Below are positions 1 through 64,000 of a stretch of 64,000 nucleotides of DNA, one piece after another. The translations under genes were made by a program, and so were the position numbers. The stretch covers positions 20,780 to 84,779 of the forward strand of contig JACOYO010000002.1 of NCBI GenBank assembly GCA_016181845.1, read 5' to 3'. Each line of letters begins with the position of its first letter. Position 1 is the stretch's first letter. The notes under the pieces are model-generated. The model saw nothing but the letters and a program-made list of their open reading frames with translations, searched no databases and was not told the origin of the DNA. The DNA is from Parcubacteria group bacterium (GTDB taxonomy: Bacteria > Patescibacteriota > Minisyncoccia > Phycocordibacterales > 21-14-all-47-15).

Positions 1-2
1 CC

Positions 3-518
3 GACCAAAAAGAAAAAGATAAATTGTTTGATGAATTTTCTATCCAAGAAGCAGGCGTGGGTTTCGCAATAAACGCCATTAACAGAGGGGAAATCTCTTT
101 TTATAAACCTGAATATCGTGATTTTAGAGAATATCTCTTGCCACACATTACAAAAGATGCTGATTTTCAAGACGCTGTTCTGAAAAAAGCGGAAGAATAT
201 ATAAACAAAGACGATTTGTTTGAAGCCCATGTTTTGATTAAGCAATTTATTCCAAAAGAAATCGTGTTGAAAGAAAATATCCATTTGCATATCAAACAAT
301 CGCTTATCCGTATACTTGAAAACAAACGATTTTTAATTACCGATTTCAAAAAAGCGCTATTTAATTTCAGTGATTTTATACCGGAAGACGCTCTTTTTGA
401 GCCGGAGATGCAAAAAGCGGCAAAAAAGGCGATTGCGAGATTGTCAAAAGAGGGGATAAATAATGAAACCATATTGCCCGACATTCTTGCAATGAAGGCA
501 TTGTTTCACATTGATTAA
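3..518 (+). CDS. hypothetical protein, 5'-partial (reading frame open to window start; track start is TTG at 24)
   Basis: ORF track 24..518; no in-frame stop upstream to position 3; no recognisable motif. Confidence 0.4.
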   Translation, partial: DQKEKDKLFDEFSIQEAGVGFAINAINRGEISFYKPEYRDFREYLLPHITKDADFQDAVLKKAEEYINKDDLFEAHVLIKQFIPKEIVLKENIHLHIKQSLIRILENKRFLITDFKKALFNFSDFIPEDALFEPEMQKAAKKAIARLSKEGINNETILPDILAMKALFHID

Positions 519-534
519 GTTGTTGTTAAAAACA

Positions 535-1761
535 TTATCTATCAAGCTCCGTTATCAACTGTTCTGTAAGAGTTGGGAGCATTTGTTCTGCAAACGCCCG
601 CATAAATGGTTCGGTGTTTCCTTCTTCAAACACGTTTGAGAGAGTTGTGTTTGTTTCTTTTTGAAACGTCCTGCTTACATACGAAGATGTGATGGCCCGT
701 AATTCGCGTTCTCCTGTGGTTTTCCCCTCGGTGCTGGTAGTTATCATTCCAACAAGTTTTCCGCTTTCTTGGCTCACAATAGCCCCGCCAGAAGACCCTT
801 TTTGAGAGATAATGTTTCCTTGCACCTCCATCAAATCAACAGACGGGACAGAGTCTGAAAATGTAAAAATGGATTGAATTTCTCCAATACTGGAAACAAG
901 CGACAATTCTCTTTGCAAAAACGCATCGCTTAAAAATTCAGCTGGGTAGCCGGCAAGCAGTACAGAACGATTTCCAACAAGGTTATTTTCGTCGGTTTCT
1001 ATATCAATAAATGGAAATGCTTTTGGTTTTTCTCCTCCGTCTGTCGGATTGCCTATAGACAAGAGCGCGTAATCGTACTGTCCTGTTCCTGTAGGATTTT
1101 GTGTTGAAATATCTTTTGCATGCACCTTCACCCACACCGGCGAGATAAATACCAAATCAAGCCCGAATGTCCGGTTGTTGCCGTCTCCTTGCCTCATCAT
1201 GCAAGAAATGAAGTTTTCTGTCTGATAATTCTTCAATAAAAAGTATTGTCCAACATGCGCGTTGGTAAGAATAATTCCATTGCTGGATATAATAATACCG
1301 CTTCCTGTAATGGGGGCGAGAGCTCCATCCGACTTGGTGGTACAAAAAATGTTCACCACCGCAGGACGAACCCTCTTGTTCAGTTCGGCAAACGGAACGC
1401 TCTCTTTGGTGGTGGATTTTTTTTCTTCTTCTTTCACAAGCGCGGAAAATTGTTTTGTGAGAGTGTTTGTTTCTTCAATTAATTTTTCAAGACGGTTGAT
1501 TGCCGTTTGTTTTTCTTTTGTTTCTTTGTTTTGTGAGTTGGCGGCAACTTCTACTGAAATTGTTTTGTTTGTATCTTCTTTTACTGCGGTTGTTTGTTGT
1601 TCTTTTTTTTCAACAAGAACCGCGGTGTTTGTTTCTGAAAAGTTTTCTTTGGCGGTCTGTTCTGTTTTTGGTTGGACATGAAAAATACCGGCAATAACCA
1701 TACCGACACCAACAATAAAAGCGATTGTTTTTGACGCAAAAACGCCAGCGAGTTCAAACAT
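535..1761 (-). CDS. membrane-anchored trypsin-like (S1/HtrA-like) serine protease
   Basis: N-terminal TM helix; TNAHV (His) and GSSGGA (GDSGG-like Ser) motifs; long K/E-rich linker. Confidence 0.55.
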   Translation of the reverse strand: MFELAGVFASKTIAFIVGVGMVIAGIFHVQPKTEQTAKENFSETNTAVLVEKKEQQTTAVKEDTNKTISVEVAANSQNKETKEKQTAINRLEKLIEETNTLTKQFSALVKEEEKKSTTKESVPFAELNKRVRPAVVNIFCTTKSDGALAPITGSGIIISSNGIILTNAHVGQYFLLKNYQTENFISCMMRQGDGNNRTFGLDLVFISPVWVKVHAKDISTQNPTGTGQYDYALLSIGNPTDGGEKPKAFPFIDIETDENNLVGNRSVLLAGYPAEFLSDAFLQRELSLVSSIGEIQSIFTFSDSVPSVDLMEVQGNIISQKGSSGGAIVSQESGKLVGMITTSTEGKTTGERELRAITSSYVSRTFQKETNTTLSNVFEEGNTEPFMRAFAEQMLPTLTEQLITELDR

Positions 1762-1808
1762 ATAAATTGTTAAATAAATTGTGCTTCATATATCAACACT
1801 GACCATTT

Positions 1809-1887
1809 AGACGTCCGACCTCTGACGTAGTAATTATTTTATTTGTTGCCAATGCCGATGTTTTACCGATTCAGAGGTCGGACGTCT
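1809..1887 (-). repeat. family-A palindromic REP/MITE-like element, copy 1 (reverse orientation), followed by the GTTTCGTAGTTCAAAATAT motif
   Basis: AGACGTCCGACCTCTGA...TCAGAGGTCGGACGTCT arms around a conserved ~40-nt core that is the reverse complement of copies 2-5. Confidence 0.85.
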
Positions 1888-1924
1888 TAATGTTTCGTAG
1901 TTCAAAATATATTTACCAACCACA

Positions 1925-2158
1925 TCACACCAACGGGTCGTGTGTGTGTTTTTGCCACGGGTGACATCGCGCGACACGAATAATAGACAAAAAAATCCCT
2001 TTGATTACGCCGTATTTCATAATCGCTTCTTTTGCGTATTGAGAACAGGTCGGATAAAAAACACAAGTGTTTTGACGCGACGACAATACGCCGGTATCGG
2101 GAGAAAAAAATTTCTGATACTGATTAATGATGGCTAGAATGATTGTTTTTGTGTTCAT
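1925..2158 (-). CDS. yidD: membrane protein insertion efficiency factor YidD
   Basis: 77 aa; FYPTCSQYAKEAI...RCHPW signature; position after rnpA. Confidence 0.8.
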   Translation of the reverse strand: MNTKTIILAIINQYQKFFSPDTGVLSSRQNTCVFYPTCSQYAKEAIMKYGVIKGIFLSIIRVARCHPWQKHTHDPLV

Positions 2159-2162
2159 AGTG

Positions 2163-2504
2163 TTACGACCATGCTCCTATTTTTTTTAACAACGTCTCAA
2201 TTTCCGCATGAAAACCTGCCGGAGATAATTTTTCCGCGCCCTTTTTTAATAAAAACGCCGCCACAAAAGATGGTTTGATTGTTTTTTTATTCCTTTGCAA
2301 AAAAGCATAGCCGCGTCTTTTCAGTTTGTTTCTTTCTGTCGCTTTTGCGGCAACTTTTTTTGACACAACAAAAGCAAAGCGTGATGGAAACATTTCATCT
2401 TTTTTAGAAAACAAAACAGATAAAAGCGGCGATGAGACGCTTTTTTTTCGGCTTAAAATATTTTTGAAGAGCATCCGCGAAATTTTTTGTTTTTTTGCGA
2501 GCAT
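2163..2504 (-). CDS. rnpA: ribonuclease P protein component
   Basis: 113 aa, basic; ATERNKLKRRGYAFL motif; synteny rpmH-rnpA-yidD. Confidence 0.8.
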   Translation of the reverse strand: MLAKKQKISRMLFKNILSRKKSVSSPLLSVLFSKKDEMFPSRFAFVVSKKVAAKATERNKLKRRGYAFLQRNKKTIKPSFVAAFLLKKGAEKLSPAGFHAEIETLLKKIGAWS

Positions 2505-2535
2505 GCAAAGCGTATTTTTTGTTTTTTAAACAAAA

Positions 2536-2670
2536 TTACACCGAAAGCCGCGAGCGGCCCTTTCTTCGGCGGCGCCGTATAACATTTTTTCCTGTTTTAC
2601 TTCGCAAACGAACCAAAAAACCGTGTGTTTTGGCTCGTTTTCTTTTTTTTGGTTGATAAGTGATTGACAT
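2536..2670 (-). CDS. rpmH: 50S ribosomal protein L34 (absent from ORF track, below 60 aa)
   Basis: Manual minus-strand translation: [44 protein letters not shown], 44 aa, canonical L34; divergent from dnaA. Confidence 0.85.
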
Positions 2671-2828
2671 GGTGTTGAAAGTTGAAATTAGAAATCAAAA
2701 AGTATGGATAAAAATCGTTTTGTTTTTTTGCGCCCGCAATTGATGTTATACACATAGTATTAACATACTGTGCACTTTTTAACAAGTTTCTTATTTAACA
2801 ACATCATACTATAATCATCAGTAACCTG
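2671..2828. promoter_or_regulatory. rpmH-dnaA divergent promoter region with DnaA-box-like 9-mers (TTATCCATA, TTATACACA)
   Basis: Intergenic, AT-rich; 8/9 matches to TTATCCACA. Confidence 0.4.
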
Positions 2829-4193
2829 ATGTTACTACACTCATCTTTTATGGGAGACACAAAACAATTGTGGCACGACACATTAAATGAAATAGAGACA
2901 AGTGTGTCAAAAGCAAATTTTAGCACGTGGTTTAAGCATACCCACGTGCTAAAACAAGACGACGGGGTAGTGCACGTTGGTGTCCCGAACCCGTTTGTGA
3001 AGGATTGGCTTCAAAGCAAGTACCATAAGCTTATTTTGAAGTCGCTTCGTGGAATTTGCGATGGGGTTCGCGGTGTTGAATATGTTATCTCAAAAGACTC
3101 TGGTGTTGAAGAACCTGTGGTTATTTCTTTTCCTGAAAAAGAGTTTCTTAACGAGCGTTTCCCGATCGGAGATCTTTCGGTAAACAAAGAAGATAATTTG
3201 AACCCGCGATATACGTTTGATACGTTTGTAATCGGAGCTTTTAACGAGACGGCCTACGCCGCGTCTCAAACCATCATAAAAACACCAGGGTCTGCGTTTA
3301 ATCCGTTTTGTGTGTATGGACCAACAGGGCTTGGGAAGACACACCTTATACAATCAATCGGCAACTACTTAAAAAAAGAGGGTGCGCGTGTTTTCTACAC
3401 AACATCAGAAAAATTTTCTCTTGACTACATTACATCCGTTCAAAACAATAAAATAAATGTTTTTAAGGAAAAATATCGCTCGTACGACGTGTTTATAATG
3501 GATGACATTCAGTTTCTGTCAAACAAAGAACGCACGCAAGAAGAGCTTTTCCATCTTTTTAACGTTTTGTACGACAACAATAAACAAATTATTTTTTCAT
3601 CAGACAAGCACCACAACTATATTCCAGGGCTTGAAGACCGCTTGAAGTCGCGCTTTAACGCCGGAATGAACGCCGACATAAATCCGCCGGAATATGAATC
3701 AAAAATCGCAATTTTGCGTGCAAAACTAAATCAGCATAATTTTATTCCTCAAGAGTCGGTCCTTGAATATATCGCGTCTTCAACAACATCAAACATACGC
3801 GAATTAGAGGGGATATTAAACATTATTGCCTTTCAAACACAATTAAAAAAACACTCACTTTCCATAAACGAAGTTCGCGAAATCATAAAAAACAGCACTC
3901 GTCCAAAAAAAACAAAGACAATAGAAGAGGTAATAAGAATTACTGCCGGTTTTTACAACATTGAAGAAGAAATTATCTACAAAAAGACACGGAGGAGGGA
4001 GGTGGTGCGTCCGCGGCAAATTATTATGTATCTCCTCCGTGAGGATTTTAGCACTTCTTTTCCTCTTATCGGACAAAAACTCGGAGGGAGAGATCATACG
4101 ACCGTCATTCACGCGTATGAAAAGATAAAAGAAGACCTGAAAAAAGACAGCACTTTAAACCACGAGATAACACAGATACGGACCATGATATGA
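2829..4193 (+). CDS. dnaA: chromosomal replication initiator DnaA (alternative start at 2850)
   Basis: GPTGLGKTHL Walker A; C-terminal DNA-binding domain; followed by dnaN. Confidence 0.95.
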   Translation: MLLHSSFMGDTKQLWHDTLNEIETSVSKANFSTWFKHTHVLKQDDGVVHVGVPNPFVKDWLQSKYHKLILKSLRGICDGVRGVEYVISKDSGVEEPVVISFPEKEFLNERFPIGDLSVNKEDNLNPRYTFDTFVIGAFNETAYAASQTIIKTPGSAFNPFCVYGPTGLGKTHLIQSIGNYLKKEGARVFYTTSEKFSLDYITSVQNNKINVFKEKYRSYDVFIMDDIQFLSNKERTQEELFHLFNVLYDNNKQIIFSSDKHHNYIPGLEDRLKSRFNAGMNADINPPEYESKIAILRAKLNQHNFIPQESVLEYIASSTTSNIRELEGILNIIAFQTQLKKHSLSINEVREIIKNSTRPKKTKTIEEVIRITAGFYNIEEEIIYKKTRRREVVRPRQIIMYLLREDFSTSFPLIGQKLGGRDHTTVIHAYEKIKEDLKKDSTLNHEITQIRTMI

Positions 4194-4473
4194 TGAGGTT
4201 TTGTTGTTGATATGTTTGTTGAAAACGAGTTTATAAAAAAGTAATTCCTGTTGAAAAAAATGTGACAAAAAAATATTTTTCTGAAAAACCAAAATAAAAA
4301 ATTTCTTTTCCACAGGAAACGCTTTGGTTGAGAGTAAAAAACCTTTTCTTTTTCGGAATAATAAAAATTATCAACATATCAACAGACATCATATCAATAT
4401 ATAATAATTTCTAACTTATATTCATTTATTATTATTTATTCAAATCGGACAAAAAATATTTTTCAACGCAAAC
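4194..4473. promoter_or_regulatory. candidate oriC: DnaA-box cluster plus AT-rich unwinding tract between dnaA and dnaN
   Basis: TTTTCCACA near 4300; tandem TTATCAACA/ATATCAACA/ATATCAATA at 4363-4395; AT run TATATAATAATTTCTAACTTATATTCATTTATTATTATTTATT. Confidence 0.5.
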
Positions 4474-5574
4474 ATGAAAGCAGAAACAATAATTGAAAAA
4501 ATAAAAATAGCCGCAACGACCGCGGAGAAAATGACCGGAAAAAACCTTTCTTTACCGGCGTTAAAATCAATTCTTCTTATTGCAAAACAAAAATCGGTCA
4601 TTATAAAAGCAACCAATCTTGATATAGGGATTGAATACGAAATCCCAGCAAAAGTTGAAGAAGAGGGGGTTGCCGCCATACCAGGCGCTATTCTTGGCGG
4701 AATGCTTTCCGGATTATCCGGAGAAGAAATCGTTTCCATTGAATCGGTAAACAACAATGTCCTTTTTTCAACAAAAAAGAATTCAACAGTGTTAAAGACA
4801 ACCCCGTACGAAGACTTTCCTCTCATTCCTAAAATTTCCAACGGAGAAAAAATGATTATCTCGGCGGAAAAATTAATATCCGGATTGAGGTCGGTGTGGT
4901 ATAGCGCCGCGCTATCGGACATTAAACCGGAAATAGCGAGTGTATATTTGTATCAAAATGAAAAAAACATCGTTTTTGTTGCAACAGATTCTTTTCGTTT
5001 GGCTGAAAAAAAGATAGAAAACAAAAAAGACACAAACGCTGACGGGGTCATTGTTCCGCTTAAAAATGTTTCAGAAATAATAAGGGTTTTTGGAGAAAGA
5101 AGTGGTGATATTGAGATACTTTTCAACAAAAACCAAATTTCGTTTGAAAACAACGGCGTTTATGTTTTTTCAAGGACAATAGACGGTGTTTTTCCAGATT
5201 ACCAGCAGATTATTCCAAAAGAACACACGACCGAGGCGATTGTTTTGAAAAAAGATTTTCAAAACGCGCTAAAAATAGCAACAATTTTTTCTGAAAAATT
5301 TAATCAGGTTGTTTTTACCATTAAACCAAAAGATTCTTATTTTGAAATAAAATCAAAAAATAGCGCTATCGGCGAAAATACAACAACCATGGATGCATCA
5401 ATTTCAGGTGAAGACATTGTTATGGGTTTTAACGCAAAATATATTTCTGACAGCATGCAATCAATCGCCGAAGACAGCATTCTTCTGCAGTTTAACGGCC
5501 CAAACAAGCCACTGGTGATAAAAGGACTGTCAAACAAAAGTTTTCGTTATTTGGTAATGCCAATGAATCGTTGA
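4474..5574 (+). CDS. dnaN: DNA polymerase III beta sliding clamp
   Basis: 366 aa; position after dnaA; clamp-like three-domain pattern. Confidence 0.9.
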   Translation: MKAETIIEKIKIAATTAEKMTGKNLSLPALKSILLIAKQKSVIIKATNLDIGIEYEIPAKVEEEGVAAIPGAILGGMLSGLSGEEIVSIESVNNNVLFSTKKNSTVLKTTPYEDFPLIPKISNGEKMIISAEKLISGLRSVWYSAALSDIKPEIASVYLYQNEKNIVFVATDSFRLAEKKIENKKDTNADGVIVPLKNVSEIIRVFGERSGDIEILFNKNQISFENNGVYVFSRTIDGVFPDYQQIIPKEHTTEAIVLKKDFQNALKIATIFSEKFNQVVFTIKPKDSYFEIKSKNSAIGENTTTMDASISGEDIVMGFNAKYISDSMQSIAEDSILLQFNGPNKPLVIKGLSNKSFRYLVMPMNR

Positions 5575-5589
5575 TTTTTTAAGAAACAC

Positions 5590-5850
5590 ATGGCGCTTCC
5601 CATTATAGATTTTTTAAAAAAATTCAAAACGTTTGTTCCTCAAGAAAAAATAATGAGAGACGAACTCATTCGTGTTGTGAAAGAAGAAACCGGTATTTTA
5701 TTGTCAAAAGAAAATATTTCTTTTCACAACAACATGGTTTTTATCAATACGTCCCCGACAATAAAAAACGAATTGTTTATGCGAAAAAAACACCTCCTTT
5801 CAGAGATGAAAAAAAAGATGGGAGATACCGCGCCTCACGATATACGTTAA
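5590..5850 (+). CDS. DUF721/DciA-like small protein downstream of dnaN
   Basis: 86 aa; C-terminal VFINTSPTIKNELFMRKKHLLSEM resembles the DUF721 'VxVDSSxWxQELxF...L' pattern; conserved post-dnaN position. Confidence 0.4.
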   Translation: MALPIIDFLKKFKTFVPQEKIMRDELIRVVKEETGILLSKENISFHNNMVFINTSPTIKNELFMRKKHLLSEMKKKMGDTAPHDIR

Positions 5851-5856
5851 AAAACA

Positions 5857-8370
5857 CTAAAAAACAACTCTAAATTCTTGCGTTGCAGAACTCTTGTTGA
5901 AAACAGAGTCGGTTGAGATTACCCGCAGTGTGTTGATTTCTTTTATGTCTACAATATCATCAGGAATGAAAGAAAAAATAAACGGCTCTTTTTTTACCGA
6001 CCCCGCATATACATCGTTGATAAAATAATCAACAGACGAAAGGGGAAATCGCAGTTGTTTATTCAACAAAACACTTATTTTCGCGCCCACAGGATACAAA
6101 ATGGATTGTGTCGGTGAAACAATGGTTATTTTTGGAGAAAGAGCCGGTGTATGAATATCATCCGTTTCTGTCGGCGGAACAACAGAAGAAGACTGCAATA
6201 AACCATTAGAGAGCGCCCATTTTTGGACGGCAGTTTCCCATAAAACAAACTGCGGGTCTTGCTCAGGACGCTCTAGAGGAGCTCCAAGCGGATTGTTTTT
6301 GTCAATCCAGTATAAAATTGAATGGATGTTTGGTATAACACGCTCGTCGCGAGTTTCTTTTGGGGTGTACTCGGTTGCAAGTTTTCCGGAAATAGTATCA
6401 ACAAAGTATGTTTCACCGCCTTTCCATATACCACGGAGGATCGGCTTTGTGTTTTCATTTTTTATTTCTTGCGGGGTTTTAAATTTTTCATTTGGAGTTT
6501 TTTTGATAACTTCCTGCATAAACTCATTCCACATCGGGGCAATAATGAAACCAGCCACCTTTTTTTCCATTGGAGAATTATCGTTGTTTCCAGCCCACGC
6601 GCCAACCGCTATTCCTGTGGTATACCCGACAATCCAAGCATCGCGATAATCGTTTGTTGTTCCTGTTTTTGCCGCGACATCTCGCCCGGGGAAGAAAAGG
6701 TACGACTGTTCTCCGAAAGCCGGAGCGCGAGCTTCGTTGTCGGATAACACGCTTGATATTTGAAGAGCGACCCCTTCATCAAGAACCCGTTCCGGGCGCT
6801 CCTCGGCGTTTTCAAGTACGTTGCCCACAGCGTCTTCAACATGAAGAATGCCGCGTGGGGTATTTTTTATTCCATTGTTTGCGAAAACCCCATACGCGCC
6901 TGTGATATCTAAAAGAGAAACCTCACCACCGCCCAAAACAAGCGTGAGACCATAGCGATTCGCGTCTCCGGAAATATCAATTCCCATGCTTTGCGCGGTG
7001 CGAATAGAATCACCAATTCCTGAAAGATACAACACTTTGATTGCCGGAATATTGATAGATTGAGCGAGGGCGGTTCGCAACGACACCGGACCGCGAAATA
7101 CCCCATCGTAATTTTCAGGCATATAACACGCATCAGGGTCTCCTTCGGGAGAATAGGGCTTTCCTTCCGGCGTACAGGTTGTCTGAAATTCTGTCTCCAC
7201 ATCAAACACAACCGTGTCCGGCGAATATCCTTTTTTGAACGCGGTTGCGTATACAAACGGCTTGAACGCCGACCCTGGTTGGCGATGAGACAATGCGACA
7301 TTAAAATTTCCATCAATAGCACTGTCAAAATAATTGCGTGAACCAACCATTACCAAAATATCTCCTGTTTTTGGTTCTACCGCCACAAGCCCCGCGTTTG
7401 AAGCGTTGAATTTTTTTTCATTTTCAAGCGCGTTTCGCGACACAATATCTTCCGCTGTTTTTTGTAGTTCGTAATCAAGCGTCGTAATAACTTTTAACCC
7501 GCCGTTGTTTACCACTTCTTTTCCATACTTTTCTTCAAGGTAAGAACGGATAAACATCACAAAGTGCGGCGCTTTTATGCTCTGCTCTTCCTGTGGAGCA
7601 AAAAGCACCTTCTCTTCGCGTGCTTTTTTGTATTCGTCTTCTGAAATAAACTTAAGTTCTAACATGCGGTCAAGAACAAAATTCTTTCTTTCTTCAAGTT
7701 TGTCGCGATGGATTCCATACGGAGAATAGTAAGTCGGAGCGTTTGGAAGAGCGGCTAGATACGCCGCTTCGGCTAGGGTGACATCTTTTGCTTTTTTACC
7801 AAAAAACGCGAGACTCGCTTCCTCAATTCCGTATAGGTTTCCTCCATACGGAGATTCGTTCAGATATAATCCCAAAATTTGCTCTTTGCTGGCGATTTTT
7901 TCAAGCTTGAGCGCGAGCACCCATTCTTTGAGTTTGCGCGAAATTTTCTTTTCGGTCGTAAGCAGGGAATTCTTTACCACTTGTTGTGTAATGGTGGAAC
8001 CGCCCTGGCTGAAACCGAGCTTTGTGATGTTAACCAATATCGCGCGAATAATGGCTTTTGGTTTGATTCCGTTGTGCTGATAAAATTCAGCATCCTCAAT
8101 CGCCACTGCGGCGTTTTTTATGTTGCGTGAAATTTCACCATACGGAACAACCGTACGCCGCAAGTTGCTCCCAAGGTCAAACAAAAGGACTTCGCCGGTG
8201 CGGTCGTATATTTTTGTTGATTGAACCACTTGCCGCGCGTCAAACGTGTCAAACGACGGCATGGTAATGGTTGAAAACCAAAAAAGGAGCAATCCTGCGA
8301 ACAAAAAGCATAGAGCGACAAAACCAACAAGAACGTCAATCAATTTTTGATGGCGGCGGTGTTTTGCCAT
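5857..8370 (-). CDS. mrcA: class A penicillin-binding protein 1A (glycosyltransferase + transpeptidase) with C-terminal extension; start trimmed to an internal Met
   Basis: GT51 motifs EDAEFYQHNG...QGGSTITQQ; SAFKPF (SxxK); N-terminal TM helix. Confidence 0.85.
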   Translation of the reverse strand: MAKHRRHQKLIDVLVGFVALCFLFAGLLLFWFSTITMPSFDTFDARQVVQSTKIYDRTGEVLLFDLGSNLRRTVVPYGEISRNIKNAAVAIEDAEFYQHNGIKPKAIIRAILVNITKLGFSQGGSTITQQVVKNSLLTTEKKISRKLKEWVLALKLEKIASKEQILGLYLNESPYGGNLYGIEEASLAFFGKKAKDVTLAEAAYLAALPNAPTYYSPYGIHRDKLEERKNFVLDRMLELKFISEDEYKKAREEKVLFAPQEEQSIKAPHFVMFIRSYLEEKYGKEVVNNGGLKVITTLDYELQKTAEDIVSRNALENEKKFNASNAGLVAVEPKTGDILVMVGSRNYFDSAIDGNFNVALSHRQPGSAFKPFVYATAFKKGYSPDTVVFDVETEFQTTCTPEGKPYSPEGDPDACYMPENYDGVFRGPVSLRTALAQSINIPAIKVLYLSGIGDSIRTAQSMGIDISGDANRYGLTLVLGGGEVSLLDITGAYGVFANNGIKNTPRGILHVEDAVGNVLENAEERPERVLDEGVALQISSVLSDNEARAPAFGEQSYLFFPGRDVAAKTGTTNDYRDAWIVGYTTGIAVGAWAGNNDNSPMEKKVAGFIIAPMWNEFMQEVIKKTPNEKFKTPQEIKNENTKPILRGIWKGGETYFVDTISGKLATEYTPKETRDERVIPNIHSILYWIDKNNPLGAPLERPEQDPQFVLWETAVQKWALSNGLLQSSSVVPPTETDDIHTPALSPKITIVSPTQSILYPVGAKISVLLNKQLRFPLSSVDYFINDVYAGSVKKEPFIFSFIPDDIVDIKEINTLRVISTDSVFNKSSATQEFRVVF

Positions 8371-8441
8371 ATAGCAGAAAATATACCACAAAACAAGGAG
8401 ATTACATAGCCGCCACACGTGAAACATGCTACGATACAAAC

Positions 8442-9632
8442 ATGGGGACAAACAAAGACGGGGAAAAAATAAACGAAATGCTCACTCGCGGAGTGGAAGA
8501 AGTTTTTGTGCTGAAACACCTGGAAGAAGCGCTTTTGTCGGGAAAAAAACTGCGGGTGAAATATGGCATTGACCCGACCGGACCATCTATTCATCTTGGA
8601 CGCGCGAGCACGTTAAGAAAAGTGAAAGCGTTTCAGGACGCGGGACACCAGATTGTGCTTGTGGTCGGGGATTTTACCGCGCGCATCGGCGACCCATCCG
8701 ACAAACTGGAAAAACGTCCGATGCTCTCGCGAGAAAAAGTGGAAGAAAACACCCGAGAATATGAGGCGCTTTTAGGAAAAATTTTAGACTTGAACCACGT
8801 GGAGATTCGCCTCAACAGCGAATGGCTTTCAAACTTGCGATTTGATGAAGTGGCCGACCTTGCCGAAAGCTTCTCTGTCCAGCAGATGAGCGCGCGGAGA
8901 AATTTCAAAGACAGGATGGAGCGGGGGGAGGAGATAAGTTTGCGCGAGTTTTTATATCCGCTCATGCAGGGATACGATTCGTTTGCCGTGCGGGCGGATG
9001 TTGAAATCGGCGGTTTTGACCAGTTATTTAATTTGCAGGCGGGACGCGCGGTGCAAAAACACTATGGACAGCCGGAACAAGATATCATCACCACAGAAAT
9101 GCTTCCGGGCACTGACGGCAGAAAGATGTCAACTTCGTGGAAAAATGTGATAAACATTAACGACGAGCCGAATGATATGTTTGGAAAAATTATGTCGCTT
9201 GATGACAAGTTGATTAACAATTATTTTATTCTTTGCACCGACCTCTCTTCTCCTGACATTGAAAACATTATTAAAAAACACTCTAATCCGCGCGACCAAA
9301 AAATGATTCTTGGAAAAGAAATTGTCGCGCTCTATCACAACAAAGAAGCGGGGGACGCGGCAGAAGCGGTTTTTATCAAAACGTTTCAAAAAAAAGAAAT
9401 GCCGGACAACACGAAAGAATTCATTGCTCCGGCGGAAAGTTTTTTAAGCGACGTTCTCATTGATGGGGGAATCGTGCCGTCAAAAAGCGAATGGAAACGG
9501 CTTGTTGAAGGGGGGGCGGTTCACGATGTTTTAAATAAAACAGTCATTAAAGATTTGCGCGCGACTCTAAACAATAAGCCGCTTTCTTTAAAAATCGGCA
9601 AAAAAGTTTTTGTTAAAATTATTCCGGAATAA
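8442..9632 (+). CDS. tyrS: tyrosyl-tRNA synthetase (start trimmed; the track ORF overlaps the PBP gene)
   Basis: GIDPTGPSIHLGRA...AGHQIVLVVGDFTARIGDPS matches the TyrRS HIGH region; KMSTS motif. Confidence 0.8.
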   Translation: MGTNKDGEKINEMLTRGVEEVFVLKHLEEALLSGKKLRVKYGIDPTGPSIHLGRASTLRKVKAFQDAGHQIVLVVGDFTARIGDPSDKLEKRPMLSREKVEENTREYEALLGKILDLNHVEIRLNSEWLSNLRFDEVADLAESFSVQQMSARRNFKDRMERGEEISLREFLYPLMQGYDSFAVRADVEIGGFDQLFNLQAGRAVQKHYGQPEQDIITTEMLPGTDGRKMSTSWKNVININDEPNDMFGKIMSLDDKLINNYFILCTDLSSPDIENIIKKHSNPRDQKMILGKEIVALYHNKEAGDAAEAVFIKTFQKKEMPDNTKEFIAPAESFLSDVLIDGGIVPSKSEWKRLVEGGAVHDVLNKTVIKDLRATLNNKPLSLKIGKKVFVKIIPE

Positions 9633-9663
9633 TTCTCTTTCCTGTCGGCAATGTTGCACAAAA

Positions 9664-9704
9664 AAAACAACACCCCGTGTTATACGCGGAGTGTTGTTTT
9701 TTAC
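9664..9704 (+). terminator. rho-independent terminator after tyrS
   Basis: AACAACACCCCGTG...GCGGAGTGTTGTTTTTT hairpin with T-run. Confidence 0.6.
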
Positions 9705-9711
9705 CATTAAA

Positions 9712-9882
9712 TTAATATCCCGATTCGCTTTCTTCAACCCCGTCACCTTTTTCGCCCGCGTCATCCGTGTCGTCTTCTTTTTCCTCTCCAAACTCATCTT
9801 CGTCTCCTGTGTCATCGCCTTCTATCTCATCGGTATCGCCGATATAAAGCTCATCGTTTGCAAGATATTGGTCTGTACTCAT
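9712..9882 (-). CDS. very acidic 56-aa hypothetical protein (not in ORF track)
   Basis: Manual translation MSTDQYLANDELYIGDTDEIEGDDTGDEDEFGEEKEDDTDDAGEKGDGVEESESGY; no clear SD. Confidence 0.25.
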   Translation of the reverse strand: MSTDQYLANDELYIGDTDEIEGDDTGDEDEFGEEKEDDTDDAGEKGDGVEESESGY

Positions 9883-10075
9883 GATAAAGATTATTTTTGT
9901 CTTTCAAATTAATGCGACCTTTTATAATTATATTTTTGCCGAAAAAACAGGCAAAAAATTATCTTATTCTTTGTATCAAACATAAAAATTTTTGCAATAC
10001 CCACTGCCCGCCGCTGTGGATAATTCTTTTGCGCATACCACAGCGTGCTGTTTTTAAGAAAGATTTTGCCGATTT

Positions 10076-10576
10076 TTACGCTGTGGACAAAAGCTTTTTT
10101 AAGGCGGACGTTTTGCGCGAAGCAAGGTGGGTAATCCCAACGGCGATTGCGTCGTATTCGTCATCAAGCGCGGTTTTTTTTATCGGCGCTATTCTGGATA
10201 TCATAGACATCATTTGTTTTTTATCGGCGCGTCCGTATCCGGTTACCGCTATTTTTATTTGAAGTGGAGTATACTCTGAAACAGAAAGATTGTTTGCGAC
10301 GGCGAGATAGAGAATGGCGCCGCGTACCTCTGCCACCCGCATGGCGGTTTTTTGATTGCTGGTAAAAAAAAGCGTTTCAATAGCAAGCGCTTCCGGCTTG
10401 AATTTTTTAATGACCAAAATTATTTCTTCACCAATAAGCCCTAATCTTTTTTCAAAATGGTCTTTTGGAGAAGTTTTGAAACAAGCCGAGTAAAGCACGG
10501 CTGGTTGAGACGCGTCTCCTTCAAGAACGGCAATACCCAATCGTTCAAAACCCGGGTCAATGGCAAGTACTTTCAT
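10076..10576 (-). CDS. ruvC: crossover junction endodeoxyribonuclease RuvC
   Basis: MKVLAIDPGFERLGIAVLE N-terminus, catalytic D; downstream of yebC. Confidence 0.85.
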   Translation of the reverse strand: MKVLAIDPGFERLGIAVLEGDASQPAVLYSACFKTSPKDHFEKRLGLIGEEIILVIKKFKPEALAIETLFFTSNQKTAMRVAEVRGAILYLAVANNLSVSEYTPLQIKIAVTGYGRADKKQMMSMISRIAPIKKTALDDEYDAIAVGITHLASRKTSALKKLLSTA

Positions 10577-10582
10577 AAAAAA

Positions 10583-11113
10583 TTAATCGGCATTGGTAAA
10601 TACTCCCTGCACTTCATCGTTGTCCTCAAGCTCCGTTACCAGCGTGTCAAGTTTTTCCAAATCCGCGTCAGACAAATCCATCGTTTGGTTCGCTTGCCAC
10701 CCGCTCTCGGTTTTGGAAAACGCCCACGACGCGGCGCCCTGCGCCGCCAGAGACGCTCCGTTTTTTGATAAGAGATGCTTAATTTCCGCCGCCGCTTTGT
10801 TGCGGTTGTCGGTAAGCACTTCAATAATCATCGCCGCGCCGCCGGGTCCGTACGCCTCATAAAAAAGAGTTTCCATTGCGGCCTGGTCGGCTCCAGCCCC
10901 CTTTTTTATCGCGCGGTCAATGTTGTCGGACGGCATATTTTCTTTCCGCGCTTTTTCAATAGCCGCGCGAAGCGCTGGGGCGTTTACATTGCCACCCGCT
11001 TTTTTAGATAGAACGGCAATCAGACTGGCGAGTTTACCGAACACTTTGCTTTTGTGCGCGTCTCCCGCCTCTTTTTTCCTTTTAATTTTTGACCATTTGT
11101 TGTGTCCGGACAT
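10583..11113 (-). CDS. yebC: YebC/PmpR family DNA-binding transcriptional regulator
   Basis: MSGHNKWSKIKRKK N-terminus, typical YebC. Confidence 0.85.
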   Translation of the reverse strand: MSGHNKWSKIKRKKEAGDAHKSKVFGKLASLIAVLSKKAGGNVNAPALRAAIEKARKENMPSDNIDRAIKKGAGADQAAMETLFYEAYGPGGAAMIIEVLTDNRNKAAAEIKHLLSKNGASLAAQGAASWAFSKTESGWQANQTMDLSDADLEKLDTLVTELEDNDEVQGVFTNAD

Positions 11114-11193
11114 ACATTAATATTAATTAACATCTTTTCCGACTAGTTTGTCAATGGTGACACAAAGATTATCTAAAGGTAAACTTTGTATAT

Positions 11194-11439
11194 ATGACCG
11201 CAAAAAACACCACAACCATTATAGGACTTAAAGAATTACGAGAAAATACCGAAAAGTATATTTCTCAAATAAAAAAGGGAAAATCGTTTACGGTTTTGCG
11301 TCGCTCTCATCCGGTTTTTCAAATTATGCCGCCTGAAGATGGCGGGGAATGGGAAACTTTTGTTGATTTTACGCTATTTGAAGACAACGGCATTTCCGCG
11401 AAAGAATTATTGTTGCGATTAAAAAAGCTTCATGGATAA
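11194..11439 (+). CDS. Phd/YefM-type antitoxin
   Basis: 81 aa; overlaps the next ORF by 8 nt; N-terminal Phd-like pattern. Confidence 0.55.
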   Translation: MTAKNTTTIIGLKELRENTEKYISQIKKGKSFTVLRRSHPVFQIMPPEDGGEWETFVDFTLFEDNGISAKELLLRLKKLHG

Positions 11440-11671
11440 ACTTGATAAGTTTTTGAAGAAGTTGTCCGAAAAAAAACGAGAAGAAATAGAGCGGCTTGTT
11501 ATGGACATTATCAACAATCGTTTTGACGGACTAGACTGCAAGAAATTAAAAGGAGCACGTGATATTTTTCGCGTGCGAAAAGGCGATATTCGTATTCTTT
11601 TTAAAAAAACAGAAAGAGAGATTTTAATTCTTTCTATTGAAAGAAGAAACGATAACTCATATCGGTTGTAA
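11432..11671 (+). CDS. RelE/ParE-family toxin
   Basis: 79 aa; ...RVRKGDIRILFKK...ILILSIERRNDNSY resembles RelE/ParE C-terminal pattern; overlaps the antitoxin. Confidence 0.5.
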   Translation: MDKLDKFLKKLSEKKREEIERLVMDIINNRFDGLDCKKLKGARDIFRVRKGDIRILFKKTEREILILSIERRNDNSYRL

Positions 11672-11710
11672 ACGAAAAAGAAAAACCCGGCCAATTGGTC
11701 GGGAGATTTT

Positions 11711-12724
11711 TTATAAAAGTTTTTCCTGTCGCTCGCTTGGGAGGTCGTATCCCAAATGTTCATACGCTTTGTTGGTGGCGACACGGCCTTGGCGCGTGCG
11801 CTCCAATAATCCGATTTGCATGAGATACGGTTCGTTCACTTCCTCTATGGTCGCTTCGTCTTCCTGAAGCGCTGTTGCGATGGTGTTTAACCCGACCGGA
11901 CCGCCGTGGAATATGCCGACAATGATATCAAGAATTTTTCTGTCGGTCGCGGTGAGTCCCAACTCGTCTATTTCCAAAAGAGAGAGAGCTTTGCGGACTG
12001 AATCCAAAGAAAGAGCCGTTTTGTTTACCTGCGCGAAATCGCGGCACCGTTTGAGGAGGTAATTTGCGGTGCGCGGAGTAAAACGGCTTCTTTTTGAAAT
12101 TTCTTCAATGGCAGATTGTTCGGTGTCTACGCCGAGGAGCGAAGACGACCGAGCGATAATTTTTGCAATGTCTTCTTCCGAATAAAAATCAAGACGAAAT
12201 GTGCCGCCGGAAAAGCGCGAGCGGAGCGGGGAAGAAAGAAGGGCGATGCGGGTCGTCGCCGCAATCAGAGTAAAGGCGGGAAGCTCAAGCTGGATAGTGC
12301 GCGCCGAAGGGCCTTTGCCGATAATGATATCAAGCACACCTGATTCCATCGCGGGGTAGAGTACCTCCTCTATAGTTTTGTTGAGACGGTGAATTTCGTC
12401 AATAAAAAGAATATCGCCGGAAGAAAGGTTGGTGAGGATTGACGCCAGGTCGCCCACTTTCTCAATAGCGGGTCCCGATGTCGTCTTCATCTGCACACCC
12501 GTCTCCTTTGCGATGAGGTGGGCTAGCGTCGTCTTACCTAAACCTGGAGGACCATAAAAAAGGAGGTGTTCCGGAGGGTGTTTCCGCTCCGAAGCCGCCT
12601 TAAGAAGGATGTGCAGATTTTGTTTTATGTGCTGTTGCCCGATATATTCACCCCACGTCAAAGGACGGAGGGTCTGGTCTAAAAAAGACAGATTTTCAGG
12701 TGGTGGTTGTTTTGGAGTTGACAT
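11711..12724 (-). CDS. ruvB: Holliday junction branch migration helicase RuvB
   Basis: GPPGLGKTTLA Walker A; RuvB N/C-domain pattern. Confidence 0.9.
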   Translation of the reverse strand: MSTPKQPPPENLSFLDQTLRPLTWGEYIGQQHIKQNLHILLKAASERKHPPEHLLFYGPPGLGKTTLAHLIAKETGVQMKTTSGPAIEKVGDLASILTNLSSGDILFIDEIHRLNKTIEEVLYPAMESGVLDIIIGKGPSARTIQLELPAFTLIAATTRIALLSSPLRSRFSGGTFRLDFYSEEDIAKIIARSSSLLGVDTEQSAIEEISKRSRFTPRTANYLLKRCRDFAQVNKTALSLDSVRKALSLLEIDELGLTATDRKILDIIVGIFHGGPVGLNTIATALQEDEATIEEVNEPYLMQIGLLERTRQGRVATNKAYEHLGYDLPSERQEKLL

Positions 12725-12812
12725 AAATTATTAAATATGCTATATTCAAATCAACGCTTTGAAAAACACAAAAAGAGAGCGTCGTTAAAATGATTTCCTG
12801 CTCACCAATCCT

Positions 12813-12972
12813 CTAAGCAATGTCGGCGTTTTTTCGAGGACGTTGTGGTGTCCTGCACTTTTTATTGGTCTCCGTGACGAATGAAAAGTGCAGGGGCCGC
12901 GACAACTATCCTTAGAAAAAATGCTCAGCTTTTGATGCCATATTAAAAGTAATTGCTTAGAGGGTTGGTGTT
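12813..12972. repeat. ~160-bp element bounded by 18-bp inverted repeats (CACCAATCCTCTAAGCAAT / ATTGCTTAGAGGGTTGGTG) with an inner 11-bp stem; MITE-like or structured ncRNA
   Basis: Inverted repeats read directly; no credible ORF (track ORF 12785..13033 looks spurious). Confidence 0.4.
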
Positions 12973-13036
12973 CGGGAACTTTAATTCCAAAAATCGCCGT
13001 AACTGGCGGTTTTTGTTTTTTTGAAAAGAACAAACT

Positions 13037-14767
13037 TTATTCTTGCGCGTTCACATCAACCACGCGCGCCAATTCATCAAGGGAAGTGATACCCGACAGC
13101 ACTTTCATAATTCCGTCCTGTAACATGTCAAAAATTCCCTGTCCTGCCGCCGCCTTTTTTATCTCCCGCGCGCTGACATGTTCGCTTATCGCTTTTTCAA
13201 CCGACGCGTCAAAAATGATCCCCTCAAACACGCCAATGCGCCCTTTATAGCCGGTGTTGTTGCACGCGACGCACCCGACGGCTGTCCATATTTTTTCTGC
13301 AGTTTCCGTATGTTCTCGTTTAATCGTTTTTAACACGCGTTCAATCAGCATTTTTTCTTTCGGTGTCGGAACAGATTCTTTTTTGCATTCGGGACAGAGT
13401 TTTCGTACGAGACGCTGTGCAAGGAAAATGTTGATTGCAGAACTCAATACTTTTGGTTCAGCGCCCAAGTCTATGAGCCGAGGAATAGTGCCCGCCGCGT
13501 CATTTGTGTGCAATGTTGAAAATACGAGGTGTCCGGTAAGCGCGGCGTTTATGGCGGTGCGCGCCGTTTCGCCGTCGCGGATTTCTCCCACCATAATAAC
13601 GTCGGGATCCTGACGCAACGCCGAAACAAGTCCTTTCAAAAAATCATATCCCGCTTCCGGGTCGGTCTGTGTCTGGGTTACTCCTTTGAGATGATATTCA
13701 ATCGGGTCTTCAATGGTGATGATTTTTATATCGGTGCTGTAGATTTTTCTCAAAAAAGCATAGAGAGTGGTCGTCTTGCCGGAACCGGTGGGACCTGTAA
13801 CGAGCACCATACCGTTTGGTTTTTGTATCTCTTTTTCAATAACCGAAAACAAAAACGGCTCAATGCCCAACTCTCCCAAAGGAACCGATATTTCTTTTGG
13901 ATTCAAAATACGCATGACCACCGATTCGCCGTATGAGCCGGGCAGGGTGGATGTTCTGATTTCAATCTCGGTGTCTTCCACGGCAACACTGAAGCGCCCG
14001 TCTTGCGCGGTGTCTTTGATGTTTAGTTTTAATCCGGAAATGAGTTTGACGCGCGATAAGAGGAGCTGATAAACCGAGTTTGTAAAAAAAACAATGTCAT
14101 GAAGAACCCCGTCAAGACGAAATCGCAAGCGTATGGTGTTTTCCTGCGGTTCAATGTGCACGTCAGACGCGCCGACGGCGAATCCGCCCGCAAGAATGAC
14201 CTCAAAAATATGCGAGGTGCTTTGGCGCTCTTTGGATTGGAGCATTTCATCAACAAGACTTTTAATGTCGTTTGTGGTGCGCACGCGCTTCATAAACTCC
14301 GACAACTCTTCTGATGAAATATCTAAAACACCGGCTTTTGTTTCTTGGGCACGGGACACTTCCGAATATCGCTCCCAGGCGCGCAGAAGACTTTTTTTTG
14401 ATGCCAGATAGAGAATAGGAACATACCCCTTTTCTTTCAAATCAGAGAGGGCGGATTTTGCCGCCGTGTTTTCCGGAGTAAAAACAGCAAGGTGCACTTT
14501 ATTGCCTACTAATTTGAACGGAGCAATAAATGCTTGGCGCGCGGTTGCTTCTTCAATAAGACGGAGCGCGTCGGTGTTGATTGATATGCCGATAAGGTTG
14601 ATATACGGAAACCCGTATTTTTGAGAAAGAAGCATCGCAAGGTCTTCCGCTTCTTTTTCAAGAAGGACCTCAACTTTTTTTTCTTGTTTTTCTTCGTTAA
14701 ATTTTGGCATGATGCGGGGCTGTGCTTCCTTTTGTTTCCATACTACCTTTTTTGTTTTCAAACACAA
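13037..14767 (-). CDS. pilB: type IV pilus / T2SS assembly ATPase PilB/GspE (alternative start near 14710)
   Basis: GPTGSGKTTTL Walker A, GEIRD, tetra-Cys CPEC...C..C, T2SSE_N-like N-terminus. Confidence 0.85.
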   Translation of the reverse strand: MCLKTKKVVWKQKEAQPRIMPKFNEEKQEKKVEVLLEKEAEDLAMLLSQKYGFPYINLIGISINTDALRLIEEATARQAFIAPFKLVGNKVHLAVFTPENTAAKSALSDLKEKGYVPILYLASKKSLLRAWERYSEVSRAQETKAGVLDISSEELSEFMKRVRTTNDIKSLVDEMLQSKERQSTSHIFEVILAGGFAVGASDVHIEPQENTIRLRFRLDGVLHDIVFFTNSVYQLLLSRVKLISGLKLNIKDTAQDGRFSVAVEDTEIEIRTSTLPGSYGESVVMRILNPKEISVPLGELGIEPFLFSVIEKEIQKPNGMVLVTGPTGSGKTTTLYAFLRKIYSTDIKIITIEDPIEYHLKGVTQTQTDPEAGYDFLKGLVSALRQDPDVIMVGEIRDGETARTAINAALTGHLVFSTLHTNDAAGTIPRLIDLGAEPKVLSSAINIFLAQRLVRKLCPECKKESVPTPKEKMLIERVLKTIKREHTETAEKIWTAVGCVACNNTGYKGRIGVFEGIIFDASVEKAISEHVSAREIKKAAAGQGIFDMLQDGIMKVLSGITSLDELARVVDVNAQE

Positions 14768-14805
14768 TCTGGCGGCAGTGGATATTTCGTGGGGTAATCG
14801 GAAAA

Positions 14806-14834
14806 TTTGACAAAAAATGTTGAAGGTGGTAGAA
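14806..14834 (+). promoter_or_regulatory. sigma70-type promoter TTGACA-17-TAGAAT for the lipoprotein gene
   Basis: TTGACAAAAAATGTTGAAGGTGGTAGAAT read directly. Confidence 0.55.
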
Positions 14835-14875
14835 TAGGTGCAGAAAATTATTGAGAAATTAACCCATATTACTAT

Positions 14876-14914
14876 GAATCACGAAACTCTTCTTCATCAT
14901 GAGTTTCGTAATTC
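14876..14914. repeat. family-C palindrome (GAATCACGAAACTC-TTCTTCATCAT-GAGTTTCGTAATTC) in the 5' UTR of the lipoprotein gene
   Basis: Imperfect 14-bp arms; same arms at 27445, 15549/15672 and 54661/54791. Confidence 0.7.
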
Positions 14915-14950
14915 AAGGCATATTACATAAACCGAAAGGATGGGGAAAAA

Positions 14951-15409
14951 ATGAAAAAAATGACATTTGCAGCGGTTCTTTTTATTGTTGCGGTTTTGTT
15001 TTCAGGATGTTCCTCCTTTCAGCACATCAAAGGAATGAACATCCACATGGGAGTAAACGGCGGCGGGTTCACCGTCCCCATTGGAGATGGATGGGAGTAC
15101 GATACCATCCTTAACATTTCCAATGGGGTGCCCGACACGATGATGGATGTGTTGCAAGACGGGAAACTTGTTGCAACACTTCGTTCAGGAGGAGTTGTGT
15201 CGGTTCGCCTAGGGTCATGGAGATGTTATGGCGGGTATTACTATAATCCATCATGGCAGAGCATTCCCCCGGAACAGTCGTTGCATGTCAGTGTGTATAA
15301 AACCGGAGATTACGAGTCTAAGCAACTCTGGTTTGCCGCAGACAGAAAATTTCGATTGCATGATTGCAACAGGGGAATCCGCCAGTCGGAAGACTGGACG
15401 GTAAAGTAG
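14951..15409 (+). CDS. lipoprotein, hypothetical
   Basis: Signal peptide with lipobox LFSGC. Confidence 0.6.
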   Translation: MKKMTFAAVLFIVAVLFSGCSSFQHIKGMNIHMGVNGGGFTVPIGDGWEYDTILNISNGVPDTMMDVLQDGKLVATLRSGGVVSVRLGSWRCYGGYYYNPSWQSIPPEQSLHVSVYKTGDYESKQLWFAADRKFRLHDCNRGIRQSEDWTVK

Positions 15410-15563
15410 ATTTTCGTAATTAACAGTAGATTTATACATACGGTCGTTCAAGGAAGAATAACCGTATGTATTTCTTTTCAAGTTTGGTATACCTTTGCGA
15501 TAAATGGATAGCGGATTTGAAAAGGAACATAAGGATAAAATTATCGTGAATTACGAAACGTAA

Positions 15564-15665
15564 AGACGTCCGACTTCTGAAGTGGTAAAACATAGGCATT
15601 CGCCACAAATAAAGTAATTACCACGTCAGAAGTCGGACGTCTTACACATCAGAGGTCGGACGTCT
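15564..15665 (+). repeat. family-A element copy 2 (full hairpin 15564-15642 plus an extra half-site 15646-15665), nested between family-C arms at 15549-15561 and 15672-15684
   Basis: Direct sequence comparison with copies 3-5. Confidence 0.85.
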
Positions 15666-15701
15666 CGTCGGCGTTTCGTAATTTACGAAAAACAAACAAT
15701 C

Positions 15702-17774
15702 ATGTTTAGTGTAATAACAAAAAAATATATCTATTATATCGCCTTGGTTGTAGCGATGATTTTTGTTGCCGTTCCTTTTGGAGCATTCGCCGCCACGGAA
15801 CCGTCGTCTCCAGATGTGAAATTGGTAACGGTGCAATTTTCCATTGACTCAAGTCGTCTTGTTTCTTCGGGATCGCAGATGACATCTGTAACCGGCAACA
15901 ACACAGAGACGATTCAAAACACAAACGGTTTGCATACCGCGCAAATCGAAATTCCAAAAGAAAGCAACCTTTTTAGCATTCATGTGAAATGGTCTTGGGA
16001 GGATAGCGGCAACACCGGCACCAATGACGTCATTGGCGTGTATGATATCGCGCAAAATCGTTTTACCAACTACATGGGAAACGGAGGCGGACCAAATGGA
16101 TATGTTGATTCGTTTAGAGCCGTATCCTATCCGAAAAGTATTCACACAGGAAAAGATGACGGCGGCTCGGGCGGCCCAGACCCGTATCAGGGAAACCTTT
16201 CTTCCCACTATTTTCATCTCACCGTATTAGATGTCAGCGTAACTCAATTTGCGACACCAGCACCGAGCGCTCCGCCTCAAACACAATCACCGTCGCAAGC
16301 GCCGCCATCTTCAAGCGCGTCAAGCGCCCAGACATCAAACCCCGCAATCATCGCATTGCTGGTCACCGACCCTGTTTCAAACATCACAGAGACAAAAGCG
16401 CTTCTCAACGGCCACCTGACGGTTACGGGAGATACGCCTGTTGAAATGTGGTTTGAGTGGGGTGTGGGAGTATTTGACCACACAACTTCTATTCGCACGA
16501 TACAAAACAGCGGACGAAGCGTGAGCGAATCAATATATGGTCTTGCTCCAAACACGCAATACATAGCGCGGTTGGCGGCACGGACACCTTCCGCCACAGT
16601 GTATGGAGACGCGGTTTTATTTGTTACCCAACCCACTCCTTCAAATCGTGCGTCGGTGAGCACTTATACGCCGCAAAATATTGACGGAGACGGAGCTCTC
16701 ATGCGCGGGTATGTGAATCCGCGCGGGAGTACTGATACCGTTGCCTGGTTTGAATGGGGAAAAACAATTCCGTTTACCAACACCACCCCTTCCATGACGC
16801 TTGGCGGTGATTCCGGAACGGTGAGTTTTCCGCTCAATTCGCTTGAGGAAAACACACGGTACTACTACCGGATTGTCGCCGTCAATTCTGCCGGAATGTC
16901 TTACGGAAGTACTGTTGATTTCAAAACAGGAGCGGTAAAAGAGTCGGTTTCGCGCGGGGCTCCTTCAGTGACCACCATTAACGCGGAACAAGAAGGAGGC
17001 GGATATATTGTCGTGTTGAAAGGATACGTAGATACAAAAAATGTTCAAACGCGTACATGGTTTGAATACGGAAAAACAACCTCTCTCGGGAGAACGACCT
17101 CAAGAAGCGACCCGCGGAAAGAATCTGGTAGTTTCAGCGAAACGCTCTCCGGACTTGAACAAGGTGTCGTGCATTACTACCGCGCGGTTGCGTCAAACGA
17201 CAATGGCGTTGCATACGGAAATGTATTGAGTGTCACCCCCGGCGGAAACACACAAGTATCTGCAGTATTTACTGCGGCAGATACAATATACGCGGTCACT
17301 GACAGAGCGGAATCAGTCAATGAACAAAGCGCTTTGGTGCGCGGCAGTATTTTATCCGCGGACAACCGCGCGGTTTCGCAAGGATGGTTTGAATACGGAG
17401 AGACGGAAGCGCTTGGCAGAGAGACGCCGATAAAAAATGTGGGTCTGGTAAGCGTGGCCGGCGTGTCGGAGAGTTTGTTTAACCTTGCTCCTGAAACAAC
17501 ATACTATTACCGTTTTGTTGCCAAGCAAAAGGAAGTTGTTTCGCGCGGGGCGATACAAACATTTACCACAAGCGTTCCGGAGAGATTGATTGTTTCTCGC
17601 GCGGCGCCGCAGACGGCACAGCCGCCAAAGATATCTAATGGCGGTAGCGGGCTTGCCGCCGCGGTTTTTCTCGGCGACTTCGCGGCGTTTATGCCGGTGA
17701 CTTTCATTGAATGGTTTCTAGTGTTTCTACTCGTGTTAAGTTTTGTCGTTGCGTGGAGGCAAAAATATATATAA
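15702..17774 (+). CDS. cell-surface protein: signal peptide, P/S/A-rich linker, four ~100-aa Fn3-like tandem repeats, C-terminal TM anchor
   Basis: Repeats each carry WFE[WY]G...Y[YI].R..A.N..G motifs; hydrophobic N- and C-termini. Confidence 0.7.
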   Translation: MFSVITKKYIYYIALVVAMIFVAVPFGAFAATEPSSPDVKLVTVQFSIDSSRLVSSGSQMTSVTGNNTETIQNTNGLHTAQIEIPKESNLFSIHVKWSWEDSGNTGTNDVIGVYDIAQNRFTNYMGNGGGPNGYVDSFRAVSYPKSIHTGKDDGGSGGPDPYQGNLSSHYFHLTVLDVSVTQFATPAPSAPPQTQSPSQAPPSSSASSAQTSNPAIIALLVTDPVSNITETKALLNGHLTVTGDTPVEMWFEWGVGVFDHTTSIRTIQNSGRSVSESIYGLAPNTQYIARLAARTPSATVYGDAVLFVTQPTPSNRASVSTYTPQNIDGDGALMRGYVNPRGSTDTVAWFEWGKTIPFTNTTPSMTLGGDSGTVSFPLNSLEENTRYYYRIVAVNSAGMSYGSTVDFKTGAVKESVSRGAPSVTTINAEQEGGGYIVVLKGYVDTKNVQTRTWFEYGKTTSLGRTTSRSDPRKESGSFSETLSGLEQGVVHYYRAVASNDNGVAYGNVLSVTPGGNTQVSAVFTAADTIYAVTDRAESVNEQSALVRGSILSADNRAVSQGWFEYGETEALGRETPIKNVGLVSVAGVSESLFNLAPETTYYYRFVAKQKEVVSRGAIQTFTTSVPERLIVSRAAPQTAQPPKISNGGSGLAAAVFLGDFAAFMPVTFIEWFLVFLLVLSFVVAWRQKYI
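16344..17600 (+). repeat. intragenic tandem protein repeats (4 x ~100 aa, Fn3-like) within the surface protein
   Basis: Repeated WFEWG/WFEYG...YYYR...G..YG blocks in the translation. Confidence 0.6.
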
Positions 17775-17976
17775 CAAAGAAACAAAGAGCAGCCCTTTGT
17801 TGGGGGATAACTTTTTGGGGACTTAGTTCCCAAGAATATATAGAAAGATGTCTTACAAAAGATGGCGCTTTCTTTCGATATATCGAAAGGAACGAAGTAT
17901 GGTTAGCCCTTTGTAGATGGTATGCCAGTATACTGGCATAGTCTTTGTCACTTAGTGGCTCAACTACTAAGTTGAT

Positions 17977-18078
17977 AGACGTCCGACCTCTGCCGTGGTA
18001 AAACATCGGCATTGGCCACAAATAAAGTAATTACCACATCAGAGGTCGGACGTCCCACACAGCAGAAGTCGGACGTCT
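17977..18078 (+). repeat. family-A element copy 3 (17977-18054) plus half-site (18063-18078), then GTTTCGCAATTCAAAGTAT motif
   Basis: Direct comparison. Confidence 0.85.
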
Positions 18079-18155
18079 TCGCGTTTCGCAATTCAAAGTA
18101 TAACAATAAAAAAACCGCCCCTTACGGCCGGTTTTTTGTTGCGTCGCGACTCATT

Positions 18156-18326
18156 CTAACGGTCAATTTTGGGCGGGCGAAATCCAAACAGAGAAATAAT
18201 AACGGTACCGACAAGAGCCATGAAAAGAATACGGTTTATATCAAGGCCGGATTGGTTCAGGATAATATAGGTCGTGGTAACCCAGATAACGATGATGGAA
18301 AGCGCTGTCCATGGGTATTTAAGCAT
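18156..18326 (-). CDS. 56-aa small membrane protein (not in ORF track), paralogous to 20004..20159
   Basis: Manual translation MLKYPWTALSIIVIWVTTTYIILNQSGLDINRILFMALVGTVIISLFGFRPPKIDR; two hydrophobic segments. Confidence 0.55.
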   Translation of the reverse strand: MLKYPWTALSIIVIWVTTTYIILNQSGLDINRILFMALVGTVIISLFGFRPPKIDR

Positions 18327-18341
18327 ATACTTTATAATATA

Positions 18342-19979
18342 CTATTTTAATAATGCGCGCACTTCTTCGTGACGTTCCGCGTAATAGGCGATACGTTCTC
18401 CAAGTATTTCTTCTGCGCGGTGCAATTTTTCCCGTTCAATCACCTGCAGTTCAATCATTTCCTCAAAACCTTCTTGTTCTGTGGGTTCAATACCGCCGGC
18501 AAGTTCTTTTTTATGAGACTCTTCCATAATGATTTCCTCTATGCGAGAAAAATGATTTTTTTCAAAAAAAAGATTCATTGCCAAAACGAGGTTGAATTTA
18601 CTATGAAGGTGCAGAGCAACCATGTCTACAATCGCAAGGGTTCTAAAAAAGAGGAGAACTTCTTCCGGCACATAAAATCCGTACGCGCGTATTGCTATTG
18701 CGAGTTTGGCAAAAACTACCGCAACATTTTTTCTTTGCCAGATATTTTTTTCATTTGCTCGCGCGCGGCGCGCGGGGTCTTCTTTGCCGCTACCAATGGC
18801 GTCATACCATGGCAGTAAAATGGCATGCATATCCTTTTCAAAATTTTCCGCGATGATTTCCTCTATTTTATCAAGCGCCTTTTTTAATTTTTTGTTCGGA
18901 CCATTTTTTTGCCGCTGAAAAACGGACAGCTCTTCTTCAAGTATTTGGTGGGAATAGGAAATAAAACCTTTCGCCGCAAAATGAATATCTTGTTTTACCA
19001 CTCCGTATGCAAAACGGAGAAGGTGAAGGCGCTTTGCGCTTGCTTCTCCCACGATGCCAAAATCAATATAGGCAAGTTTGTTGCCAGGAAGGACATAAAT
19101 GTTTGATGGATGAGGGTCCGCGTGAAAAAATCCGTCAATAAAAATTTGCCGCATCATGTCTTCAACAAGATAATTTGACATCTTTTCAAGGTCAATGCGA
19201 TGTGCTTCATGAAGCAATTTTCCAAAAGACGGATTTTTGTGAAGTTCTTGCATAACGTGGCTTACCTGAAAAGCGCCGTTGTCCAAATATTCGCTGACGA
19301 GTACTTTTGGAGTTGACCGGTCAGCGTATATTTTAGGAACAACCGTATCAGGGTGCTTCTCCGCGTGTTTGAAAATGGCCGCCATATTTGCGGCTTCATG
19401 CCGAAAATCAAGCTCCCGCCTGGTCCACGCAATAAACACAAGCACGGCTTCTTTTAGACGAAGTGCTTTCACAATCTGGAATATGCCGAACACGTCAACG
19501 GCAAAAGAAACCACGAGGAAATCTTGCTCAAAAATTTCATCAATGCCGGGGCGTTTGATTTTGACCGCAACGGATTCTCCTGTATCCAGAGTCGCATGAT
19601 AGACTTGCGCGATTGAAGCAGAACCAACGGGGTTTGTGTTGAACGTTTTGAAATACAGCTCCGGAGGTTTTCCGAATTCCTCAATAAACACTCTTTCCAT
19701 TTCAAAAAAAGGCGCTATTGGCACGTTGCTCAAAAGTTGCAGAAGCTCTTCCGTGTAGGAAGAGGACAGGAGGTCGTTTCGGAGAGAAAGAAGTTGTCCG
19801 AATTTTATAAAAGCGCCTCCGGCTTGTTCGCAAAAAAGCCGCAAACGGATAGGATTGGAAAGTTCATGCTCCGAACCTTTTTCGTCGCGGTATGTTTGCT
19901 TAAAAAAAAGAGCGAGCGCCAAAACGGATAATTGGACACTGCGGAAAAGAAAACGAAAGAATCGCTGTAACGAAAACAT
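18342..19979 (-). CDS. ABC1/UbiB-family atypical protein kinase
   Basis: FIKFGQLLSLRNDLL, ...ASIAQVYHATL...VAVKIKRPG kinase-like lysine motif; C-terminal TM region. Confidence 0.75.
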   Translation of the reverse strand: MFSLQRFFRFLFRSVQLSVLALALFFKQTYRDEKGSEHELSNPIRLRLFCEQAGGAFIKFGQLLSLRNDLLSSSYTEELLQLLSNVPIAPFFEMERVFIEEFGKPPELYFKTFNTNPVGSASIAQVYHATLDTGESVAVKIKRPGIDEIFEQDFLVVSFAVDVFGIFQIVKALRLKEAVLVFIAWTRRELDFRHEAANMAAIFKHAEKHPDTVVPKIYADRSTPKVLVSEYLDNGAFQVSHVMQELHKNPSFGKLLHEAHRIDLEKMSNYLVEDMMRQIFIDGFFHADPHPSNIYVLPGNKLAYIDFGIVGEASAKRLHLLRFAYGVVKQDIHFAAKGFISYSHQILEEELSVFQRQKNGPNKKLKKALDKIEEIIAENFEKDMHAILLPWYDAIGSGKEDPARRARANEKNIWQRKNVAVVFAKLAIAIRAYGFYVPEEVLLFFRTLAIVDMVALHLHSKFNLVLAMNLFFEKNHFSRIEEIIMEESHKKELAGGIEPTEQEGFEEMIELQVIEREKLHRAEEILGERIAYYAERHEEVRALLK

Positions 19980-20003
19980 AGATGAGATGAAAAATTGAGC
20001 ATC

Positions 20004-20159
20004 TTACAATGACCGAAAACCAATGTAAGATAGAAAGACCGTTACTGCCATAAGAAAGCCAAAAAAAGCTTCCGGGTTTGGCAGGCGGTCTGATGTCATA
20101 AGAACCGCCGCGGTGACCCAGATGACGATGATTGCGACTGATGTCCACGTGTAGCGCAT
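20004..20159 (-). CDS. 51-aa small membrane protein (track lists a wrong-frame ORF here)
   Basis: Manual translation MRYTWTSVAIIVIWVTAAVLMTSDRLPNPEAFFGFLMAVTVFLSYIGFRSL; shares M-x-Y-x-WT...IIVIWVT...MA..T...S..GFR with 18156..18326. Confidence 0.55.
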   Translation of the reverse strand: MRYTWTSVAIIVIWVTAAVLMTSDRLPNPEAFFGFLMAVTVFLSYIGFRSL

Positions 20160-20181
20160 AGTATTATGATTTGTAATTCAA

Positions 20182-20679
20182 GTGTTTAGATTACTATATT
20201 TAGTATATAGTATGAATAAAATGAAAGCAAAACACACAACCGCACATGTTCTAGAGACAGGGCTTGTAGCAGAAAAGTTCGCGAAAGACCTGTTAAAAAA
20301 AAGAACGCTAAAACACGCGGCTGTCATCGGATTGACCGGCGATCTCGGCGCTGGCAAGACGACATTCGTGAAAGCGTTTGCGAGAGGACTGGGAATCAAA
20401 GAAACGGTAGTGAGCCCGACGTTTGTTTTGGAACGAGTATATAAACTGCCGAAAACATCTCCTTTTTCTCACCTTGTGCACATTGACGCGTATCGGTTGA
20501 AAGGAGCAGGCGAACTATTGGGGCTTGGGTGGGACGCGCTTATCGCCAATCCCAAAAACCTTATTATGATTGAGTGGGCGGACAACGTGGCGCCAATACT
20601 CCCCCAAAAAACAATACATCTCTTTTTTTCGCATAAAGGCGGGGATAAAAGAAACATTGAAATAAAGATTCAAAAGTAG
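20182..20679 (+). CDS. tsaE: tRNA threonylcarbamoyladenosine biosynthesis protein TsaE (start probably at 20212)
   Basis: GDLGAGKTTFVKAFARGLG P-loop and SPTFVL motif. Confidence 0.8.
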   Translation: MFRLLYLVYSMNKMKAKHTTAHVLETGLVAEKFAKDLLKKRTLKHAAVIGLTGDLGAGKTTFVKAFARGLGIKETVVSPTFVLERVYKLPKTSPFSHLVHIDAYRLKGAGELLGLGWDALIANPKNLIMIEWADNVAPILPQKTIHLFFSHKGGDKRNIEIKIQK

Positions 20680-20710
20680 ATTTCTTGTATGATGGTAATG
20701 ATACATCGGT

Positions 20711-23074
20711 ATGGTTTCAGCACAAACAAAAAAAGATAAAAAAATACTCGTGCTCTTGGACGCGCACGCGATTATTCATCGCGCGTACCACGCATTGCCC
20801 GAATTTACCTCAAGCAAAGGCGAGCCCACCGGAGGGCTCTACGGCATCGCGACGATGCTCATGAAGATTATAAAAGAACTGAAGCCGGATTATCTTATCG
20901 CCTGTTACGACCTTCCCGTGCCGACGTTTAGAAAAGAAATGTACGAAGGGTATAAATCGGGACGACCGAAAGCGGATGAATCGCTCGTGCATCAGATAAA
21001 ACGCTCGCGCGATATTTTTTCGGCGTTTCATATTCCGATGTATGAAAAAGCGGGCTTTGAAGCGGATGATATTATCGGCACGATTGTAGAAAATCTCAAT
21101 TCTCAAAAAGAGCATCTCAAAATAATTATTGCGTCCGGAGATATGGACACCCTTCAGCTGATTTCTGATGATGACGTGGTTGTCTACACGCTCAAGAAAG
21201 GAATAAATGACACAATTCTCTACGATGAACAAGCGGTCAAAGAACGTTTCGGATTCGGTCCCGAACTCCTGCCCGATTTCAAAGGGCTTCGCGGCGACCC
21301 CTCTGACAATATTATCGGCATTGCGGGCATCGGAGAAAAAACCGCGACAACTCTCATTACCGAATTTGGCAGTATTGAGGAATTATATAAAAAATTAAAA
21401 AAGAAAGACGGCGAAAAACTATTTGAAAAAAAAGGCATTAAACCGCGCGTGTTAGGACTTCTGAAAGAAGGAGAAGACGAAGCGCTATTTTCAAAAACAC
21501 TTGCGGAAATCCGCCGTGACGCGCCGATAGATTTTGTGTTGCCGAAAAAAAGCTGGAAAGAGTCATTTGACGTATCTTTGGTTGAAAAATTGTTTCGCGA
21601 CCTTGAGTTTAGAAGTTTGGGAGCGCGGCTTCGCGAACTTGGCGGAGACGATTCGCCCAAAGAAGAAACGGCACAAGAAGAATCTCTTGACGCGCAAGAA
21701 TTAAAAAAAATAGCGCTGGCGCTCTGGCTTGTTGATTCTCATTACACGAATCCTTCCGCGGAAGACATTCTTGAGTTTGGCGAAACAAAATCTTTTGCTC
21801 AAGCTAAAGAAAAAATTTTTAATGAAATTAAAAAAAGAAACCTTGAAACGGTCTACCGTGATATTGAACTCCCGCTCCTGCCGGTGCTTGAAGCGGCGGG
21901 ACAACGCGGTATTTTGATTGACCAGCCCTACCTCAAAACACTATCTCAAACCTATCATGCCAAACTTGCTTCAATAGAAAAAAAGATTTACAAGCACGCC
22001 GGCATGACGTTTAATATAAATTCGCCGAAACAGTTGGGAGACGTTTTGTTTGACAAACTTCACTTGAGCGTCAAGGGACTTAAAAAAACAGGAGGAGGGG
22101 CTCGTTCCACGCGGGTGTCAGAACTTGAGAAACTGCAAGGAGAGCATCCGATTGTAGATGAAATTATAGAATACCGCGAATATCAAAAACTACTCTCCAC
22201 ATATATTGACGCTATTCCGCCGCTTATCGCAAAAGACGGGCGGCTTCATACCGATTTTATCCAGACGGGGACGACGACTGGACGCATTGCTTCTGCTAAT
22301 CCAAATTTACAAAACATTCCCATTAAAACCGAAAGCGGCAGAAATATACGCCGAGCGTTTATTGCTGAAGAAGGATTTACGCTGGTTTCGCTTGATTATT
22401 CGCAGATTGAATTGCGGGTCGCGGCGTTCCTTTCCGGCGATAAAAAAATGATAGATATTTTTCGGCGCGGTGAAGACATTCATGCCGCGGTCGCTTCAGA
22501 AGTATTTGGAGTGTCTCCAGATGCGGTGGACAAAGAGATGAGACGGCGGGCAAAAGTGATTAATTTTGGAATCCATTATGGCATGGGGGTAAACGCGCTT
22601 GCAAAAAACCTTGGCGCAAGCCGCGCCGAAGCGGAGATTTTTTATCACAATTATTTCAACAAATTCAGCGGGCTCGCAGCGTACCTTGAGAAAGTAAAAA
22701 AAGACGCGGCAAAAAATGGCTATACCGAAACCTACTTCGGCAGGCGGCGATATTTTCCGGAAATCAAATCACGTATTCCGTATATACAAAGCGGGGCGGA
22801 ACGAATGGCCATCAACGCGCCGATACAAGGCACGCAAGCAGATATTGTCAAAATCGCGATGGTGCGCGTCAATGAATATCTCAAAAAAGAAGCGCTTTTG
22901 GAAAAAGCGCGGCTCTTGCTTCAGATTCATGATGAGCTGGTGTACGAAATAAAAAATGAATGTGCCGACGATATCGCCCCGCGCGTCAAAGGACTTATGG
23001 AAAACGTAATTTCCGTATCGGTGCCGATTGTCGTCAACGTGGTGTCGGGAAAGACGTGGGGAGAGATGGAGTAA
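20711..23074 (+). CDS. polA: DNA polymerase I (5'-3' exonuclease + polymerase; 3'-5' exonuclease region reduced)
   Basis: 787 aa; RRAKVINFGIHYGMG, QIHDELVYE family-A polymerase motifs. Confidence 0.9.
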   Translation: MVSAQTKKDKKILVLLDAHAIIHRAYHALPEFTSSKGEPTGGLYGIATMLMKIIKELKPDYLIACYDLPVPTFRKEMYEGYKSGRPKADESLVHQIKRSRDIFSAFHIPMYEKAGFEADDIIGTIVENLNSQKEHLKIIIASGDMDTLQLISDDDVVVYTLKKGINDTILYDEQAVKERFGFGPELLPDFKGLRGDPSDNIIGIAGIGEKTATTLITEFGSIEELYKKLKKKDGEKLFEKKGIKPRVLGLLKEGEDEALFSKTLAEIRRDAPIDFVLPKKSWKESFDVSLVEKLFRDLEFRSLGARLRELGGDDSPKEETAQEESLDAQELKKIALALWLVDSHYTNPSAEDILEFGETKSFAQAKEKIFNEIKKRNLETVYRDIELPLLPVLEAAGQRGILIDQPYLKTLSQTYHAKLASIEKKIYKHAGMTFNINSPKQLGDVLFDKLHLSVKGLKKTGGGARSTRVSELEKLQGEHPIVDEIIEYREYQKLLSTYIDAIPPLIAKDGRLHTDFIQTGTTTGRIASANPNLQNIPIKTESGRNIRRAFIAEEGFTLVSLDYSQIELRVAAFLSGDKKMIDIFRRGEDIHAAVASEVFGVSPDAVDKEMRRRAKVINFGIHYGMGVNALAKNLGASRAEAEIFYHNYFNKFSGLAAYLEKVKKDAAKNGYTETYFGRRRYFPEIKSRIPYIQSGAERMAINAPIQGTQADIVKIAMVRVNEYLKKEALLEKARLLLQIHDELVYEIKNECADDIAPRVKGLMENVISVSVPIVVNVVSGKTWGEME

Positions 23075-23114
23075 AAGAAAACCCGCGGGGACAAAGTCCC
23101 AGCGGGCTGGCAAT

Positions 23115-24275
23115 CTAAGAAGGCAAAGAGGCGGTTATTGAAAGATTGGCCGCTTTCATGCTATCAATAATCTTCTCTGGCGTGAGCTTGAGGGTCTCGC
23201 TTGTAAAAAATTCCGGCATCATAAAACCGGAAATCGGCGTGTGAGAAGCGTACTCAAGCGCAAGAGAAATAATAAGCGCCGCGGAGGTTGCCGTCGCTTT
23301 TTGCATGGCGGCGGTTGTTTTTTGGTCGCCGTGTTCTGTCCACTCTACGCACCCGACACGGTGTCCATTCTTAAACAAACGTATTTCAAGAATTGTGGTA
23401 TCTTCCTCCGCAAAAGGAATCGTTTTTGCCAGCCGTTTGGCGGTTATCGGGAATGCTTCGTTGTCCAACAAACCTTTTTCTGAAAGAAAATTTACTATGT
23501 GCCAATGCCCGTAATAACGCACCGTGCGTATCTCGCAGGTTTTAATGCGTGGCAGAGTTTCTGAAATTTTTCGCATTACCTCCTCGTTTCCGCAATTGGT
23601 AAAAAAAGTATCATAAGACCGTAAACCAATAAATGTGTTCACATATCCGTCAAGCGCTTGTTTGGTAACCAAAACGCCGTTTTGAATAGCAAACACGTTC
23701 CCACGATACGTCTCAAGCGTACTCTCCGGATTGAATGTCCATTCGTGGACGAATGAATTTTCCGGTTTTTCTTTGGTGATGCCGCCGACGTACACCTTGA
23801 TTTCATCACAATTAATATGGCGCGCGCACGAGAGAAGCAGGATGTTGAGCATGCCAGGGTCAAAACCGCAAAACGGCATAAGAATTTTGCCGTTTTTCTT
23901 GAATTTTTCGTCAAGCGCTTTTTGGCGAATGAGACATTCGTTAGAAGCCCCGAGGTCAAAATAGTCGCATTTGCCGTAGCTGGCCGCCGCCTCGGCAACT
24001 TGGTATTGCAAAAATGACGGCACTGCACCGACGCACACATCAACCGCGTATTTTTCCAACGCCTCTTGTATTTCCGCCGTGCTTTTAGCGTAGGGATGGT
24101 ATATCTCATGCGGATTTTTCCACCCGCTGTCAAAAAAAGCAAATTGTTCTTCGGAGATTTCTTCTTTGGTTTAGTCAATAATGACCAGCCGTTCAAAATC
24201 TCCATAGTGTTTGCGCGGTATGTGCTTCCCCACGCTTCCCAAACCACCGACTATAGCGAGCGTCTTTTTTTTCAT
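23115..24275 (-). pseudogene. saccharopine dehydrogenase-family (carboxynorspermidine/homospermidine synthase-like) gene interrupted by an in-frame TAA (plus coordinates 24171-24173)
   Basis: N-terminal 35 codons MKKKTLAIVGGLGSVGKH... (Rossmann GxGxxG) lie in the same frame as the 314-aa track ORF 23115..24059, separated by one TAA. Confidence 0.5.
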
Positions 24276-24385
24276 GTTTCCTCCATTGTGTTTGCAAACA
24301 ACTCTTGTGGAAAATCTTTCTTTGCAATAAGTTACGCCCCTGTCAATCTATTGTCAAACGGCAAGCGGGATATAATGAGAGCAAT

Positions 24386-25117
24386 ATGATACAGGTTTTT
24401 TATGGGAATGATACGGACTGCGTGTTGAAAAAAACAAAAGAAGCCATAAAAATGTTTCAATCAAAAGAATCGGACGCCGCGCTGGTCGTATTTGAAGACG
24501 ACAGCTTTGACGAGGCGCGACTTGAAGAGCTGGCGTCAGGAGGGCAGGGGCTTTTTGCGCCGCGATTCATCGCGCTCTTTCGTCGCGTGTTTGAAAACGG
24601 GGAAGCAAAAGAAGCGATTCTCGCGCGGCTCTGCGATTTAGAAACGTCGCCGCACTTTTTTATTTTCTCCGAAAAAAAACTTGACGCGGCAACAATCGCG
24701 GCGTTCAAAAAAAAGACAAATGTCGAAATAAAAGAGTTTCGTATGAAAAGCGCTGTGGCTGGCGAAAAATCTTTCGCGTCATTCGCGCTTGCCGACGCTT
24801 TGGGGAAACGAGACAAAAAAAGAGCGTGGGCGGTTTTCCATCGGGAATTGGCAAAGGGGAGTAGCGTGGAAAGTCTTCACGGCATGCTTTTTTGGCAAAT
24901 TAAAAATATGCTTTTGGCAAGCAAGTGCCCACAGGCAGAATGCGCGCGTATCGGCATGAAACCGTTTGTGTTTGATAAAGCGCGCGCGGCGGCCAAAAAT
25001 TTTTCAAAAAAGGAATTGCTCGGATTGTCTTCTTCTTTGGTCGCGCTCTATCATCGCGCGCATGAGGGGAATCATGAGTTGGAGACGGCGGTTGAGCATC
25101 TGATTTTAAATACGTGA
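24386..25117 (+). CDS. holA: DNA polymerase III delta subunit-like (HolA-like)
   Basis: MIQVFYGND... N-terminus and delta-like C-terminal helical region; TATAAT just upstream; weak call. Confidence 0.45.
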   Translation: MIQVFYGNDTDCVLKKTKEAIKMFQSKESDAALVVFEDDSFDEARLEELASGGQGLFAPRFIALFRRVFENGEAKEAILARLCDLETSPHFFIFSEKKLDAATIAAFKKKTNVEIKEFRMKSAVAGEKSFASFALADALGKRDKKRAWAVFHRELAKGSSVESLHGMLFWQIKNMLLASKCPQAECARIGMKPFVFDKARAAAKNFSKKELLGLSSSLVALYHRAHEGNHELETAVEHLILNT

Positions 25118-25135
25118 CAACAAAAACCCCGCAGG

Positions 25136-25741
25136 TCATACCTGCGGGGAGTTCAAAAATGTTTGCACCATCTCTTGAAATACTAGAGACGGTTTTTTAT
25201 CGTTCGGGTTTTCAATCGTAATCAGCCCGAGCTCTTCGCGCGTCTTTTCCTGAAGAGGAATGAGCAGCAAGCGCGTTTCAATGGACCGCGTTGAGTCTCC
25301 ACGTCTCTGCATTCTTTCCTTCAAATCTTTTTCCGGCGCGGAGATATAAAACGACTCAATTTGTTTTTCCGGAACTCCTCCAAGCGCTTTGATTTGCTCT
25401 CTCAATGTGGCGACCATATCGGGAACAAGTATCATCACGGAAATTTTATTTGACAACAGACCATTTTCTAACGATTTTTTGAGAGTGCCATAATACTCTC
25501 CGTCATATTGAATATGCCACGCAAAATGACCTTTCTCTACCATCTGTATAAACGTGTTTCCTGAAACAAAAACGTATTCGCTTTGTTGTCCGTTCTCGCC
25601 ACCTCTTTTTTTGCGAGTCGTGTAACTTTCTATGATCTGGTATTTCCGAGGGAAAGCAAGAAACATCTCTTTCAGTCTTGTTTTGCCAGCGCCAGATGGG
25701 CCAGACAACGTAACAATTTTTATGTCTTTTTTATGATTCAT
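25136..25741 (-). CDS. gmk: guanylate kinase
   Basis: SGPSGAGKT P-loop, ...YTTRKKRGGE...YVFVS pattern. Confidence 0.8.
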   Translation of the reverse strand: MNHKKDIKIVTLSGPSGAGKTRLKEMFLAFPRKYQIIESYTTRKKRGGENGQQSEYVFVSGNTFIQMVEKGHFAWHIQYDGEYYGTLKKSLENGLLSNKISVMILVPDMVATLREQIKALGGVPEKQIESFYISAPEKDLKERMQRRGDSTRSIETRLLLIPLQEKTREELGLITIENPNDKKPSLVFQEMVQTFLNSPQV

Positions 25742-26206
25742 TCGTTCAGCCCTCCTCTGCCGGTTTATGACAAAATTTTTCTGATATTAAATATACTCCT
25801 TTCTGTAAATAAAAGCACCTTGTCTTGTGTTAGCTTCTCGGCTCGGAAAAGAAAAAGAGCGCTTTTTCTCTTCACTCGCTCTACGTCGCTAATAAAAAAA
25901 GTCCCCATTGGTAGGAGGACCAACGAGGACTTGGTTGAGCAAATAAAAGAGTTTTTTGCTCGAAAAATAAAAGGAGATAGAGAGATAGAGGAGAACAGGA
26001 TGTGAAAGAACAGAAACAAATAATAATTTCAAATAACTAATTGAAGACTTTTGTAAATATAATCAACGATACGATGCCCTGTAAATCAGGCTCTTTGTTG
26101 ATTTGCAAAAATCTTCGCTTACCTGTAATTATTATACTGATTTTTGCAAAGCCTGTACAATGGGCGGTTGTGGATAACCTTTTGGTTGGGAAAGTGTCTT
26201 TTTCGA

Positions 26207-26497
26207 CTATTTTTCAAAAAGATTTTTTGCCGTTGAGGCGGCGAGATTGCCATAAGCGGCTTCTCTTTCTTCCGGTTTTGATGAGAGGGTTGCTTCGATA
26301 GTGTTGATTCGAGCCCGCAAAGAAGCAATAAATTCTTTATCGTTTTGCAGTTCCTCTAATTTTTTTATCGCTTCGCTTTTCTTGTCTTTGGAAAAAGAAG
26401 AACTTTCAATTTCAGAGATAATCTGCTCAAACATACTTTCGGGGATTCCACCATCGTGGCGCTCGTGTGTTGAAGAAGAAAAAGATTCAAATGGCAT
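26207..26497 (-). CDS. hypothetical 96-aa protein downstream of tRNA-Lys and an 80-nt structured element
   Basis: ORF track; no motif. Confidence 0.4.
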   Translation of the reverse strand: MPFESFSSSTHERHDGGIPESMFEQIISEIESSSFSKDKKSEAIKKLEELQNDKEFIASLRARINTIEATLSSKPEEREAAYGNLAASTAKNLFEK

Positions 26498-26513
26498 AAA
26501 ATCGGGTTAATTG

Positions 26514-26586
26514 ATAATAGAGGCGGCAGGGATCTTTCCTTACAGGAACGGTATAGTCTTCGTATCCGCCCTGGGCGGATATACTC
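26514..26586 (-). ncRNA. candidate structured RNA: 9-bp closing stem GCAGGGATC/GATCCCTGC enclosing two hairpins (three-way junction)
   Basis: Stems read by eye; the closing stem duplicates the tRNA-Lys T-arm/acceptor sequence GATCCCTGCCG. Confidence 0.3.
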
Positions 26587-26656
26587 AGACTTTTCGATCC
26601 CTGCACGCGAGCAAAATTGTTTGCTCGCTCGGGCGGATTCTCCGCTTTGCTCCGAA

Positions 26657-26729
26657 TCCGCCCGGCAGGGATCGAACCTGCGACCGTCAGCTTAAAAGGC
26701 TGCTGCTCTACCAACTGAGCTACGGGCGG
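26657..26729 (-). tRNA. tRNA-Lys (anticodon TTT)
   Basis: Manual cloverleaf: acceptor CCGCCCG/CGGGCGG, D-arm GCTCAGTTGGTAGAGC, anticodon loop CTTTTAA, T-arm GCAGGTTCGATCCCTGC, discriminator A. Confidence 0.85.
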
Positions 26730-26965
26730 ATGTAACTTTTATTTTTTGAAGAAACTTAATGTCCCCAGTCTCTCTTTTGATTTCTACCAAAACAGCTACG
26801 GACGGATGTAATTTTTTGTTCAAACGTGCCGTAAAGAAATACAAAAGTTTTTTCAAAAAGTTCTCGGATCTCCTCGCCTTGCTCGGCCAGACTTTTAGAA
26901 AAGACTTTTGTATTTCTCACGGCCTCCTTGCATAACTTCGTAAAATGTAGCATACAATTGATATA

Positions 26966-27472
26966 ATGCCAAACGGTAAAAATGAAATTGTCTTGATTTT
27001 GCACGACATACGCAGTGTGGAAAACGTCGGCTCTATTTTTCGCACGGCCGATGCCGCGGGCGTGTCAAAAATATATCTTGCGGGGTATACACCAGCGCCG
27101 CTTGACCGATTCGGTCGCAAGCGGCGCGACATGGCAAAAGTTTCGCTTGGCGCGGAAGAAACTGTTTTGTGGGAACAGTCGGCGGATATTTTTTCTCTCA
27201 TAAAACATCTTAAAGAAGAAGGATACGCAGTCGTCGCGGTTGAGCAAGACGCTCGCGCTGTTTCATGCGGCAAAATTTCTCAACAAGAAAAAATTGTCTT
27301 TGTGTTTGGGAACGAGGTGGGTGGGCTGCCGCAAGATGTATTAAAACAATGCAATATTGTTGCAGAAATCCCGATGTTTGGCAAAAAAGAATCGCTCAAT
27401 GTCGCTATCGCGGCGGGGATTATGCTTTTTCTGTACAAAGACCGTGAATTACGAAACTCTTCTTCGTCATGA
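26966..27472 (+). CDS. TrmH/SpoU-family RNA 2'-O-methyltransferase
   Basis: ILHDIRSVENVGSIFRTADAAG and C-terminal SPOUT-like motifs. Confidence 0.7.
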   Translation: MPNGKNEIVLILHDIRSVENVGSIFRTADAAGVSKIYLAGYTPAPLDRFGRKRRDMAKVSLGAEETVLWEQSADIFSLIKHLKEEGYAVVAVEQDARAVSCGKISQQEKIVFVFGNEVGGLPQDVLKQCNIVAEIPMFGKKESLNVAIAAGIMLFLYKDRELRNSSSS

Positions 27473-27478
27473 GTTTTT
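27445..27478. repeat. family-C palindrome (GAATTACGAAACTC-TTCTTCGTCAT-GAGTTTTT) overlapping the trmH-family stop codon
   Basis: Direct comparison with 14876-14914. Confidence 0.6.
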
Positions 27479-27596
27479 GATAGATGCGCATAATCCTGCT
27501 TGCGAGCAAAATTTGCTATGCTCCCCCGACGATACTGTCGGGGTCCGCAATGTCTCTCAAAAACTATGATTTCAGAGAGTTTTGTAATTTAAGGTT

Positions 27597-28481
27597 TTAA
27601 TACGTCATCAAGTCTACCAATTTGCCGCCGTGGTCTATCAGACGCACCGATTCTTTGGTGTTATTCAAAAATTCGCTTGATTGTTTGAGAAAAAGCCGCC
27701 ATTCTGGTTTGTAAAATGTGGAATCGTTTTTGTGCGTGTCAACACATGAGTTGTAATTTATTTGTGAATTGATGAAGGACATGCACGAAGAGGAAAGATT
27801 GCCCGGCAACGAACCCGTGTTTGCAGTACAGCGTGGGGTGCGATTGATGTAATCAACGCATGTTTGGTCAAGATTTAAGGCGCTTGTATCAATACCATCA
27901 AGGGGAGACGGGCACGAGAGCGAGAGCGGCGGAGAAAAATTTTGGAATTGCTCAAGATAACCGCTGCAGGAATTCACCCGAAAAGAAACGCCGATTGGAG
28001 AGCGTCCGGTAACCAAGTAGGCCGACTCGTTCGCGCCTAGAAAAAGAGGATTTTCTTGATTGATGCGCGAAAGATAAGGGAGAGGAGAGGCGTTGCCGAT
28101 TTGTATTTTATTGCCAGCCGCGTTTTGGAGCGTCCAGCCGGTCACAAACACCGGTTTTTCATTTCGCCCGCTCGCTTTTATTTCAATATATTCCTTATCA
28201 GGAATTTCCTCCTTTCCTTTATTTATGTTCCGCAAAAATATCTGGTCTTTGAAGAAAGATAAATCAAGCTGGCTCAAACGCGATATATCGTTTTGGGCAG
28301 AAGAAAAAGAACCGTAGGTTTCTCCGCTATCAAGCGGCGCCGGTGGTTTTATAAAAAGCCCGCCTTGTGAAGACTGGCGCGCCGGCCCGCCGGTAAAAAA
28401 CCACACGAACCACAAAAGTATCATGATGGCGGCAATCCACTTCACGTCATCAAGAGGGTCTCTCATTATTGGTTCTTTCAT
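27597..28481 (-). CDS. hypothetical membrane-anchored Cys-rich secreted protein
   Basis: N-terminal TM helix WIAAIMILLWFVWFF; no family recognised. Confidence 0.5.
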   Translation of the reverse strand: MKEPIMRDPLDDVKWIAAIMILLWFVWFFTGGPARQSSQGGLFIKPPAPLDSGETYGSFSSAQNDISRLSQLDLSFFKDQIFLRNINKGKEEIPDKEYIEIKASGRNEKPVFVTGWTLQNAAGNKIQIGNASPLPYLSRINQENPLFLGANESAYLVTGRSPIGVSFRVNSCSGYLEQFQNFSPPLSLSCPSPLDGIDTSALNLDQTCVDYINRTPRCTANTGSLPGNLSSSCMSFINSQINYNSCVDTHKNDSTFYKPEWRLFLKQSSEFLNNTKESVRLIDHGGKLVDLMTY

Positions 28482-28485
28482 TGTA

Positions 28486-29766
28486 TTACAGTGTAGCGTG
28501 TTTTATACGCGATGTTAATTCTTCCTCAACGATCGCCGCGTCGTTCCACGGCTCTTTGACTCCGTTTGCTCGCATGATGAACGGGTCGGTCCCTTTGCCG
28601 GTGATGATAACCGTATCGCCGGTTTTCGCGAGAGAGATAGCGTGGCGAATCGCTTCCCGTCGGTTTGCTATTTTTTTTACAATCGGGCGTGAGATGCCAT
28701 TTGCGATTTCGTCAATGATTGCTTCCGGGGCATCATCATACGGGTCTTCATCGGTGAGAATAATCTCCGAACAATGCGCGTTTGCGATTTGACCCAACAC
28801 CGGACGTTTCCACGAATCGCGCCCGCCTCCCGCGGCGCCAAGCACGCAAATTTTTCGCGAGAGCCCGTATGTCTCGTATACTTTTTCAAGCGAGTCGGGC
28901 GTGTGCGCGTAATCAACAATGACGGTGAAATCTTGTCCGGCTTCTATTTTTTGCATTCTTCCAGGGACGCCGATGAAGCGCTCCAGCGCGCGTTTAATAA
29001 TGGGAATTCCGATGTTTTGGCTATCCGCAAAGGTCGCGGCGGCAAGCAGGTTGTAGAGGTTGAATTCTCCGGAAAGTTTTGTTGTTATGTTTTCACCCTT
29101 AAACACAAAGACGACACCTTCTTTTTTAAGAGTGTACGGTTTCACATCAGCAATGGAATAGGGTATTGATTCGGTTATTCCACGCACGGAAAGAAAACGT
29201 CCGCCCTCTTCGTCATCTTTGTTCGCGATAATTATTTTTTTCCGCTTGCTTGATATGGCGACCGCGCGGGCGATTGAAAGTTTCGCGTCGCGGTACGCTT
29301 CATACGAGCCGTGCGATTCAATATGCTCGGGTGAAAGATTGGTAAAGAGAAGCGCGTCAAAATCAATAAATCGGTGGCGAAACTGCCGCGCTCCTTCCGA
29401 TGTCGTTTCAACAATCGCGTAGTCGCATTTTTCTTTTACCGCCCCGCGAAGAAATCGCTGTATAAAAAACCGCCCGGGTGAAGTCATTTTTCGCAAATTG
29501 CGTTCTTCTGTGCCGCCTATTTTGAAACGAAGAGTGGAAGAAAGAGCGGTGCGGTATCCCGCCTCTTCCAAAATCGCGTTCAAAAGCTCAATGGTCGTTG
29601 TTTTCCCTTTGGTGCCAGTGACGGCGAGGACAAATATTTTTTTTGACGGAAACCGGTACCAAAGCGCGGCAAAAAACGCCAACAGATAATGATAGACTGG
29701 CTGTGCCACGCGAAACAATTTTATGGGGATTATTTTTCTCCAAAAGGAGAGTATTTTTTCAAGCAT
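28486..29766 (-). CDS. murE: Mur ligase family protein, MurE-like
   Basis: TGTKGKTTT P-loop, VIVDYAHTPDSLEKV, C-terminal NRREAIRHAISLAKTGDTVIITGKG. Confidence 0.6.
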   Translation of the reverse strand: MLEKILSFWRKIIPIKLFRVAQPVYHYLLAFFAALWYRFPSKKIFVLAVTGTKGKTTTIELLNAILEEAGYRTALSSTLRFKIGGTEERNLRKMTSPGRFFIQRFLRGAVKEKCDYAIVETTSEGARQFRHRFIDFDALLFTNLSPEHIESHGSYEAYRDAKLSIARAVAISSKRKKIIIANKDDEEGGRFLSVRGITESIPYSIADVKPYTLKKEGVVFVFKGENITTKLSGEFNLYNLLAAATFADSQNIGIPIIKRALERFIGVPGRMQKIEAGQDFTVIVDYAHTPDSLEKVYETYGLSRKICVLGAAGGGRDSWKRPVLGQIANAHCSEIILTDEDPYDDAPEAIIDEIANGISRPIVKKIANRREAIRHAISLAKTGDTVIITGKGTDPFIMRANGVKEPWNDAAIVEEELTSRIKHATL

Positions 29767-29770
29767 GGGG

Positions 29771-30349
29771 TTATTTTCCGAGCATTTTTAATGCGGCTTT
29801 GATTTTTTCTTGCGCGGTGCCGTCGGAATGTTTTTCATTCACTCGTTTAAGTGTTTCGCGCGCTTCCCTGATTGAGTATCCGAGTGTCTCAAGAGCTTCA
29901 AGCGTTTCAATATCTTCTTTCCGGAGATTGTCATCCTGAATTCCTCCGTCGCCACCCAGTTTGTTTTGCAGTTCCAAGATAATCTTGTGCGCGTTTTTTT
30001 TGCCGATGCCGGATACGTCGGTGAGATATGAAGAATCACCGGAAGCGATGGCTTTTTTGAGCGTGTCTGTCGGCGCGATTTCCATGATACCAAGCGCGGT
30101 TTTCGGTCCGATGCCGGAAACTGTAATCAAAAGTTCAAAAAATTCAAGTTCGGCTCGTGTCAGAAAACCGTAGAGGTCTAGCGCGTTTTCTCTGACCGCC
30201 AAATGAGTCCAAAAAGATACACGGGCTTTCTTTAAGTCAGCTCGAATCGCCGTCATCGCGGTGAAAATTTTGTATCCGACACCGCCGACACCAAGAATAA
30301 CAAACCGGTTGCCAGAAAAAATAATATCACCCGTGAGATGTGAAATCAT
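29771..30349 (-). CDS. ruvA: Holliday junction DNA helicase RuvA (start trimmed to internal Met)
   Basis: MISHLTGDII...GVGYKIF OB-fold N-terminus; HhH region; C-terminal domain III. Confidence 0.8.
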   Translation of the reverse strand: MISHLTGDIIFSGNRFVILGVGGVGYKIFTAMTAIRADLKKARVSFWTHLAVRENALDLYGFLTRAELEFFELLITVSGIGPKTALGIMEIAPTDTLKKAIASGDSSYLTDVSGIGKKNAHKIILELQNKLGGDGGIQDDNLRKEDIETLEALETLGYSIREARETLKRVNEKHSDGTAQEKIKAALKMLGK

Positions 30350-30450
30350 ATACCTATATGGTACACGACCTTGTCTTTGAAAACAAAAATTTGCGTTTAT
30401 GGCTCTTTTTTGGTATAAAGCAAGGTATTCAATAATCATAGAATATAGAT

Positions 30451-30714
30451 ATGCCCATCACCGCATCAGCAAAAAAAGCGCTCCGCAGTTCGGCTCGCAA
30501 AAAAGTGTTTAACGACCGCCGCAAACGCACCGCAAAAGAAGCCGTAAAAAATCTGGAACAGTTTTTTGTTTCAAAAAACAAGAAAGAAGCAGAAGCTCTG
30601 TTGCCGCAAGCGTATCAGGCGATTGACAAAGCCGCCAAACGCGGGGTGATAAAGAAAAATACCGCCGCGCGAAAAAAATCGCGCCTTGCTCGGCGTATTT
30701 CAAAACTTGCGTAA
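30451..30714 (+). CDS. rpsT: 30S ribosomal protein S20
   Basis: 87 aa basic; MPITASAKKALRSSARKKVFN... Confidence 0.85.
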   Translation: MPITASAKKALRSSARKKVFNDRRKRTAKEAVKNLEQFFVSKNKKEAEALLPQAYQAIDKAAKRGVIKKNTAARKKSRLARRISKLA

Positions 30715-30721
30715 AACAAAT

Positions 30722-30765
30722 CCCGCTTTCTTCAGCACTGGCGAATGAAGCGGGTTTTTGTTATG
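30722..30765 (+). terminator. rho-independent terminator after rpsT
   Basis: CCCGCTTTCTTCAGCACTGGCGAATGAAGCGGGTTTTTGTT. Confidence 0.6.
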
Positions 30766-30858
30766 GTAGAGAAGCGTTTGCCCTCGTCGTTCAACTCCGA
30801 CACTTCGGTCGGAGTCCCGACTCCGAGGGTGTCGGGATTATTACAATGAAATAAAATT

Positions 30859-30930
30859 GCCCTCGTCGTTCAATGGATAGGACGCAAGCTTGCGGAGCTT
30901 GTAATAGAAGTTCGATTCTTCTCGAGGGCA
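30859..30930 (+). tRNA. tRNA-Arg (anticodon read as GCG)
   Basis: Manual cloverleaf: acceptor GCCCTCG/CGAGGGC, D-arm GTTC-AATGGATA-GGAC, anticodon stem CAAGC/GCTTG loop TTGCGGA, T-arm AGAAG-TTCGATT-CTTCT, discriminator A. Confidence 0.75.
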
Positions 30931-31167
30931 TAAAAATAATGAGCGCAAAGCGTTTGCTTTGCGCGAATGTATTTTTATAGCCATCAAGAAGAATCGAAAG
31001 GCGGAGGCCGCGAAGCCGAATCCGAAGCGTAGCGCAGGATTCGTGGCCGAGCCGGGGTCGCGAGCCCAAAAATTAAGGAGTGAAACGACTATAATTTTTG
31101 AGGACTTGTGACCGATTCTTCTCGAGGGCATAAAAATAATGAGCGCAAAGCGTTTGCTTTGCGCGAA
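30914..31167 (+). repeat. 200-bp periodic unit: 54-bp direct repeat (tRNA-Arg 3' end + 37-nt trailer) at 30914-30967 and 31114-31167, enclosing a 76-bp GC-rich module (30991-31066) shared with the tRNA-Gly locus
   Basis: Direct sequence comparison; the two 54-mers are identical. Confidence 0.85.
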
Positions 31168-31202
31168 CGCATGTTAGAAACCGATTTGTGGTTTCTTAAA
31201 AC

Positions 31203-31691
31203 TCAAAACCCCAGATATTCCATAATTGTTTCCGAAAGTGATTCGCGGTGTTCTTTTTCCGGAAGAGCGTCAAGGAATATCTCGTGGACTTGTTCGGTTG
31301 AAATTTCTCTGGCAATTGGTATGCGCAAGTACGGCATAAGCCATGTTTCCGATTCAACAACGAGCACATCCTCCATCGGGTATCGGTGAATCCAAAAAGA
31401 TTTGAGCGCGCGAAACGGATACTCTGCGTTGCCGACACGAACGCCGCGCGCGCCGATTGAGAAGAGCAACGTTCTCGGTTGTTTAGTGGCATACATCATG
31501 AGCGTGAACGCCGCGAGTAAAATAAACAAGGCAAACAATACGTTGTTGTACAAAAGAGAGATGATTACAATAGCAACGGCAATAATGCCGATAGCCCAAA
31601 ACCAATCAGCGCTTTTTTTCTGATGGTGATATTCCGTAAAAGACCATTGGATTGATTGTGTTTGAGGAGGCATAGGATAAAAACGAAACAA
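31203..31691 (-). CDS. hypothetical membrane protein
   Basis: Two TM helices; no motif. Confidence 0.5.
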   Translation of the reverse strand: MFRFYPMPPQTQSIQWSFTEYHHQKKSADWFWAIGIIAVAIVIISLLYNNVLFALFILLAAFTLMMYATKQPRTLLFSIGARGVRVGNAEYPFRALKSFWIHRYPMEDVLVVESETWLMPYLRIPIAREISTEQVHEIFLDALPEKEHRESLSETIMEYLGF

Positions 31692-31817
31692 ATAAAAAGA
31701 CGCGTGCTTTTATATTACCAGTATATCATTTTTTAGAATCGCACAAAACAAAATCCCCGCAAAAGGGATTTTGTAGAACTATATTATTTGATAATTTCAT
31801 CAAATAACGCTGAATCG

Positions 31818-32306
31818 TTACTTCGTTACAACAATTGTTCCAAAATGAGCAGCGTTCAGGTGGTCGTGGTATTTCCAGGAGCCGATTTCGTTGAACACAA
31901 AAGACCATGTGCTTCCCGATGCAACACCGGCACATGCGTCAAAGATGGCTGAAGCGTCCGGCGTGCCGCATTTTGCGACAGAGGAGCCTGGGTAGACGGT
32001 ATGAGTGGGATGTATCGCCGATGCCGGCCAAAAATCTTTACCGCTTTCATTTGAGAAGATTACCATCGTTCCTTTTTTGACAGTGACTACATCGGGAGAA
32101 AATCCGTTTGCCGTGTATGAGATTGAGGCGTTGGCAACGGCGGTCTCCACAACAGAGGCGTTGTCATCTGCCGGAACCGCGCTTGTGGTGTCAGATGACG
32201 GCGAGACGGCAAGCGGGGCGGTGTCTTGTTTTTGTTTATCAATAAAAGCAAAAATCACCCACACGACAACTAAAACGACGATAACCCACGCGATAATTTT
32301 TTGCAT
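31818..32306 (-). CDS. hypothetical membrane-anchored secreted protein
   Basis: N-terminal TM helix; Cys/His-containing C-terminus (YHDHLNAAHFG). Confidence 0.5.
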   Translation of the reverse strand: MQKIIAWVIVVLVVVWVIFAFIDKQKQDTAPLAVSPSSDTTSAVPADDNASVVETAVANASISYTANGFSPDVVTVKKGTMVIFSNESGKDFWPASAIHPTHTVYPGSSVAKCGTPDASAIFDACAGVASGSTWSFVFNEIGSWKYHDHLNAAHFGTIVVTK

Positions 32307-32414
32307 ATCAGTTATGTAAAAATTTTTTTAATATCTCGACCAAATACGTTACTTCTATCATAAATTATTTTGTTAATTGAGCAATCAAAAAAGACAATGA
32401 TATACTAGAACATC

Positions 32415-33089
32415 ATGATTTCTCAAAAAAGTAAATTATTTGCGCGAAAAAAACGGGCGCAAAAATTGCTCACGGCGCTCAAGAAACTCTTTCCTCGCGC
32501 GGGCATGGCGCTCCGCTACGGCAACAACTGGGAGCTTTTGGTGGCGGTGATGCTTTCGGCGCAGTGTACTGATAAGAAAGTGAATGAAGTGACGGCGCGG
32601 CTGTTCAAAAAATACCGTACGCTTGACGCATACGCCGGCGCGAAGCAGAAAGCGTTTGAAAAAGATATTTACTCTACCGGATTTTATCGCAACAAGGCAA
32701 AAAACATTATTGCCGCGGCGCGGATGATAAAAGAAAAATTTGGCGGCAGTGTGCCACGCGCGATGACAGAACTTTTAGAATTGCCCGGTGTCGCGCGAAA
32801 GACCGCCAACGTCGTGTTGGGAAATGCCTACGGCGTGGTGGAGGGGATTGCGGTGGATACGCATGTCCAGCGTTTCGCGCGGAAGTTTGACCTCACCGAT
32901 TTTTCAGACCCGAAAAAAATAGAAGAGGATTTGATGGAGCTTTTCCCAAAAAAAGAGTGGTTCTTACTCACCTATCGGCTGATTGAATACGGTAGACAAA
33001 TTTGTCCGGCGCGCCGTCATGATTGCACGAAACACCCACTGACGCGCGTCTATCCCGAAGCGGCGCATCACTGGCCGCGCGCGAAATAG
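32415..33089 (+). CDS. nth: endonuclease III (HhH-GPD DNA glycosylase/AP lyase)
   Basis: LPGVARKTANVVL HhH-GPD motif; C-terminal Cys cluster. Confidence 0.85.
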   Translation: MISQKSKLFARKKRAQKLLTALKKLFPRAGMALRYGNNWELLVAVMLSAQCTDKKVNEVTARLFKKYRTLDAYAGAKQKAFEKDIYSTGFYRNKAKNIIAAARMIKEKFGGSVPRAMTELLELPGVARKTANVVLGNAYGVVEGIAVDTHVQRFARKFDLTDFSDPKKIEEDLMELFPKKEWFLLTYRLIEYGRQICPARRHDCTKHPLTRVYPEAAHHWPRAK

Positions 33090-33195
33090 TATTGCCCACG
33101 GCTTTTATTGAGAAACCTTGTCAAACGTGTTAGTTTGTTTATAGAAACACAACAGTGTGATTATGGTAAAAAGTTTTTTGTGGTATACTGGTTGA

Positions 33196-33669
33196 GTGGC
33201 CGAGAAATATAAAAGAAATCCAAATACCAGCTGTTTTATTTGCAGAAAATCAATTTACAGAAGACCGTTTGAGATAGAAAAAAACAAAGGAAAGATATTT
33301 TGCGGCGCTGTTTGTTATGGCATTTCTTGCAGAAAAGAGAAGCCCTGTATTGTTTGTGGTCAACTCATTTTGTCGGGTTTGCGCAAAAAAACTTGCAGCA
33401 GAAGTTGCTCGAATAAATATAGGATTGGTATTCAATATAAAATAAATAGTCCAAGAGACAAAGCAAAAGCGCAACGTTCTTTAAAACTTAAACTCTTAAA
33501 AGAGAGAGGAAAAAAATGCGAACGTTGCGGTTTCCAAAAATATAATATATTGCAAACACACCACAAAGACAGAGATAGAAACAACAACAATATGAATAAT
33601 CTGGAGATTGTTTGTCCAAACTGTCACGCCGAAGAACATTATTTAGAAAAAAGCCCGCTAAACATTTGA
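33196..33669 (+). CDS. HNH endonuclease with N-terminal Cys-rich zinc-ribbon region
   Basis: CERCG...HHKDRDRNNNNMNNLEIVCPNCH HNH signature; adjacent to tRNA-Ser. Confidence 0.65.
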   Translation: MAEKYKRNPNTSCFICRKSIYRRPFEIEKNKGKIFCGAVCYGISCRKEKPCIVCGQLILSGLRKKTCSRSCSNKYRIGIQYKINSPRDKAKAQRSLKLKLLKERGKKCERCGFQKYNILQTHHKDRDRNNNNMNNLEIVCPNCHAEEHYLEKSPLNI

Positions 33670-33719
33670 TCGAGCACATCACTTGTTTTTTTGAGTAACG
33701 TGTTGTTCCGCCACAGTGC

Positions 33720-33802
33720 GGAGGGTTGCGCCGAATGGTAAGGCACCAGTCTTGAAAACTGGCGGGTGAAAGCCCTTAGAGGTTCGAGTCCTCTACCCTC
33801 CG
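33720..33802 (+). tRNA. tRNA-Ser (anticodon TGA), class II with long variable arm; embedded in a ~21-bp extended leader/trailer stem
   Basis: Acceptor GGAGGGT/ACCCTCC, anticodon stem CCAGT/ACTGG loop CTTGAAA, variable arm CGGGTGAAAGCCC, T-arm AGAGGTTCGAGTCCTCT, discriminator G; flanks TTCCGCCACAGTGC / GCTTTGTGGCGGAA pair. Confidence 0.75.
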
Positions 33803-33868
33803 CTTTGTGGCGGAATATGAGGACATTTAAAATTTCATGGAGGTTTCAAGATGATAAAAATTGAAAAT

Positions 33869-34075
33869 CGGAATCGGAAGCCGAAATGGGGTCGCGCCGT
33901 AGGCGCGACCCCATTTCGGCTTCCGATACACACCGCAGTCGGGATTTTGCAAGAAAGAAAGTTTAACATCGGCATGCGGAGCGCGGCGAGCCCAGCCAGA
34001 GTTCTTCAGCATTCGGCTATGCGATAGCCGAATACACAGCATTCGGCTATGCGATAGCCGAATGTTGGACAGATT
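33869..34075. repeat. structured intergenic block: 24-bp perfect palindrome (CGGAAGCCGAAATGGGGTCGCGCC-GTAG-GGCGCGACCCCATTTCGGCTTCCG) plus two tandem 27-nt hairpin repeats (CATTCGGCTATGCGATAGCCGAAT)
   Basis: Read directly. Confidence 0.7.
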
Positions 34076-34255
34076 ACCCTGCGGTTTACGCCAACAGAGG
34101 CCTATATTTTCGCGTAAGTTGGGTACTATTGCTTGTGTGGCTGAAACATGCCAAGGTGAGAGGAAAGCATATCGTAGTTAGGGATTGTATTTTAGGGCTG
34201 TTATTCCCTTTGAAATATATAAAAAAAGAAAAAACAAGAAAATAAGGAGAGAGCC

Positions 34256-34999
34256 ATGGGAAAATCTCATATCCTCCGGCTTGTCGTTTTTGGTGCAGTG
34301 TTCGCTATTGCTGTCGCCGGCTGTGTTTCACTATCGCATACACGGTCGGGAGAAAAAGATTTTTGGAGGAAGACGCTTGAAAAGAAAATACCGGCAACAG
34401 CGGTTTTGGACACCGATGCATCATGGAATAAGTTTGAGCGCTCTATGAATACGTGGCTGACGGGCAAGATAGGAGTGCTTCGCGAACGCACGGCAAGAAA
34501 AATGTTTGGAAAGCCGACAGAGCGCCGGGTCACGGAGTCGGCGCGGTCAGCAGGGTGGTATTATCGTGAAGGAAAATTGTTTGATTGGGACATGCTTGTG
34601 GCTAGCGGAAATCATCGGAACGAAAAAGACTACATGCTCGTCCTGGGATTTACTCCGAAAGGAGCGCTCGCAACCTTTGAGCTCGCTTCTTCGCGAAATC
34701 CTTCCACGACCATCGGTGGGACGACGAAGTATCTCGTGCGGGGCGCGGTGACGGTCGGTGGTACGATACTGTTTTCACAGTTAATGGAGAAAGCGCTTAA
34801 TCGCGCGAGCGACTACCTTGCCAAAAAATTGGAAGGGCTGGGACCGGAGCTTGAACAAAGAATTCAAAACGGCATCAAAGGAGGACTTCCCGCAGAATTG
34901 AATCTCAAGAGCACGAAGATTCAAGGGACATTATCAAGCGGAGAATCTATTAATCTAACCATCCCCAAAACGGGGTTGGAGATTCCAAAAGTTCCTTAA
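34256..34999 (+). CDS. lipoprotein, hypothetical
   Basis: Signal peptide with AVAGC lipobox. Confidence 0.55.
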   Translation: MGKSHILRLVVFGAVFAIAVAGCVSLSHTRSGEKDFWRKTLEKKIPATAVLDTDASWNKFERSMNTWLTGKIGVLRERTARKMFGKPTERRVTESARSAGWYYREGKLFDWDMLVASGNHRNEKDYMLVLGFTPKGALATFELASSRNPSTTIGGTTKYLVRGAVTVGGTILFSQLMEKALNRASDYLAKKLEGLGPELEQRIQNGIKGGLPAELNLKSTKIQGTLSSGESINLTIPKTGLEIPKVP

Positions 35000-35014
35000 T
35001 TCATTAAAGTAATG

Positions 35015-35060
35015 AAAAAGGGCGCATATGAAAATGAAATATTTTCGTGCGCCCTTTTCT
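35015..35060. terminator. bidirectional rho-independent terminator
   Basis: AAAAGGGCGCA...TGCGCCCTTTT hairpin flanked by A/T runs, between convergent genes. Confidence 0.6.
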
Positions 35061-35085
35061 AATTGAGGGATGAATTTCTAAAAAC

Positions 35086-35316
35086 TCATTGATGCTCTTC
35101 CGGCGTGTTTTTCTTGCGAAACACTTTTGCCACAAATATCAGATAAAAAATATCAAGAAGCGCGAGCGTGTTGATGATAAGGAGGGCGATAAACCATCCT
35201 GTATGGGAATTGCGCGCGGCGGTCCACAGCGCGTAGCCCTTCCACGGAAGGACCCACGCCATCAACAAGAGAAGTATCCAAATGCTCATTGTGCTCATTG
35301 AAAGAAATGGTTCCAT
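35086..35316 (-). CDS. small (76-aa) two-TM membrane protein (track ORF trimmed to avoid overlap with ruvX)
   Basis: MEPFLSMSTMSIWILLLLMAWVLPW...FIALLIINTLALLDIFYLIFVAKVF. Confidence 0.4.
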   Translation of the reverse strand: MEPFLSMSTMSIWILLLLMAWVLPWKGYALWTAARNSHTGWFIALLIINTLALLDIFYLIFVAKVFRKKNTPEEHQ

Positions 35317-35424
35317 ATGTTTCTTATGATAAAGATTTGTGTTGGAGAATGCAACACGGGCGTGTGTATAAAAAAATGCATTTTGCAAAAGACTAGATAC
35401 GAGATATGGTATGGATATAACAAT

Positions 35425-35799
35425 ATGAAATACTTGGGCATTGATTATGGAACCAAACGCGTCGGCGTAGCTCTTTCCGATGACGGCGGGACGATGGCTT
35501 TTCCGTATGGCGTTATTCAAAATACTCCAGCGCTTTTTGGCGAGCTGAAAACGATTATCAAAAAACATGAGATTTCGTGTATTGTCGTCGGAGAGTCGCT
35601 TGATTATTCAGGCAAACCAAATCCGGTCATGGAAGAAATAAAAACATTTGTTCGTGAATTGGAAGCAAAAATTGGTATCGCGGTTCAGTATGAGCCGGAA
35701 TTTTTGACCTCCGCGCAAGCGCGCCGCATTCAAGGCGATTCGCACACGCTTGATGCCTCCGCCGCGGCGATTATTTTGCAAAGTTTTTTGGATAAATAG
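35425..35799 (+). CDS. ruvX: putative pre-16S rRNA nuclease / Holliday junction resolvase-like RuvX (YqgF)
   Basis: MKYLGIDYGTKRVGVALSD N-terminus. Confidence 0.8.
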   Translation: MKYLGIDYGTKRVGVALSDDGGTMAFPYGVIQNTPALFGELKTIIKKHEISCIVVGESLDYSGKPNPVMEEIKTFVRELEAKIGIAVQYEPEFLTSAQARRIQGDSHTLDASAAAIILQSFLDK

Positions 35800-35876
35800 A
35801 CGTCCGACCTCTGAATTGGAAACATATCGGCATTGGCCGTAAATAAAGTAATTACCACATCAGAGGTCGGACGTCT
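35798..35876 (+). repeat. family-A element copy 4, between convergent ruvX and the LysM-M23 gene
   Basis: Direct comparison. Confidence 0.85.
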
Positions 35877-35919
35877 CACGCTATTGATATATGGGATGGT
35901 TTTTGATTTTGGAAAAGTT

Positions 35920-36915
35920 TTAATTCACGAAGGGATTTTTTGCTCCGCGGACCTCAAAGTGGAGGTGTGGACCGGTTGATTTGCCGGTAGAGCCTACGTA
36001 GCCGATGATTTGTCCTCGCACCACATGCCAACCCGCTTTTACTATATTGACGCTGTTGTGTCCGTATAGCGTTTGGGTTCCGTTGCCGTGCTCTATGACA
36101 ATGTAGTTTCCATATCCTCCATTCCATCCATAATCACGGCTGATAATGACATCACCTGATGCGGCGGCAAAAATAGGGGTGCCCGATGGCGCTCCGAGGT
36201 CAACGCCGTTGTATCCATGGAGTCCTTGTGTGAGTATGCCATCCACGGGGCGAAGGTAATAGCCACTATATTCAGGACCGTTTGTTCCGCGTACCGGAGT
36301 AGCATAATTCGCGATTGTTTGTTTTGGCGCGCCTATTTCTCCGTCAGGAATCACGACAATATCTCCGACTGCAAGTATTGCATTTTCGCTTATGCCATTA
36401 AAATTACGCATCTCCTCAAGATTTCCTTTATATTTCTTTGCGATGCTCTGCAATGTTTCGCCTTTCTCAACTGTGTGGAGTACTCCGGAAATAGGAAGAA
36501 TGACGAGTTCTTGTCCAACACTGATGATATTTCCGCGCTTGATATCATTTGCCCAAATGATGGTATTTACCGAAACCCCGAACATTTTAGCGATACCTGA
36601 AAGAGAATCTCCCTCACGCACCACATATATGCTGATTTGGTCTGATTTTGGAGCGTTGTCTTGTATGTCGGCAATGGTGCCGAGCGGTCCGCTATCGGGC
36701 AAAAGGGCGCTTCCACTTACAATAGTGATATCTCCGCCACCCTTTGAGGGGTTTGGGTCGTGGTTTAAGGCCGCCTGAAGCAATGCAACGTTTTGTGAGT
36801 TTCCATTGTTTTGAGACGTATTTGATTTATTGAAGATAGTATCTAAAAAATCTAAAAAACCGGCATTTGCTTGAGTCGGATTTATTAATATCACCGAAAA
36901 CACAAAAGAAACCAA
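35920..36915 (-). CDS. LysM-domain M23-family peptidoglycan metalloendopeptidase
   Basis: Two LysM repeats (YVVREGDSLSGIAKMFGVSVNTIIWAN; HTVEKGETLQSIAKKY); M23 motifs HxxxD...HGNGTQTLYGH. Confidence 0.8.
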   Translation of the reverse strand: MVSFVFSVILINPTQANAGFLDFLDTIFNKSNTSQNNGNSQNVALLQAALNHDPNPSKGGGDITIVSGSALLPDSGPLGTIADIQDNAPKSDQISIYVVREGDSLSGIAKMFGVSVNTIIWANDIKRGNIISVGQELVILPISGVLHTVEKGETLQSIAKKYKGNLEEMRNFNGISENAILAVGDIVVIPDGEIGAPKQTIANYATPVRGTNGPEYSGYYLRPVDGILTQGLHGYNGVDLGAPSGTPIFAAASGDVIISRDYGWNGGYGNYIVIEHGNGTQTLYGHNSVNIVKAGWHVVRGQIIGYVGSTGKSTGPHLHFEVRGAKNPFVN

Positions 36916-37233
36916 GATGGCTCTTTTTGCAAAAAACGTTGCAATTCCTTGTATTTTCGCCCGATTGTTCGTATTTTTCGTTTCGGGGTCTTGTATTTGA
37001 GTAGAAATAAGCCTAATTTTAAGAGGAATTTCCGTCTTTCAGACATAAAATGGCTCTGTTGAGCCATTCTTCAACAATCCATACCATATTCGGCGGATAT
37101 ATTAATGGTAGCGCCGTGGGGAAGGAAGTCAACCGTGACGGCAAGTTGTCTGTGGATATCATATTTTATAAAATATATGAATTAAAAAACCTTTTTGTTT
37201 GTGTTTATTTAAATTACGAGTAAAATAAAACAC

Positions 37234-39837
37234 ATGGCGTCTAATTCTCAAGATGGGCCGGAAAAATTTGGAGCAATAGGCGCCCGTTTGGGTGGGCAAG
37301 CGGAAGAGTTGAAGAAAACATTGTTCCCCGGGCTCTCATCAGAAGAAGTATCAGAATCAAAAAAAGAAAAACCGACAGAAAGTATTTCTGCCGCTCATGC
37401 TATACCGATTAAAGAAGGCACAGGCGTCGGGGTAACTATTCAAAAACAAGGAAAGGAATCGTGGTTTCAGGCCGGAACAGAAAAAAAAGAAGCCGCCACC
37501 CTTGCTCAATATGATAGGCCGGGCAAAAAGAAAGAAACAAACGAAGAGCTTATTGAGAGGCTATCAAAAGAAAGAAAAGAAAGAGAGGAGCGGGAAAAAC
37601 AGCTTCGGACCGGCGCTAAAGAAGCGGCCGCCGTTGCGCCGGCATTTTTTCAAATACCGGAACGAGAACCTGTGGAACCTGAAAAAGAAAAAAAGGAAAC
37701 GGTAAAAAACGAAAGCGACGAAGCCCTAGGCATACCGGAATCGGCGGCTCGGTTCCAAGCAAGCGCCACGGAGAAAAAGAGCATTATAGAAGAACTCAAA
37801 AAAGAAACGGACACGGAAAAGAGAAAGAATCTGTGGCATAAAAAAAATCATATCATCCTGGAGCATCAGAGAAACTGGGCGGCTTTTGCGTATGAGAACG
37901 CACAGAACGAAGAGCAAAAAAATAAAGCAAAAGAAGATTTTGTTTTCGCAAATAAAATGCTTGCGGAATACACGAGTGACCCTGGCGCATATGAAAAAAA
38001 GAATAAGTGGGAGTATCAGGATTTGCCGGCACAACCGGTTAGACCAATTGCGCCAGCAGCTGAAGAGCCAGATGCCGCAATAAAAAAAGAAGAAGAATCT
38101 GAAAAGCCGACAAACACTCCTTTGCAAACAGAAAACCTTTCTGAAGAAAAAATACCTCTCGTGAAAGAGGAAACAGCAAAAAATAAAGGGCCCTCCTCTA
38201 TCACCGAAGAACATGAGCCTACATTTAGCGTCGCCGAAGAACTTGAAAGGGCTCTTAAAGAAAAAACACCGATAGCCACTGCAGAAAACAAGGAAACATC
38301 TCCTGGCGCTGATGTGGTGGGCACTCCCCGCGAGCCACAAAACAACAAACCGATAGAACAGCTTGGAGAAACAATGTCGCCTGAAGATAAGACGAAAATT
38401 GAGCAAAGGATAGAAAATCTAAATAAAACGCTTGACGCGCAAGCAGAACAAATTGAAAAAGACGCAGAGAAAAAAGGATACCTTGATTTTATTCGCGATG
38501 TCGGTAGAAATTACAAAAAAGCGCGGCTGACTTTCAAAATCGCTTTGCCGCTCGCTGTTTTGGCTGGAGTTTCATCGGGTGGAGTCGCCGCCTTGCTTGG
38601 AGCGAGTGTTGGCATTGTGGCGCGAATCGGAGCAGGGGCGACAGTATTTGTCGGCGCCGAAGCATTCTTGGAAAAAAAGAGACAGGAAAAAGAGCGCTGG
38701 TGGAATAAAAATCCTAAAATTATGGCGGCGGTTTCTGCCGGCATCATGGCGGGTCCTGTTATGAGCAAGGTGATAAGCGCCACAAATGCTGATGAGTGGC
38801 TCTCTCATACGTGGGATAAAGTATTTGGCGGAGGCGAAGTGGCGCAATCGGCGCTGGAGCAGACACAAGATAAAATAATACCGCCGCCAACCACCCCATC
38901 GATGACCCCTGAAGTAAAAGCGGCTTTGGAGCAGGCGCATGAGGCTATGGTGTCGCCGTCAGAAGTGGCGCCAGCGCCTTCCGTAGCGACGGTGATAGAA
39001 CATGTTGCTCCAGTAGCGGCTCTTGAATCAATACACACAGTTGTCTCCGGAGAAAATCTGCATAACATTATCGCCAATATGAAAGAATTGAGCGAGCTTG
39101 ACGGCGGGAGAAAAGAAAATGCCATCGCGAATATTTTGGAACAAATAAATAAAAATCCTATTGACTACGGCGTTGCAAGCGGCGACGTCAACCGGCTTGC
39201 GATAGGCGACCATATTAATATGGAAAAAATTCACGCGGCGTTTTTGGAAACAAAAATCGGCGGCGAGAGTATCGTAGAGCACGCGCAACACCTTACGACG
39301 GAACAAGTGGCGCATATTGAGGCGCCGCAACACGAGGTAGTTAGTGAAACAACTCCCGTAGCTGAAACAGAACCAAAACCGCTTTCCGTGGAAGACAGGA
39401 ATGCTCAAGATGTGAAAAATATTGATGAGCTTGAGAAACAGTATAAGGTTGGAAAATACGCGGTGGCAAGCCAAGCCGATGCCGGGGCTTTTGATATCAG
39501 CGATAAAGGCATTGCGGGTATGAGTGGCGAGGTGGCGGCAGACATGAGCGCGACAGAAAATTTAACGAAAACAATACAACGCGGACTTGAGCATGTTTTC
39601 GGAGTGGGGGAAAGAGAGTTGGGAGATACGAGCTGGACAGTTCTACAGAGCGAAAATGCCGAGGAATTTTTAGATAAATTTTCTCTTGATATGGACAGCC
39701 CCGAAGAAAAACTTAAAGATTATTTAAATACGATGATACATGACACGAAAATCAATCCGCGTGCCGGAGAAACCATTTTAGACTATCTCACGCGCATCGT
39801 GGAACAAGATGTTACTTTGAGATATTCATACGATTAA
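37234..39837 (+). CDS. large hypothetical protein: K/E-rich coiled-coil N-terminal half, central TM segments
   Basis: 867-aa ORF; composition only. Confidence 0.5.
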   Translation: MASNSQDGPEKFGAIGARLGGQAEELKKTLFPGLSSEEVSESKKEKPTESISAAHAIPIKEGTGVGVTIQKQGKESWFQAGTEKKEAATLAQYDRPGKKKETNEELIERLSKERKEREEREKQLRTGAKEAAAVAPAFFQIPEREPVEPEKEKKETVKNESDEALGIPESAARFQASATEKKSIIEELKKETDTEKRKNLWHKKNHIILEHQRNWAAFAYENAQNEEQKNKAKEDFVFANKMLAEYTSDPGAYEKKNKWEYQDLPAQPVRPIAPAAEEPDAAIKKEEESEKPTNTPLQTENLSEEKIPLVKEETAKNKGPSSITEEHEPTFSVAEELERALKEKTPIATAENKETSPGADVVGTPREPQNNKPIEQLGETMSPEDKTKIEQRIENLNKTLDAQAEQIEKDAEKKGYLDFIRDVGRNYKKARLTFKIALPLAVLAGVSSGGVAALLGASVGIVARIGAGATVFVGAEAFLEKKRQEKERWWNKNPKIMAAVSAGIMAGPVMSKVISATNADEWLSHTWDKVFGGGEVAQSALEQTQDKIIPPPTTPSMTPEVKAALEQAHEAMVSPSEVAPAPSVATVIEHVAPVAALESIHTVVSGENLHNIIANMKELSELDGGRKENAIANILEQINKNPIDYGVASGDVNRLAIGDHINMEKIHAAFLETKIGGESIVEHAQHLTTEQVAHIEAPQHEVVSETTPVAETEPKPLSVEDRNAQDVKNIDELEKQYKVGKYAVASQADAGAFDISDKGIAGMSGEVAADMSATENLTKTIQRGLEHVFGVGERELGDTSWTVLQSENAEEFLDKFSLDMDSPEEKLKDYLNTMIHDTKINPRAGETILDYLTRIVEQDVTLRYSYD

Positions 39838-39855
39838 CAAATAAATACCCACATT

Positions 39856-40167
39856 ATGATTACAAACCAAGACATACGCGAACAAATTATCAAAGAGCTT
39901 GAGCTGGGCGGACTTCCAAGTGAGGCGCAGGATGAAATTATTTCAAAACTTGCTGAAAACCTGCTCAAAAAAATTGCAATAGTGATGCTTGATAAACTTC
40001 CGGAAGACAAACGCGGTGAATTTGAAGCGCTTGCAAATGCCGGAGACACGGGGCAAGTGTACGCGTTTTTACAAGCGCACATTCCCGATGCGTCAGCGCT
40101 TATTCAAGCGGAGCTACAAGGTAGCATTGCGGAAATTAAACAGATAAACGATCGGGCGAAAATATAG
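39856..40167 (+). CDS. hypothetical 103-aa protein
   Basis: ORF track; followed by a family-A half-site hairpin. Confidence 0.45.
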   Translation: MITNQDIREQIIKELELGGLPSEAQDEIISKLAENLLKKIAIVMLDKLPEDKRGEFEALANAGDTGQVYAFLQAHIPDASALIQAELQGSIAEIKQINDRAKI

Positions 40168-40173
40168 ATTAGC

Positions 40174-40201
40174 AGAAGTCGGATATCGGATGTCCGACTT
40201 T
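40174..40201 (+). repeat. family-A half-site hairpin (AGAAGTCGGATATCGGATGTCCGACTT), followed at 40245 by the shared TCGCAATTCAAAGTAT motif
   Basis: Matches the extra half-sites of copies 2 and 3. Confidence 0.6.
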
Positions 40202-40574
40202 AGCGGGTGAACAAAAAGGCGATGTTAAACCCCCGGCTTTTTTGTATCTCGCAATTCAAAGTATCCCAGTATATTATACTGGGAATAGTAGTTTCATACG
40301 ATATATAGTATGAAAATTAAAATTAAATAATTTGTAACCAATTTTTCGCTATAGCGAAAGTTGTGTGATGGGTACATTTTTCATATTTTTATACCGAAAA
40401 ATATACCAGTGGTAAAATTGTAAAAATTATTTCGGCTGAGTTGAGGGCGAAATTATAATAACCAATTCTTATTTCGCCAGTTGCGAAGACGAAACACAGG
40501 TTCAATACCCATGAGGTTTGCTCCAAGGAACATCTATTTTTTCAAGTTTTTTCTTTTATGCTATCATCAGCAAA

Positions 40575-42533
40575 ATGGAGCATCTCAAAACGCTGAATGA
40601 AGCGCAAAAAACTGCCGTACTTCACACGGATGGACCGCTTTTGATTATCGCGGGGGCGGGCGCCGGAAAAACAAAAACCATCACCTGCCGCATCGCGCAT
40701 TTGATAAAAAAAGGCGTGCCGCCGGAGCGGATTCTTGCTGTTACATTCACCAACAAAGCGGCAAAAGAAATGAGAGAACGCGTCGCAGTACTTTTGGGCA
40801 GGAAAGTTCCATACACGCCTTTTTTTTCAGATTCAGGGACCCCGCTCGTAAGCACGTTTCACTCGCTCGGAGTGCAGATGTTGCGCGAGAGCGGTCACGC
40901 GCTCGGTATAAAAAAACAATTTAGCGTTTTTGACGACGGCGACTCTATTTCAGCGATAAAAGAAGCGTTGAAACGCGCCGAGCTTGACCCGAAACAGTTT
41001 GAACCGCGCCGGATGAAAAACGCGATTTCGCGATATAAAGAAGAAGGACTATCCTATGCGAAGTTTGCAGAACAAGTTGGCAATGAATATTTTCCGCGCA
41101 TGGTGGAGAAAGTGTGGCACGAGTATGACGCGATTTTGAAAAAAGAACACGCGCTTGATTTTGATGACCTGCTTCTGCAGACGCTACTTTTGTTGCGCGA
41201 GCACGCGGATGTTCGCGAAGCGTATCAAAGACGCTGGCAGTATGTTCATATTGATGAATATCAGGACACAAACGCGATTCAGTATGAAATTTCACGCTTG
41301 CTTGCGGGAGAGCGCAAGAATATCTGTGTTGTCGGCGATTTGGACCAATCAATTTATTCATGGCGAGGCGCGGACTTCAGAAACATTTTGAATTTTGAAA
41401 AAGAGTATCCGGATGCAAAAATTGTTATGCTTGAACAAAATTACCGTTCTACCAAGACGATTCTTGCCGCGGCAAACGATGTGATAACACAGAACAAATT
41501 GCGCAAGGAAAAGAAATTATTCACTGATAACAAAGACGGAGAAAAAATCGCGCTGTATGCTGGCTACGATGAAAACGACGAAGCGCGTTTTGTCGCGAAC
41601 AAAGCGTCGGCGCTTATTGCTTCCGGCATCTCGCCAAGTGATATTGCGGTTCTCTATCGTGCCAACTTTCAGTCGCGCGCGATTGAAGAGGCGATGATTT
41701 TGCTCGCGGTGCCGTATCAGGTGCTTGGTGTCCGCTTTTTTGAGCGCAGAGAGGTGAAAGACGTGCTTTCGTTTTTGCGCCTTGCTCTTAACCCGGAAAG
41801 CGTCGCCGACCTTGCGCGGATTATCAATGTGCCGCCGCGTGGGATTGGCAAAGTGACGCTTGGAAAGGTGGTTGTCGGAAAAGAAAATGAACTGCCCGCG
41901 GCGACGCGCGCAAAAGTTGGCGCGTTTAGAAAACTCATGGAACATATCCGCGGGGAAATCCCGAAATTAAAAACATCGGAATTGATAAAATATATTGTGC
42001 AAAAAAGCGGTCTTGAAGCGGCTTTGAAAAACGGTTCCGACGACGACAAAGAGCGCCTCATGAACATGATGGAGCTCGCCGCGTTTGCCATAAAATATGA
42101 CACGCTTCCGACAGAAGAGGGGGCGCAAACCATTCTCTCTGACGCGGCGCTCGCGAGCGACCAAGACTCTTTGGACGACAAGACACAAAAAAAAGAAGGG
42201 GTAAAATTAATGACCGTGCACGCGTCAAAAGGGCTTGAATTTGAATATGTGTTTATCACCGGACTTGAGCAGGATTTGTTTCCGCATGTAAACTTGGGGA
42301 ATCCGGAATCAAACGACGAACGCTACGAAGAAGAGCGGCGTCTTTTTTATGTGGCTCTCACTCGCGCGAAAGAAAAATTATTTTTATCGTATGCCTCCAC
42401 GCGGACTATCTTTGGCTCAAAGCAAATGAACATTCCGTCTGATTTTTTGAACGACATTGATTCGGCGCACCTTGAACTGATTGACGGCGAAGAAATGGAT
42501 GCTCCTCGGGATTTATTTGAGACTATTGAGTAG
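40575..42533 (+). CDS. uvrD: UvrD/PcrA-family ATP-dependent DNA helicase
   Basis: AGAGAGKTKT Walker A, VTFTNKAAKEM, DEYQDTN, UvrD C-terminal motifs. Confidence 0.9.
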   Translation: MEHLKTLNEAQKTAVLHTDGPLLIIAGAGAGKTKTITCRIAHLIKKGVPPERILAVTFTNKAAKEMRERVAVLLGRKVPYTPFFSDSGTPLVSTFHSLGVQMLRESGHALGIKKQFSVFDDGDSISAIKEALKRAELDPKQFEPRRMKNAISRYKEEGLSYAKFAEQVGNEYFPRMVEKVWHEYDAILKKEHALDFDDLLLQTLLLLREHADVREAYQRRWQYVHIDEYQDTNAIQYEISRLLAGERKNICVVGDLDQSIYSWRGADFRNILNFEKEYPDAKIVMLEQNYRSTKTILAAANDVITQNKLRKEKKLFTDNKDGEKIALYAGYDENDEARFVANKASALIASGISPSDIAVLYRANFQSRAIEEAMILLAVPYQVLGVRFFERREVKDVLSFLRLALNPESVADLARIINVPPRGIGKVTLGKVVVGKENELPAATRAKVGAFRKLMEHIRGEIPKLKTSELIKYIVQKSGLEAALKNGSDDDKERLMNMMELAAFAIKYDTLPTEEGAQTILSDAALASDQDSLDDKTQKKEGVKLMTVHASKGLEFEYVFITGLEQDLFPHVNLGNPESNDERYEEERRLFYVALTRAKEKLFLSYASTRTIFGSKQMNIPSDFLNDIDSAHLELIDGEEMDAPRDLFETIE

Positions 42534-42608
42534 CCACGCGCAGAAATGGCGCCGCATAAAAAAACCGACCGCGGAGACGGTCGGCAGTGCGTGCCAAGAA
42601 ATGTTTGG

Positions 42609-42749
42609 TTACTCGGTTTCTTCATTGGCTTCTTTTTTTATTTCTCCGAACATCTTTGCCGCCGTTTCCGCGTCTATCTTTTCTTGAGCGCTTTCCGGCG
42701 AAAGCATGTCGGCTGTTTTCTCTTTCTCTTTTACTTTTATTTTTTGCAT
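42609..42749 (-). CDS. 46-aa small protein (not in ORF track) with GGAGG SD and downstream terminator
   Basis: Manual translation MQKIKVKEKEKTADMLSPESAQEKIDAETAAKMFGEIKKEANEETE; SD GGAGGAAAAATG; terminator CCGACCGTCTCCGCGGTCGGTTTTTTT at 42555-42585. Confidence 0.4.
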   Translation of the reverse strand: MQKIKVKEKEKTADMLSPESAQEKIDAETAAKMFGEIKKEANEETE

Positions 42750-42811
42750 TTTTCCTCCAATTTATACAAGCGGCGTTTTTTTAGAGTAGCATTATAAGAC
42801 GCCCATGTCAA

Positions 42812-43366
42812 TTATTTTAGTGTCTGTGTCGTTTTGGTTTTTATAATATCGGCAATCGCTTGCGCCGATCGGGAAAGAATTTCTCCATAAGCGTCTTTTT
42901 CTTCGTTGGGGTCTATGCCACCAGGTGGAACTCTAATGAGCACATTGGCTTTGTAATCATCTTTGTCTCCGGTAGTTACGTCTAAAGTTACCAAAATTAG
43001 TTGTCCGTTTGGCGCTTCGTATTCAAAAAACGCATCAATCCCGTGATGAAAATCAAGGGATGTTTTTTTGTGAGGGGAGCGAGAAACAGCGGTATAAAAT
43101 TTGAGAGTTTTATAATCTAGAATACCGAGAAGCTCCGCGACGCTGGCGTGAAGGTCGTTGGCAAACCGCGGGTCAGGGTCGCTCGGGTCCTCAAATGGTT
43201 GCGTTTTTTTTACCACAGCGACGGCGTTTCTAAACTTTTCATATACAAGCGGTTGCGGATTAATCTCAACGCTTCCAAAAAGCTCGTGTTCCACAATTCC
43301 ACCGGTTGCACCTTGATAGCGCTCATAATTCATGACTAAATCGTAGCATAAAAAATTATCTTGCAT
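42812..43366 (-). CDS. hypothetical protein
   Basis: ORF track only. Confidence 0.45.
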   Translation of the reverse strand: MQDNFLCYDLVMNYERYQGATGGIVEHELFGSVEINPQPLVYEKFRNAVAVVKKTQPFEDPSDPDPRFANDLHASVAELLGILDYKTLKFYTAVSRSPHKKTSLDFHHGIDAFFEYEAPNGQLILVTLDVTTGDKDDYKANVLIRVPPGGIDPNEEKDAYGEILSRSAQAIADIIKTKTTQTLK

Positions 43367-43455
43367 AGACTGCGTTATAAGGTAGTGTGGCTGGACTTTT
43401 TTATTCTGTGTGATATATTATAAAAAACTCAAAACCCCAAAGGAGGGAATGTACC

Positions 43456-43938
43456 GTGAAAACAAAAAAAGAGAGTATGATCGCCGTGGCTTTTTGCAGT
43501 TTGTTAATCTTATTTTGGTTTTTGGCGCCAAACGCAGTTGCGTTGGTGCATACGCCCATGATGCACGACGCGCATGGACACTCTAACCATTTGTCGCCCC
43601 AAAAATCGCCGCCAAAATCGGATGTCGTTCCTGCCCAGGGCGATATGTTTGACGCGGCGAAGGCGCTTGCGGATTTGGACAAAAAGTATCTAGCCGCCCA
43701 AAACGAAGAAGAGAAAGATTTATTGAGACAAAAAATCGCCCGCACCGCTCTAGTGAGCGGGAGGAGCGGAAAAATTTTGTCTCAAAAAGACGGGCGAGTC
43801 GTGAATGGGCGCGTTGGCCATGCGGATGACCCGAATTATTGGATTATCAACGCAAGGTCAGACGGACATCAAGTCACTTGCGCAATTATTTCTCGTGACG
43901 GGAGAGAAAAATCTGAATTTTCTTTTTTTCTTCATTAA
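43456..43938 (+). CDS. secreted His-rich hypothetical protein (GTG start, SD AAGGAGGG)
   Basis: Signal peptide; HTPMMHDAHGHSNH. Confidence 0.5.
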   Translation: MKTKKESMIAVAFCSLLILFWFLAPNAVALVHTPMMHDAHGHSNHLSPQKSPPKSDVVPAQGDMFDAAKALADLDKKYLAAQNEEEKDLLRQKIARTALVSGRSGKILSQKDGRVVNGRVGHADDPNYWIINARSDGHQVTCAIISRDGREKSEFSFFLH

Positions 43939-44004
43939 GAGTCCGGGAGCCAGTCTGAACATACAGAGTCAAAGAGCGCCGCTTCTAGCGCGCGCTCTTT
44001 TTTA

Positions 44005-44868
44005 TTGTATGATAGTCGTATGAAGCCGAAGAAATCATTAGGACAACATTTTCTGAACTCGCCGGAGACGGTGCGAAAAATTATTGAAATCGCGGAACTT
44101 TCGCTGGACGATATCGTGCTTGAAGTGGGACCCGGCAGAGGAGGGCTGACCAAAGCGCTCTTGGAGCGCGCCGGAAAAGTTATTGCTGTGGAAAAAGACC
44201 GTGAACTAAAACCATTTCTTGAAAATCTGTTTCAGGAAGAAATAAAAAAAGGAACGCTCGAGCTTGTGTTCGGCGATATATTGCAATTTACAAAGGAGGA
44301 ACCTTTGTACAAAGGTTCCTCCTTTGTAAATTGTGGGAAAAACTATAAGATTGTGGCGAATATCCCGTATTATATTACCGGCGAATTGCTCCGGCTTTTT
44401 TTGTCCGGAGATTTTCAGCCGAAAAGTATGACCCTTCTTGTGCAAAAAGAAGTCGCGGAGCGTATTGTGGCGCGTGATGGCAAAGAAAGCATTCTCTCAA
44501 TAAGTGTTAAAGCGTATGGTGTGCCGACATATATTCAAACGGTATCGGCGCGCGATTTTTTGCCGCCCCCCAAAGTAGATTCGGCGATTTTGCACATTGA
44601 TGCGATTTCTAAAGATTTTTTTACTTTGCCGACTTGGAAACCCGACGTCCAAGTTGAAGAGGAATTTTTCAAATTGGTAAAAACCGGCTTTGCTCATAAG
44701 CGAAAATTGCTTATCGGTAACTTAAAAAACCCTTATAAATACAAAGGTTCCTCCTTTGTAGTACAAGCGTTAGAAAAATGCTCAATTCCTCAAAACGCTC
44801 GCGCGGAAAATGTCTCGCTTGATGGGTGGAAATGTCTTTTACGGAGAATTATGACTCAGGAATTATGA
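44005..44868 (+). CDS. rsmA: 16S rRNA (adenine1518/1519-N6)-dimethyltransferase RsmA/KsgA, with two in-frame palindromic insertions
   Basis: SLGQHFL, VLEVGPGRGGLT SAM motif, NIPYYIT; YKGSSFV encoded twice by a palindrome. Confidence 0.85.
   Translation: MYDSRMKPKKSLGQHFLNSPETVRKIIEIAELSLDDIVLEVGPGRGGLTKALLERAGKVIAVEKDRELKPFLENLFQEEIKKGTLELVFGDILQFTKEEPLYKGSSFVNCGKNYKIVANIPYYITGELLRLFLSGDFQPKSMTLLVQKEVAERIVARDGKESILSISVKAYGVPTYIQTVSARDFLPPPKVDSAILHIDAISKDFFTLPTWKPDVQVEEEFFKLVKTGFAHKRKLLIGNLKNPYKYKGSSFVVQALEKCSIPQNARAENVSLDGWKCLLRRIMTQEL
44289..44328. repeat. family-D 40-bp palindrome TACAAAGGAGGAACCTTTGTACAAAGGTTCCTCCTTTGTA, in-frame inside ksgA; further copies at 44750-44770 (in-frame) and 44942-44970
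   Basis: Read directly. Confidence 0.8.
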
Positions 44869-45068
44869 ATATAAAAAAGCGCAAAAACCAAAAGAAATTC
44901 ACTTGGAAGCGAAGCTTCCAAGTAAGAGTAAGATAGAAGAGAAATTTTTTGATTCTACAAAGGGTAGCCCTTTGTAGAATTCAATAGATATACACACATT
45001 TGGTACTTTGCCTTTTTGTAACGTGATATACTGTAAGGGTAGAATTAGGAGGATTCTAACTTTTTACT

Positions 45069-46055
45069 TTGAACTATTTTCCCAGCAAAAAGATTTTAAT
45101 GTTATTAGCGGTCCTGGCGCTTGGCGGCGGATTGTGGGGGTTTATGTCGTCTCGCACCGAATCAAACAAACTGCCCGGAACACTCGTATTTACCAATAGC
45201 GGCGCCGCGCAAGCACCACTCCGTGGCATCACGCAAAAAGACAGCGATACCGACGGTCTTTTTGATTGGGAGGAGATGCTTTGGAAGACAGACCCCAACA
45301 ATCCCGATACTGACGGTGACGGTACAAACGACGGCGACGAAATTAAACTAAAACGAAATCCTTTGAAGCCAGGGCCAGACGATGCTTTGCCGGACGATTT
45401 TTTACATCAACAAACTCAAACAAACGAGCCGGACGAGAAATTGACGCAAACCCAGCTTCTTACGCGCGATTTTATCAGCACCTATCTCAAACTCAAACAA
45501 ACGGACCAATTTACGCCTGAAAATCAGGAGAAGCTCGTTAGTAGTTTTATGGAAGAAGCGCTCTCGCGCGCTCAAACAACAGAAAACCCCGCGCGTTCTT
45601 TAGAGGAACTCACGATTGAAGATGAGGCCGGTATCATTCCGATAAGCCAATATGCGCAAGCATTGGAATCTGCTTTAGGAAAAAATTTCTCTTACTCATT
45701 TTTTGGGCAGGAGCTTATACTGCTCAAAAATATTTTGGAGAAAAAAGATTCGCGCACGATAGCCGTATTTGGTGAAGCGGAAAAAGCATACCGAAATCTT
45801 GCGGACGAACTGCTCAAGACGCGCGTGCCGCGTGAGATAGCAGTGTCTCATATCGCGCTTATCAACAGCGCGCTCGTGATTGCAAAAAGTTTTTCCGACA
45901 TAATGCTCCTCCCGACAGACCCGCTCCAGGCACTTACCGGCGTGAAAAGATATGATGAAGAATTGGTCAATTTTGGAAAATATTTGAGCGATATTTCATC
46001 TTACATTCTGCGGGTGACAAACGAAGCAGAAAATAAACTAAAAACTAAAAACTAA
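45069..46055 (+). CDS. secreted protein with thrombospondin type-3-like Ca-binding repeats
   Basis: Signal peptide; DSDTDGLFDWEE...DPNNPDTDGDGTNDGDE. Confidence 0.6.
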   Translation: MNYFPSKKILMLLAVLALGGGLWGFMSSRTESNKLPGTLVFTNSGAAQAPLRGITQKDSDTDGLFDWEEMLWKTDPNNPDTDGDGTNDGDEIKLKRNPLKPGPDDALPDDFLHQQTQTNEPDEKLTQTQLLTRDFISTYLKLKQTDQFTPENQEKLVSSFMEEALSRAQTTENPARSLEELTIEDEAGIIPISQYAQALESALGKNFSYSFFGQELILLKNILEKKDSRTIAVFGEAEKAYRNLADELLKTRVPREIAVSHIALINSALVIAKSFSDIMLLPTDPLQALTGVKRYDEELVNFGKYLSDISSYILRVTNEAENKLKTKN

Positions 46056-46124
46056 AAATGAAAAACAACAATGCAAAACTAAAAACTTTAAATTTTAAGT
46101 TGTTGTTTTTCATTTTTCGTTTTT
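46049..46124. repeat. family-B AT-rich inverted-repeat hairpin (AAAAATGAAAAACAACAA ... TTGTTGTTTTTCATTTTT), cargo-less copy
   Basis: Arms related to those flanking 50760..51065. Confidence 0.6.
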
Positions 46125-46137
46125 AAGTTTACATTTT

Positions 46138-48063
46138 ATGTTTTCTTACCTTCAGAAAAAAATCATTGCGGCAATGCTTGTGGTGGCGATTATATCTCCA
46201 GCGGTGCTTTTAATACAGCCGAAAAAAGCGGAAGCGGCGTGCGGATTTGGTGGCGGAGGGGGTGGAGGCACGCCCGAAACAAATCCAAATATACAGGGAC
46301 CAGTAGACACAAGCGGCATGATTCAGGCTATGCGTCAAATCAAGCCCCGACTTGCTATTCAACGACTTATCGAAGACACACCCCTTGCGGTGAGCGTGTC
46401 AACTAATATTTTTAAATCAGGAGGAGCGTCAACTATTTCCATTCCTCAAACCAGTTTTGACGCAAACGCGCTTGATGGCGGCGCTACATTGGCTCTTGTG
46501 GTAAGCGAACCTGTTTTGCAAGCTATTAATATTGCGCAGAAAGCAATAGAGTGCATTACCTCCATCGCGAGTTCAATAACATCATTTGCGACCGATTCGC
46601 TGGCAATAAAAGAAACCGTGCTTGACGGCATCGCGTACGCAATCATCAATCAAATCATTGCCGATATGTTAAATGATATTCAGCGTTGGGCGATTACCGG
46701 CTTCAAAGGAAACCCTGTATTTTTAACCAACCCTGAACGGTACTTCACCAATTTAGCGGACCAAGTGCTTGGCGTATTTTTAAATAAGCTTGCCGGCGTC
46801 AACTTGTGCAATATCAGATGGAACGCGCTGATTGAAATTTCTCTTAGCATTGATTTGGGATACCAACAGCGTGCGCAATGCACTTTTTCTGAAATAGGCG
46901 CGAATTTTGACCGGTTTATAAATGATTTTTCCCAAGGCGGATGGGGCGCATGGATTAAACTCACCACCGAAACGCAAAATAATCCCTATGGCGCTTATAT
47001 TCTCGCGACAGAAGAACTTGCAAAGCAAACCGGCACGGTCCCGGGCGGACTTCTCGGCAAAAAACTGCTTGAGCTTCAATGGGGCAAGGGCATCATATCT
47101 CTGACGAAGTGTACATACGGAGAAATTTCTCAAAATGATGTGGATTCTGGGTATATCAATGAAAATCTTCCGGCGCTTGATAAATCAACTATTGGAATGT
47201 GTAAAGACGCGCGGGGTAATCCTGACCCCAACGCTACCTCTAACACCACGCCCGGAAATATCATTGAAGATTCCATAAACAAAACACTTGGAGCAACGAC
47301 CGATCGTATTGTGGCGGCTGATGAAATCAACGAGACCATGGCGGCTCTTTTATACGGACTTTTGGTCAAGACATTTTCTTCAAATGAAGGTTTTGCCGGC
47401 GCCGACTGGAGCGGCATATCGTCGCAGATTGGCAGTGGGGCGAGCAATAAAGCGTTTGCCGACGTAAAAAGCGAGATTTTCGCGCGCGTGGATTCGTTTA
47501 CCATAAGCGAGACAGAATTCAAGAAACAAAAAGAACGAGCGCTCGGCGTTTTGAAAGAAAGCGAAAAAGCGTTGAATGAAGTCGCCGCGTGCTACATAGA
47601 CCAAATTACACTCTACAAACAATACCTTGACCCCGCGAATACCCGCCTGCTTTCTATCGGCTCCGGCAATCCATTTTTGCAGTTTGTGCAGGCGGAAGCC
47701 GAACAAAAAATACAGCAGAGCCGCGATACGCTTGCGCAAAAAATAACTCCGCGCGTGGCGCCGCTCCAAAATAGCGTCACGCAATCAAACGTATTTCTTT
47801 ATGAAATAGAGCAGACGCGCGCGACGATTGTTTCAGCAGATACATTTAACAAACTGGATGAAAAGACCAAGATATTTTTTGAGACGCGCGACCGATGGGA
47901 CGACCCGCTTGAAGCGGCGGCGGCGGAAAATGAAGCGGACTCCATCAAAACCGAGATTGAACCGATTACCGCGCAGGCAAAAGCAGATTTGCCGCCATGT
48001 CAAACAACTCGCCAGCAGATGCGCGACTTTTTCAAGATAAACGACATACAGCCCGCGGCGTGA
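46138..48063 (+). CDS. large secreted hypothetical protein (signal/TM, poly-Gly CGFGGGGGGG), first gene of the T4SS-like block
   Basis: ORF track; composition. Confidence 0.5.
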   Translation: MFSYLQKKIIAAMLVVAIISPAVLLIQPKKAEAACGFGGGGGGGTPETNPNIQGPVDTSGMIQAMRQIKPRLAIQRLIEDTPLAVSVSTNIFKSGGASTISIPQTSFDANALDGGATLALVVSEPVLQAINIAQKAIECITSIASSITSFATDSLAIKETVLDGIAYAIINQIIADMLNDIQRWAITGFKGNPVFLTNPERYFTNLADQVLGVFLNKLAGVNLCNIRWNALIEISLSIDLGYQQRAQCTFSEIGANFDRFINDFSQGGWGAWIKLTTETQNNPYGAYILATEELAKQTGTVPGGLLGKKLLELQWGKGIISLTKCTYGEISQNDVDSGYINENLPALDKSTIGMCKDARGNPDPNATSNTTPGNIIEDSINKTLGATTDRIVAADEINETMAALLYGLLVKTFSSNEGFAGADWSGISSQIGSGASNKAFADVKSEIFARVDSFTISETEFKKQKERALGVLKESEKALNEVAACYIDQITLYKQYLDPANTRLLSIGSGNPFLQFVQAEAEQKIQQSRDTLAQKITPRVAPLQNSVTQSNVFLYEIEQTRATIVSADTFNKLDEKTKIFFETRDRWDDPLEAAAAENEADSIKTEIEPITAQAKADLPPCQTTRQQMRDFFKINDIQPAA

Positions 48064-48065
48064 TT

Positions 48066-48144
48066 AGACGTCCGACCTCTGAATTGGTAAAAAATCGGCA
48101 TTAGCCGCAAATAAAGTAATTACCACATCAGAGGTCGAACGTCT
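48066..48144 (+). repeat. family-A element copy 5, immediately upstream of the VirB6-like gene
   Basis: Direct comparison. Confidence 0.85.
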
Positions 48145-48163
48145 TAAAAAACAATATATTACC

Positions 48164-50038
48164 ATGAAGAAATTTATTATCACCATAATGCTCATCAGTG
48201 TCCTCGGAGGGATATTTTCTCCGTCGGTTGTTCGGGCGGGTCCTCTAGACGCTGTTGTCGAAGCCACTACAGGGTCTTTTATAAATGACGCGATGATAAA
48301 TCTTGCTGATAAATGGCTTTCGCTCATGGCGCGCGGGCTATATCTTTCCGGAGCATTGCTCGATGCGTCCATTGATTTTTCTCTCAACAAACTCAAAGAA
48401 TATACCAAGGGTTCGGTAAGCAAAGCATGGGCGGCGGGACGCGATATTGCCAATATCTTTTTTATATTCATTTTGCTCTACATTGCCATCGCGACTATTT
48501 TGCAGATTGAAGGATTCGGTACCAAATCGCTTTTAGTCAGAGTGGTGCTTGTCGCGCTTTTGGTAAATTTCAGCTTGGTGATTACCCAGGTGGTGATAGA
48601 TGCCTCAAATGTGCTTGCCGTTGCGCTGTTTGAAAATATTAAAGGCGGCAATAGCGATGTGTCAATTGCCTTTATGAGGGGATTGCGACTGGAATCATTG
48701 TACGATATAGGAAAAAAAGGAACAGATGTTGCCTTTTCCTTTACGCCCGCGCAAATGTTGACAGTCATGGTATTCGGTTCGCTCTTCATTTTAGTTGCCT
48801 CGTTTGTCTTTCTTGCCGCCGCCGTTTTGTTTGTTACGCGGAGCGTCGTTCTCATTTTCTTGATGATCCTTTCTCCGCTTGCTTTTTTGGCATGGGTACT
48901 GCCCGGCACATCAGGATATGCTCAAAAATGGTGGGAGACGCTTCTTCACCAGTCGTTTTTCGCGCCGGCGTATCTTTTTGTGATTACCGCTGTGCTCTTG
49001 GTACTGCAAGGCAATGCACAAGGAGGGGTTGAAGCGGTGACCAAAGGCAAAGTTTTGGACACTAGCGGAAATACTTTTGTGGGAGCATTGATTAGTTCAA
49101 ATAAGGATAGTTTTGGCATTATTCTTAACTTTGCCATTCTGATTGGGATGATACTCGCGGCGCTTATCGTCGCAAAAAGCATGGGGGCGTACGGCGCCGA
49201 AACAGTGATAAAATGGGGGCACAACGCGCGGAAATGGGGGCAGGGAGCCGTCGGCAGAAATACGGTCGGGCGTTTGGCAAGCATAATGGCAGAATCCGGC
49301 GCAATGAAAGGTATTGCGGCAAAAGCTCCTCGCCTCGGCAGTTTGATGTACGGCACGCTTGATGCCGCCAGCGGTTATGGTTTTGGCGGCGCGGCCGGAG
49401 GTTATCGCGGCGCCGTTGAGAGAGAAGCAAAACGCCGTGTTGCCATTGGCAAGAGAATTGCCGGCGGAGAAGGAGGAAAAGAGCGACTGCAAGCATACAA
49501 GGAGAATCTTGAGAAAAAACCACTTATATCTCGCGTGGCGTCGGGGGCAATCGCCGGAACGATGTTTGCTCCTGGCGTTGGAACGGTTGTTGGCGGCGCT
49601 GTTGCAGGGCTCGGCGCTATGATGCCGCGGCGAGAAGGAGAAAAAATGGCGGTCAAGAAATTAAATGAATATCAGGCGATGGAAGACAAATTAAGTCGTA
49701 GAATGGAGCAGGATATGACCACCCTGCAAGCAAGCGCCGGTCTTTCGCCCGGTGATTTACAGGGACTTGATAAAGATAAGCAAATTGAAAAACTTGGTTC
49801 AGCTGTTGAGGCAACGATAGACAAACTAAATAAAGAATTGCAAAATCTTTCTTTACAGCTACAAACAAGCGGTCCAACTGAAACGTTAAATAAACAGATA
49901 CAGGCGACCAAGCAAGGCATACGAGATATACGAAATACCCAGAGAGATATTGAAAATTCACGAGATAAGCTTAATACGGCACAGAACTGGAGAGAAAAGA
50001 AAGAAGAGAAAAAAGAAGCAACAAGTAAAGAAAAATAA
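48164..50038 (+). CDS. polytopic membrane protein, VirB6/TrbL-like, with long Gly-rich/coiled-coil C-terminal tail
   Basis: Signal peptide then five or more TM helices; topology typical of VirB6/TrbL; genomic context with VirB4 and PrgI-like. Confidence 0.5.
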   Translation: MKKFIITIMLISVLGGIFSPSVVRAGPLDAVVEATTGSFINDAMINLADKWLSLMARGLYLSGALLDASIDFSLNKLKEYTKGSVSKAWAAGRDIANIFFIFILLYIAIATILQIEGFGTKSLLVRVVLVALLVNFSLVITQVVIDASNVLAVALFENIKGGNSDVSIAFMRGLRLESLYDIGKKGTDVAFSFTPAQMLTVMVFGSLFILVASFVFLAAAVLFVTRSVVLIFLMILSPLAFLAWVLPGTSGYAQKWWETLLHQSFFAPAYLFVITAVLLVLQGNAQGGVEAVTKGKVLDTSGNTFVGALISSNKDSFGIILNFAILIGMILAALIVAKSMGAYGAETVIKWGHNARKWGQGAVGRNTVGRLASIMAESGAMKGIAAKAPRLGSLMYGTLDAASGYGFGGAAGGYRGAVEREAKRRVAIGKRIAGGEGGKERLQAYKENLEKKPLISRVASGAIAGTMFAPGVGTVVGGAVAGLGAMMPRREGEKMAVKKLNEYQAMEDKLSRRMEQDMTTLQASAGLSPGDLQGLDKDKQIEKLGSAVEATIDKLNKELQNLSLQLQTSGPTETLNKQIQATKQGIRDIRNTQRDIENSRDKLNTAQNWREKKEEKKEATSKEK

Positions 50039-50040
50039 TT

Positions 50041-50607
50041 ATGCCACAGTATACAAAAGAACAATTTGAAGAAAAATTTAACGCTCTTCCGAAAGATATA
50101 CAGGAGGCCATTGTTGCGTCCGATACCGAAAATACGATTAGAGGTATCGGGCAAAAATATCACCTGCATATTGACCAAATCGGAGAATTGATGGAAGCAA
50201 CCGATTTTGTGATGCTCGGCGTGTCGCCACCGAAAGAATATATCCGCGATTTATACCAACGATTTGAATCGGAAGATAAAGAAAAAGTGCGGCAAATCGC
50301 GCATGACGTAAATGAGCAGGTGTTTCAAAAAATCAAAGAGTCTCTCAAGCAGATTCATAATGTAGAAAATGAAACACAAAACATGAAACATGAAACACCA
50401 ATGACTGCGGAACCGCCAAGGACAACAGAATCAAAAGATGAAATAGTTGAAAAAATAGAATTCCCAGAAAAAGAAGAAAAGGATATCGTAAAAGAAAAAC
50501 TTCAGGCGATGAACGTTATGCCGAAAGCGGAATCGGAGTATGAAATGAAACCGGATGGAGGCAACAAGAAAAAATGGAGCGCCGACCCGTATCGCGAACC
50601 GATTTGA
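50041..50607 (+). CDS. acidic hypothetical protein
   Basis: ORF track. Confidence 0.45.
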   Translation: MPQYTKEQFEEKFNALPKDIQEAIVASDTENTIRGIGQKYHLHIDQIGELMEATDFVMLGVSPPKEYIRDLYQRFESEDKEKVRQIAHDVNEQVFQKIKESLKQIHNVENETQNMKHETPMTAEPPRTTESKDEIVEKIEFPEKEEKDIVKEKLQAMNVMPKAESEYEMKPDGGNKKKWSADPYREPI

Positions 50608-50658
50608 ATAGGCAAATCCTATTCAAATCGGTTCGCGAGAATCAAGAATCAAGTTAGT

Positions 50659-51105
50659 AAAAATGAAAAAGGAAAAACGAAAAATGCAAAACAACAACTT
50701 AAAAATAAAAACAGACCTAAAAAAAACGAGCCTATATATTTGCCATTGATATTATAAAGATGATTGATTTTATTGATAAAAAAGATTTTACGATACAAGT
50801 TATTTCTAAACAATTAATTAGAAGCGCCACCAGTATTGGATCAAATATCATTGAAGCTCAAGCGGGTAGTACAAAAAAAGACTTTACTAATTTTTTTAGT
50901 TACGCTTTGAAATCTGCGAATGAAAGTAAGTTCTGGCTCGGACTCTTAAGGGATTCTGGTAAAGGAAATAAAGAAAAGTGCAATAAATTACTGCAGGAAA
51001 CGATAGAATTATCAAATATGTTAGGATCAAGTATACTTACTTTGAAAGGGAAAAAGAAATTTTAAATTTTATGTTGTTGTTTTGCATTTTTCATTTTTAA
51101 TTTTA
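50659..51105. mobile_element. family-B inverted repeats (left 50659-50712, right 51063-51105) bracketing a four-helix-bundle gene: candidate small cargo element
   Basis: GAAAAATGCAAAACAACAACTT versus reverse complement of ATGTTGTTGTTTTGCATTTTTC (20/22). Confidence 0.4.
50760..51065 (+). CDS. four-helix-bundle protein (TIGR02436-like; the family encoded in 23S rRNA intervening sequences)
   Basis: QLIRSATSIGSNIIEAQAGSTKKDFTNFFSYALKSANESKFWLGLL matches the family core. Confidence 0.65.
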   Translation: MIDFIDKKDFTIQVISKQLIRSATSIGSNIIEAQAGSTKKDFTNFFSYALKSANESKFWLGLLRDSGKGNKEKCNKLLQETIELSNMLGSSILTLKGKKKF

Positions 51106-51117
51106 CGCTTCTATTTT

Positions 51118-51570
51118 ATGCGTTACGAAGTCCCACAATTTATTGAGGTTGAAGACAAAGTGTTTGGTCCGCTGACCATCAAACAGTTTTTGTATTTGGT
51201 GGGCGGAGCCGGAGTCGCGTATCTCATTTGGGTTTCTCTGCCGACTTTTTTTGCCGTTCTCTTTATCGTTCCAGTTGCGGCATTGGCTTTATCGCTTGCT
51301 TTTTATCAGGTGAACAATCGTCCGTTTGTGCAGATTATTGAAAACAGCGTGCAATATTTTTTCAGCAACAAACTCTACCTCTGGAAAAAAGAACCGAAAA
51401 AAAACGCGCGCGAAACGGCGGCGGACATATCAAAAAATGAACCCTCATATATCCCGAAACTGTCAGAAAGCAAACTAAAAGATATCGCCTGGGGGCTTGA
51501 CGTACATGAAAGTTTGTATGCCGGCACGGACACGGAAAAGAGAAAAAAAGAAAAAGTGTTTAGAACATGA
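51118..51570 (+). CDS. PrgI-like conjugation/T4SS membrane protein
   Basis: MRYEVPQFIEVEDKVFGPLTIKQFLYL N-terminus plus two TM helices. Confidence 0.5.
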   Translation: MRYEVPQFIEVEDKVFGPLTIKQFLYLVGGAGVAYLIWVSLPTFFAVLFIVPVAALALSLAFYQVNNRPFVQIIENSVQYFFSNKLYLWKKEPKKNARETAADISKNEPSYIPKLSESKLKDIAWGLDVHESLYAGTDTEKRKKEKVFRT

Positions 51571-51585
51571 AACCTAAAATAATTT

Positions 51586-51672
51586 TGAATTTCCAATTTT
51601 GAATTTTGAATAAATTTTGAATGTCTTAATTTAAAATTAGAATTTGATTCAAAATTCAAAATTGGAAATTCA
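51586..51672. repeat. AT-rich ~27-bp-arm inverted repeat (TTGAATTTCCAATTTTGAATTTTGAA ... TTCAAAATTCAAAATTGGAAATTCAA)
   Basis: Read directly, between PrgI-like and VirB4 N-terminal genes. Confidence 0.7.
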
Positions 51673-51681
51673 AAACTCAAC

Positions 51682-52326
51682 ATGACTAAAGAAACCACCC
51701 AACAATTTGTTCCAATCAAAGAAGTGCGCGACGGCGTCGTGGTGCTTCGCGACGGCTCGCTCCGCACCGTGCTTATGGCATCGTCGCTCAACTTCGCGCT
51801 GAAATCGGCGGATGAACAGGAGGCGATTACTTCTCAATTTCAAAATTTTCTAAACTCGCTTGAATTTTCCGTTGAATTCTACATCCAATCTCGGCGGCTT
51901 GACATCAGGCCGTATATCGCGCTTCTGGAAGAGCGGATGAAAGAACAGACGAATGATTTGGTAAAAATCCAGACTCACGAATATATCGGTTTCATAAAAA
52001 ATTTTACCGAATCAACCGACATAATGAGCAAAAATTTTTTTATCATCATTCCGTATGCGGCGTCTATTTTCCAGGACAAAAAGAAGATGGGAGGATTTTT
52101 CGGAAAGAAAGCTCCGGCGGAAGTTGAAAAGAAAAATGAAGCGGAACAATTTGAAGAAAGCCGCACCCAGCTTGAACAGCGCTCGGCGATTGTCTCACAA
52201 GGACTTTCCCGCGCAGGGGTCAGGGTGGCGATGCTCGGGACCGAAGAAATTATAGAATTGTTTTACAAAATATTTAACCCGGGGGAGCTTGAGAAACCGA
52301 TTGTTTCAGATGACGGTATGCAATAA
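51682..52326 (+). CDS. VirB4/TrsE-family N-terminal domain protein
   Basis: QFVPIKEVRDGVVVLRDGSLRTVLMASSLNFALKSADEQEAI resembles conjugative ATPase N-termini; same frame as the next ORF, separated by TAATAA. Confidence 0.55.
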   Translation: MTKETTQQFVPIKEVRDGVVVLRDGSLRTVLMASSLNFALKSADEQEAITSQFQNFLNSLEFSVEFYIQSRRLDIRPYIALLEERMKEQTNDLVKIQTHEYIGFIKNFTESTDIMSKNFFIIIPYAASIFQDKKKMGGFFGKKAPAEVEKKNEAEQFEESRTQLEQRSAIVSQGLSRAGVRVAMLGTEEIIELFYKIFNPGELEKPIVSDDGMQ

Positions 52327-52335
52327 TAAAATATC

Positions 52336-54150
52336 ATGGCATTATTTGATTTTCTAAAAAAGAAAAAAACAGAAGAAGCGATTACGCCGATTTTGCCGCA
52401 GGAAATTTATGAAGCGGCAACGCTTGAATTGAAAGATATTCTGGCGCCGTCGGCGCTCAAGATTTCTCCGCGCGAAATAAATCTCGGAGAAAAAATAGCC
52501 CGCACTTTTTTTGTCATTTCATATCCGCGGTTTCTTACGGACAATTGGTTTTCTCCGATTATCAATCTTGACAAAGTATTTGATGTCGCTATTTACGTGC
52601 ACGCGATTGAAACGCAAAAAGTGCTCCGTCAATTCCAAAAAAAGGTCGCGGAAGTGGAAAGTCAGATAAATATCCGCGAGGAAAAAGGGCTTGTCCGCGA
52701 CCCGGAACTTGACGCGGCGTACCGAAATCTTGAAGCGCTCCGAGATAAACTCCAGCAGGCGGAGGAAAAATTGTTTGATGTCGGACTCTACATCACTATT
52801 TACGGCTCTACGAGCGAAGAGTTGGATAAAGTGGAGTCAACCATCAAATCCATTCTTGAATCAAAATTGGTTTTTTTGAAACCGGCGCTCTTCCAGCAGG
52901 AGGCGGGGTTCATGAGCGTCTTGCCGCTTGGCGACGACCGGCTCCTTGTGCATTCAAAACTCAATTCTTCACCTCTAGCGAGTATGTTTCCATTCGTGTC
53001 GTTTGACCTGACATCTGATAAAGGAATTTTGTACGGCATCAACCGTCACAATTCTTCCCTTATTTTGTTTGACCGCTTCTCGCTTGAAAACTATAACTCG
53101 GTTATTTTTGCGAAAGCCGGTTCCGGCAAGTCGTACGCGACGAAGCTTGAAATTTTGCGGTCGCTTATGTTTGATACCGATGTTATCGTGATTGACCCCG
53201 AACGTGAATATGAATATCTGGCGGAAGCGATGGGCGGACGGTATTTTAATATCTCGCTTTCATCAGAGCATCACATCAATCCGTTTGACCTCCCCGTTCC
53301 ACGTGAAGACGAAGCGCCTTCCGATGTGCTCCGTTCACATATCATCAATTTAGTCGGACTCTTCCGCCTCATGCTGGGCGGACTTACCCCCGAGGAAGAT
53401 TCAATCGTTGACCGCGCCATTACCGAAACATACGCGCTAAAAGATATTACGCCAGCGACGAATTTCGGCAATGTCATGCCTCCGCTTTTGTCTGATTTTG
53501 AATTGGTCCTTGCCGGTATGGAAGGCGCCGAATCGCTCGTGTCGCGCCTGTCAAAATATACCAAAGGTACGTGGGCCGGTTTTATCAATCGTCCGACCAA
53601 TGTTGATATCAATAAAAAATTCGTCGTGTTTTCCGTGCGCGATATGGAAGACGACCTGAAGCCGGTCGCAATGTATATTATCACGCACTATATCTGGAAT
53701 GCTGTCCGCAAAACGCTCCGCAAGCGGCTCTTGGTGATTGATGAAGCGTGGTGGATGATGAAAGCCGAAGACACCGCGTCGTTTTTGTTCGGCATCGCGA
53801 AACGTTCGCGCAAATACTATCTCGGGCTCGCGACCATTACCCAGGACGTCGGCGATTTTTTGAAATCTCCGTATGGTTTGCCCATCATTACCAACTCGTC
53901 TCTTCAGCTTTTGCTCAAGCAGTCGCCAGCGATTATTGACGAGGTGCAAAAAACTTTTAACCTGACCGAGGAAGAAAAATTTTTGCTTCTTGAATCCGAT
54001 GTCGGCGAGGGAATCTTTTTTGCCGGATTGAAACACGTGGCGATTAAAATCATCGCTTCATACACCGAAGACCAGATTATTACTTCCGACCCGGCGCAAC
54101 TCTTGGCCATCAAACGCGCCAAAGAAGAGCTGAAACAAGCGGAAACATAA
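52336..54150 (+). CDS. VirB4/TraC/CagE-family type IV secretion ATPase
   Basis: Walker A AKAGSGKSYATK, Walker B LLVIDEAWWMM, VIVIDPEREY. Confidence 0.8.
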   Translation: MALFDFLKKKKTEEAITPILPQEIYEAATLELKDILAPSALKISPREINLGEKIARTFFVISYPRFLTDNWFSPIINLDKVFDVAIYVHAIETQKVLRQFQKKVAEVESQINIREEKGLVRDPELDAAYRNLEALRDKLQQAEEKLFDVGLYITIYGSTSEELDKVESTIKSILESKLVFLKPALFQQEAGFMSVLPLGDDRLLVHSKLNSSPLASMFPFVSFDLTSDKGILYGINRHNSSLILFDRFSLENYNSVIFAKAGSGKSYATKLEILRSLMFDTDVIVIDPEREYEYLAEAMGGRYFNISLSSEHHINPFDLPVPREDEAPSDVLRSHIINLVGLFRLMLGGLTPEEDSIVDRAITETYALKDITPATNFGNVMPPLLSDFELVLAGMEGAESLVSRLSKYTKGTWAGFINRPTNVDINKKFVVFSVRDMEDDLKPVAMYIITHYIWNAVRKTLRKRLLVIDEAWWMMKAEDTASFLFGIAKRSRKYYLGLATITQDVGDFLKSPYGLPIITNSSLQLLLKQSPAIIDEVQKTFNLTEEEKFLLLESDVGEGIFFAGLKHVAIKIIASYTEDQIITSDPAQLLAIKRAKEELKQAET

Positions 54151-54154
54151 ATCT

Positions 54155-54634
54155 ATGGCAACAAACACACCACCCACTGTCGGCAATGAAATTGTTCAAA
54201 GGGCTCCTTCTCCCGCGCGTTTTCTTCGCGCTCGCGCTCGGGCGCGGCAAAAAGCTGTGTCCGATGAAAGCGATGAAGAAAAAAAAGCGCAAGCCGCCGG
54301 ACAATCACAAAAATTAACCGGCGCCGGATTCACTATTATGATACTTCTTGCGCTTGTCAAAGATTTTTTTGACATTATCGCCAGCGCGAGCGTTGTGTTG
54401 GCATTTCTCTCAACTATTGCCGGAGTGTCGGTTGCGTTTATTATTTTTCTATATCTTTTTTTCAACAACGTTTCATTTACCGCGCGGAAACTTACCGTTT
54501 TGCTCGCGATGTTTCTTATAGAAAGCGTCCCATTCTTAGCGCTATTGCCGACGACGACAATCAGTTTGCTTATCGTGCGCTATTTGGAACACAACGCCGC
54601 CGTCAAGCGAATCGGGGAACGTTTTGCCGCATAA
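54155..54634 (+). CDS. three-TM membrane protein, T4SS-associated by context
   Basis: Hydrophobicity pattern; position after VirB4. Confidence 0.45.
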   Translation: MATNTPPTVGNEIVQRAPSPARFLRARARARQKAVSDESDEEKKAQAAGQSQKLTGAGFTIMILLALVKDFFDIIASASVVLAFLSTIAGVSVAFIIFLYLFFNNVSFTARKLTVLLAMFLIESVPFLALLPTTTISLLIVRYLEHNAAVKRIGERFAA

Positions 54635-54660
54635 AACGGCGTTATGGTTGGCGTATTGTA

Positions 54661-54805
54661 CCTTGAATTACGAAACTCTTTTTTTGACACCGCTCGGCCG
54701 CTTCCAGCGGCGGCCTAGCTTGTCCTCGGGCTCGGATTTTGCTTCGCAAAAACCAAGCTCCTCGCCCTGCGGCCGTATCAAAAAAAGAGTTTCGTAATTC
54801 ATAAT
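54661..54805. repeat. family-C palindrome arms (GAATTACGAAACTCT / AGAGTTTCGTAATTC) enclosing a 110-bp GC-rich insert (54676-54785)
   Basis: Arms match 14876/27445; insert GC visibly far above surrounding sequence. Confidence 0.7.
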
Positions 54806-54848
54806 ATGGTAATTCAAAATATGATATACTATTGAATAATACGATGAC

Positions 54849-55886
54849 ATGCCTCACAAATTAAATACAATCTTTTTTCTGTTGTGCTCCGCTGTTTTTT
54901 TGGCGATGCCCGCGCTTGGCTTCGCCGCTCTTTTGCCGAACGGAGAGCCGCTCTTAATTATTGCGAATCCGGAAAATCCAAAACCATTTGACACGGTGAC
55001 CGCACGCGTTGAAAGTTTTCGGTTTGATGTCTCCAGAAGCGTGATTACATGGTATGTAAACGGAAAAAAGACGGCTTCAGGAATTGGGAAAACACAAATA
55101 TCATTTTCAGCTGGAGGCGGAGGCAAAGAAACAACCGTTGAAGTCGTGGCTCAATCGGAAACCTCCGGCGTGTTCAACCAGACGCTTGTGTTTCGCCCCG
55201 CGGACGTCGCTCTTTTATGGGAGGCAGATACCTATACTCCTCCTTTTTATCAAGGGAAAGCGCTCGCGTCGTCCGCGGCAAGAATCAAAATTACCGCTTT
55301 TCCGGAATTTACAGATAGCTCGGGCCGCGCCGTTTCTCCGCGCAATCTTGTGTACCAATGGCAGGTTGACGGCTCAAATCTGCCGAATCAATCGGGCTAC
55401 GGAGCGCGAACAATCACCGTGACCGGCGCTCGGATTTATAGAGATACCGAAATATCCGTTGAAGTGTCTTCCGTTGACAGAAGTATCGTTGCTCAAAAAA
55501 TATTGATTATCCCCTCAACCGACCCGAAACTCGTACTGTATGAAAATCATCCGCTGGAAGGAGTGAAATACTCGCAAGCGCTTTCTTCTTCATTTTCGCT
55601 TTCGGAACCCGAGGTGAGCATACGCGCGGAGCCGTACTTTTTTTCAGATATTGGTACTCTTGATTACGGATGGTTTCTCAACAACGAGCCGGTCACGGTG
55701 GACCGGAATGAATGGAATAATATAACTCTGCGCCAAGAAAGCGGCTCTGCCGGCGTGTCGCGTGTCAGCCTTGATGTGCGCGGAATAAGCGGCATACGCG
55801 GGCGTATATTGCAAAACGCGGCGGCGGCGCTCCTTATTTATTTCGGTGGACAAGGAGCGGGCGCTGGAGGATTTTTTGGGCAATAG
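54849..55886 (+). CDS. secreted hypothetical protein
   Basis: Signal peptide; ORF track. Confidence 0.5.
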   Translation: MPHKLNTIFFLLCSAVFLAMPALGFAALLPNGEPLLIIANPENPKPFDTVTARVESFRFDVSRSVITWYVNGKKTASGIGKTQISFSAGGGGKETTVEVVAQSETSGVFNQTLVFRPADVALLWEADTYTPPFYQGKALASSAARIKITAFPEFTDSSGRAVSPRNLVYQWQVDGSNLPNQSGYGARTITVTGARIYRDTEISVEVSSVDRSIVAQKILIIPSTDPKLVLYENHPLEGVKYSQALSSSFSLSEPEVSIRAEPYFFSDIGTLDYGWFLNNEPVTVDRNEWNNITLRQESGSAGVSRVSLDVRGISGIRGRILQNAAAALLIYFGGQGAGAGGFFGQ

Positions 55887-55908
55887 CAGTACATAAAAAA
55901 ATATAAAA

Positions 55909-56766
55909 ATGAAAGCATTAAAATCAATAGCATTTATGGCGCTGATATTTCTCTTCTTTTTTACGCTTGCAATTCCGTTTATTAGTGTTGCCGACTCCGT
56001 AGGTTATATCCTTCAGCCGTTGCCTGGTTTTGACGAAAAAGCGGGTGGCTTGGGCGGATATTTTACAAGTATGTACCAATGGATAATCGGTATTGCAGGA
56101 GTCTTGGCGGTGCTTATGATTGTTGTTGCCGGCATAGAATATATGACCCCGACACCGTCTTCAAAAGAATCGGCAAAAAATCGCGCGTGGGCGGCTATTT
56201 CCGGATTACTTTTGGCGCTCGTATCATATCTTATTTTGAATACGATAAACCCCGATTTGGTGAAACAAAGTATTACGTTACCAAATGTGTCTATCCAAAA
56301 AGCGCCTGAAAATACCAATGAGCTTTTTTCAGCTCGGCAACTATTTCAAGCGCGGCTCAATCAAGAACAAACCTTCAAAGCGGCGATAAAAGATTATGCC
56401 GATTACTCCGCTTCGTTACAGGAACAACAAGATGAATTGTTAACACAGTGGCAGGAAGCGCCGGCAAATTCTGAATTAAGAAAAGTTATAGAACAAAACA
56501 TACGCAATCTTGACGCGCAGATAATTCAAAACAATAATGCACAGAACACGCTTGAGCAATTAAAAGCGGTCGCTACTCAAAATCGGATTGCTGAAGCAAA
56601 ACTTCTTACCGAAAAAGTGATTAGCGCTTCAAACAAAGAAGAAGATAAACAAATTGAAAAAAAGTGCAATGACGAAATCAATTCAAATTGGCTTACGAAA
56701 GGTAGTATTATTTATTACAATTTTTGTTTAGTCAAAAATGCTCACGGTTTCTTTAAGGTTTACTAA
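55909..56766 (+). CDS. VirB2/TrbC-like pilin candidate with C-terminal coiled-coil extension
   Basis: Signal peptide followed by two hydrophobic segments (pilin-like topology); context. Confidence 0.4.
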   Translation: MKALKSIAFMALIFLFFFTLAIPFISVADSVGYILQPLPGFDEKAGGLGGYFTSMYQWIIGIAGVLAVLMIVVAGIEYMTPTPSSKESAKNRAWAAISGLLLALVSYLILNTINPDLVKQSITLPNVSIQKAPENTNELFSARQLFQARLNQEQTFKAAIKDYADYSASLQEQQDELLTQWQEAPANSELRKVIEQNIRNLDAQIIQNNNAQNTLEQLKAVATQNRIAEAKLLTEKVISASNKEEDKQIEKKCNDEINSNWLTKGSIIYYNFCLVKNAHGFFKVY

Positions 56767-56772
56767 CCATAT

Positions 56773-58002
56773 ATGTCCAAAAAAACACTCACCATTCTCA
56801 TTGTTGTCGCGACCGTTGTAATCATCGGGCTTTTTGTTGCGGCATTTTTATTGTCGCGCGGGAAGAGCGTCGTGCCTGGTGAAGGCGGCGAAGGATTCTT
56901 TGGCGATTTTTTCCCGACCGAAGGCGGCGGAGGGCAGGCGCCCGGGGCAGGCACTGGTATTGGCACCACAAGCAAGCAAGGCATATCTGGAAAAGAAGCA
57001 TCAGCGCTACTTCCAGCTCTGCGGCAAATTACCACCGCGCCTATTGCCGGAGCGGTAGCATTTTCGCGTAATGGTAAAACATACATTCGGTATATTGAAA
57101 AAAGGACCGGCAATGTATATGAGGCAGATACCGCGTCGTATGGAAACAATCGCATCACCAATACGACCATACCGGGTGTTGCAGAAGCGTTTTGGAACCA
57201 TGACGGTTCGCAAATGGTGATTCGCTATATTGACAAAGACACGGGCGCGATAAAAAATTTTGGAGCAAAAATAAATGAATTAAAAAACACGCTTGAAGGC
57301 GCTTTTCTTCCCGACAGCATACGCGAAATTGCGGTATCTCCCGACGCAGATAAAATATTCTATACCTTGCCTTTCCAGACTGATACGGCTGGAGCTTCAG
57401 CAAACTTTGACGGCACAAAAACGCTCAATATATTTAACTCTCCGTTTTCCGAATGGCGCGTTTCATGGCCTCTGTCAAAAACAATCGCGCTTGCTACAAA
57501 ATCGTCTTTTGCCGCATCAGGGTACCTCTATTTTTTGAACACGCAGACCGAAGCGCTTAATAGCGTCTTGAGCGGCGTCCGCGGGCTCCTCGCGCTCCCA
57601 AGCCCAGATGGGAAATATGTCTTATACAGTGAAAGCACGGAAGACGGGTTTATACTCAATTTGTTTACCCGCGGGAATAAAGCAGTAACCGAGTTGCCAA
57701 CGAGCACCTTGCCGGAAAAGTGCGTATGGGCAAAAGATAGCATTACACTCTACTGCGCGGCGCCGCTTATCATCCCTATGGGAAAATATCCCGATGCTTG
57801 GTATCAGGGAATAGTATCTTTTTCTGATGATATTTGGAAAATAAATACTGAAACCGGTTTTATTGATTTGGTAATGCAGTTGGAAGATGAAGCCCGCGTG
57901 CCGATTGACGCACTGAATCCCGCTTTGAGTCCCGATGAAGATTATCTTATATTCATCAACAAAAAAGACTCCTCGTTGTGGAGCCTTAGATTAGCTTTTT
58001 AG
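56773..58002 (+). CDS. membrane-anchored TolB-like beta-propeller (PD40 repeats) protein
   Basis: N-terminal TM helix; SPDGKYVLYSE, SPDEDYLIFIN repeats. Confidence 0.55.
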   Translation: MSKKTLTILIVVATVVIIGLFVAAFLLSRGKSVVPGEGGEGFFGDFFPTEGGGGQAPGAGTGIGTTSKQGISGKEASALLPALRQITTAPIAGAVAFSRNGKTYIRYIEKRTGNVYEADTASYGNNRITNTTIPGVAEAFWNHDGSQMVIRYIDKDTGAIKNFGAKINELKNTLEGAFLPDSIREIAVSPDADKIFYTLPFQTDTAGASANFDGTKTLNIFNSPFSEWRVSWPLSKTIALATKSSFAASGYLYFLNTQTEALNSVLSGVRGLLALPSPDGKYVLYSESTEDGFILNLFTRGNKAVTELPTSTLPEKCVWAKDSITLYCAAPLIIPMGKYPDAWYQGIVSFSDDIWKINTETGFIDLVMQLEDEARVPIDALNPALSPDEDYLIFINKKDSSLWSLRLAF

Positions 58003-58039
58003 CTTGTTAAGTCTTAGCTTTTTAGGAATATGTCAAAAA

Positions 58040-58068
58040 ACACCAATGCAAAGCCTTGGTGTTTTTTC
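58040..58068. terminator. bidirectional terminator hairpin between convergent genes
   Basis: AAAAAACACCAATGCAAAGCCTTGGTGTTTTTT. Confidence 0.6.
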
Positions 58069-58084
58069 CTAACCAGCTAATAAG

Positions 58085-58558
58085 CTAAAAAGCTACGTAC
58101 TTAATCACCACCCTTCTTCCCATTCCAAAGCCGGTTGATTCCGTTGCTATGTCGGGAGTTTCCGCGAGGACAGAATGCACCACCATGCGGTCATACGGAT
58201 TCATCGGGTCCATTTCTATAGCGCTTTTGAAAAAACGCGCGCGCTCGGCAAGCATGAGCGCTTTATTTTTGAGCTCAACGTCCTGCTTTGCTTTGTAGCC
58301 GTTGACGTCAATGGTATATATTTTTCTTTCTTTGTGTTTCTCAAAACCAAATTTTTTCTCCATCGCTTTTTTGAAAATATGGTTTAATGCGAGAAGCGTT
58401 TCGCCGTCTTTACCTATTAACAAATGCGGCTCATCGGTATACAGCATATATTTGGCGTACGCAGTGGCGGGGTCTGATACAATCTCTATTTTTTCAACCA
58501 AAATACCGCTTGCGTTGAGAAGGTCTTTTATAAATATCTGTGCACTTTGCTCCTCCAT
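58085..58558 (-). CDS. jag: Jag/KhpB-like RNA-binding protein (KH + R3H)
   Basis: KH GxxG-like LIGKDGETL; R3H-like C-terminus; downstream of yidC. Confidence 0.7.
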   Translation of the reverse strand: MEEQSAQIFIKDLLNASGILVEKIEIVSDPATAYAKYMLYTDEPHLLIGKDGETLLALNHIFKKAMEKKFGFEKHKERKIYTIDVNGYKAKQDVELKNKALMLAERARFFKSAIEMDPMNPYDRMVVHSVLAETPDIATESTGFGMGRRVVIKYVAF

Positions 58559-58654
58559 ATATAAGTATTATCTTCTTCATATAACACACCGCATCAAAAA
58601 TTACAAACTGCCGTCTGTTGAAGTTTGACTTCAGCAGACGACTTTCCGTTGAAG

Positions 58655-59389
58655 TCAAACTTCAACGGAAAGCAATTTCTTTGCTTTGCGGCGCACAAAC
58701 AATTCATGTCCGATGCTGAAACAATTGCTGGTGACCCAATAGAGAGCGACTGCCGATGATATTGTGTAGGCGATAAAGGCGACAAGCACCGGCATAACAT
58801 AACGCATCTGGACGCTCATGCTCTTTGCGAGCTCATCTTTGAATGAGCGCTCGGCGCTTGACGATTCGGTTGGTATTGGAGGCATAGATAATCGTATCTG
58901 CAAGAATTGGGTTATGCCGGCAAGCAAAGCAAGCAAAATGCTTTTCCCGTGCATATCAATAAACCCCAAGAACAGTGTATTGACGTGACCCGGAAAAGAA
59001 ATGAAAGAATACAGTAAACTGGAATCTGGCTTTATACCTTTTAAGAATACCCAATAAAGGGCGAAAATAATCGGGAGCTGGACGACAAGCAAGAAACAAC
59101 CGGAAAAAGGGTTCACGCCGTGTCTTTGGTAAAGTTCCATGGTTTTTTTTGCCTGCTCTTGTTTATTATCTTTTGTTTCCTCTCGTATTTTTTTGATGTG
59201 CGGGTCAAGGGTACGTATTTTTGCCTGCGTGGATACCGACTTATGCGAAAGAGGGAAGAGAATAATTTTTACCAAGAGGGTCAAAAAAATAACCGCAAAT
59301 CCGAGACTTGCCCCAGGCGACACGTCTACCAAAAATACCAATGCGTTATATAGCGGTTGATAGAAAATGGTATTGAATAATTCGGTCAT
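58655..59389 (-). CDS. yidC: membrane protein insertase YidC/Oxa1 family (short form)
   Basis: 244 aa; five TM helices; YidC core pattern; yidC-jag synteny. Confidence 0.8.
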   Translation of the reverse strand: MTELFNTIFYQPLYNALVFLVDVSPGASLGFAVIFLTLLVKIILFPLSHKSVSTQAKIRTLDPHIKKIREETKDNKQEQAKKTMELYQRHGVNPFSGCFLLVVQLPIIFALYWVFLKGIKPDSSLLYSFISFPGHVNTLFLGFIDMHGKSILLALLAGITQFLQIRLSMPPIPTESSSAERSFKDELAKSMSVQMRYVMPVLVAFIAYTISSAVALYWVTSNCFSIGHELFVRRKAKKLLSVEV

Positions 59390-59633
59390 GGTATAGAGTA
59401 TACGTGAAAAAACACATAAATCAAAATATATTATTGGCCATGGTTGATTTTTATTAGCCAGTGGTGCATACTATTATATACTTGGAAATTCCAAGTTTTG
59501 ATTATATGTATGTTACATATAATCTTTATTTTTCCTTTCCCGCCGTTTTTTATAGATGGCGGGGCTCGGAAGGAAAATCATTGATTATAAGCGGTTTTAT
59601 CTGCTTTTCGGATAAAATCTAATTTAAAAACTT

Positions 59634-59723
59634 ATGGACGAGGAAAAGACATGCACCTGCGGTACGGATGTACCTTGCAAAGAGCACGGTGGCGAAAAGA
59701 AAGAGGACGAAATGAACGGCTAA
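59634..59723 (+). CDS. 29-aa Cys-rich micropeptide candidate (MDEEKTCTCGTDVPCKEHGGEKKEDEMNG)
   Basis: Manual ORF between a structured leader and a strong terminator. Confidence 0.25.
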   Translation: MDEEKTCTCGTDVPCKEHGGEKKEDEMNG

Positions 59724-59727
59724 ATAT

Positions 59728-59771
59728 ACCCGCAACAAAAAACCTCCTTACGGAGGTTTTTTGTTGCGGGT
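59728..59771 (+). terminator. rho-independent terminator
   Basis: ACCCGCAACAAAAAACCTCCTTACGGAGGTTTTTTGTTGCGGGT. Confidence 0.7.
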
Positions 59772-59874
59772 GGCAAGAGTCATTTTTCTCTGCTACCATA
59801 TTATTTAGTTGCGCGGGCCATAGTTTAGTCAAAATTGAACCTCGCTCTATAGTTTGCTATAATAATATAGCGCT

Positions 59875-60540
59875 ATGACGAAAATTCTTATTAAAAAAGA
59901 AGCCATTGAACTTCGCAGTCAGGGATATTCGTATAAGTATATAGCCCAAAAACTCCGCGTTTCTAAAAGCACATTGAGCAGCTGGCTTTCCTGTGTCTCG
60001 TATGTGCCAAATGAAGAAACTATGCAGAGAATAGAACAAGCCAGAGAAAAATCAGGTAAAGCAAAAAATCGGCAAAAGGTTGAATCAATAACAAAAGCGC
60101 AAGAAATGGCAAAAAAAGACATAGGCAGACTTACGCGACGGGATTTGTTTATGTTGGGGGTCGGCCTGTACATAGGAGAAGGCAGTAAAACAATGAATTT
60201 AGTCAGAATAATTAATGCAAATCCAAAAGTGATATCCTTTGCTATCAGATGGTTTAAGGAGATATGCGGCTTGAATAACGAACATTTTTCTATTAGGATT
60301 CATTTGTACCCTGATAACAATGTTGAAGATTGTCTGCGTTTTTGGTCGAGGTCTTCCGGGCTTCCACGAAAACAATTTCAGAAGACACAAATTGATTTGA
60401 GGACAAATAAAAAAATATCTAAAAGAGGAAAACTTCCTTATGGAACAGCGCACATAACAATAAAAAGCAGAGGAAGAAAAGAGTTCGGAGTATTTCTAGC
60501 CAGGAAGATCCATTTTTGGATGGAAGAAGTGGTGAAATAA
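59875..60540 (+). CDS. HTH + LAGLIDADG-like homing-endonuclease-domain protein, immediately upstream of tRNA-Gly
   Basis: N-terminal resolvase/Hin-like HTH (GYSYKYIAQKLRVSKSTLSSWL); LFMLGVGLYIGEGS resembles a LAGLIDADG motif. Confidence 0.4.
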   Translation: MTKILIKKEAIELRSQGYSYKYIAQKLRVSKSTLSSWLSCVSYVPNEETMQRIEQAREKSGKAKNRQKVESITKAQEMAKKDIGRLTRRDLFMLGVGLYIGEGSKTMNLVRIINANPKVISFAIRWFKEICGLNNEHFSIRIHLYPDNNVEDCLRFWSRSSGLPRKQFQKTQIDLRTNKKISKRGKLPYGTAHITIKSRGRKEFGVFLARKIHFWMEEVVK

Positions 60541-60546
60541 AAACTT

Positions 60547-60617
60547 GCGGGATTAGTTTAATGGTAGAACATCAGTTTTCCAAACTGATGGCAGGAGTTC
60601 GATTCTCCTATCCCGCA
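60547..60617 (+). tRNA. tRNA-Gly (anticodon TCC)
   Basis: Acceptor GCGGGAT/ATCCCGC, D-arm GTTT-AATGGTA-GAAC, anticodon stem TCAGT/ACTGA loop TTTCCAA, T-arm AGGAG-TTCGATT-CTCCT, discriminator A. Confidence 0.8.
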
Positions 60618-60875
60618 TAAAAATAAGGAGCACAAAGCGAAGCTTTGGGCGACTATATTTTTTATAGCGGGTATGGAGAATCGAAAGGCGGAGGCCGCGA
60701 AGCCGAATCCGAAGCGAAGCATAGGATTCGTGGCCGAGCCAGGGTCGTGAGCGCATATTTATAAAGAACGTAGCGATTATATAAATAGCGACTCCTGACC
60801 GATTCTCCTATCCCGCATAAAAATAAGGAGCACGAAGCGAAGCTTTGGACGACTATATTTTTTATAGCGGGTATG
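60601..60875 (+). repeat. 200-bp periodic unit: 75-bp direct repeat (tRNA-Gly 3' end + 58-nt trailer including the alr ATG) at 60601-60675 and 60801-60875, enclosing the shared 76-bp GC-rich module (60678-60753)
   Basis: Direct comparison; 2 mismatches between repeats; module 70/76 identical to the tRNA-Arg locus. Confidence 0.85.
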
Positions 60876-62024
60876 AAAAAAAAATCTATTGATACCAAGG
60901 GTCTACGCACGTGGATTGAAATTGACACGAAAGCGCTGAAACATAATTTCAGTATTTTTCGCAATAAAATTGAGCCGAAGGTGCAATTGATGGCCATAGC
61001 AAAGTCAAACGCTTACGGTCATGGGCTGGTGCCGTACGCAAAGACGATGGAGCGTTTTGGCGCTGACTGGCTCGGTGTTGATTCAATCAAAGAAGCGCTT
61101 CGGTTGAGAAAAGATGGAATAAAATGCCCGATTTTGGTGCTTGGTTATACGCTTCCTGAAAATATCTCGCTTGGCGCTCGTTACGCGATTGACCTCACAG
61201 TTTCCACAAAAGAAGGGCTTTCATATTGCGCCAAACTTCCTTCGAGCGACAAACAAAAACTCCGTATCCATTTGAAAATTGATACCGGAATGGGACGGCA
61301 GGGTTTTTTTGCGGAAGACATGGCGGCAGTCGCGCGGTTTCTCAAAAAGAATTTTTCAAAAAACACTATTGCTGGCGTGTATACGCATTTTGCCACGGCA
61401 AAAAATCCGAGTTTCCCGAAAGAGACGCTTGAGCAGATAGGGCGTTTCAAAAAAGCAGTCGCCATACTGCATAATGCCGGCTTCACGCCAATTCGTCACG
61501 CGTGCGCCACGTCCGGCACTATCCTTTTCCCTTCGGCGCATTTTGATATGGTTCGTATCGGCATTGGCTTATTTGGTCTTTGGCCAGCAAAAGAAGTGCA
61601 AGCCGCGTATGAAAAGCGTATCTCTTTGAAACCGGCGCTTTCGTGGAAGACCATTATCAGTGAAGTAAAGACGTTTCCTAATGGGAGCGGTATCGGATAT
61701 GACCTCACCGAAAGATTGCCGGCAGGTTCTCGCATTGCCGTTTGTCCTATCGGATATTGGCACGGCTACCCGCGCGCGCTTTCAAGCATAGGCAGAGGGC
61801 TGATACGCGGAAAAATCGCAAAAATAACAGGCCGTGTTTCCATGGATATGATAGCAATTGATGTAACAAAGATTGCCAACGCGCGGGTAGGGGACGAGGT
61901 CGTTTTGATTGGTTGTGATAAAAACGCCTGTATAACTGCCGACGAGCTGGCGTTTCTTGCCGATACCACCAATTATGAAATAGTTACGCGGATTAACCCG
62001 CTTATCAAAAGAATATATTTATAG
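60873..62024 (+). CDS. alr: alanine racemase
   Basis: AIAKSNAYGHG PLP-lysine motif. Confidence 0.85.
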   Translation: MKKKSIDTKGLRTWIEIDTKALKHNFSIFRNKIEPKVQLMAIAKSNAYGHGLVPYAKTMERFGADWLGVDSIKEALRLRKDGIKCPILVLGYTLPENISLGARYAIDLTVSTKEGLSYCAKLPSSDKQKLRIHLKIDTGMGRQGFFAEDMAAVARFLKKNFSKNTIAGVYTHFATAKNPSFPKETLEQIGRFKKAVAILHNAGFTPIRHACATSGTILFPSAHFDMVRIGIGLFGLWPAKEVQAAYEKRISLKPALSWKTIISEVKTFPNGSGIGYDLTERLPAGSRIAVCPIGYWHGYPRALSSIGRGLIRGKIAKITGRVSMDMIAIDVTKIANARVGDEVVLIGCDKNACITADELAFLADTTNYEIVTRINPLIKRIYL

Positions 62025-62040
62025 ACCCGCGCAAATGAAT

Positions 62041-62109
62041 CCGTGAAGGACGGTCCTTCACGGATTGAAAACAAAAAAATCCCCTGACATAATATCAGGG
62101 GATTTTTTG
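62041..62109. terminator. two hairpin terminators between convergent alr and hup
   Basis: CCGTGAAGGACGGTCCTTCACGG; AAAAAATCCCCTGACATAATATCAGGGGATTTTTT. Confidence 0.65.
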
Positions 62110-62130
62110 TTTTCTTGATCAAGAAAACTT

Positions 62131-62403
62131 TTATTTGACTGAATCCTTGAATGCCTTTGCTGCGCGGAATTTTGGTACGCGCATTGCGGGAACCTGCACG
62201 GTCGCGCCGGTTCGCGGATTTCGCGCGGTTCGCGCCGCGCGTTGTTTTGCGGAGAAAATACCGAGTCCAGCGATTGAAACTTCACCGCCCGATTTGAGCG
62301 TATTGATAATGGAATTAACAAAAATATCAGTGGCTTCTTCTGCTGATGATTTTGTAATACCCAATTTCTGGTGGATTGCGTCAACGATAGCTGCTTTATT
62401 CAT
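62131..62403 (-). CDS. hup: DNA-binding protein HU (start trimmed to MNKAAIV)
   Basis: HU signature GFGxF..R.AR.GRNP.TG. Confidence 0.85.
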   Translation of the reverse strand: MNKAAIVDAIHQKLGITKSSAEEATDIFVNSIINTLKSGGEVSIAGLGIFSAKQRAARTARNPRTGATVQVPAMRVPKFRAAKAFKDSVK

Positions 62404-62696
62404 AAGAATGTTATAGAGAATGAATACATTGGTTGATAAAGTCGACCACAATACATGCTAGACCATGCAAACTATGAAAAGTCTAGATTGTAGGCCCATA
62501 ATTACATTATATAAGAAGCGTTTTTTTGCGCAAGAATAGTATAAACAGCGATTTATCAGACCAAATCTAAAAAGAAAAGTCAAAAAAACATTCCTATCGC
62601 CTATTTCACCTGCCAAAAGCAGGGTCAATAACGGCGATTTCCATTCTACTTACCGTAGAATGGAATCGGATGAAAAATAAAGCAGTTTATTTTTCA

Positions 62697-64000
62697 TTAG
62701 CGCGCGTATTCTATGACACGCGATTCGCGGATGACGTTTACCTTTATTTCCCCGGGATATTTTAGTTCTTGTTCAATCCGGCGAGCGATATCTTGAGCAA
62801 GTTTTCGCGCATCTATATCGGAAATTTTTTCCGGAACCACAAAGACCCGTATTTCGCGTCCTGCCTGAATCGCGTGCGCGTGCTCAACTCCATCAAAAGA
62901 TGTCGCAATACCTTCAAGGTCGCCAAGACGTTTCAGATAATGCTCAACCGTGTCGCGCCGCGCGCCAGGGCGTCCGCCTGATATGGCATCGGCAACCTGC
63001 ACGATGATTGATTCAACGGTTTCATACGGATATTCTTCATGATGCGCTTGCATTGCCTGGATAATTCGTTTGTCCGCGCCGAATTTTTCAAGAATGCGAC
63101 GCCCTATTTCCACATGAGTGCCCTGCACTTCGTGGTCAACCGCTTTTCCTATGTCATGGAGGAGCGCTCCGGCTTTTGCTATGACAACATCCGCCCCCAA
63201 CTCTTCAGCAAGGACCGCTGAAATGTGCGCCATTTCAATAGAATGTTGAAGCACGTTTTGACCATAACTTGTTCTGAAATACAGCCGTCCCAAAATAGAG
63301 ATGATGCGTGGGTCAAGATTGTAGACACCGCACTCATATGCCGCCTGTTCCCCTTTTTCTTTTATGATTTTATTGATTTCCGAGCGCGCTTTTTCAATCG
63401 CATCTTCTATTTTTGCGGGCTGAATCCGTCCGTCCATAATCAAATTCTCAAGCGCCACTCGGGCAATTTGTCTGCGCACCGGATCAAAAGCGGAAATGGT
63501 AATGGTGCCGGGCGTATCATCAACGATTAAATCAACACCCGCAATCCGTTCAAACGCGCGGATATTACGGCCTTCTTTACCGATGATTTTTCCTTTAACG
63601 TCATCAGAAGGAATGGTAATTGACGTCGCCATAACTTCAGAAGCGACGGAATTGCCGAGCCGATGTATTGAGGCGGTCAGTATTTCTTTTGCTTTTCGGT
63701 CAAGCTGTTCGGCGCCGAACATATCCAATTTTTTCAGACGCAAAAGCAACGCTTCTTCGTTTTTCTTCTCCGCTTCTTTGATAAGAAGTTCTTTCGCGTC
63801 TTCTTGCGAAAGATTCGCGACCTCTTCAAGCTTCTTTGAAGCCGTGTTTTGTATTTCTTCCGTTCGCGCTTTGATATTTTTTGCTTCCTCTATATATTTT
63901 TTAACGGTTCCTTCTTGCGCAAAGAGTTCCGTTTGTCGCTTGTCCAGCAACTCCTCTTTTTTAACCAGTCTGTCTTGAGCTTGTTTCGTCTCAAGCTCTT
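62697..64000 (-). CDS. rny: ribonuclease Y, N-terminus beyond the window end
   Basis: KH domain (GKEGRNIRAFE), HD domain (HSIEMAHIS...HDIGK); frame open to position 64000. Confidence 0.85.
   Translation of the reverse strand, partial: ELETKQAQDRLVKKEELLDKRQTELFAQEGTVKKYIEEAKNIKARTEEIQNTASKKLEEVANLSQEDAKELLIKEAEKKNEEALLLRLKKLDMFGAEQLDRKAKEILTASIHRLGNSVASEVMATSITIPSDDVKGKIIGKEGRNIRAFERIAGVDLIVDDTPGTITISAFDPVRRQIARVALENLIMDGRIQPAKIEDAIEKARSEINKIIKEKGEQAAYECGVYNLDPRIISILGRLYFRTSYGQNVLQHSIEMAHISAVLAEELGADVVIAKAGALLHDIGKAVDHEVQGTHVEIGRRILEKFGADKRIIQAMQAHHEEYPYETVESIIVQVADAISGGRPGARRDTVEHYLKRLGDLEGIATSFDGVEHAHAIQAGREIRVFVVPEKISDIDARKLAQDIARRIEQELKYPGEIKVNVIRESRVIEYAR

Follow-up and report, generated by a model that had tools for sequence, protein, structure and literature searches.

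The gene cluster described here, in a 64-kb stretch of DNA (the window) from a Parcubacteria MAG, is very probably a chromosomal, vertically inherited type IV secretion system (T4SS) of the Patescibacteria type, in its Paceibacteria (Parcubacteria) form. Judged by homology, its core would comprise a VirB4 ATPase, a split-off TrsD, a VirB3/PrgI-like and a VirB6-like membrane protein and a single VirB2-like pilin, an assignment that we hold with high confidence; six further proteins, namely the TSP3, 641-aa, DPYRE, 3-TM, 3×Ig and TolB-like propeller proteins, are its likely partners by conserved synteny only. The translocon is in all likelihood a monoderm, MPF-FATA-derived inner-membrane machine with an acquired pilin. 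The locus is a typical example of a T4SS described between 2023 and 2025 rather than a discovery, and an earlier note made from the sequence was mistaken in calling it effectively uncharacterised: the gene set and its ksgA/dnaA site have been reported (PMC12102498), and in Southlakia epibionticum the system has proved essential (PMC10633639). What is added here is that the six unassigned proteins match the core in conservation of presence and position, that the 345-aa protein consists of three Ig-like domains and is not VirB8, and that the 188-aa protein has DPYRE as its invariant C-terminal motif.

The source organism is a host-dependent ultra-small bacterium, as the earlier note had supposed, and every open reading frame (ORF) that it named lies on the + strand at the coordinates it gave. 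Two ORFs within the span were missing from its list: a conserved one at 50041-50607 (188 aa) and a 23S-rRNA-IVS-protein gene at 50760-51065, which sits inside the cluster with inverted repeats on both sides. Its view of the cluster as T4SS-related is confirmed by matches to the VirB4, PrgI and T4SS_pilin profiles and, through close homologues of the VirB6-like protein, to TrbL. VirB4 is not, as it held, the only confidently assigned component.

The VirB4-family ATPase (52336..54150, + strand) is of the monoderm CD1110/MPF-FATA type, with a match to the CD1110 family profile NF045971 (3.7e-111, 372.7 bits; cutoff 325), a P-loop_TraG match (9.1e-25) and both Walker motifs intact (A at residues 258-265, B at residues 465-471). 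Among solved structures it is closest to a Gram-positive VirB4, that of Thermoanaerobacter (4AG5, 1.9e-42), with TrwK reached at 1.8e-8; weak NCBIfam matches include CedB (6.2e-8, far under its cutoff) and CedD. At least 516 relatives occur in GTDB species genomes, and the best 80, at 76-82% identity, all come from Patescibacteria/Paceibacteria MAGs. The VirB4 N-terminal domain is encoded as its own gene, a TrsD-like protein (51682..52326, + strand) that matches the N-terminal parts of VirB4 models (VirB4_plasma 4.1e-10, CD1110 2.4e-6, TIGR00929 4.3e-5) as well as TrsD/TraD (NF041427, 8.7e-5); one relative's copy carries PF26593 (TraC-like). The two ORFs share a frame here, with TAA TAA between them, and the split is kept in 77 of 77 relatives and across all three relative frames; they are therefore two genuine genes, and the earlier note had read the separate N-terminal ORF correctly.

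The VirB6/TrbL-like polytopic protein (48164..50038, + strand) shows, in a hydropathy scan, a signal and about six TM segments followed by a ~290-aa hydrophilic tail; this long C-terminal tail is coiled-coil-like. A profile search gave the window copy no direct Pfam match above threshold, and the VirB6 assignment is made because close homologues pass Pfam TrbL (PF04610), which is matched by 6 of 37 orthologues. Those above the gathering score of 25.9 include P0148 (27.2 bits; 46% identity across the full query) and P0160 (26.5 bits), and NCBI or JGI label several homologues as T4SS protein or VirB6. The small PrgI/VirB3-like membrane protein (51112..51570, + strand) matches PF12666 (1.7e-11, 44.9 bits; gathering score 27) and is a 2-TM hairpin by hydropathy; its ORF opens at TTG 51082 and the start is likely ATG 51112. 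The VirB2-like pilin (55909..56766, + strand), a candidate of the earlier note, has a signal peptide and two hydrophobic helices and exceeds the gathering score of PF18895, T4SS_pilin (1.1e-7, 32.2 bits against 26.6, residues 55-112). It is the sole pilin gene in the window. Its C-terminal extension is variable and about 170 aa long, with conservation among orthologues restricted to the N-terminal ~37%, and its profile reaches VirB2 in the PDB at a non-significant E=0.22. A pilin with such an extension may polymerise unlike canonical VirB2.

The accessory proteins frame and punctuate this core. The first module gene encodes an N-terminally anchored TSP3 (Ca-binding) repeat protein (45069..46055, + strand; TM segment at residues 9-27 by hydropathy), the thrombospondin-repeat protein that had been noted ahead of the cluster; its TSP3_bac (PF18884) match of 5.3e-6 exceeds the gathering score. 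It is followed by the 641-aa secreted protein (46138..48063, + strand), which combines a signal peptide and a Gly-rich linker with a conserved Cys-containing helical core and a helical bundle at the C-terminus. This protein matched nothing in Pfam or NCBIfam, and belongs to a large uncharacterised family whose members at E<=1e-3 fall into 5,982 clusters at 50% identity, some orthologues carrying F5/8-type-C, Ig-like, PKD or InlB-repeat domains. Its AF2 model has a mean pLDDT of 59.7 and is confident at residues 435-634 only, and a Foldseek search with it gave no meaningful match. The acidic 188-aa protein (50041..50607, + strand) has no TM segment by hydropathy and no significant match in Pfam or the PDB. 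It ends in DPYRE(P), with D182, Y184 and E186 invariant in its family alignment (A7), and exactly one DPYRE-ending ORF per locus is found in 59 of 80 loci; where + strand positions are listed, it is located upstream of virB4 and between the VirB6-like and PrgI genes. Directly after virB4 lies a small membrane protein with three TM segments by hydropathy (54155..54634, + strand), an accessory present in many loci but not in all; 43 of 45 positional analogues form one BLASTP-connected family, which hhalign relates to neither the pilin nor PrgI, and the protein has no match in Pfam or the PDB. The 345-aa secreted or anchored protein (54849..55886, + strand) has three tandem Ig/FnIII-like beta-sandwich domains. 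It was considered as VirB8 and rejected, being Ig-like and not NTF2-like. The last module gene encodes an N-terminally anchored beta-propeller (56773..58002, + strand; TM segment at residues 8-26 by hydropathy). The TolB likeness proposed for it holds weakly, with the family profile reaching TolB in the PDB at 6.4e-4 over about 130 residues and PD40 giving just 0.023. The same hydropathy scan places an N-terminal signal or anchor on the 641-aa, 345-aa, pilin and propeller proteins.

Gene order is conserved across the related Paceibacteria loci examined, from dozens of species, and runs ksgA–TSP3–641-aa–VirB6–188-aa–VirB3–TrsD–VirB4–(small TM)–3×Ig–pilin–propeller to jag–yidC. Among 46 complete loci, for which virB4 is the locus-defining gene, family HMMs found 9 of the 11 module genes in 43-46 each: PrgI and the propeller in 46, VirB6, the 188-aa protein and the pilin in 45 (the pilin as a single copy in 43), the 641-aa protein in 44, at a conserved position, and TSP3 in 43, about 6.9 kb upstream of virB4. 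The 3-TM protein occurs in 29. VirB4 has a median identity of 78% and TrsD one of 61%, compared with 54% for UvrD, 47% for KsgA and 45% for YidC. This suggests that the motor is under strong purifying selection, a caveat being that the loci were chosen as best VirB4 matches. Since dnaA and dnaN share the window with the cluster and GC skew climbs across it, the cluster lies close to the origin and is oriented in the direction of replication.

No VirD4/T4CP or relaxase was found among the scanned window ORFs and no VirB11 or VirB9/B10 in the window, as the earlier note had observed; the window also has no integrase, and nothing in the cluster was identified as VirB8-like or VirB1-like. The step from the missing core to a reduced apparatus fails: monoderm (MPF-FATA-type) T4SSs normally do without VirB7/9/10, and the missing VirB9/B10 is expected because the system is monoderm, and is no sign of reduction. 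Patescibacteria T4SSs derive from monoderm MPF-FATA machinery, with TrsD and VirB2-like pilins (Quiñonero-Coronel 2025, PMC12102498; Wang 2023, PMC10633639), and the same components, the lack of a relaxase and the ksgA/dnaA neighbourhood have been described (Quiñonero-Coronel 2025, PMC12102498), together with many distant VirD4 homologues in Patescibacteria (PMC12102498). The present locus resembles these systems (PMC12102498; PMC10633639), which include the essential genes SEML1_0006-0019 of S. epibionticum ML1 (Wang et al. 2023, PMC10633639), in its VirB4 with separate TrsD, PrgI/VirB3, VirB6 and VirB2-like pilin, in having no relaxase or T4CP adjoining virB4, in its vertical conservation within the class and in its chromosomal site near ksgA, yidC and dnaA. 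It differs in having one pilin gene with a long C-terminal extension instead of the arrays of 2-11 seen in Saccharimonadia and Microgenomatia, in lacking a peptidase/lysozyme (VirB1 substitute) directly downstream of virB4, and in the conserved partners that are the Paceibacteria version's own. To our knowledge, these partner genes bear no annotation in published synteny figures.

With the monoderm conjugative MPF-FATA systems pCF10 Prg/Pcf, pGO1/pSK41 Trs, C. difficile CTn2 CD1110 and pIP501 Tra, the cluster shares a CD1110-family VirB4, a PrgI-type VirB3, a TrsD-type separate N-domain, a VirB6-like protein and the absence of a VirB7/9/10 outer-membrane core. However, they also encode a relaxase, a coupling protein of the VirD4 type, a VirB1-like hydrolase and VirB8-like (NTF2) proteins, none of which was found here, and they lack the VirB2 pilin that is present here. 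Archaeal Ced/Ted and Helicobacter pylori ComB also combine a VirB4-type ATPase with a VirB6-like protein and a VirB2-like pilin, and work without relaxase or coupling protein. Both move DNA inward, whereas import by the Patescibacteria system is hypothetical; we found no specific orthology to Ced/Ted, and ComB, unlike the present system, has a diderm VirB7-10 core.

In the mechanism that we envisage, VirB4/TrsD, docked on VirB3 and VirB6, would supply the power to assemble a VirB2-like pilus or conduit that crosses the cell wall, and the extracellular accessory proteins may stabilise it in the envelope, bind the host cell, or both. The use of such a machine can be read in several ways. That the cluster is all or part of a mobile element, conjugative or integrative, or a decaying remnant of one, assembled by horizontal transfer, is very improbable. 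The VirB4 family is typified by Firmicutes conjugative elements (CD1110), repeats lie between several cluster genes and the 23S-rRNA-IVS-protein gene has been inserted with its flanking inverted repeats, but the window ORFs scanned include no relaxase, T4CP or integrase, all ORFs of the cluster are intact, the conservation of VirB4 exceeds that of the neighbouring housekeeping genes and GC content equals that of the flanks (0.447 in the cluster, 0.440 in the window). The repeats that had suggested horizontal assembly are real, but they are genome-wide intergenic hairpins, dispersed across the whole window, and not element borders; dozens of species keep this gene order, flanked by the same housekeeping genes, which contradicts such an origin. 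An adhesive role alone, in which the core merely builds a VirB2-like pilus that joins the Ig-like, TSP3 and propeller proteins in host attachment, with no substrate transport, is unlikely. Adhesin-type folds are plentiful among the surface proteins of the cluster (the 3×Ig protein, TSP3 repeats, and lectin-like F5/8-C, Ig and PKD domains in 641-aa orthologues) and the window lacks a T4CP, but Patescibacteria already attach by type IV pili, a PilB-type ATPase being encoded in the same window (13037-14767), and the extreme conservation of VirB4 and essentiality in Saccharibacteria suggest more, while still compatible with adhesion.

Export by the same machine, with effector proteins (or DNA) placed in or on the host cell so that it is manipulated or permeabilised, and with nutrients gained by other routes, is a doubtful but substantial alternative. 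Protein export is the activity of most characterised non-conjugative T4SSs, exporters without a T4CP are known, such as Ptl and Brucella VirB (PMC12102498), effector delivery has been raised as one speculation in the field (PMC11665869; PMC10633639), and the conserved soluble DPYRE protein could be a substrate or adaptor. However, the window yielded no effector candidates, T4CP or secretion-signal families, and the present data fit import and export alike. Against export we tentatively favour, by a narrow margin and as a working hypothesis, import of host macromolecules (nucleic acid). As for the system as a whole, S. epibionticum needs the T4SS and its pilins for epibiotic growth but can dispense with comEC (PMC10633639; PMC12857230), and a cultured Microgenomatia strain takes up host RNA and bears tubular structures proposed to be T4SS pili (2026 preprint). 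Experimental support comes from other classes, Saccharimonadia and Microgenomatia, and not from Paceibacteria. The machine would act at the epibiont–host interface, and conjugation would not be its use.

[quoted passage not shown] In a survey of 3,035 Patescibacteria genomes, Quiñonero-Coronel et al. 2025 found VirB4 in 2,417, mostly as a single clade within the monoderm MPF-FATA class, with TrsD, PrgI/VirB3, VirB6 and VirB2-like pilins widespread near virB4, VirB8 and VirB1 homologues scarce, relaxases almost absent and T4CP homologues seldom close to virB4 (PMC12102498). In Paceibacteria and Microgenomatia, virB4 often lies near dnaA, dnaN, rnpA, ksgA and rpmH (PMC12102498). The present locus agrees with this published system point by point. 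The run of same-strand ORFs is present exactly as the earlier note gave it; a hydropathy scan supports the topologies it described, and profile searches confirm its family calls for VirB4, PrgI, the pilin and the TSP3 protein. Two ORFs in the span had been overlooked, one encoding a 188-aa protein (50041-50607) and one a 23S-rRNA-intervening-sequence (IVS) protein (50760-51065). All cluster ORFs are intact under table 11, so that an alternative genetic code is needless.

The best profile model for VirB4 (52336-54150) is the NCBIfam CD1110 family (3.7e-111; 372.7 bits, cutoff 325), with P-loop_TraG following at 9.1e-25. Both Walker A and Walker B are retained, and a PDB search with the ATPase domain reaches 4AG5, the VirB4 structure of the Gram-positive Thermoanaerobacter, at 1.9e-42. 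Judged by its best model and its best genomic relatives, the protein would belong to the MPF-FATA-related Patescibacteria clade. The 214-aa ORF immediately upstream (51682-52326) aligns to VirB4 models over their first ~120-240 residues (4.1e-10, 2.4e-6 and 4.3e-5) and matches the TrsD/TraD family at 8.7e-5; it is the counterpart of TrsD, the most abundant component of Patescibacteria T4SSs (PMC12102498), and these matches point to a separate TrsD homologue adjoining virB4. The two genes share a frame, and TAA TAA plus two further codons precede the virB4 ATG. In the related loci TrsD and virB4 are separate genes in 77/77 cases, with gaps ranging from −4 to about 500 nt and in all three relative frames, which argues that the split is ancestral and bears out the earlier reading of the VirB4 N-terminal domain as an ORF of its own. 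A frameshift, a sequencing error or a pseudogene is ruled out by the double stop and by the occurrence of the split in all relatives, in different frames.

The PrgI-like protein (51112-51570), a two-TM hairpin, matches PF12666 above the gathering score (1.7e-11) and is the PrgI/VirB3-like component found close to virB4 in Patescibacteria. The 624-aa VirB6-like protein (48164-50038) has a signal and about six TM segments followed by a ~290-aa hydrophilic tail. It gave no direct match in Pfam or NCBIfam, and its family profile searched against the PDB returned no VirB6/TrwI match and no solved VirB6. Its relatives are more informative: 6/37 orthologs match TrbL/VirB6 (PF04610), many of the 120 listed homologs carry precomputed PF04610 or PF19590 annotations, and several of those listed bear the name "type IV secretion system protein (VirB6)". 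Two homologs at 42-46% identity, P0148 and P0160, exceed the TrbL gathering score across nearly the full model, and P0148 is 46% identical over the whole 400-aa query. We accept VirB6 membership on transitive homology, topology and position, and the earlier VirB6/TrbL-like call is thereby retained. The 285-aa pilin (55909-56766) matches PF18895 (T4SS_pilin) at 1.1e-7 (32.2 bits; gathering score 26.6) and, more weakly, TrbC at 0.0086. The family profile reaches solved VirB2 at E=0.22 only, so the assignment rests on Pfam and topology; both fit the VirB2/TrbC superfamily and suggest a VirB2-like pilin (PF18895/PF04956) near virB4, with an atypical 170-aa C-terminal extension. Members of that superfamily have a signal peptide and two hydrophobic helices linked by a short basic loop, and they polymerise into a pilus. 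Conservation is limited to the N-terminal pilin domain and the extension (~170 aa here) varies in length. The window holds no second pilin gene or pilin array. According to a 2025 review, the Patescibacteria systems are the exception among Gram-positive-type T4SSs in having VirB2-like pilins (PMC12857230).

GTDB species genomes were scanned with VirB4, yielding at least 516 relatives, and the neighbourhoods of the best 80 were taken as related loci. These 80 are 76-82% identical and all are Patescibacteria; the more specifically named ones are mostly Paceibacteria/Parcubacteria (e.g., Campbell-, Nomura-, Taylor-, Zambryski-, Kaiser- and Adlerbacteria), though the record titles of many TPA assemblies read "uncultured Candidatus Saccharibacteria". 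The gene order, read from loci with full flanks (tblastn shows presence/absence noise only), recurs as uvrD – ksgA – TSP3 – 641-aa – VirB6-like – 188-aa – PrgI – TrsD – VirB4 – (small TM) – 345-aa – pilin – propeller / jag – yidC. The synteny that the earlier note proposed to check is thus found, with most module genes in 43-46 of 46 loci. Counted with family HMMs in the 46 complete loci, PrgI, TrsD, the 345-aa protein and the propeller occur in 46/46, the VirB6-like and 188-aa proteins in 45/46, the pilin in 45/46 (single copy in 43), the 641-aa protein in 44/46, TSP3 in 43/46 and the small TM protein in 29/46. Median identity across loci is 78% for VirB4, a value somewhat inflated by the choice of loci as best VirB4 matches, 61% for TrsD, 54% for UvrD, 48% for PrgI, 47% for KsgA and 45% for YidC, compared with 26-38% for the extracellular proteins. 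From these identities the motor appears more constrained than the adjoining housekeeping genes, and the surface parts appear to be fast-evolving.

Synteny places six further proteins in the module, and the hydropathy scan predicts an N-terminal signal or anchor on the 641-aa, 345-aa and 409-aa proteins as well as on the 285-aa pilin. The TSP3 protein (45069-46055), a Ca-binding protein, carries the bacterial TSP3 repeat (5.3e-6). The 641-aa protein (46138-48063) is identical to HYT28_01015, an NCBI entry from the MAG of a "Parcubacteria group bacterium"; its family is uncharacterised and very large (5,982 clusters at 50% identity with E≤1e-3; 3,823 at ≤1e-30). Its AF2 model has pLDDT <50 over residues 19-434, including the conserved Cys-containing core, and is confident in the C-terminal helical bundle alone; a Foldseek search with the model returned coiled-coil noise only, with no meaningful structural match, and the profile found nothing in the PDB. 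Pfam searches of 37 orthologs and 10 long relatives revealed only occasional add-on lectin-like, Ig, PKD or InlB-repeat domains, which would fit an exposed, host-facing role. The 345-aa protein (54849-55886; identical to HYT28_01055 of the same MAG) is modelled confidently (pLDDT 89.7, pTM 0.79) as three tandem beta-sandwich domains. This predicted 3×Ig-like fold rules it out as the missing VirB8, and the model identifies it as a surface Ig-repeat protein.

The 188-aa protein is soluble: no TM segment is predicted, and neither Pfam nor the PDB yields a match. Like its orthologs it has an invariant DPYRE(P) motif at its C-terminus, present exactly once per locus in 59/80 loci and situated, in the + strand positions listed, upstream of virB4 between the VirB6-like and PrgI genes. 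The motif might serve for docking or as a signal for secretion. The 159-aa protein (54155-54634) has three TM segments and likewise matches nothing in Pfam or the PDB; its positional counterparts are homologous, with 43/45 sequences in one BLASTP component, and the gene is missing from about a third of loci. A relationship to the pilin or to PrgI was considered and found no support in hhalign. For the 409-aa propeller (56773-58002), the TolB-like call is a weak one: the family profile matches TolB structures at 6.4e-4 over ~130 residues, while PD40 at 0.023 falls below the gathering score.

Pfam searches of the larger ORFs (≥150 aa) of the 64-kb window found no VirD4, relaxase, VirB11, VirB8, VirB9 or VirB10, as the earlier note had stated for all of these except VirB8. 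No hydrolase domain of VirB1 type was found in any cluster protein by profile searches, and no VirB8-like NTF2 protein was found in the cluster, where confident modelling covers the 345-aa protein and the C-terminal bundle of the 641-aa protein. A LysM-M23 peptidase (35920-36915) lies 10 kb from the cluster on the opposite strand, and a PilB-type T2SSE ATPase is encoded at 13037-14767. Otherwise the scans of the larger window ORFs found housekeeping and envelope genes only, namely dnaA, dnaN, rnpA, class A PBP, RuvA, PolA, Mur ligase and TsaE. Among the window ORFs scanned the cluster has no adjacent relaxase or T4CP, and it occupies a chromosomal site near ksgA (44005-44868), yidC with jag (58085-59389), and rnpA and dnaA with dnaN (2163-5574), as in the published Patescibacteria T4SS.

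Further features of the window were recorded alongside. An acidic, low-complexity 867-aa protein with central TM segments (37234-39837, +) has no Pfam match and no Walker A/P-loop. A 690-aa secreted protein (15702-17774, +) contains internal repeats of ~104-109 aa with FnIII/PhoD-N-like matches at sub-threshold level only; the corresponding nucleotide repeats begin at 16745, 17057 and 17384, spaced 312 and 327 nt. The genes yidC and jag normally share one operon with rnpA. Here rnpA, yidD, dnaA and dnaN lie at 2-5.6 kb (1925-5574), and yidC and jag lie 54 kb off, beside the T4SS. As a more distant relative (locus L081) has the T4SS block, jag–yidC, rnpA, dnaA and dnaN contiguous, a ~54 kb insertion or rearrangement appears to separate rnpA from yidC in the present genome. 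Cumulative GC skew has its minimum near dnaA and then climbs across the window. Rfam found four tRNAs only, and a promoter/terminator scan gave uninformative counts near chance.

The earlier note had taken the repeats between the cluster genes as a sign of horizontal assembly. These repeats are members of hairpin families spread over all 64 kb, the GC content of the cluster (0.447) is like that of the window (0.440), the sole anomaly being the AT-rich IVS-protein element at 0.273, and the synteny is conserved. On these grounds horizontal assembly is rejected, and the same observations argue for long vertical inheritance of the cluster, not recent assembly. The observation made in the earlier note is confirmed, with its interpretation supported in part only.

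The repeats form two families of REP/MITE-like intergenic hairpins of 80-120 nt, usually found between convergent or consecutive genes. The first, with the core AGACGTCCGACCTCTG…CAGAGGTCGGACGTCT, recurs at about 1.8, 15.5, 18.0, 35.8 and 48.1 kb (1806-1915, 15536-15665, 17962-18102, 35783-35899 and 48051-48167), and the second, with the core TGAATTACGAAACTC…, at about 14.9, 27.4 and 54.7 kb (14871-14933, 27441-27476 and 54646-54801). The IVS-protein gene (50760-51065, +; PF05635 1.4e-20) occupies the loop between the arms of a long inverted repeat that is AT-rich (arms 50658-50711 and 51060-51113; 81% complementary, GC 0.27), the whole element (50640-51115) being inserted between the 188-aa and PrgI genes. 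A related 'empty' hairpin (46024-46147) immediately precedes the first cluster gene, and IVS-protein genes occur in 6/80 related loci, three at the same intergenic position; the element resembles a small cassette that is mobile or carried by a hairpin. A 21-nt palindrome, TACAAAGGTTCCTCCTTTGTA, has four copies (at 44289-44328, 44740-44760 and 44956-44976); three fall within the ksgA ORF, and in two places there it is translated as YKGSSFV. In an ortholog alignment the first ksgA site is an in-frame insertion, GSSFVNCG, missing in relatives, which resembles the insertion of Rickettsia palindromic elements into coding sequence. Directly downstream of tRNA-Arg and tRNA-Gly (regions 30858-31175 and 60546-60880), the last ~19 nt of the tRNA and a ~44-nt hairpin recur exactly 200 nt further on, flanking a common 97-nt GC-rich core (30972-31068 vs 60659-60755, 88% identical). 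Rfam found nothing at these two tRNA-flanking sites, which may represent a small RNA not recognised so far or else a miniature element that integrates at the 3' ends of tRNAs and leaves an att-like duplication.

We tentatively propose the following view of how the machine might operate. By homology, the locus encodes a VirB4/TrsD motor, VirB3- and VirB6-like membrane partners and a VirB2-like pilin. By analogy with known T4SSs and the experiments cited below, the motor would build a pilus or conduit across the monoderm envelope, and the exposed proteins (Ig-like, TSP3, propeller and 641-aa) would back up the conduit or touch the host; the machine would work at the epibiont–host interface and not in conjugation. 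Tn-seq in a Saccharibacterium has shown its T4SS genes, pilins included, to be essential for epibiotic growth (Wang et al. 2023; PMC10633639), for which comEC is dispensable (PMC10633639; PMC12857230).

Kinship with the conjugative MPF-FATA systems, through VirB4, is what an active conjugation system or the remnant of a mobile element would lead one to expect. However, ORFs of ≥150 aa in the window gave no Pfam match to a relaxase or a VirD4/TcpA-type coupling protein, nor was a VirB8- or VirB1-like protein found in the cluster; this reading is highly improbable. The machine could also be read as serving adhesion only; we place this below import and think it unlikely. Import of host nucleic acids is possible and is our tentative first choice. 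A 2026 preprint on a cultured Microgenomatia strain describes host-RNA uptake together with tubular structures that may be T4SS pili, and inward transport would have parallels in the DNA-import systems Ced/Ted and ComB, to which the likeness is one of architecture plus a weak VirB4 match to CedB (6.2e-8, 31.7 bits against a cutoff of 700). Export of effectors by the same machine comes slightly after import and is itself a doubtful possibility. Beyond import as such, the six conserved partners described above, among them the 641-aa family of about 6,000 sequence clusters, might be integral to a pilus machine of VirB2 type that is peculiar to Paceibacteria and penetrates the host. Working in reverse, it would bring in host RNA or DNA to supply the cell with nucleotides; the partners would stand in for the missing VirB8, VirB1 and adhesin functions, with the DPYRE tail docking on the VirB4/TrsD motor. 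This fuller scheme is speculative and more doubtful than either direction of transport taken by itself.

The Patescibacteria T4SS is one of a handful of machines whose essentiality for the epibiotic life of these very abundant, largely uncultured bacteria has been demonstrated. As a textbook instance of the published system, the present locus leaves that picture unchanged and will be no surprise to the specialist; the locus alone does not make the substrate and direction of the T4SS more testable. Its added value is modest and lies in a clean, strongly syntenic parts list of the Paceibacteria version, comprising six conserved proteins to which no role is assigned, a 3×Ig surface component predicted with confidence and one invariant C-terminal motif. 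Useful leads come from the accessory set with its conservation, from the 3×Ig model and from the DPYRE motif, and they provide candidates for structural or genetic work once a Paceibacteria co-culture becomes tractable.

Follow-up and report, generated by a model that had tools for sequence, protein, structure and literature searches.

Behind the tRNA-Gly gene of the window (the whole 64,000-nt stretch of DNA analyzed here), a segment that begins with the tRNA's 3′ terminus appears a second time 200 bp further on and closes with the start codon of alr. The locus raises the question of what kind of unit carries such a copy of a tRNA end, and whether the gene upstream of the tRNA belongs to it. 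The initial annotation saw a 200-bp element of a tRNA-associated mobile or recombinational system that it did not recognize, next to a LAGLIDADG-like gene. With moderate confidence, the present analysis favors reading each of two such loci as one tRNA-linked structured RNA unit with the architecture of the Escherichia coli tRNA-linked repeats (TLRs), combining a scaffolded read-through RNA with copying at the DNA level.

Organization of the tRNA-Gly and tRNA-Arg Loci

The direct repeat at the tRNA-Gly locus comprises 76 nt with 2 mismatches (60600 to 60675 versus 60800 to 60875), starting one base away from the position given originally. It extends from C56 of the T-loop via the trailer to the ATG of alr (60873 to 60875). 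As the initial annotation proposed, the tRNA-Arg locus shows the same layout, with 55 of 55 identical positions 200 bp apart (30913 to 30967 versus 31113 to 31167). A GC-rich module is common to both loci (60677 to 60752 versus 30990 to 31065, 93% identical), both tails terminate in TGACC immediately 5′ of the tRNA copy, and the homologous trailers of the two tRNAs are about 80% alike. Overlooked at first was a 17-nt segment bordering the module on its 5′ side, which repeats the tRNA 3′ end in inverted orientation with 15 of 17 positions matching. Both loci have the order tRNA, terminator hairpin (C), inverted copy (D, 17 nt), core (E), and direct copy (B2). Both units begin 49 nt past the tRNA end on the tRNA strand, and a partial second copy of 37 nt (Arg) or 58 nt (Gly) continues beyond B2. 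The features are as follows.

tRNA-Gly locus
60547 to 60617, plus strand: tRNA-Gly(UCC), Rfam, 75 bits (60546 to 60618 by ARAGORN)
60600 to 60617, plus strand: segment B1, the final 18 nt of tRNA-Gly, C56 to A73
60618 to 60666, plus strand: C1, A-tract, GC stem-loop, and U-tract, assigned from sequence and fold
60667 to 60683, plus strand: D, GCGGGTATGGAGAATCG, inverted near-copy of tRNA-Gly positions 72 to 56 (15/17), 5′ strand of stem P1
60684 to 60799, plus strand: E, conserved core, from covariance model R1 (131 bits) and alignments
60800 to 60817, plus strand: B2, direct copy of tRNA-Gly C56 to A73 (18/18), 3′ strand of P1
60818 to 60875, plus strand: C2 and partial second D, repeating 60618 to 60675 and including the first 9 nt of D, GCGGGTATG

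tRNA-Arg locus
30859 to 30930, plus strand: tRNA-Arg(GCG), ARAGORN and Rfam, with B1 at 30913 to 30930
30931 to 30979, plus strand: C1, native terminator hairpin and U-tract
30980 to 31130, plus strand: the unit, R1 118.8 bits
30980 to 30996, plus strand: D, GCCATCAAGAAGAATCG, inverted near-copy of the tRNA 3′ end
30997 to 31112, plus strand: E
31113 to 31130, plus strand: B2, 18/18 versus the tRNA-Arg 3′ end
31131 to 31167, plus strand: C2′, second copy of the terminator hairpin without U-tract

C1 of the tRNA-Gly locus is a terminator-like spacer separating the tRNA from the module. Terminator-like hairpins are visible both before and after the unit, and the hairpin of the tRNA-Arg locus scores as terminator-like on both strands.

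Partial tRNA copies are also common on both sides of the tRNAs in the window, with a 5′ copy at tRNA-Arg (30779 to 30794), copies in the flanks of tRNA-Lys, and a 5′ remnant at tRNA-Gly (59813 to 59840). The 5′ insert of tRNA-Arg has no further copy in the window or the fetched loci.

The Gene Upstream of tRNA-Gly

The proposed link between the element and the 221-amino-acid (221-aa) gene is not supported. The close relative L102 has the element and lacks the open reading frame (ORF), and members of the ORF family independently lie directly upstream of tRNA-Gly(UCC) in five homolog contexts, with no core-model copy in any of the five. A unit of another core class is present at L116/L117. The LAGLIDADG assignment of the protein also finds little backing. 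Pfam searches at E values up to 1 give no LAGLIDADG family and only helix-turn-helix (HTH) families at residues 3 to 60, and the only matches in PHROGs and NCBIfam are to HTH families or to the N termini of transposases. Among PDB sequences, a weak match to I-DmoI covers residues 83 to 143 (E of 0.002 for the single sequence and 0.015 to 0.03 for the profile), and Foldseek lends no support from two models to the α-β-β-α-β-β-α LAGLIDADG fold. The family shares an invariant G-x-G-L-Y-I-G-E-G-x-K motif. The element is not a homing-endonuclease system, and the 221-aa gene represents an insertion of its own, located 5′ of tRNA-Gly.

Structure of the Unit

D pairs with B2 in stem P1, which closes a three-way junction. 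The core is composed of AAAGGCGGAGGC, the variable hairpin P2, GCCGAGCC, and the P3 stem GGGUCGUGAG...CUCCUGACC, whose distal hairpin is variable, and the whole unit measures ∼150 nt. The P1 helix resembles the acceptor/T-stem minihelix of the neighboring tRNA, with the junction of P2 and P3 in the place of the T-loop.

This structure is conserved via compensatory changes on the tRNA strand. RNAalifold shows such changes in 16 of 26 pairs. Over 105 distinct sequences, pairing is seen in 94.4% of cells, both sides are changed in 24 of the 26 pairs (all 9 in P1), and the covariation score reaches 0.48 compared with at most 0.083 for slid controls. In 30 of 31 units, the better fold is that of the tRNA (plus) strand, which also has more G-U pairs (84 versus 49), and 20 sequences have a G-U at one pair of P3; a minus-strand RNA is rejected on the same comparison. 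The fold of the entire tRNA-Gly locus has a z-score of −7.9. The GC-rich module by itself folds no better than shuffled sequences (z of about −0.7), and the signal is contributed by the P3 hairpin together with the closing stem.

The two strands of P1 differ in their fidelity to the tRNA, since D typically contains 1 to 5 mismatches, whereas B2 is perfect. Across 33 distinct loci, D is a near-perfect inverted copy for tRNA positions 56 to 65, and its acceptor half is only weakly complementary, with mismatches in 30 to 50% of the loci at positions 66 to 72 (34 of A-C types versus 21 of G-U types). There is therefore no strict maintenance of a minihelix over all 12 bp. A B2 matching at 18 of 18 positions beside a D with 2 mismatches needs ongoing gene conversion or selection as an explanation.

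The unit falls outside the RNA classes covered by Rfam, where searches of the whole window at gathering thresholds and of positions 60400 to 61000 at E values up to 10 return only tRNAs and noise. The core does not match the tRNA model, Rfam gives no model match to self-cleaving ribozymes or group I introns, and a hammerhead-type core is not seen in the junction sequences when compared by eye with the consensus. A group I intron is rejected on this result and on the tRNA being intact without splicing; the described tRNA group I introns of Patescibacteria interrupt the anticodon loop between positions 35 and 36 (PMC13011429). A protein-coding module was likewise considered and discarded: a 25-codon ORF starts from an ATG inside D of the tRNA-Gly locus, this ORF has lost its equivalent start codon in the tRNA-Arg unit, and the differences between units fit the stems.

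Distribution and Boundaries of the Family

Pattern scans combined with the model give 130 R1 covariance-model matches in CPR metagenomes (620 kb of sampled loci). The architecture shared by the two window loci recurs in these matches and is not due to chance. A same-strand tRNA or tmRNA lies at most 90 nt upstream in 83 of the 130, another 15 follow a further unit, and 8 have a tRNA no more than 700 nt away. Of the 117 assessable copies, at least 106 follow a tRNA or tmRNA or belong to an array that does. The genome scan contributes 14 true matches, and all those with an upstream flank in the locus sit just 3′ of a tRNA. Matches in coding DNA were set aside as chance, namely, L002, L003, L004, and L007 from the genome scan and about seven high-GC metagenome matches. 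The only match among 2.9 million viral contigs (IMG/VR), on a high-GC contig without a tRNA, was also judged to be chance, and a viral origin is rejected. Genome and metagenome pattern scans together place copies behind 15 isotypes and tmRNA genes, bearing out the suggestion of a recurrent tRNA-associated element. Lineages with the core comprise Saccharibacteria, Paceibacterota, Lloydbacteria, and Campbellbacteria, and copies behind different isotypes share an exact block of 21 nt. This CPR family is apparently large and undescribed.

The left end of the repeat is always C56 (29 loci). Its right end is the discriminator base in 22 of the 29 loci, giving a repeat of 17 to 23 nt, as expected if nothing is kept but the strand of P1 and the site of 3′ processing. 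The duplicated tRNA segment ranges from 18 to 77 nt in its right end. The 200-bp spacing noted originally is found at both window loci and does not extend to the family, where the spacing ranges from 169 to 226 (199 in L102). A 200-bp period as a mechanistic constant is thus rejected.

Arrays of two or three units occur at L009, L013, L014, L015, and L036, and the number of units is polymorphic between L025 and L027 and between L036 and L024. Strong concerted evolution within genomes was considered and rejected, with mean core identities of 0.64 within genomes versus 0.59 between them and with 79% identity between the tRNA-Arg and tRNA-Gly cores of the window versus 95% between the tRNA-Gly orthologs of the window and L102.

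The expansion and contraction of arrays by recombination between repeats and the frequent partial tRNA copies around the window tRNAs would also suit the old view of the E. coli repeats, in which they are functionless, decaying products of local tRNA gene duplication, unequal crossing-over, and internal deletion. For the CPR units, this origin is highly improbable. One core, including the 21-nt block, stands behind 15 isotypes in several CPR lineages and thus cannot be derived from each local tRNA; it also lacks a match to the tRNA model, and 24 of 26 pairs covary. The shared core and the covariation largely refute a reading as remnants.

Filled and Empty Sites

Relatives supply sites with and without the unit. 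L109 and L110 contain an identical tRNA-Arg and no element, and L103 contains tRNA-Gly without the element. Presence and absence among relatives, together with the gain and loss of units in tandem arrays, are shown by these comparisons. This retains the part of the initial annotation that described a tRNA-associated system, while its homing-endonuclease part is dropped.

L109 retains the orthologous hairpin and U-tract. Because it stands at a site free of the element, the trailer hairpin belongs to the tRNA as its native terminator, which weakens the case for the trailer as part of a mobile unit. With most members repeating only 17 to 23 nt, the 200-bp unit is not supported as the element. Compared with L109, the tRNA-Arg insertion of the window starts right behind the native terminator U-tract, and past C2′ the sequence resumes the post-U-tract sequence of L109 (CGCATGTTAGAAAC). 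The new DNA carries a foreign core between an inverted and a direct copy, both templated by the local sequence.

On the alr side, L102 carries the orthologous tRNA-Gly unit with a spacing of 199 and without the long repeat; there, only ∼15 nt separate B2 from the alr ATG. Judged from this sequence comparison, the copy at 60818 to 60875 up to the alr start codon is lineage-specific and probably a secondary extension, and a design in which the duplication ends on the start codon is not supported. The Alr of the window gives no result in an exact look-up, and a homology search recovers the same protein (P0001).

Several of these features resemble tRNA-targeting integration. A miniature integrative element would be a nonautonomous segment of ∼200 bp, B1-C1-D-E, inserted at T-loop position 55/56 by a site-specific recombinase encoded elsewhere. 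With the segment would come a new 3′ end for the tRNA, the original one would remain as the attR-side repeat B2, and arrays would be built by serial integration. The direct repeat always runs from the T-loop to the tRNA 3′ end, like the sites of tRNA-targeting integrases, tmRNA genes are among the targets, diverged units are stacked behind one tRNA (L015, L009, and L013), relatives differ in presence and absence, and L074 holds 2.2 kb of cargo between two identical units. The U-tract argues otherwise. At tRNA-Arg, the new DNA has the U-tract of the native terminator on its left, and the second copy is not followed by one, which places the insertion after the terminator and not in the T-loop. 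Every copy, across 15 isotypes and tmRNA, would furthermore need an attP fitted to its tRNA and a matching inverted D, neither of which integrases make. No integrase is found at the examined loci, the viral contigs hold nothing beyond the chance match, and the combination of covariation and strand-specific G-U pairs points to selection acting on a single strand in its folded form. Integration of this kind is accordingly regarded as quite unlikely.

A second alternative takes the unit as an essentially selfish retro-element or template-switch product, copied next to tRNA genes via RNA or a nascent strand. Here, D would correspond to a primer-binding site for the tRNA 3′ end or to a snap-back extension from the terminator hairpin, and the conserved T-loop hexamer CGATTC/GAATCG would serve as the microhomology at which copying switches from the local tRNA gene to a donor unit or back. 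D indeed starts right after the terminator U-tract, the 3′ end of a terminated pre-tRNA, and continues the hairpin as the complement of the tRNA end. Both junctions of E are at one T-loop position, the sole sequence common to all tRNAs and units, and the variable right end of the duplicated tRNA segment and the local direct and inverted copies around a foreign core fit as well. However, D includes nothing complementary to CCA or to the discriminator base. The 3 nt after B2 are TAA, CAT, CCG, or CCC and never CCA (the two window units, L010, L012, L013, L016, and L043, with CCA-less genes), and it was therefore not copied from mature tRNA. No reverse transcriptase is present near any locus read, and, according to one survey, Patescibacteria have no group II introns (PMC13011429). 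If templated, D would be expected to be perfect, in contrast to the mismatches observed beside a perfect B2, and a core E that is strongly conserved and covaries speaks for a function in addition to selfish spread. This origin is considered unlikely.

Proposed Function and Formation

The element is most likely a read-through small RNA in a tRNA-minihelix scaffold. Transcription of the unit would occur by read-through of the leaky tRNA terminator, as for the E. coli RNAs rrA, rrB, and rrF. The minihelix may then allow RNase P, RNase Z, or RNase E, perhaps with the CCA-adding enzyme, to release and stabilize an RNA of ∼150 nt. The conserved junction AAAGGCGGAG ... CGAGCC.GGG would form the working part and is probably a putative protein-binding site. 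The match between the helix and the neighboring tRNA is not required by simple processing and may reflect the origin of the copy or an interaction with that tRNA.

New copies would arise from DNA-level events at the terminator, with D and B2 both templated from the local tRNA gene. Direct-repeat recombination or gene conversion could subsequently lead to expansion, contraction, and extension, and the 76-nt repeat up to the alr ATG may be a secondary extension joined at ATG microhomology.

A more far-reaching reading makes the unit a self-propagating element specific for tRNA flanks, in which the RNA or the folded strand is active in its own targeting. D would act as a guide pairing with positions 56 to 72 of the tRNA or pre-tRNA, and the junction at T-loop position 55/56 would mediate joining or template switching, so that a new copy gains both the inverted and the direct 3′ end of its target. 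If true, this would be a new, gene-less kind of RNA-guided mobile element and would also explain the E. coli TLRs; it is considered a long shot.

The unit represents a candidate new class of structured RNA, absent from Rfam, with enough sequences for modeling and experiment. The pairs of filled and empty sites fix the start and end of the new DNA and offer a comparative handle on how one sequence gains both orientations of its neighbor's 3′ end. For genome annotation, partial tRNA copies at these loci should not be equated with prophage att scars, and a gene downstream, in this case alr, can owe its 5′ leader and even the surroundings of its start codon to the repeat.

Comparison with Known Systems

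tRNA- and tmRNA-targeting integrative elements share with the CPR units a direct repeat starting in the T-loop, the use of tmRNA genes, tandem insertion, and a patchy distribution. In contrast, the CPR unit comprises only ∼150 to 200 bp and no recombinase gene, and the ORF lists around both loci and L074 contain no tyrosine or serine recombinase gene. Each copy is fitted to its tRNA and accompanied by an inverted copy, insertion apparently takes place after the terminator, and a single-strand structure is conserved.

The tRNA-like domain of tmRNA and functional spacers of tRNA operons, such as 3′ETS-leuZ, are analogues in which a tRNA context serves as a scaffold. As in these tRNA-scaffolded RNAs, the 5′ and 3′ ends of the CPR unit pair as an acceptor/T-like helix, the unit lies where it would be cotranscribed with a tRNA, and it probably depends on tRNA nucleases. 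It differs in that the functional domain takes the place of the T-loop and not of the anticodon/D region, the helix copies the neighboring tRNA, and no coding or tagging function is evident. The spacer 3′ETS-leuZ is mentioned in the literature on the E. coli repeats (PMC8144298).

The system that went unrecognized in the initial annotation can be named by its architecture, that of the E. coli TLRs (PMC8144298). These have been known since 1978 (Egan and Landy 1978; Rudd 1999, summarized in PMC8144298) and include RtT/rttR of the tyrT-tyrV operon and rrA, rrB, and rrF behind 5S rRNA (PMC8144298; Rfam RF00391). They close with 18 to 19 bp of the tRNA or 5S gene that precedes them, number 1 to 5 per locus, and are flanked by two terminators; rrA, rrB, and rrF are read-through small RNAs (PMC8144298). 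These three rRNA-linked members bind Hfq and CsrA, and other TLRs have no assigned function.

Sequence or model homology between the two families is not detectable. The RtT model (RF00391) finds four copies in E. coli (L101, 133 to 138 bits) and none in the window (even at E values up to 10 in 60400 to 61000) or in L102, and model R1 does not match the E. coli locus. The CPR family has its own three-way-junction core, spread over 15 isotypes and several CPR lineages, and no conserved ORF like tpr. Its tRNA genes do not encode CCA, and the repeat consequently stops at the discriminator base.

The likeness lies in the design. Both families are located on the same strand directly behind a tRNA (or, in E. 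coli, 5S) gene, end their units with the 3′ end of that gene from the T-loop on (18 to 19 nt in E. coli and 18/18 in the window), and form tandem units of which the last is partial (1 to 5 in E. coli, with 3.14 units at tyrT) between two flanking terminators. The E. coli tyrV units (with GGGGAAGGAT ... AATCCTTCCCC) also contain an inverted copy, GGGGAAGGAT, and their fold closes a multihelix junction with it, as the inverted tRNA end does in the CPR units. The TLR design of terminator, inverted tRNA end, core, and direct tRNA end is thus also present in very distant bacteria with tiny genomes.

Organization of the tRNA-linked units

Four tRNA genes lie in the window, with concordant calls from ARAGORN and Rfam:

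26656-26730, minus strand, tRNA-Lys
30858-30931, plus strand, tRNA-Arg(GCG)
33720-33803, tRNA-Ser
60546-60618, plus strand, tRNA-Gly(UCC)

On the 3' side of tRNA-Gly(UCC), positions 60600-60675 recur 200 bp further on at 60800-60875 with 2 mismatches, which confirms the duplication described in the initial annotation, and on the 3' side of tRNA-Arg(GCG), positions 30913-30967 recur exactly at 31113-31167, again 200 bp apart. Both direct repeats start at C56 of the T-loop. The GC-rich module inside each repeat pair is 93% identical between the two loci and both inserts end in TGACC, as had been noted. A feature overlooked at that stage is a 17-nt inverted near-copy of the 3' end of the respective tRNA directly 5' of the module, GCGGGTATGGAGAATCG (60667-60683) at the Gly locus and GCCATCAAGAAGAATCG (30980-30996) at the Arg locus, each matching the reverse complement of positions 56-72 of its own tRNA at 15 of 17 nt. 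The unit comprises the following parts:

B1: tRNA positions 56-73, end of the tRNA gene
C: terminator hairpin with A-tract, GC hairpin and U-tract
D: inverted copy of tRNA positions 72-56
E: core with AAAGGCGGAG(G/S)C, variable hairpin P2, GCCGAGCC, 1 nt, stem P3 and a variable distal hairpin
P3 stem within E: GGGUCGYGAG ... CUYGUGACC or co-varying versions
B2: direct copy of tRNA positions 56-73

The direct repeat starts at C56 in the whole family examined and in 22 of 29 loci extends to the discriminator base (17-23 nt), a minority of loci having a longer copy of 26-77 nt. The 200-bp spacing is not a constant, with a family range of 169-226. A search of Rfam returned no family for either window unit or the module.

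Predicted RNA structure

D pairs with B2 in the closing stem P1, and E thereby occupies the place of the T-loop in an acceptor/T-stem minihelix. RNAalifold predicts a three-way junction with compensatory changes at 16 of 26 pairs in a MAFFT-based alignment. An alignment of 105 distinct sequences to R1, the covariance model of the core family, shows 94.4% of cells paired, two-sided changes at 24 of 26 pairs and a covariation score of 0.48, compared to at most 0.083 with slid partners; these figures are biased toward structure by the fit to R1, whereas the MAFFT-based result is free of that bias. In 30 of 31 units the tRNA strand gives the more stable fold of the two strands, and it carries 84 G-U pairs, compared to 49 on the complement. 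In 20 sequences, one P3 pair is G-U. Selection is therefore directed at a folded single strand in the tRNA orientation, for which an RNA is the simplest candidate. The complementarity of D is near-perfect at tRNA positions 56-65 and loose at the acceptor part (66-72), and in the Lys-, tmRNA- and fMet-linked units an extra hairpin interrupts D precisely where acceptor stem and T-stem meet.

Distribution and array dynamics

A scan of one genome per species with a 21-nt block of the module, AAAGGCGGAGGCCGCGAAGCC, gave 18 matches, 14 of them from CPR (Patescibacteria) MAGs of Paceibacterota, Lloydbacteria, Campbellbacteria, Saccharibacteria and "SKS1.bin43"; the other 4, in coding DNA from unrelated bacteria, were rejected as coincidental. 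All CPR matches with the upstream flank inside the locus lie directly 3' of a tRNA gene, with various isotypes and an identical layout. A looser pattern yielded 81 metagenome loci, with a same-strand tRNA upstream of 69 of 96 matches, mostly 61-65 nt from the core. Most of the other matches are high-GC chance hits, are cut by contig ends or lie 3' of tmRNA or intron-bearing tRNA genes missed by ARAGORN in that pass. The pattern scan of viral contigs in IMG/VR gave one chance match and no others. R1, trained on 31 units, finds 130 matches in 620 kb of fetched metagenome loci: 83 within 90 nt of a tRNA or tmRNA, 15 behind another unit, 8 within 700 nt of a tRNA, 13 at contig ends and 11 with no tRNA detected. 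The further copies behind other tRNAs for which the initial annotation proposed a search are thus present in both scans and with R1, the hosts comprising 15 tRNA isotypes and tmRNA. The whole window holds exactly two R1 copies.

Two to three diverged units stand behind single tRNAs at five loci (L008, L009, L013, L014, and L015), and some metagenome contigs that are otherwise nearly identical have one unit more or less (L025/L051 versus L027/L045; L036 versus L024 and others), with breakpoints at short direct repeats. Core identity is 0.64 within genomes and 0.59 between genomes, the Gly and Arg cores of the window being 79% identical. These similar values indicate an old family with occasional gain and loss and no recent amplification.

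Cores of other classes are found in the same D...B frame, which indicates that the tRNA-linked design is broader than the R1 family. Such cores lie between inverted and direct tRNA-end copies in L015 (3400-3640), L116 (2252-2340) and L025 (~4410-4560), with examples reading GATCGAAGCCCG(A/G)TTGAG... and AAAGGC-hairpin-GCACCCGCGACCGTAGGGCGA. On contig L074, where no tRNA was detected, two 226-nt units (293-518 and 2465-2690; 98% identical) enclose a 2.2-kb segment; one of its three ORFs resembles a histidine-phosphatase-type enzyme. This is the sole case seen with cargo between units.

Element-free relatives

The comparison with relatives lacking the insert, also proposed at the outset, is provided by L109 and L110 for tRNA-Arg and by L103 for tRNA-Gly. 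L109 and L110 (neighboring protein 78% and 63% identical to that of the window, respectively) carry an identical tRNA-Arg(GCG) in a matching gene neighborhood. In L109, this gene is followed by a similar trailer hairpin and U-tract and then CCGCGTTAGAAAAC; the window has D-E-B2 after the hairpin and U-tract, next a second hairpin copy lacking a U-tract and only then CGCATGTTAGAAAC. The hairpin and U-tract at the element-free site identify the trailer as the tRNA's own terminator, and the window hairpin is terminator-like on both strands. The new DNA after the U-tract consequently consists of D, E, a locally templated B and a hairpin copy; insertion of B1-C1-D-E into the T-loop is equivalent in sequence, save for the U-tract argument. 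Template switching at the terminator hairpin, with the conserved T-loop hexamer as microhomology, could generate both orientations of the tRNA end. D starts at the end of the terminated transcript, E is bounded on both sides at T-loop position 55/56, and the direct repeat varies in where it stops on the right, all in keeping with this route, which is nevertheless unlikely as the explanation. An integrase-borne mini-element is less likely than template switching, and simple decay of pseudogenes is for the most part ruled out.

At the Gly locus, L103 (Alr 76% identical) has tRNA-Gly(UCC) followed by no element, and in L102, a Lloydbacteria MAG (Alr 87% identical), the element is orthologous to that of the window and its core 95% identical. 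Between tRNA-Gly and alr, L103 contains a MazE/PemK toxin-antitoxin pair and a 104-aa ORF (1886-2460), where the window has the repeat unit. The duplication does reach the alr ATG in the window, as first described; in L102, B2 is followed by only ~15 nt before the ATG, which makes the 76-nt repeat an extension specific to the window's lineage. Its simplest explanation is that 60600-60675 served as template for gene conversion or an unequal exchange whose right junction fell at the shared ATG. Of six Alr homologs (75-87% identity), four share the 383-residue length (the other two are called at 386 and 396 aa), so the start codon is not artefactual.

The gene upstream of tRNA-Gly

The 221-aa gene (59875-60540) had been called homing-endonuclease-like and linked to the repeat. 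In the Pfam search its product matches an HTH family at the N terminus (HTH_23, E 1.6e-6) but none of the LAGLIDADG families. Matches to I-DmoI over the GLYIGEG motif region are weak (E 0.002 with a single sequence, 0.015-0.03 with a profile), and two AlphaFold models (pLDDT 84.9 and 78.2) gave no significant Foldseek match against the PDB, so that the endonuclease identity is at most putative. The family includes >1000 CPR proteins of ~222 aa. In all five other contexts read, the gene ends 6-28 nt upstream of tRNA-Gly(UCC), and R1 finds no unit at these loci; L102, despite its unit, and L103 have tRNA-Gly(UCC) and no such gene. What is left of an L103-like tRNA-Gly, a decayed 5' portion, occupies 59813-59840 in the window, between the old promoter region and the ORF. 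Together, these findings identify the gene as a separate 5'-side insertion specific to tRNA-Gly(UCC). It is not part of the 3' element and behaves like a tRNA-Gly-specific mobile gene; the suggested connection of the repeat with a homing endonuclease thus finds no support.

Other repeats in the window

L109 and L110 lack a 79-bp insertion found 5' of tRNA-Arg in the window (30779-30857). A copy of tRNA nt 1-16 opens the insertion, two GC hairpins lie within it, and at its end stands CCGAGGGTG, a possible pairing partner of the copied acceptor strand. The insertion resembles a miniature pseudo-tRNA, the equivalent on the 5' side of the 3' repeat; no second copy was found in the window or fetched loci. 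The 3' side of tRNA-Lys (~26530-26655, minus strand) shows an inverted copy of the 3' end that a hairpin interrupts (ATCCGCCCG - hairpin - GCAGGGATCGAA), as in the Lys-, tmRNA- and fMet-linked units elsewhere, with no R1 core behind it, and the 5' side (~26731-26810) holds a degenerate copy of the 5' portion of the tRNA. Interspersed repeats of ~80-117 nt, in both orientations, form a family built around the palindrome GACGTCCGACCTCTGA...CAGAGGTCGGACGTC:

1806-1915, interspersed repeat copy
15536-15665, interspersed repeat copy
17962-18102, interspersed repeat copy
35783-35899, interspersed repeat copy
48051-48168, interspersed repeat copy

A separate motif, TGAATTACGAAAC, recurs near 14901, 27442, 54664 and 54790.

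Proposed role and comparison with E. coli

The data establish that the unit lies behind the terminator, is closed by a minihelix-like stem, contains a conserved junction, is under strand-specific structural selection and undergoes gain, loss and array dynamics. We consider it somewhat probable that the unit is a read-through RNA presented in a tRNA-like helix. It would be transcribed by read-through and excised by tRNA-processing enzymes using this helix and the copied 3' processing site, and the junction would have a protein-binding role.

[quoted passage not shown] The three rRNA-linked TLRs are flanked by terminators T1 and T2 and arise by T1 read-through, and for the tRNA-linked TLRs no function is known (PMC8144298). 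A full-text search for "tRNA-linked repeat" gave no work on CPR, and literature searches on tRNA-associated RNAs of Patescibacteria/CPR yielded only work on group I introns in the anticodon loop. R1 has no match in the E. coli tyrT-tyrV locus, and the Rfam TLR family RtT has four copies there and none in the window or L102. The 178-nt units of tyrT-tyrV each end in AATCCTTCCCCCACCACCA, a copy beginning in the T-loop, and each contain an inverted copy, GGGGAAGGAT, whose stem closes a multi-helix junction in the MFE fold. Although sequence homology to the CPR unit is not detectable, the design of direct tRNA-end copy, inverted copy and junction is the same. The element represents a new, well-supported form of the poorly understood tRNA-linked-repeat design, and its conserved structured core occurs widely among CPR bacteria.
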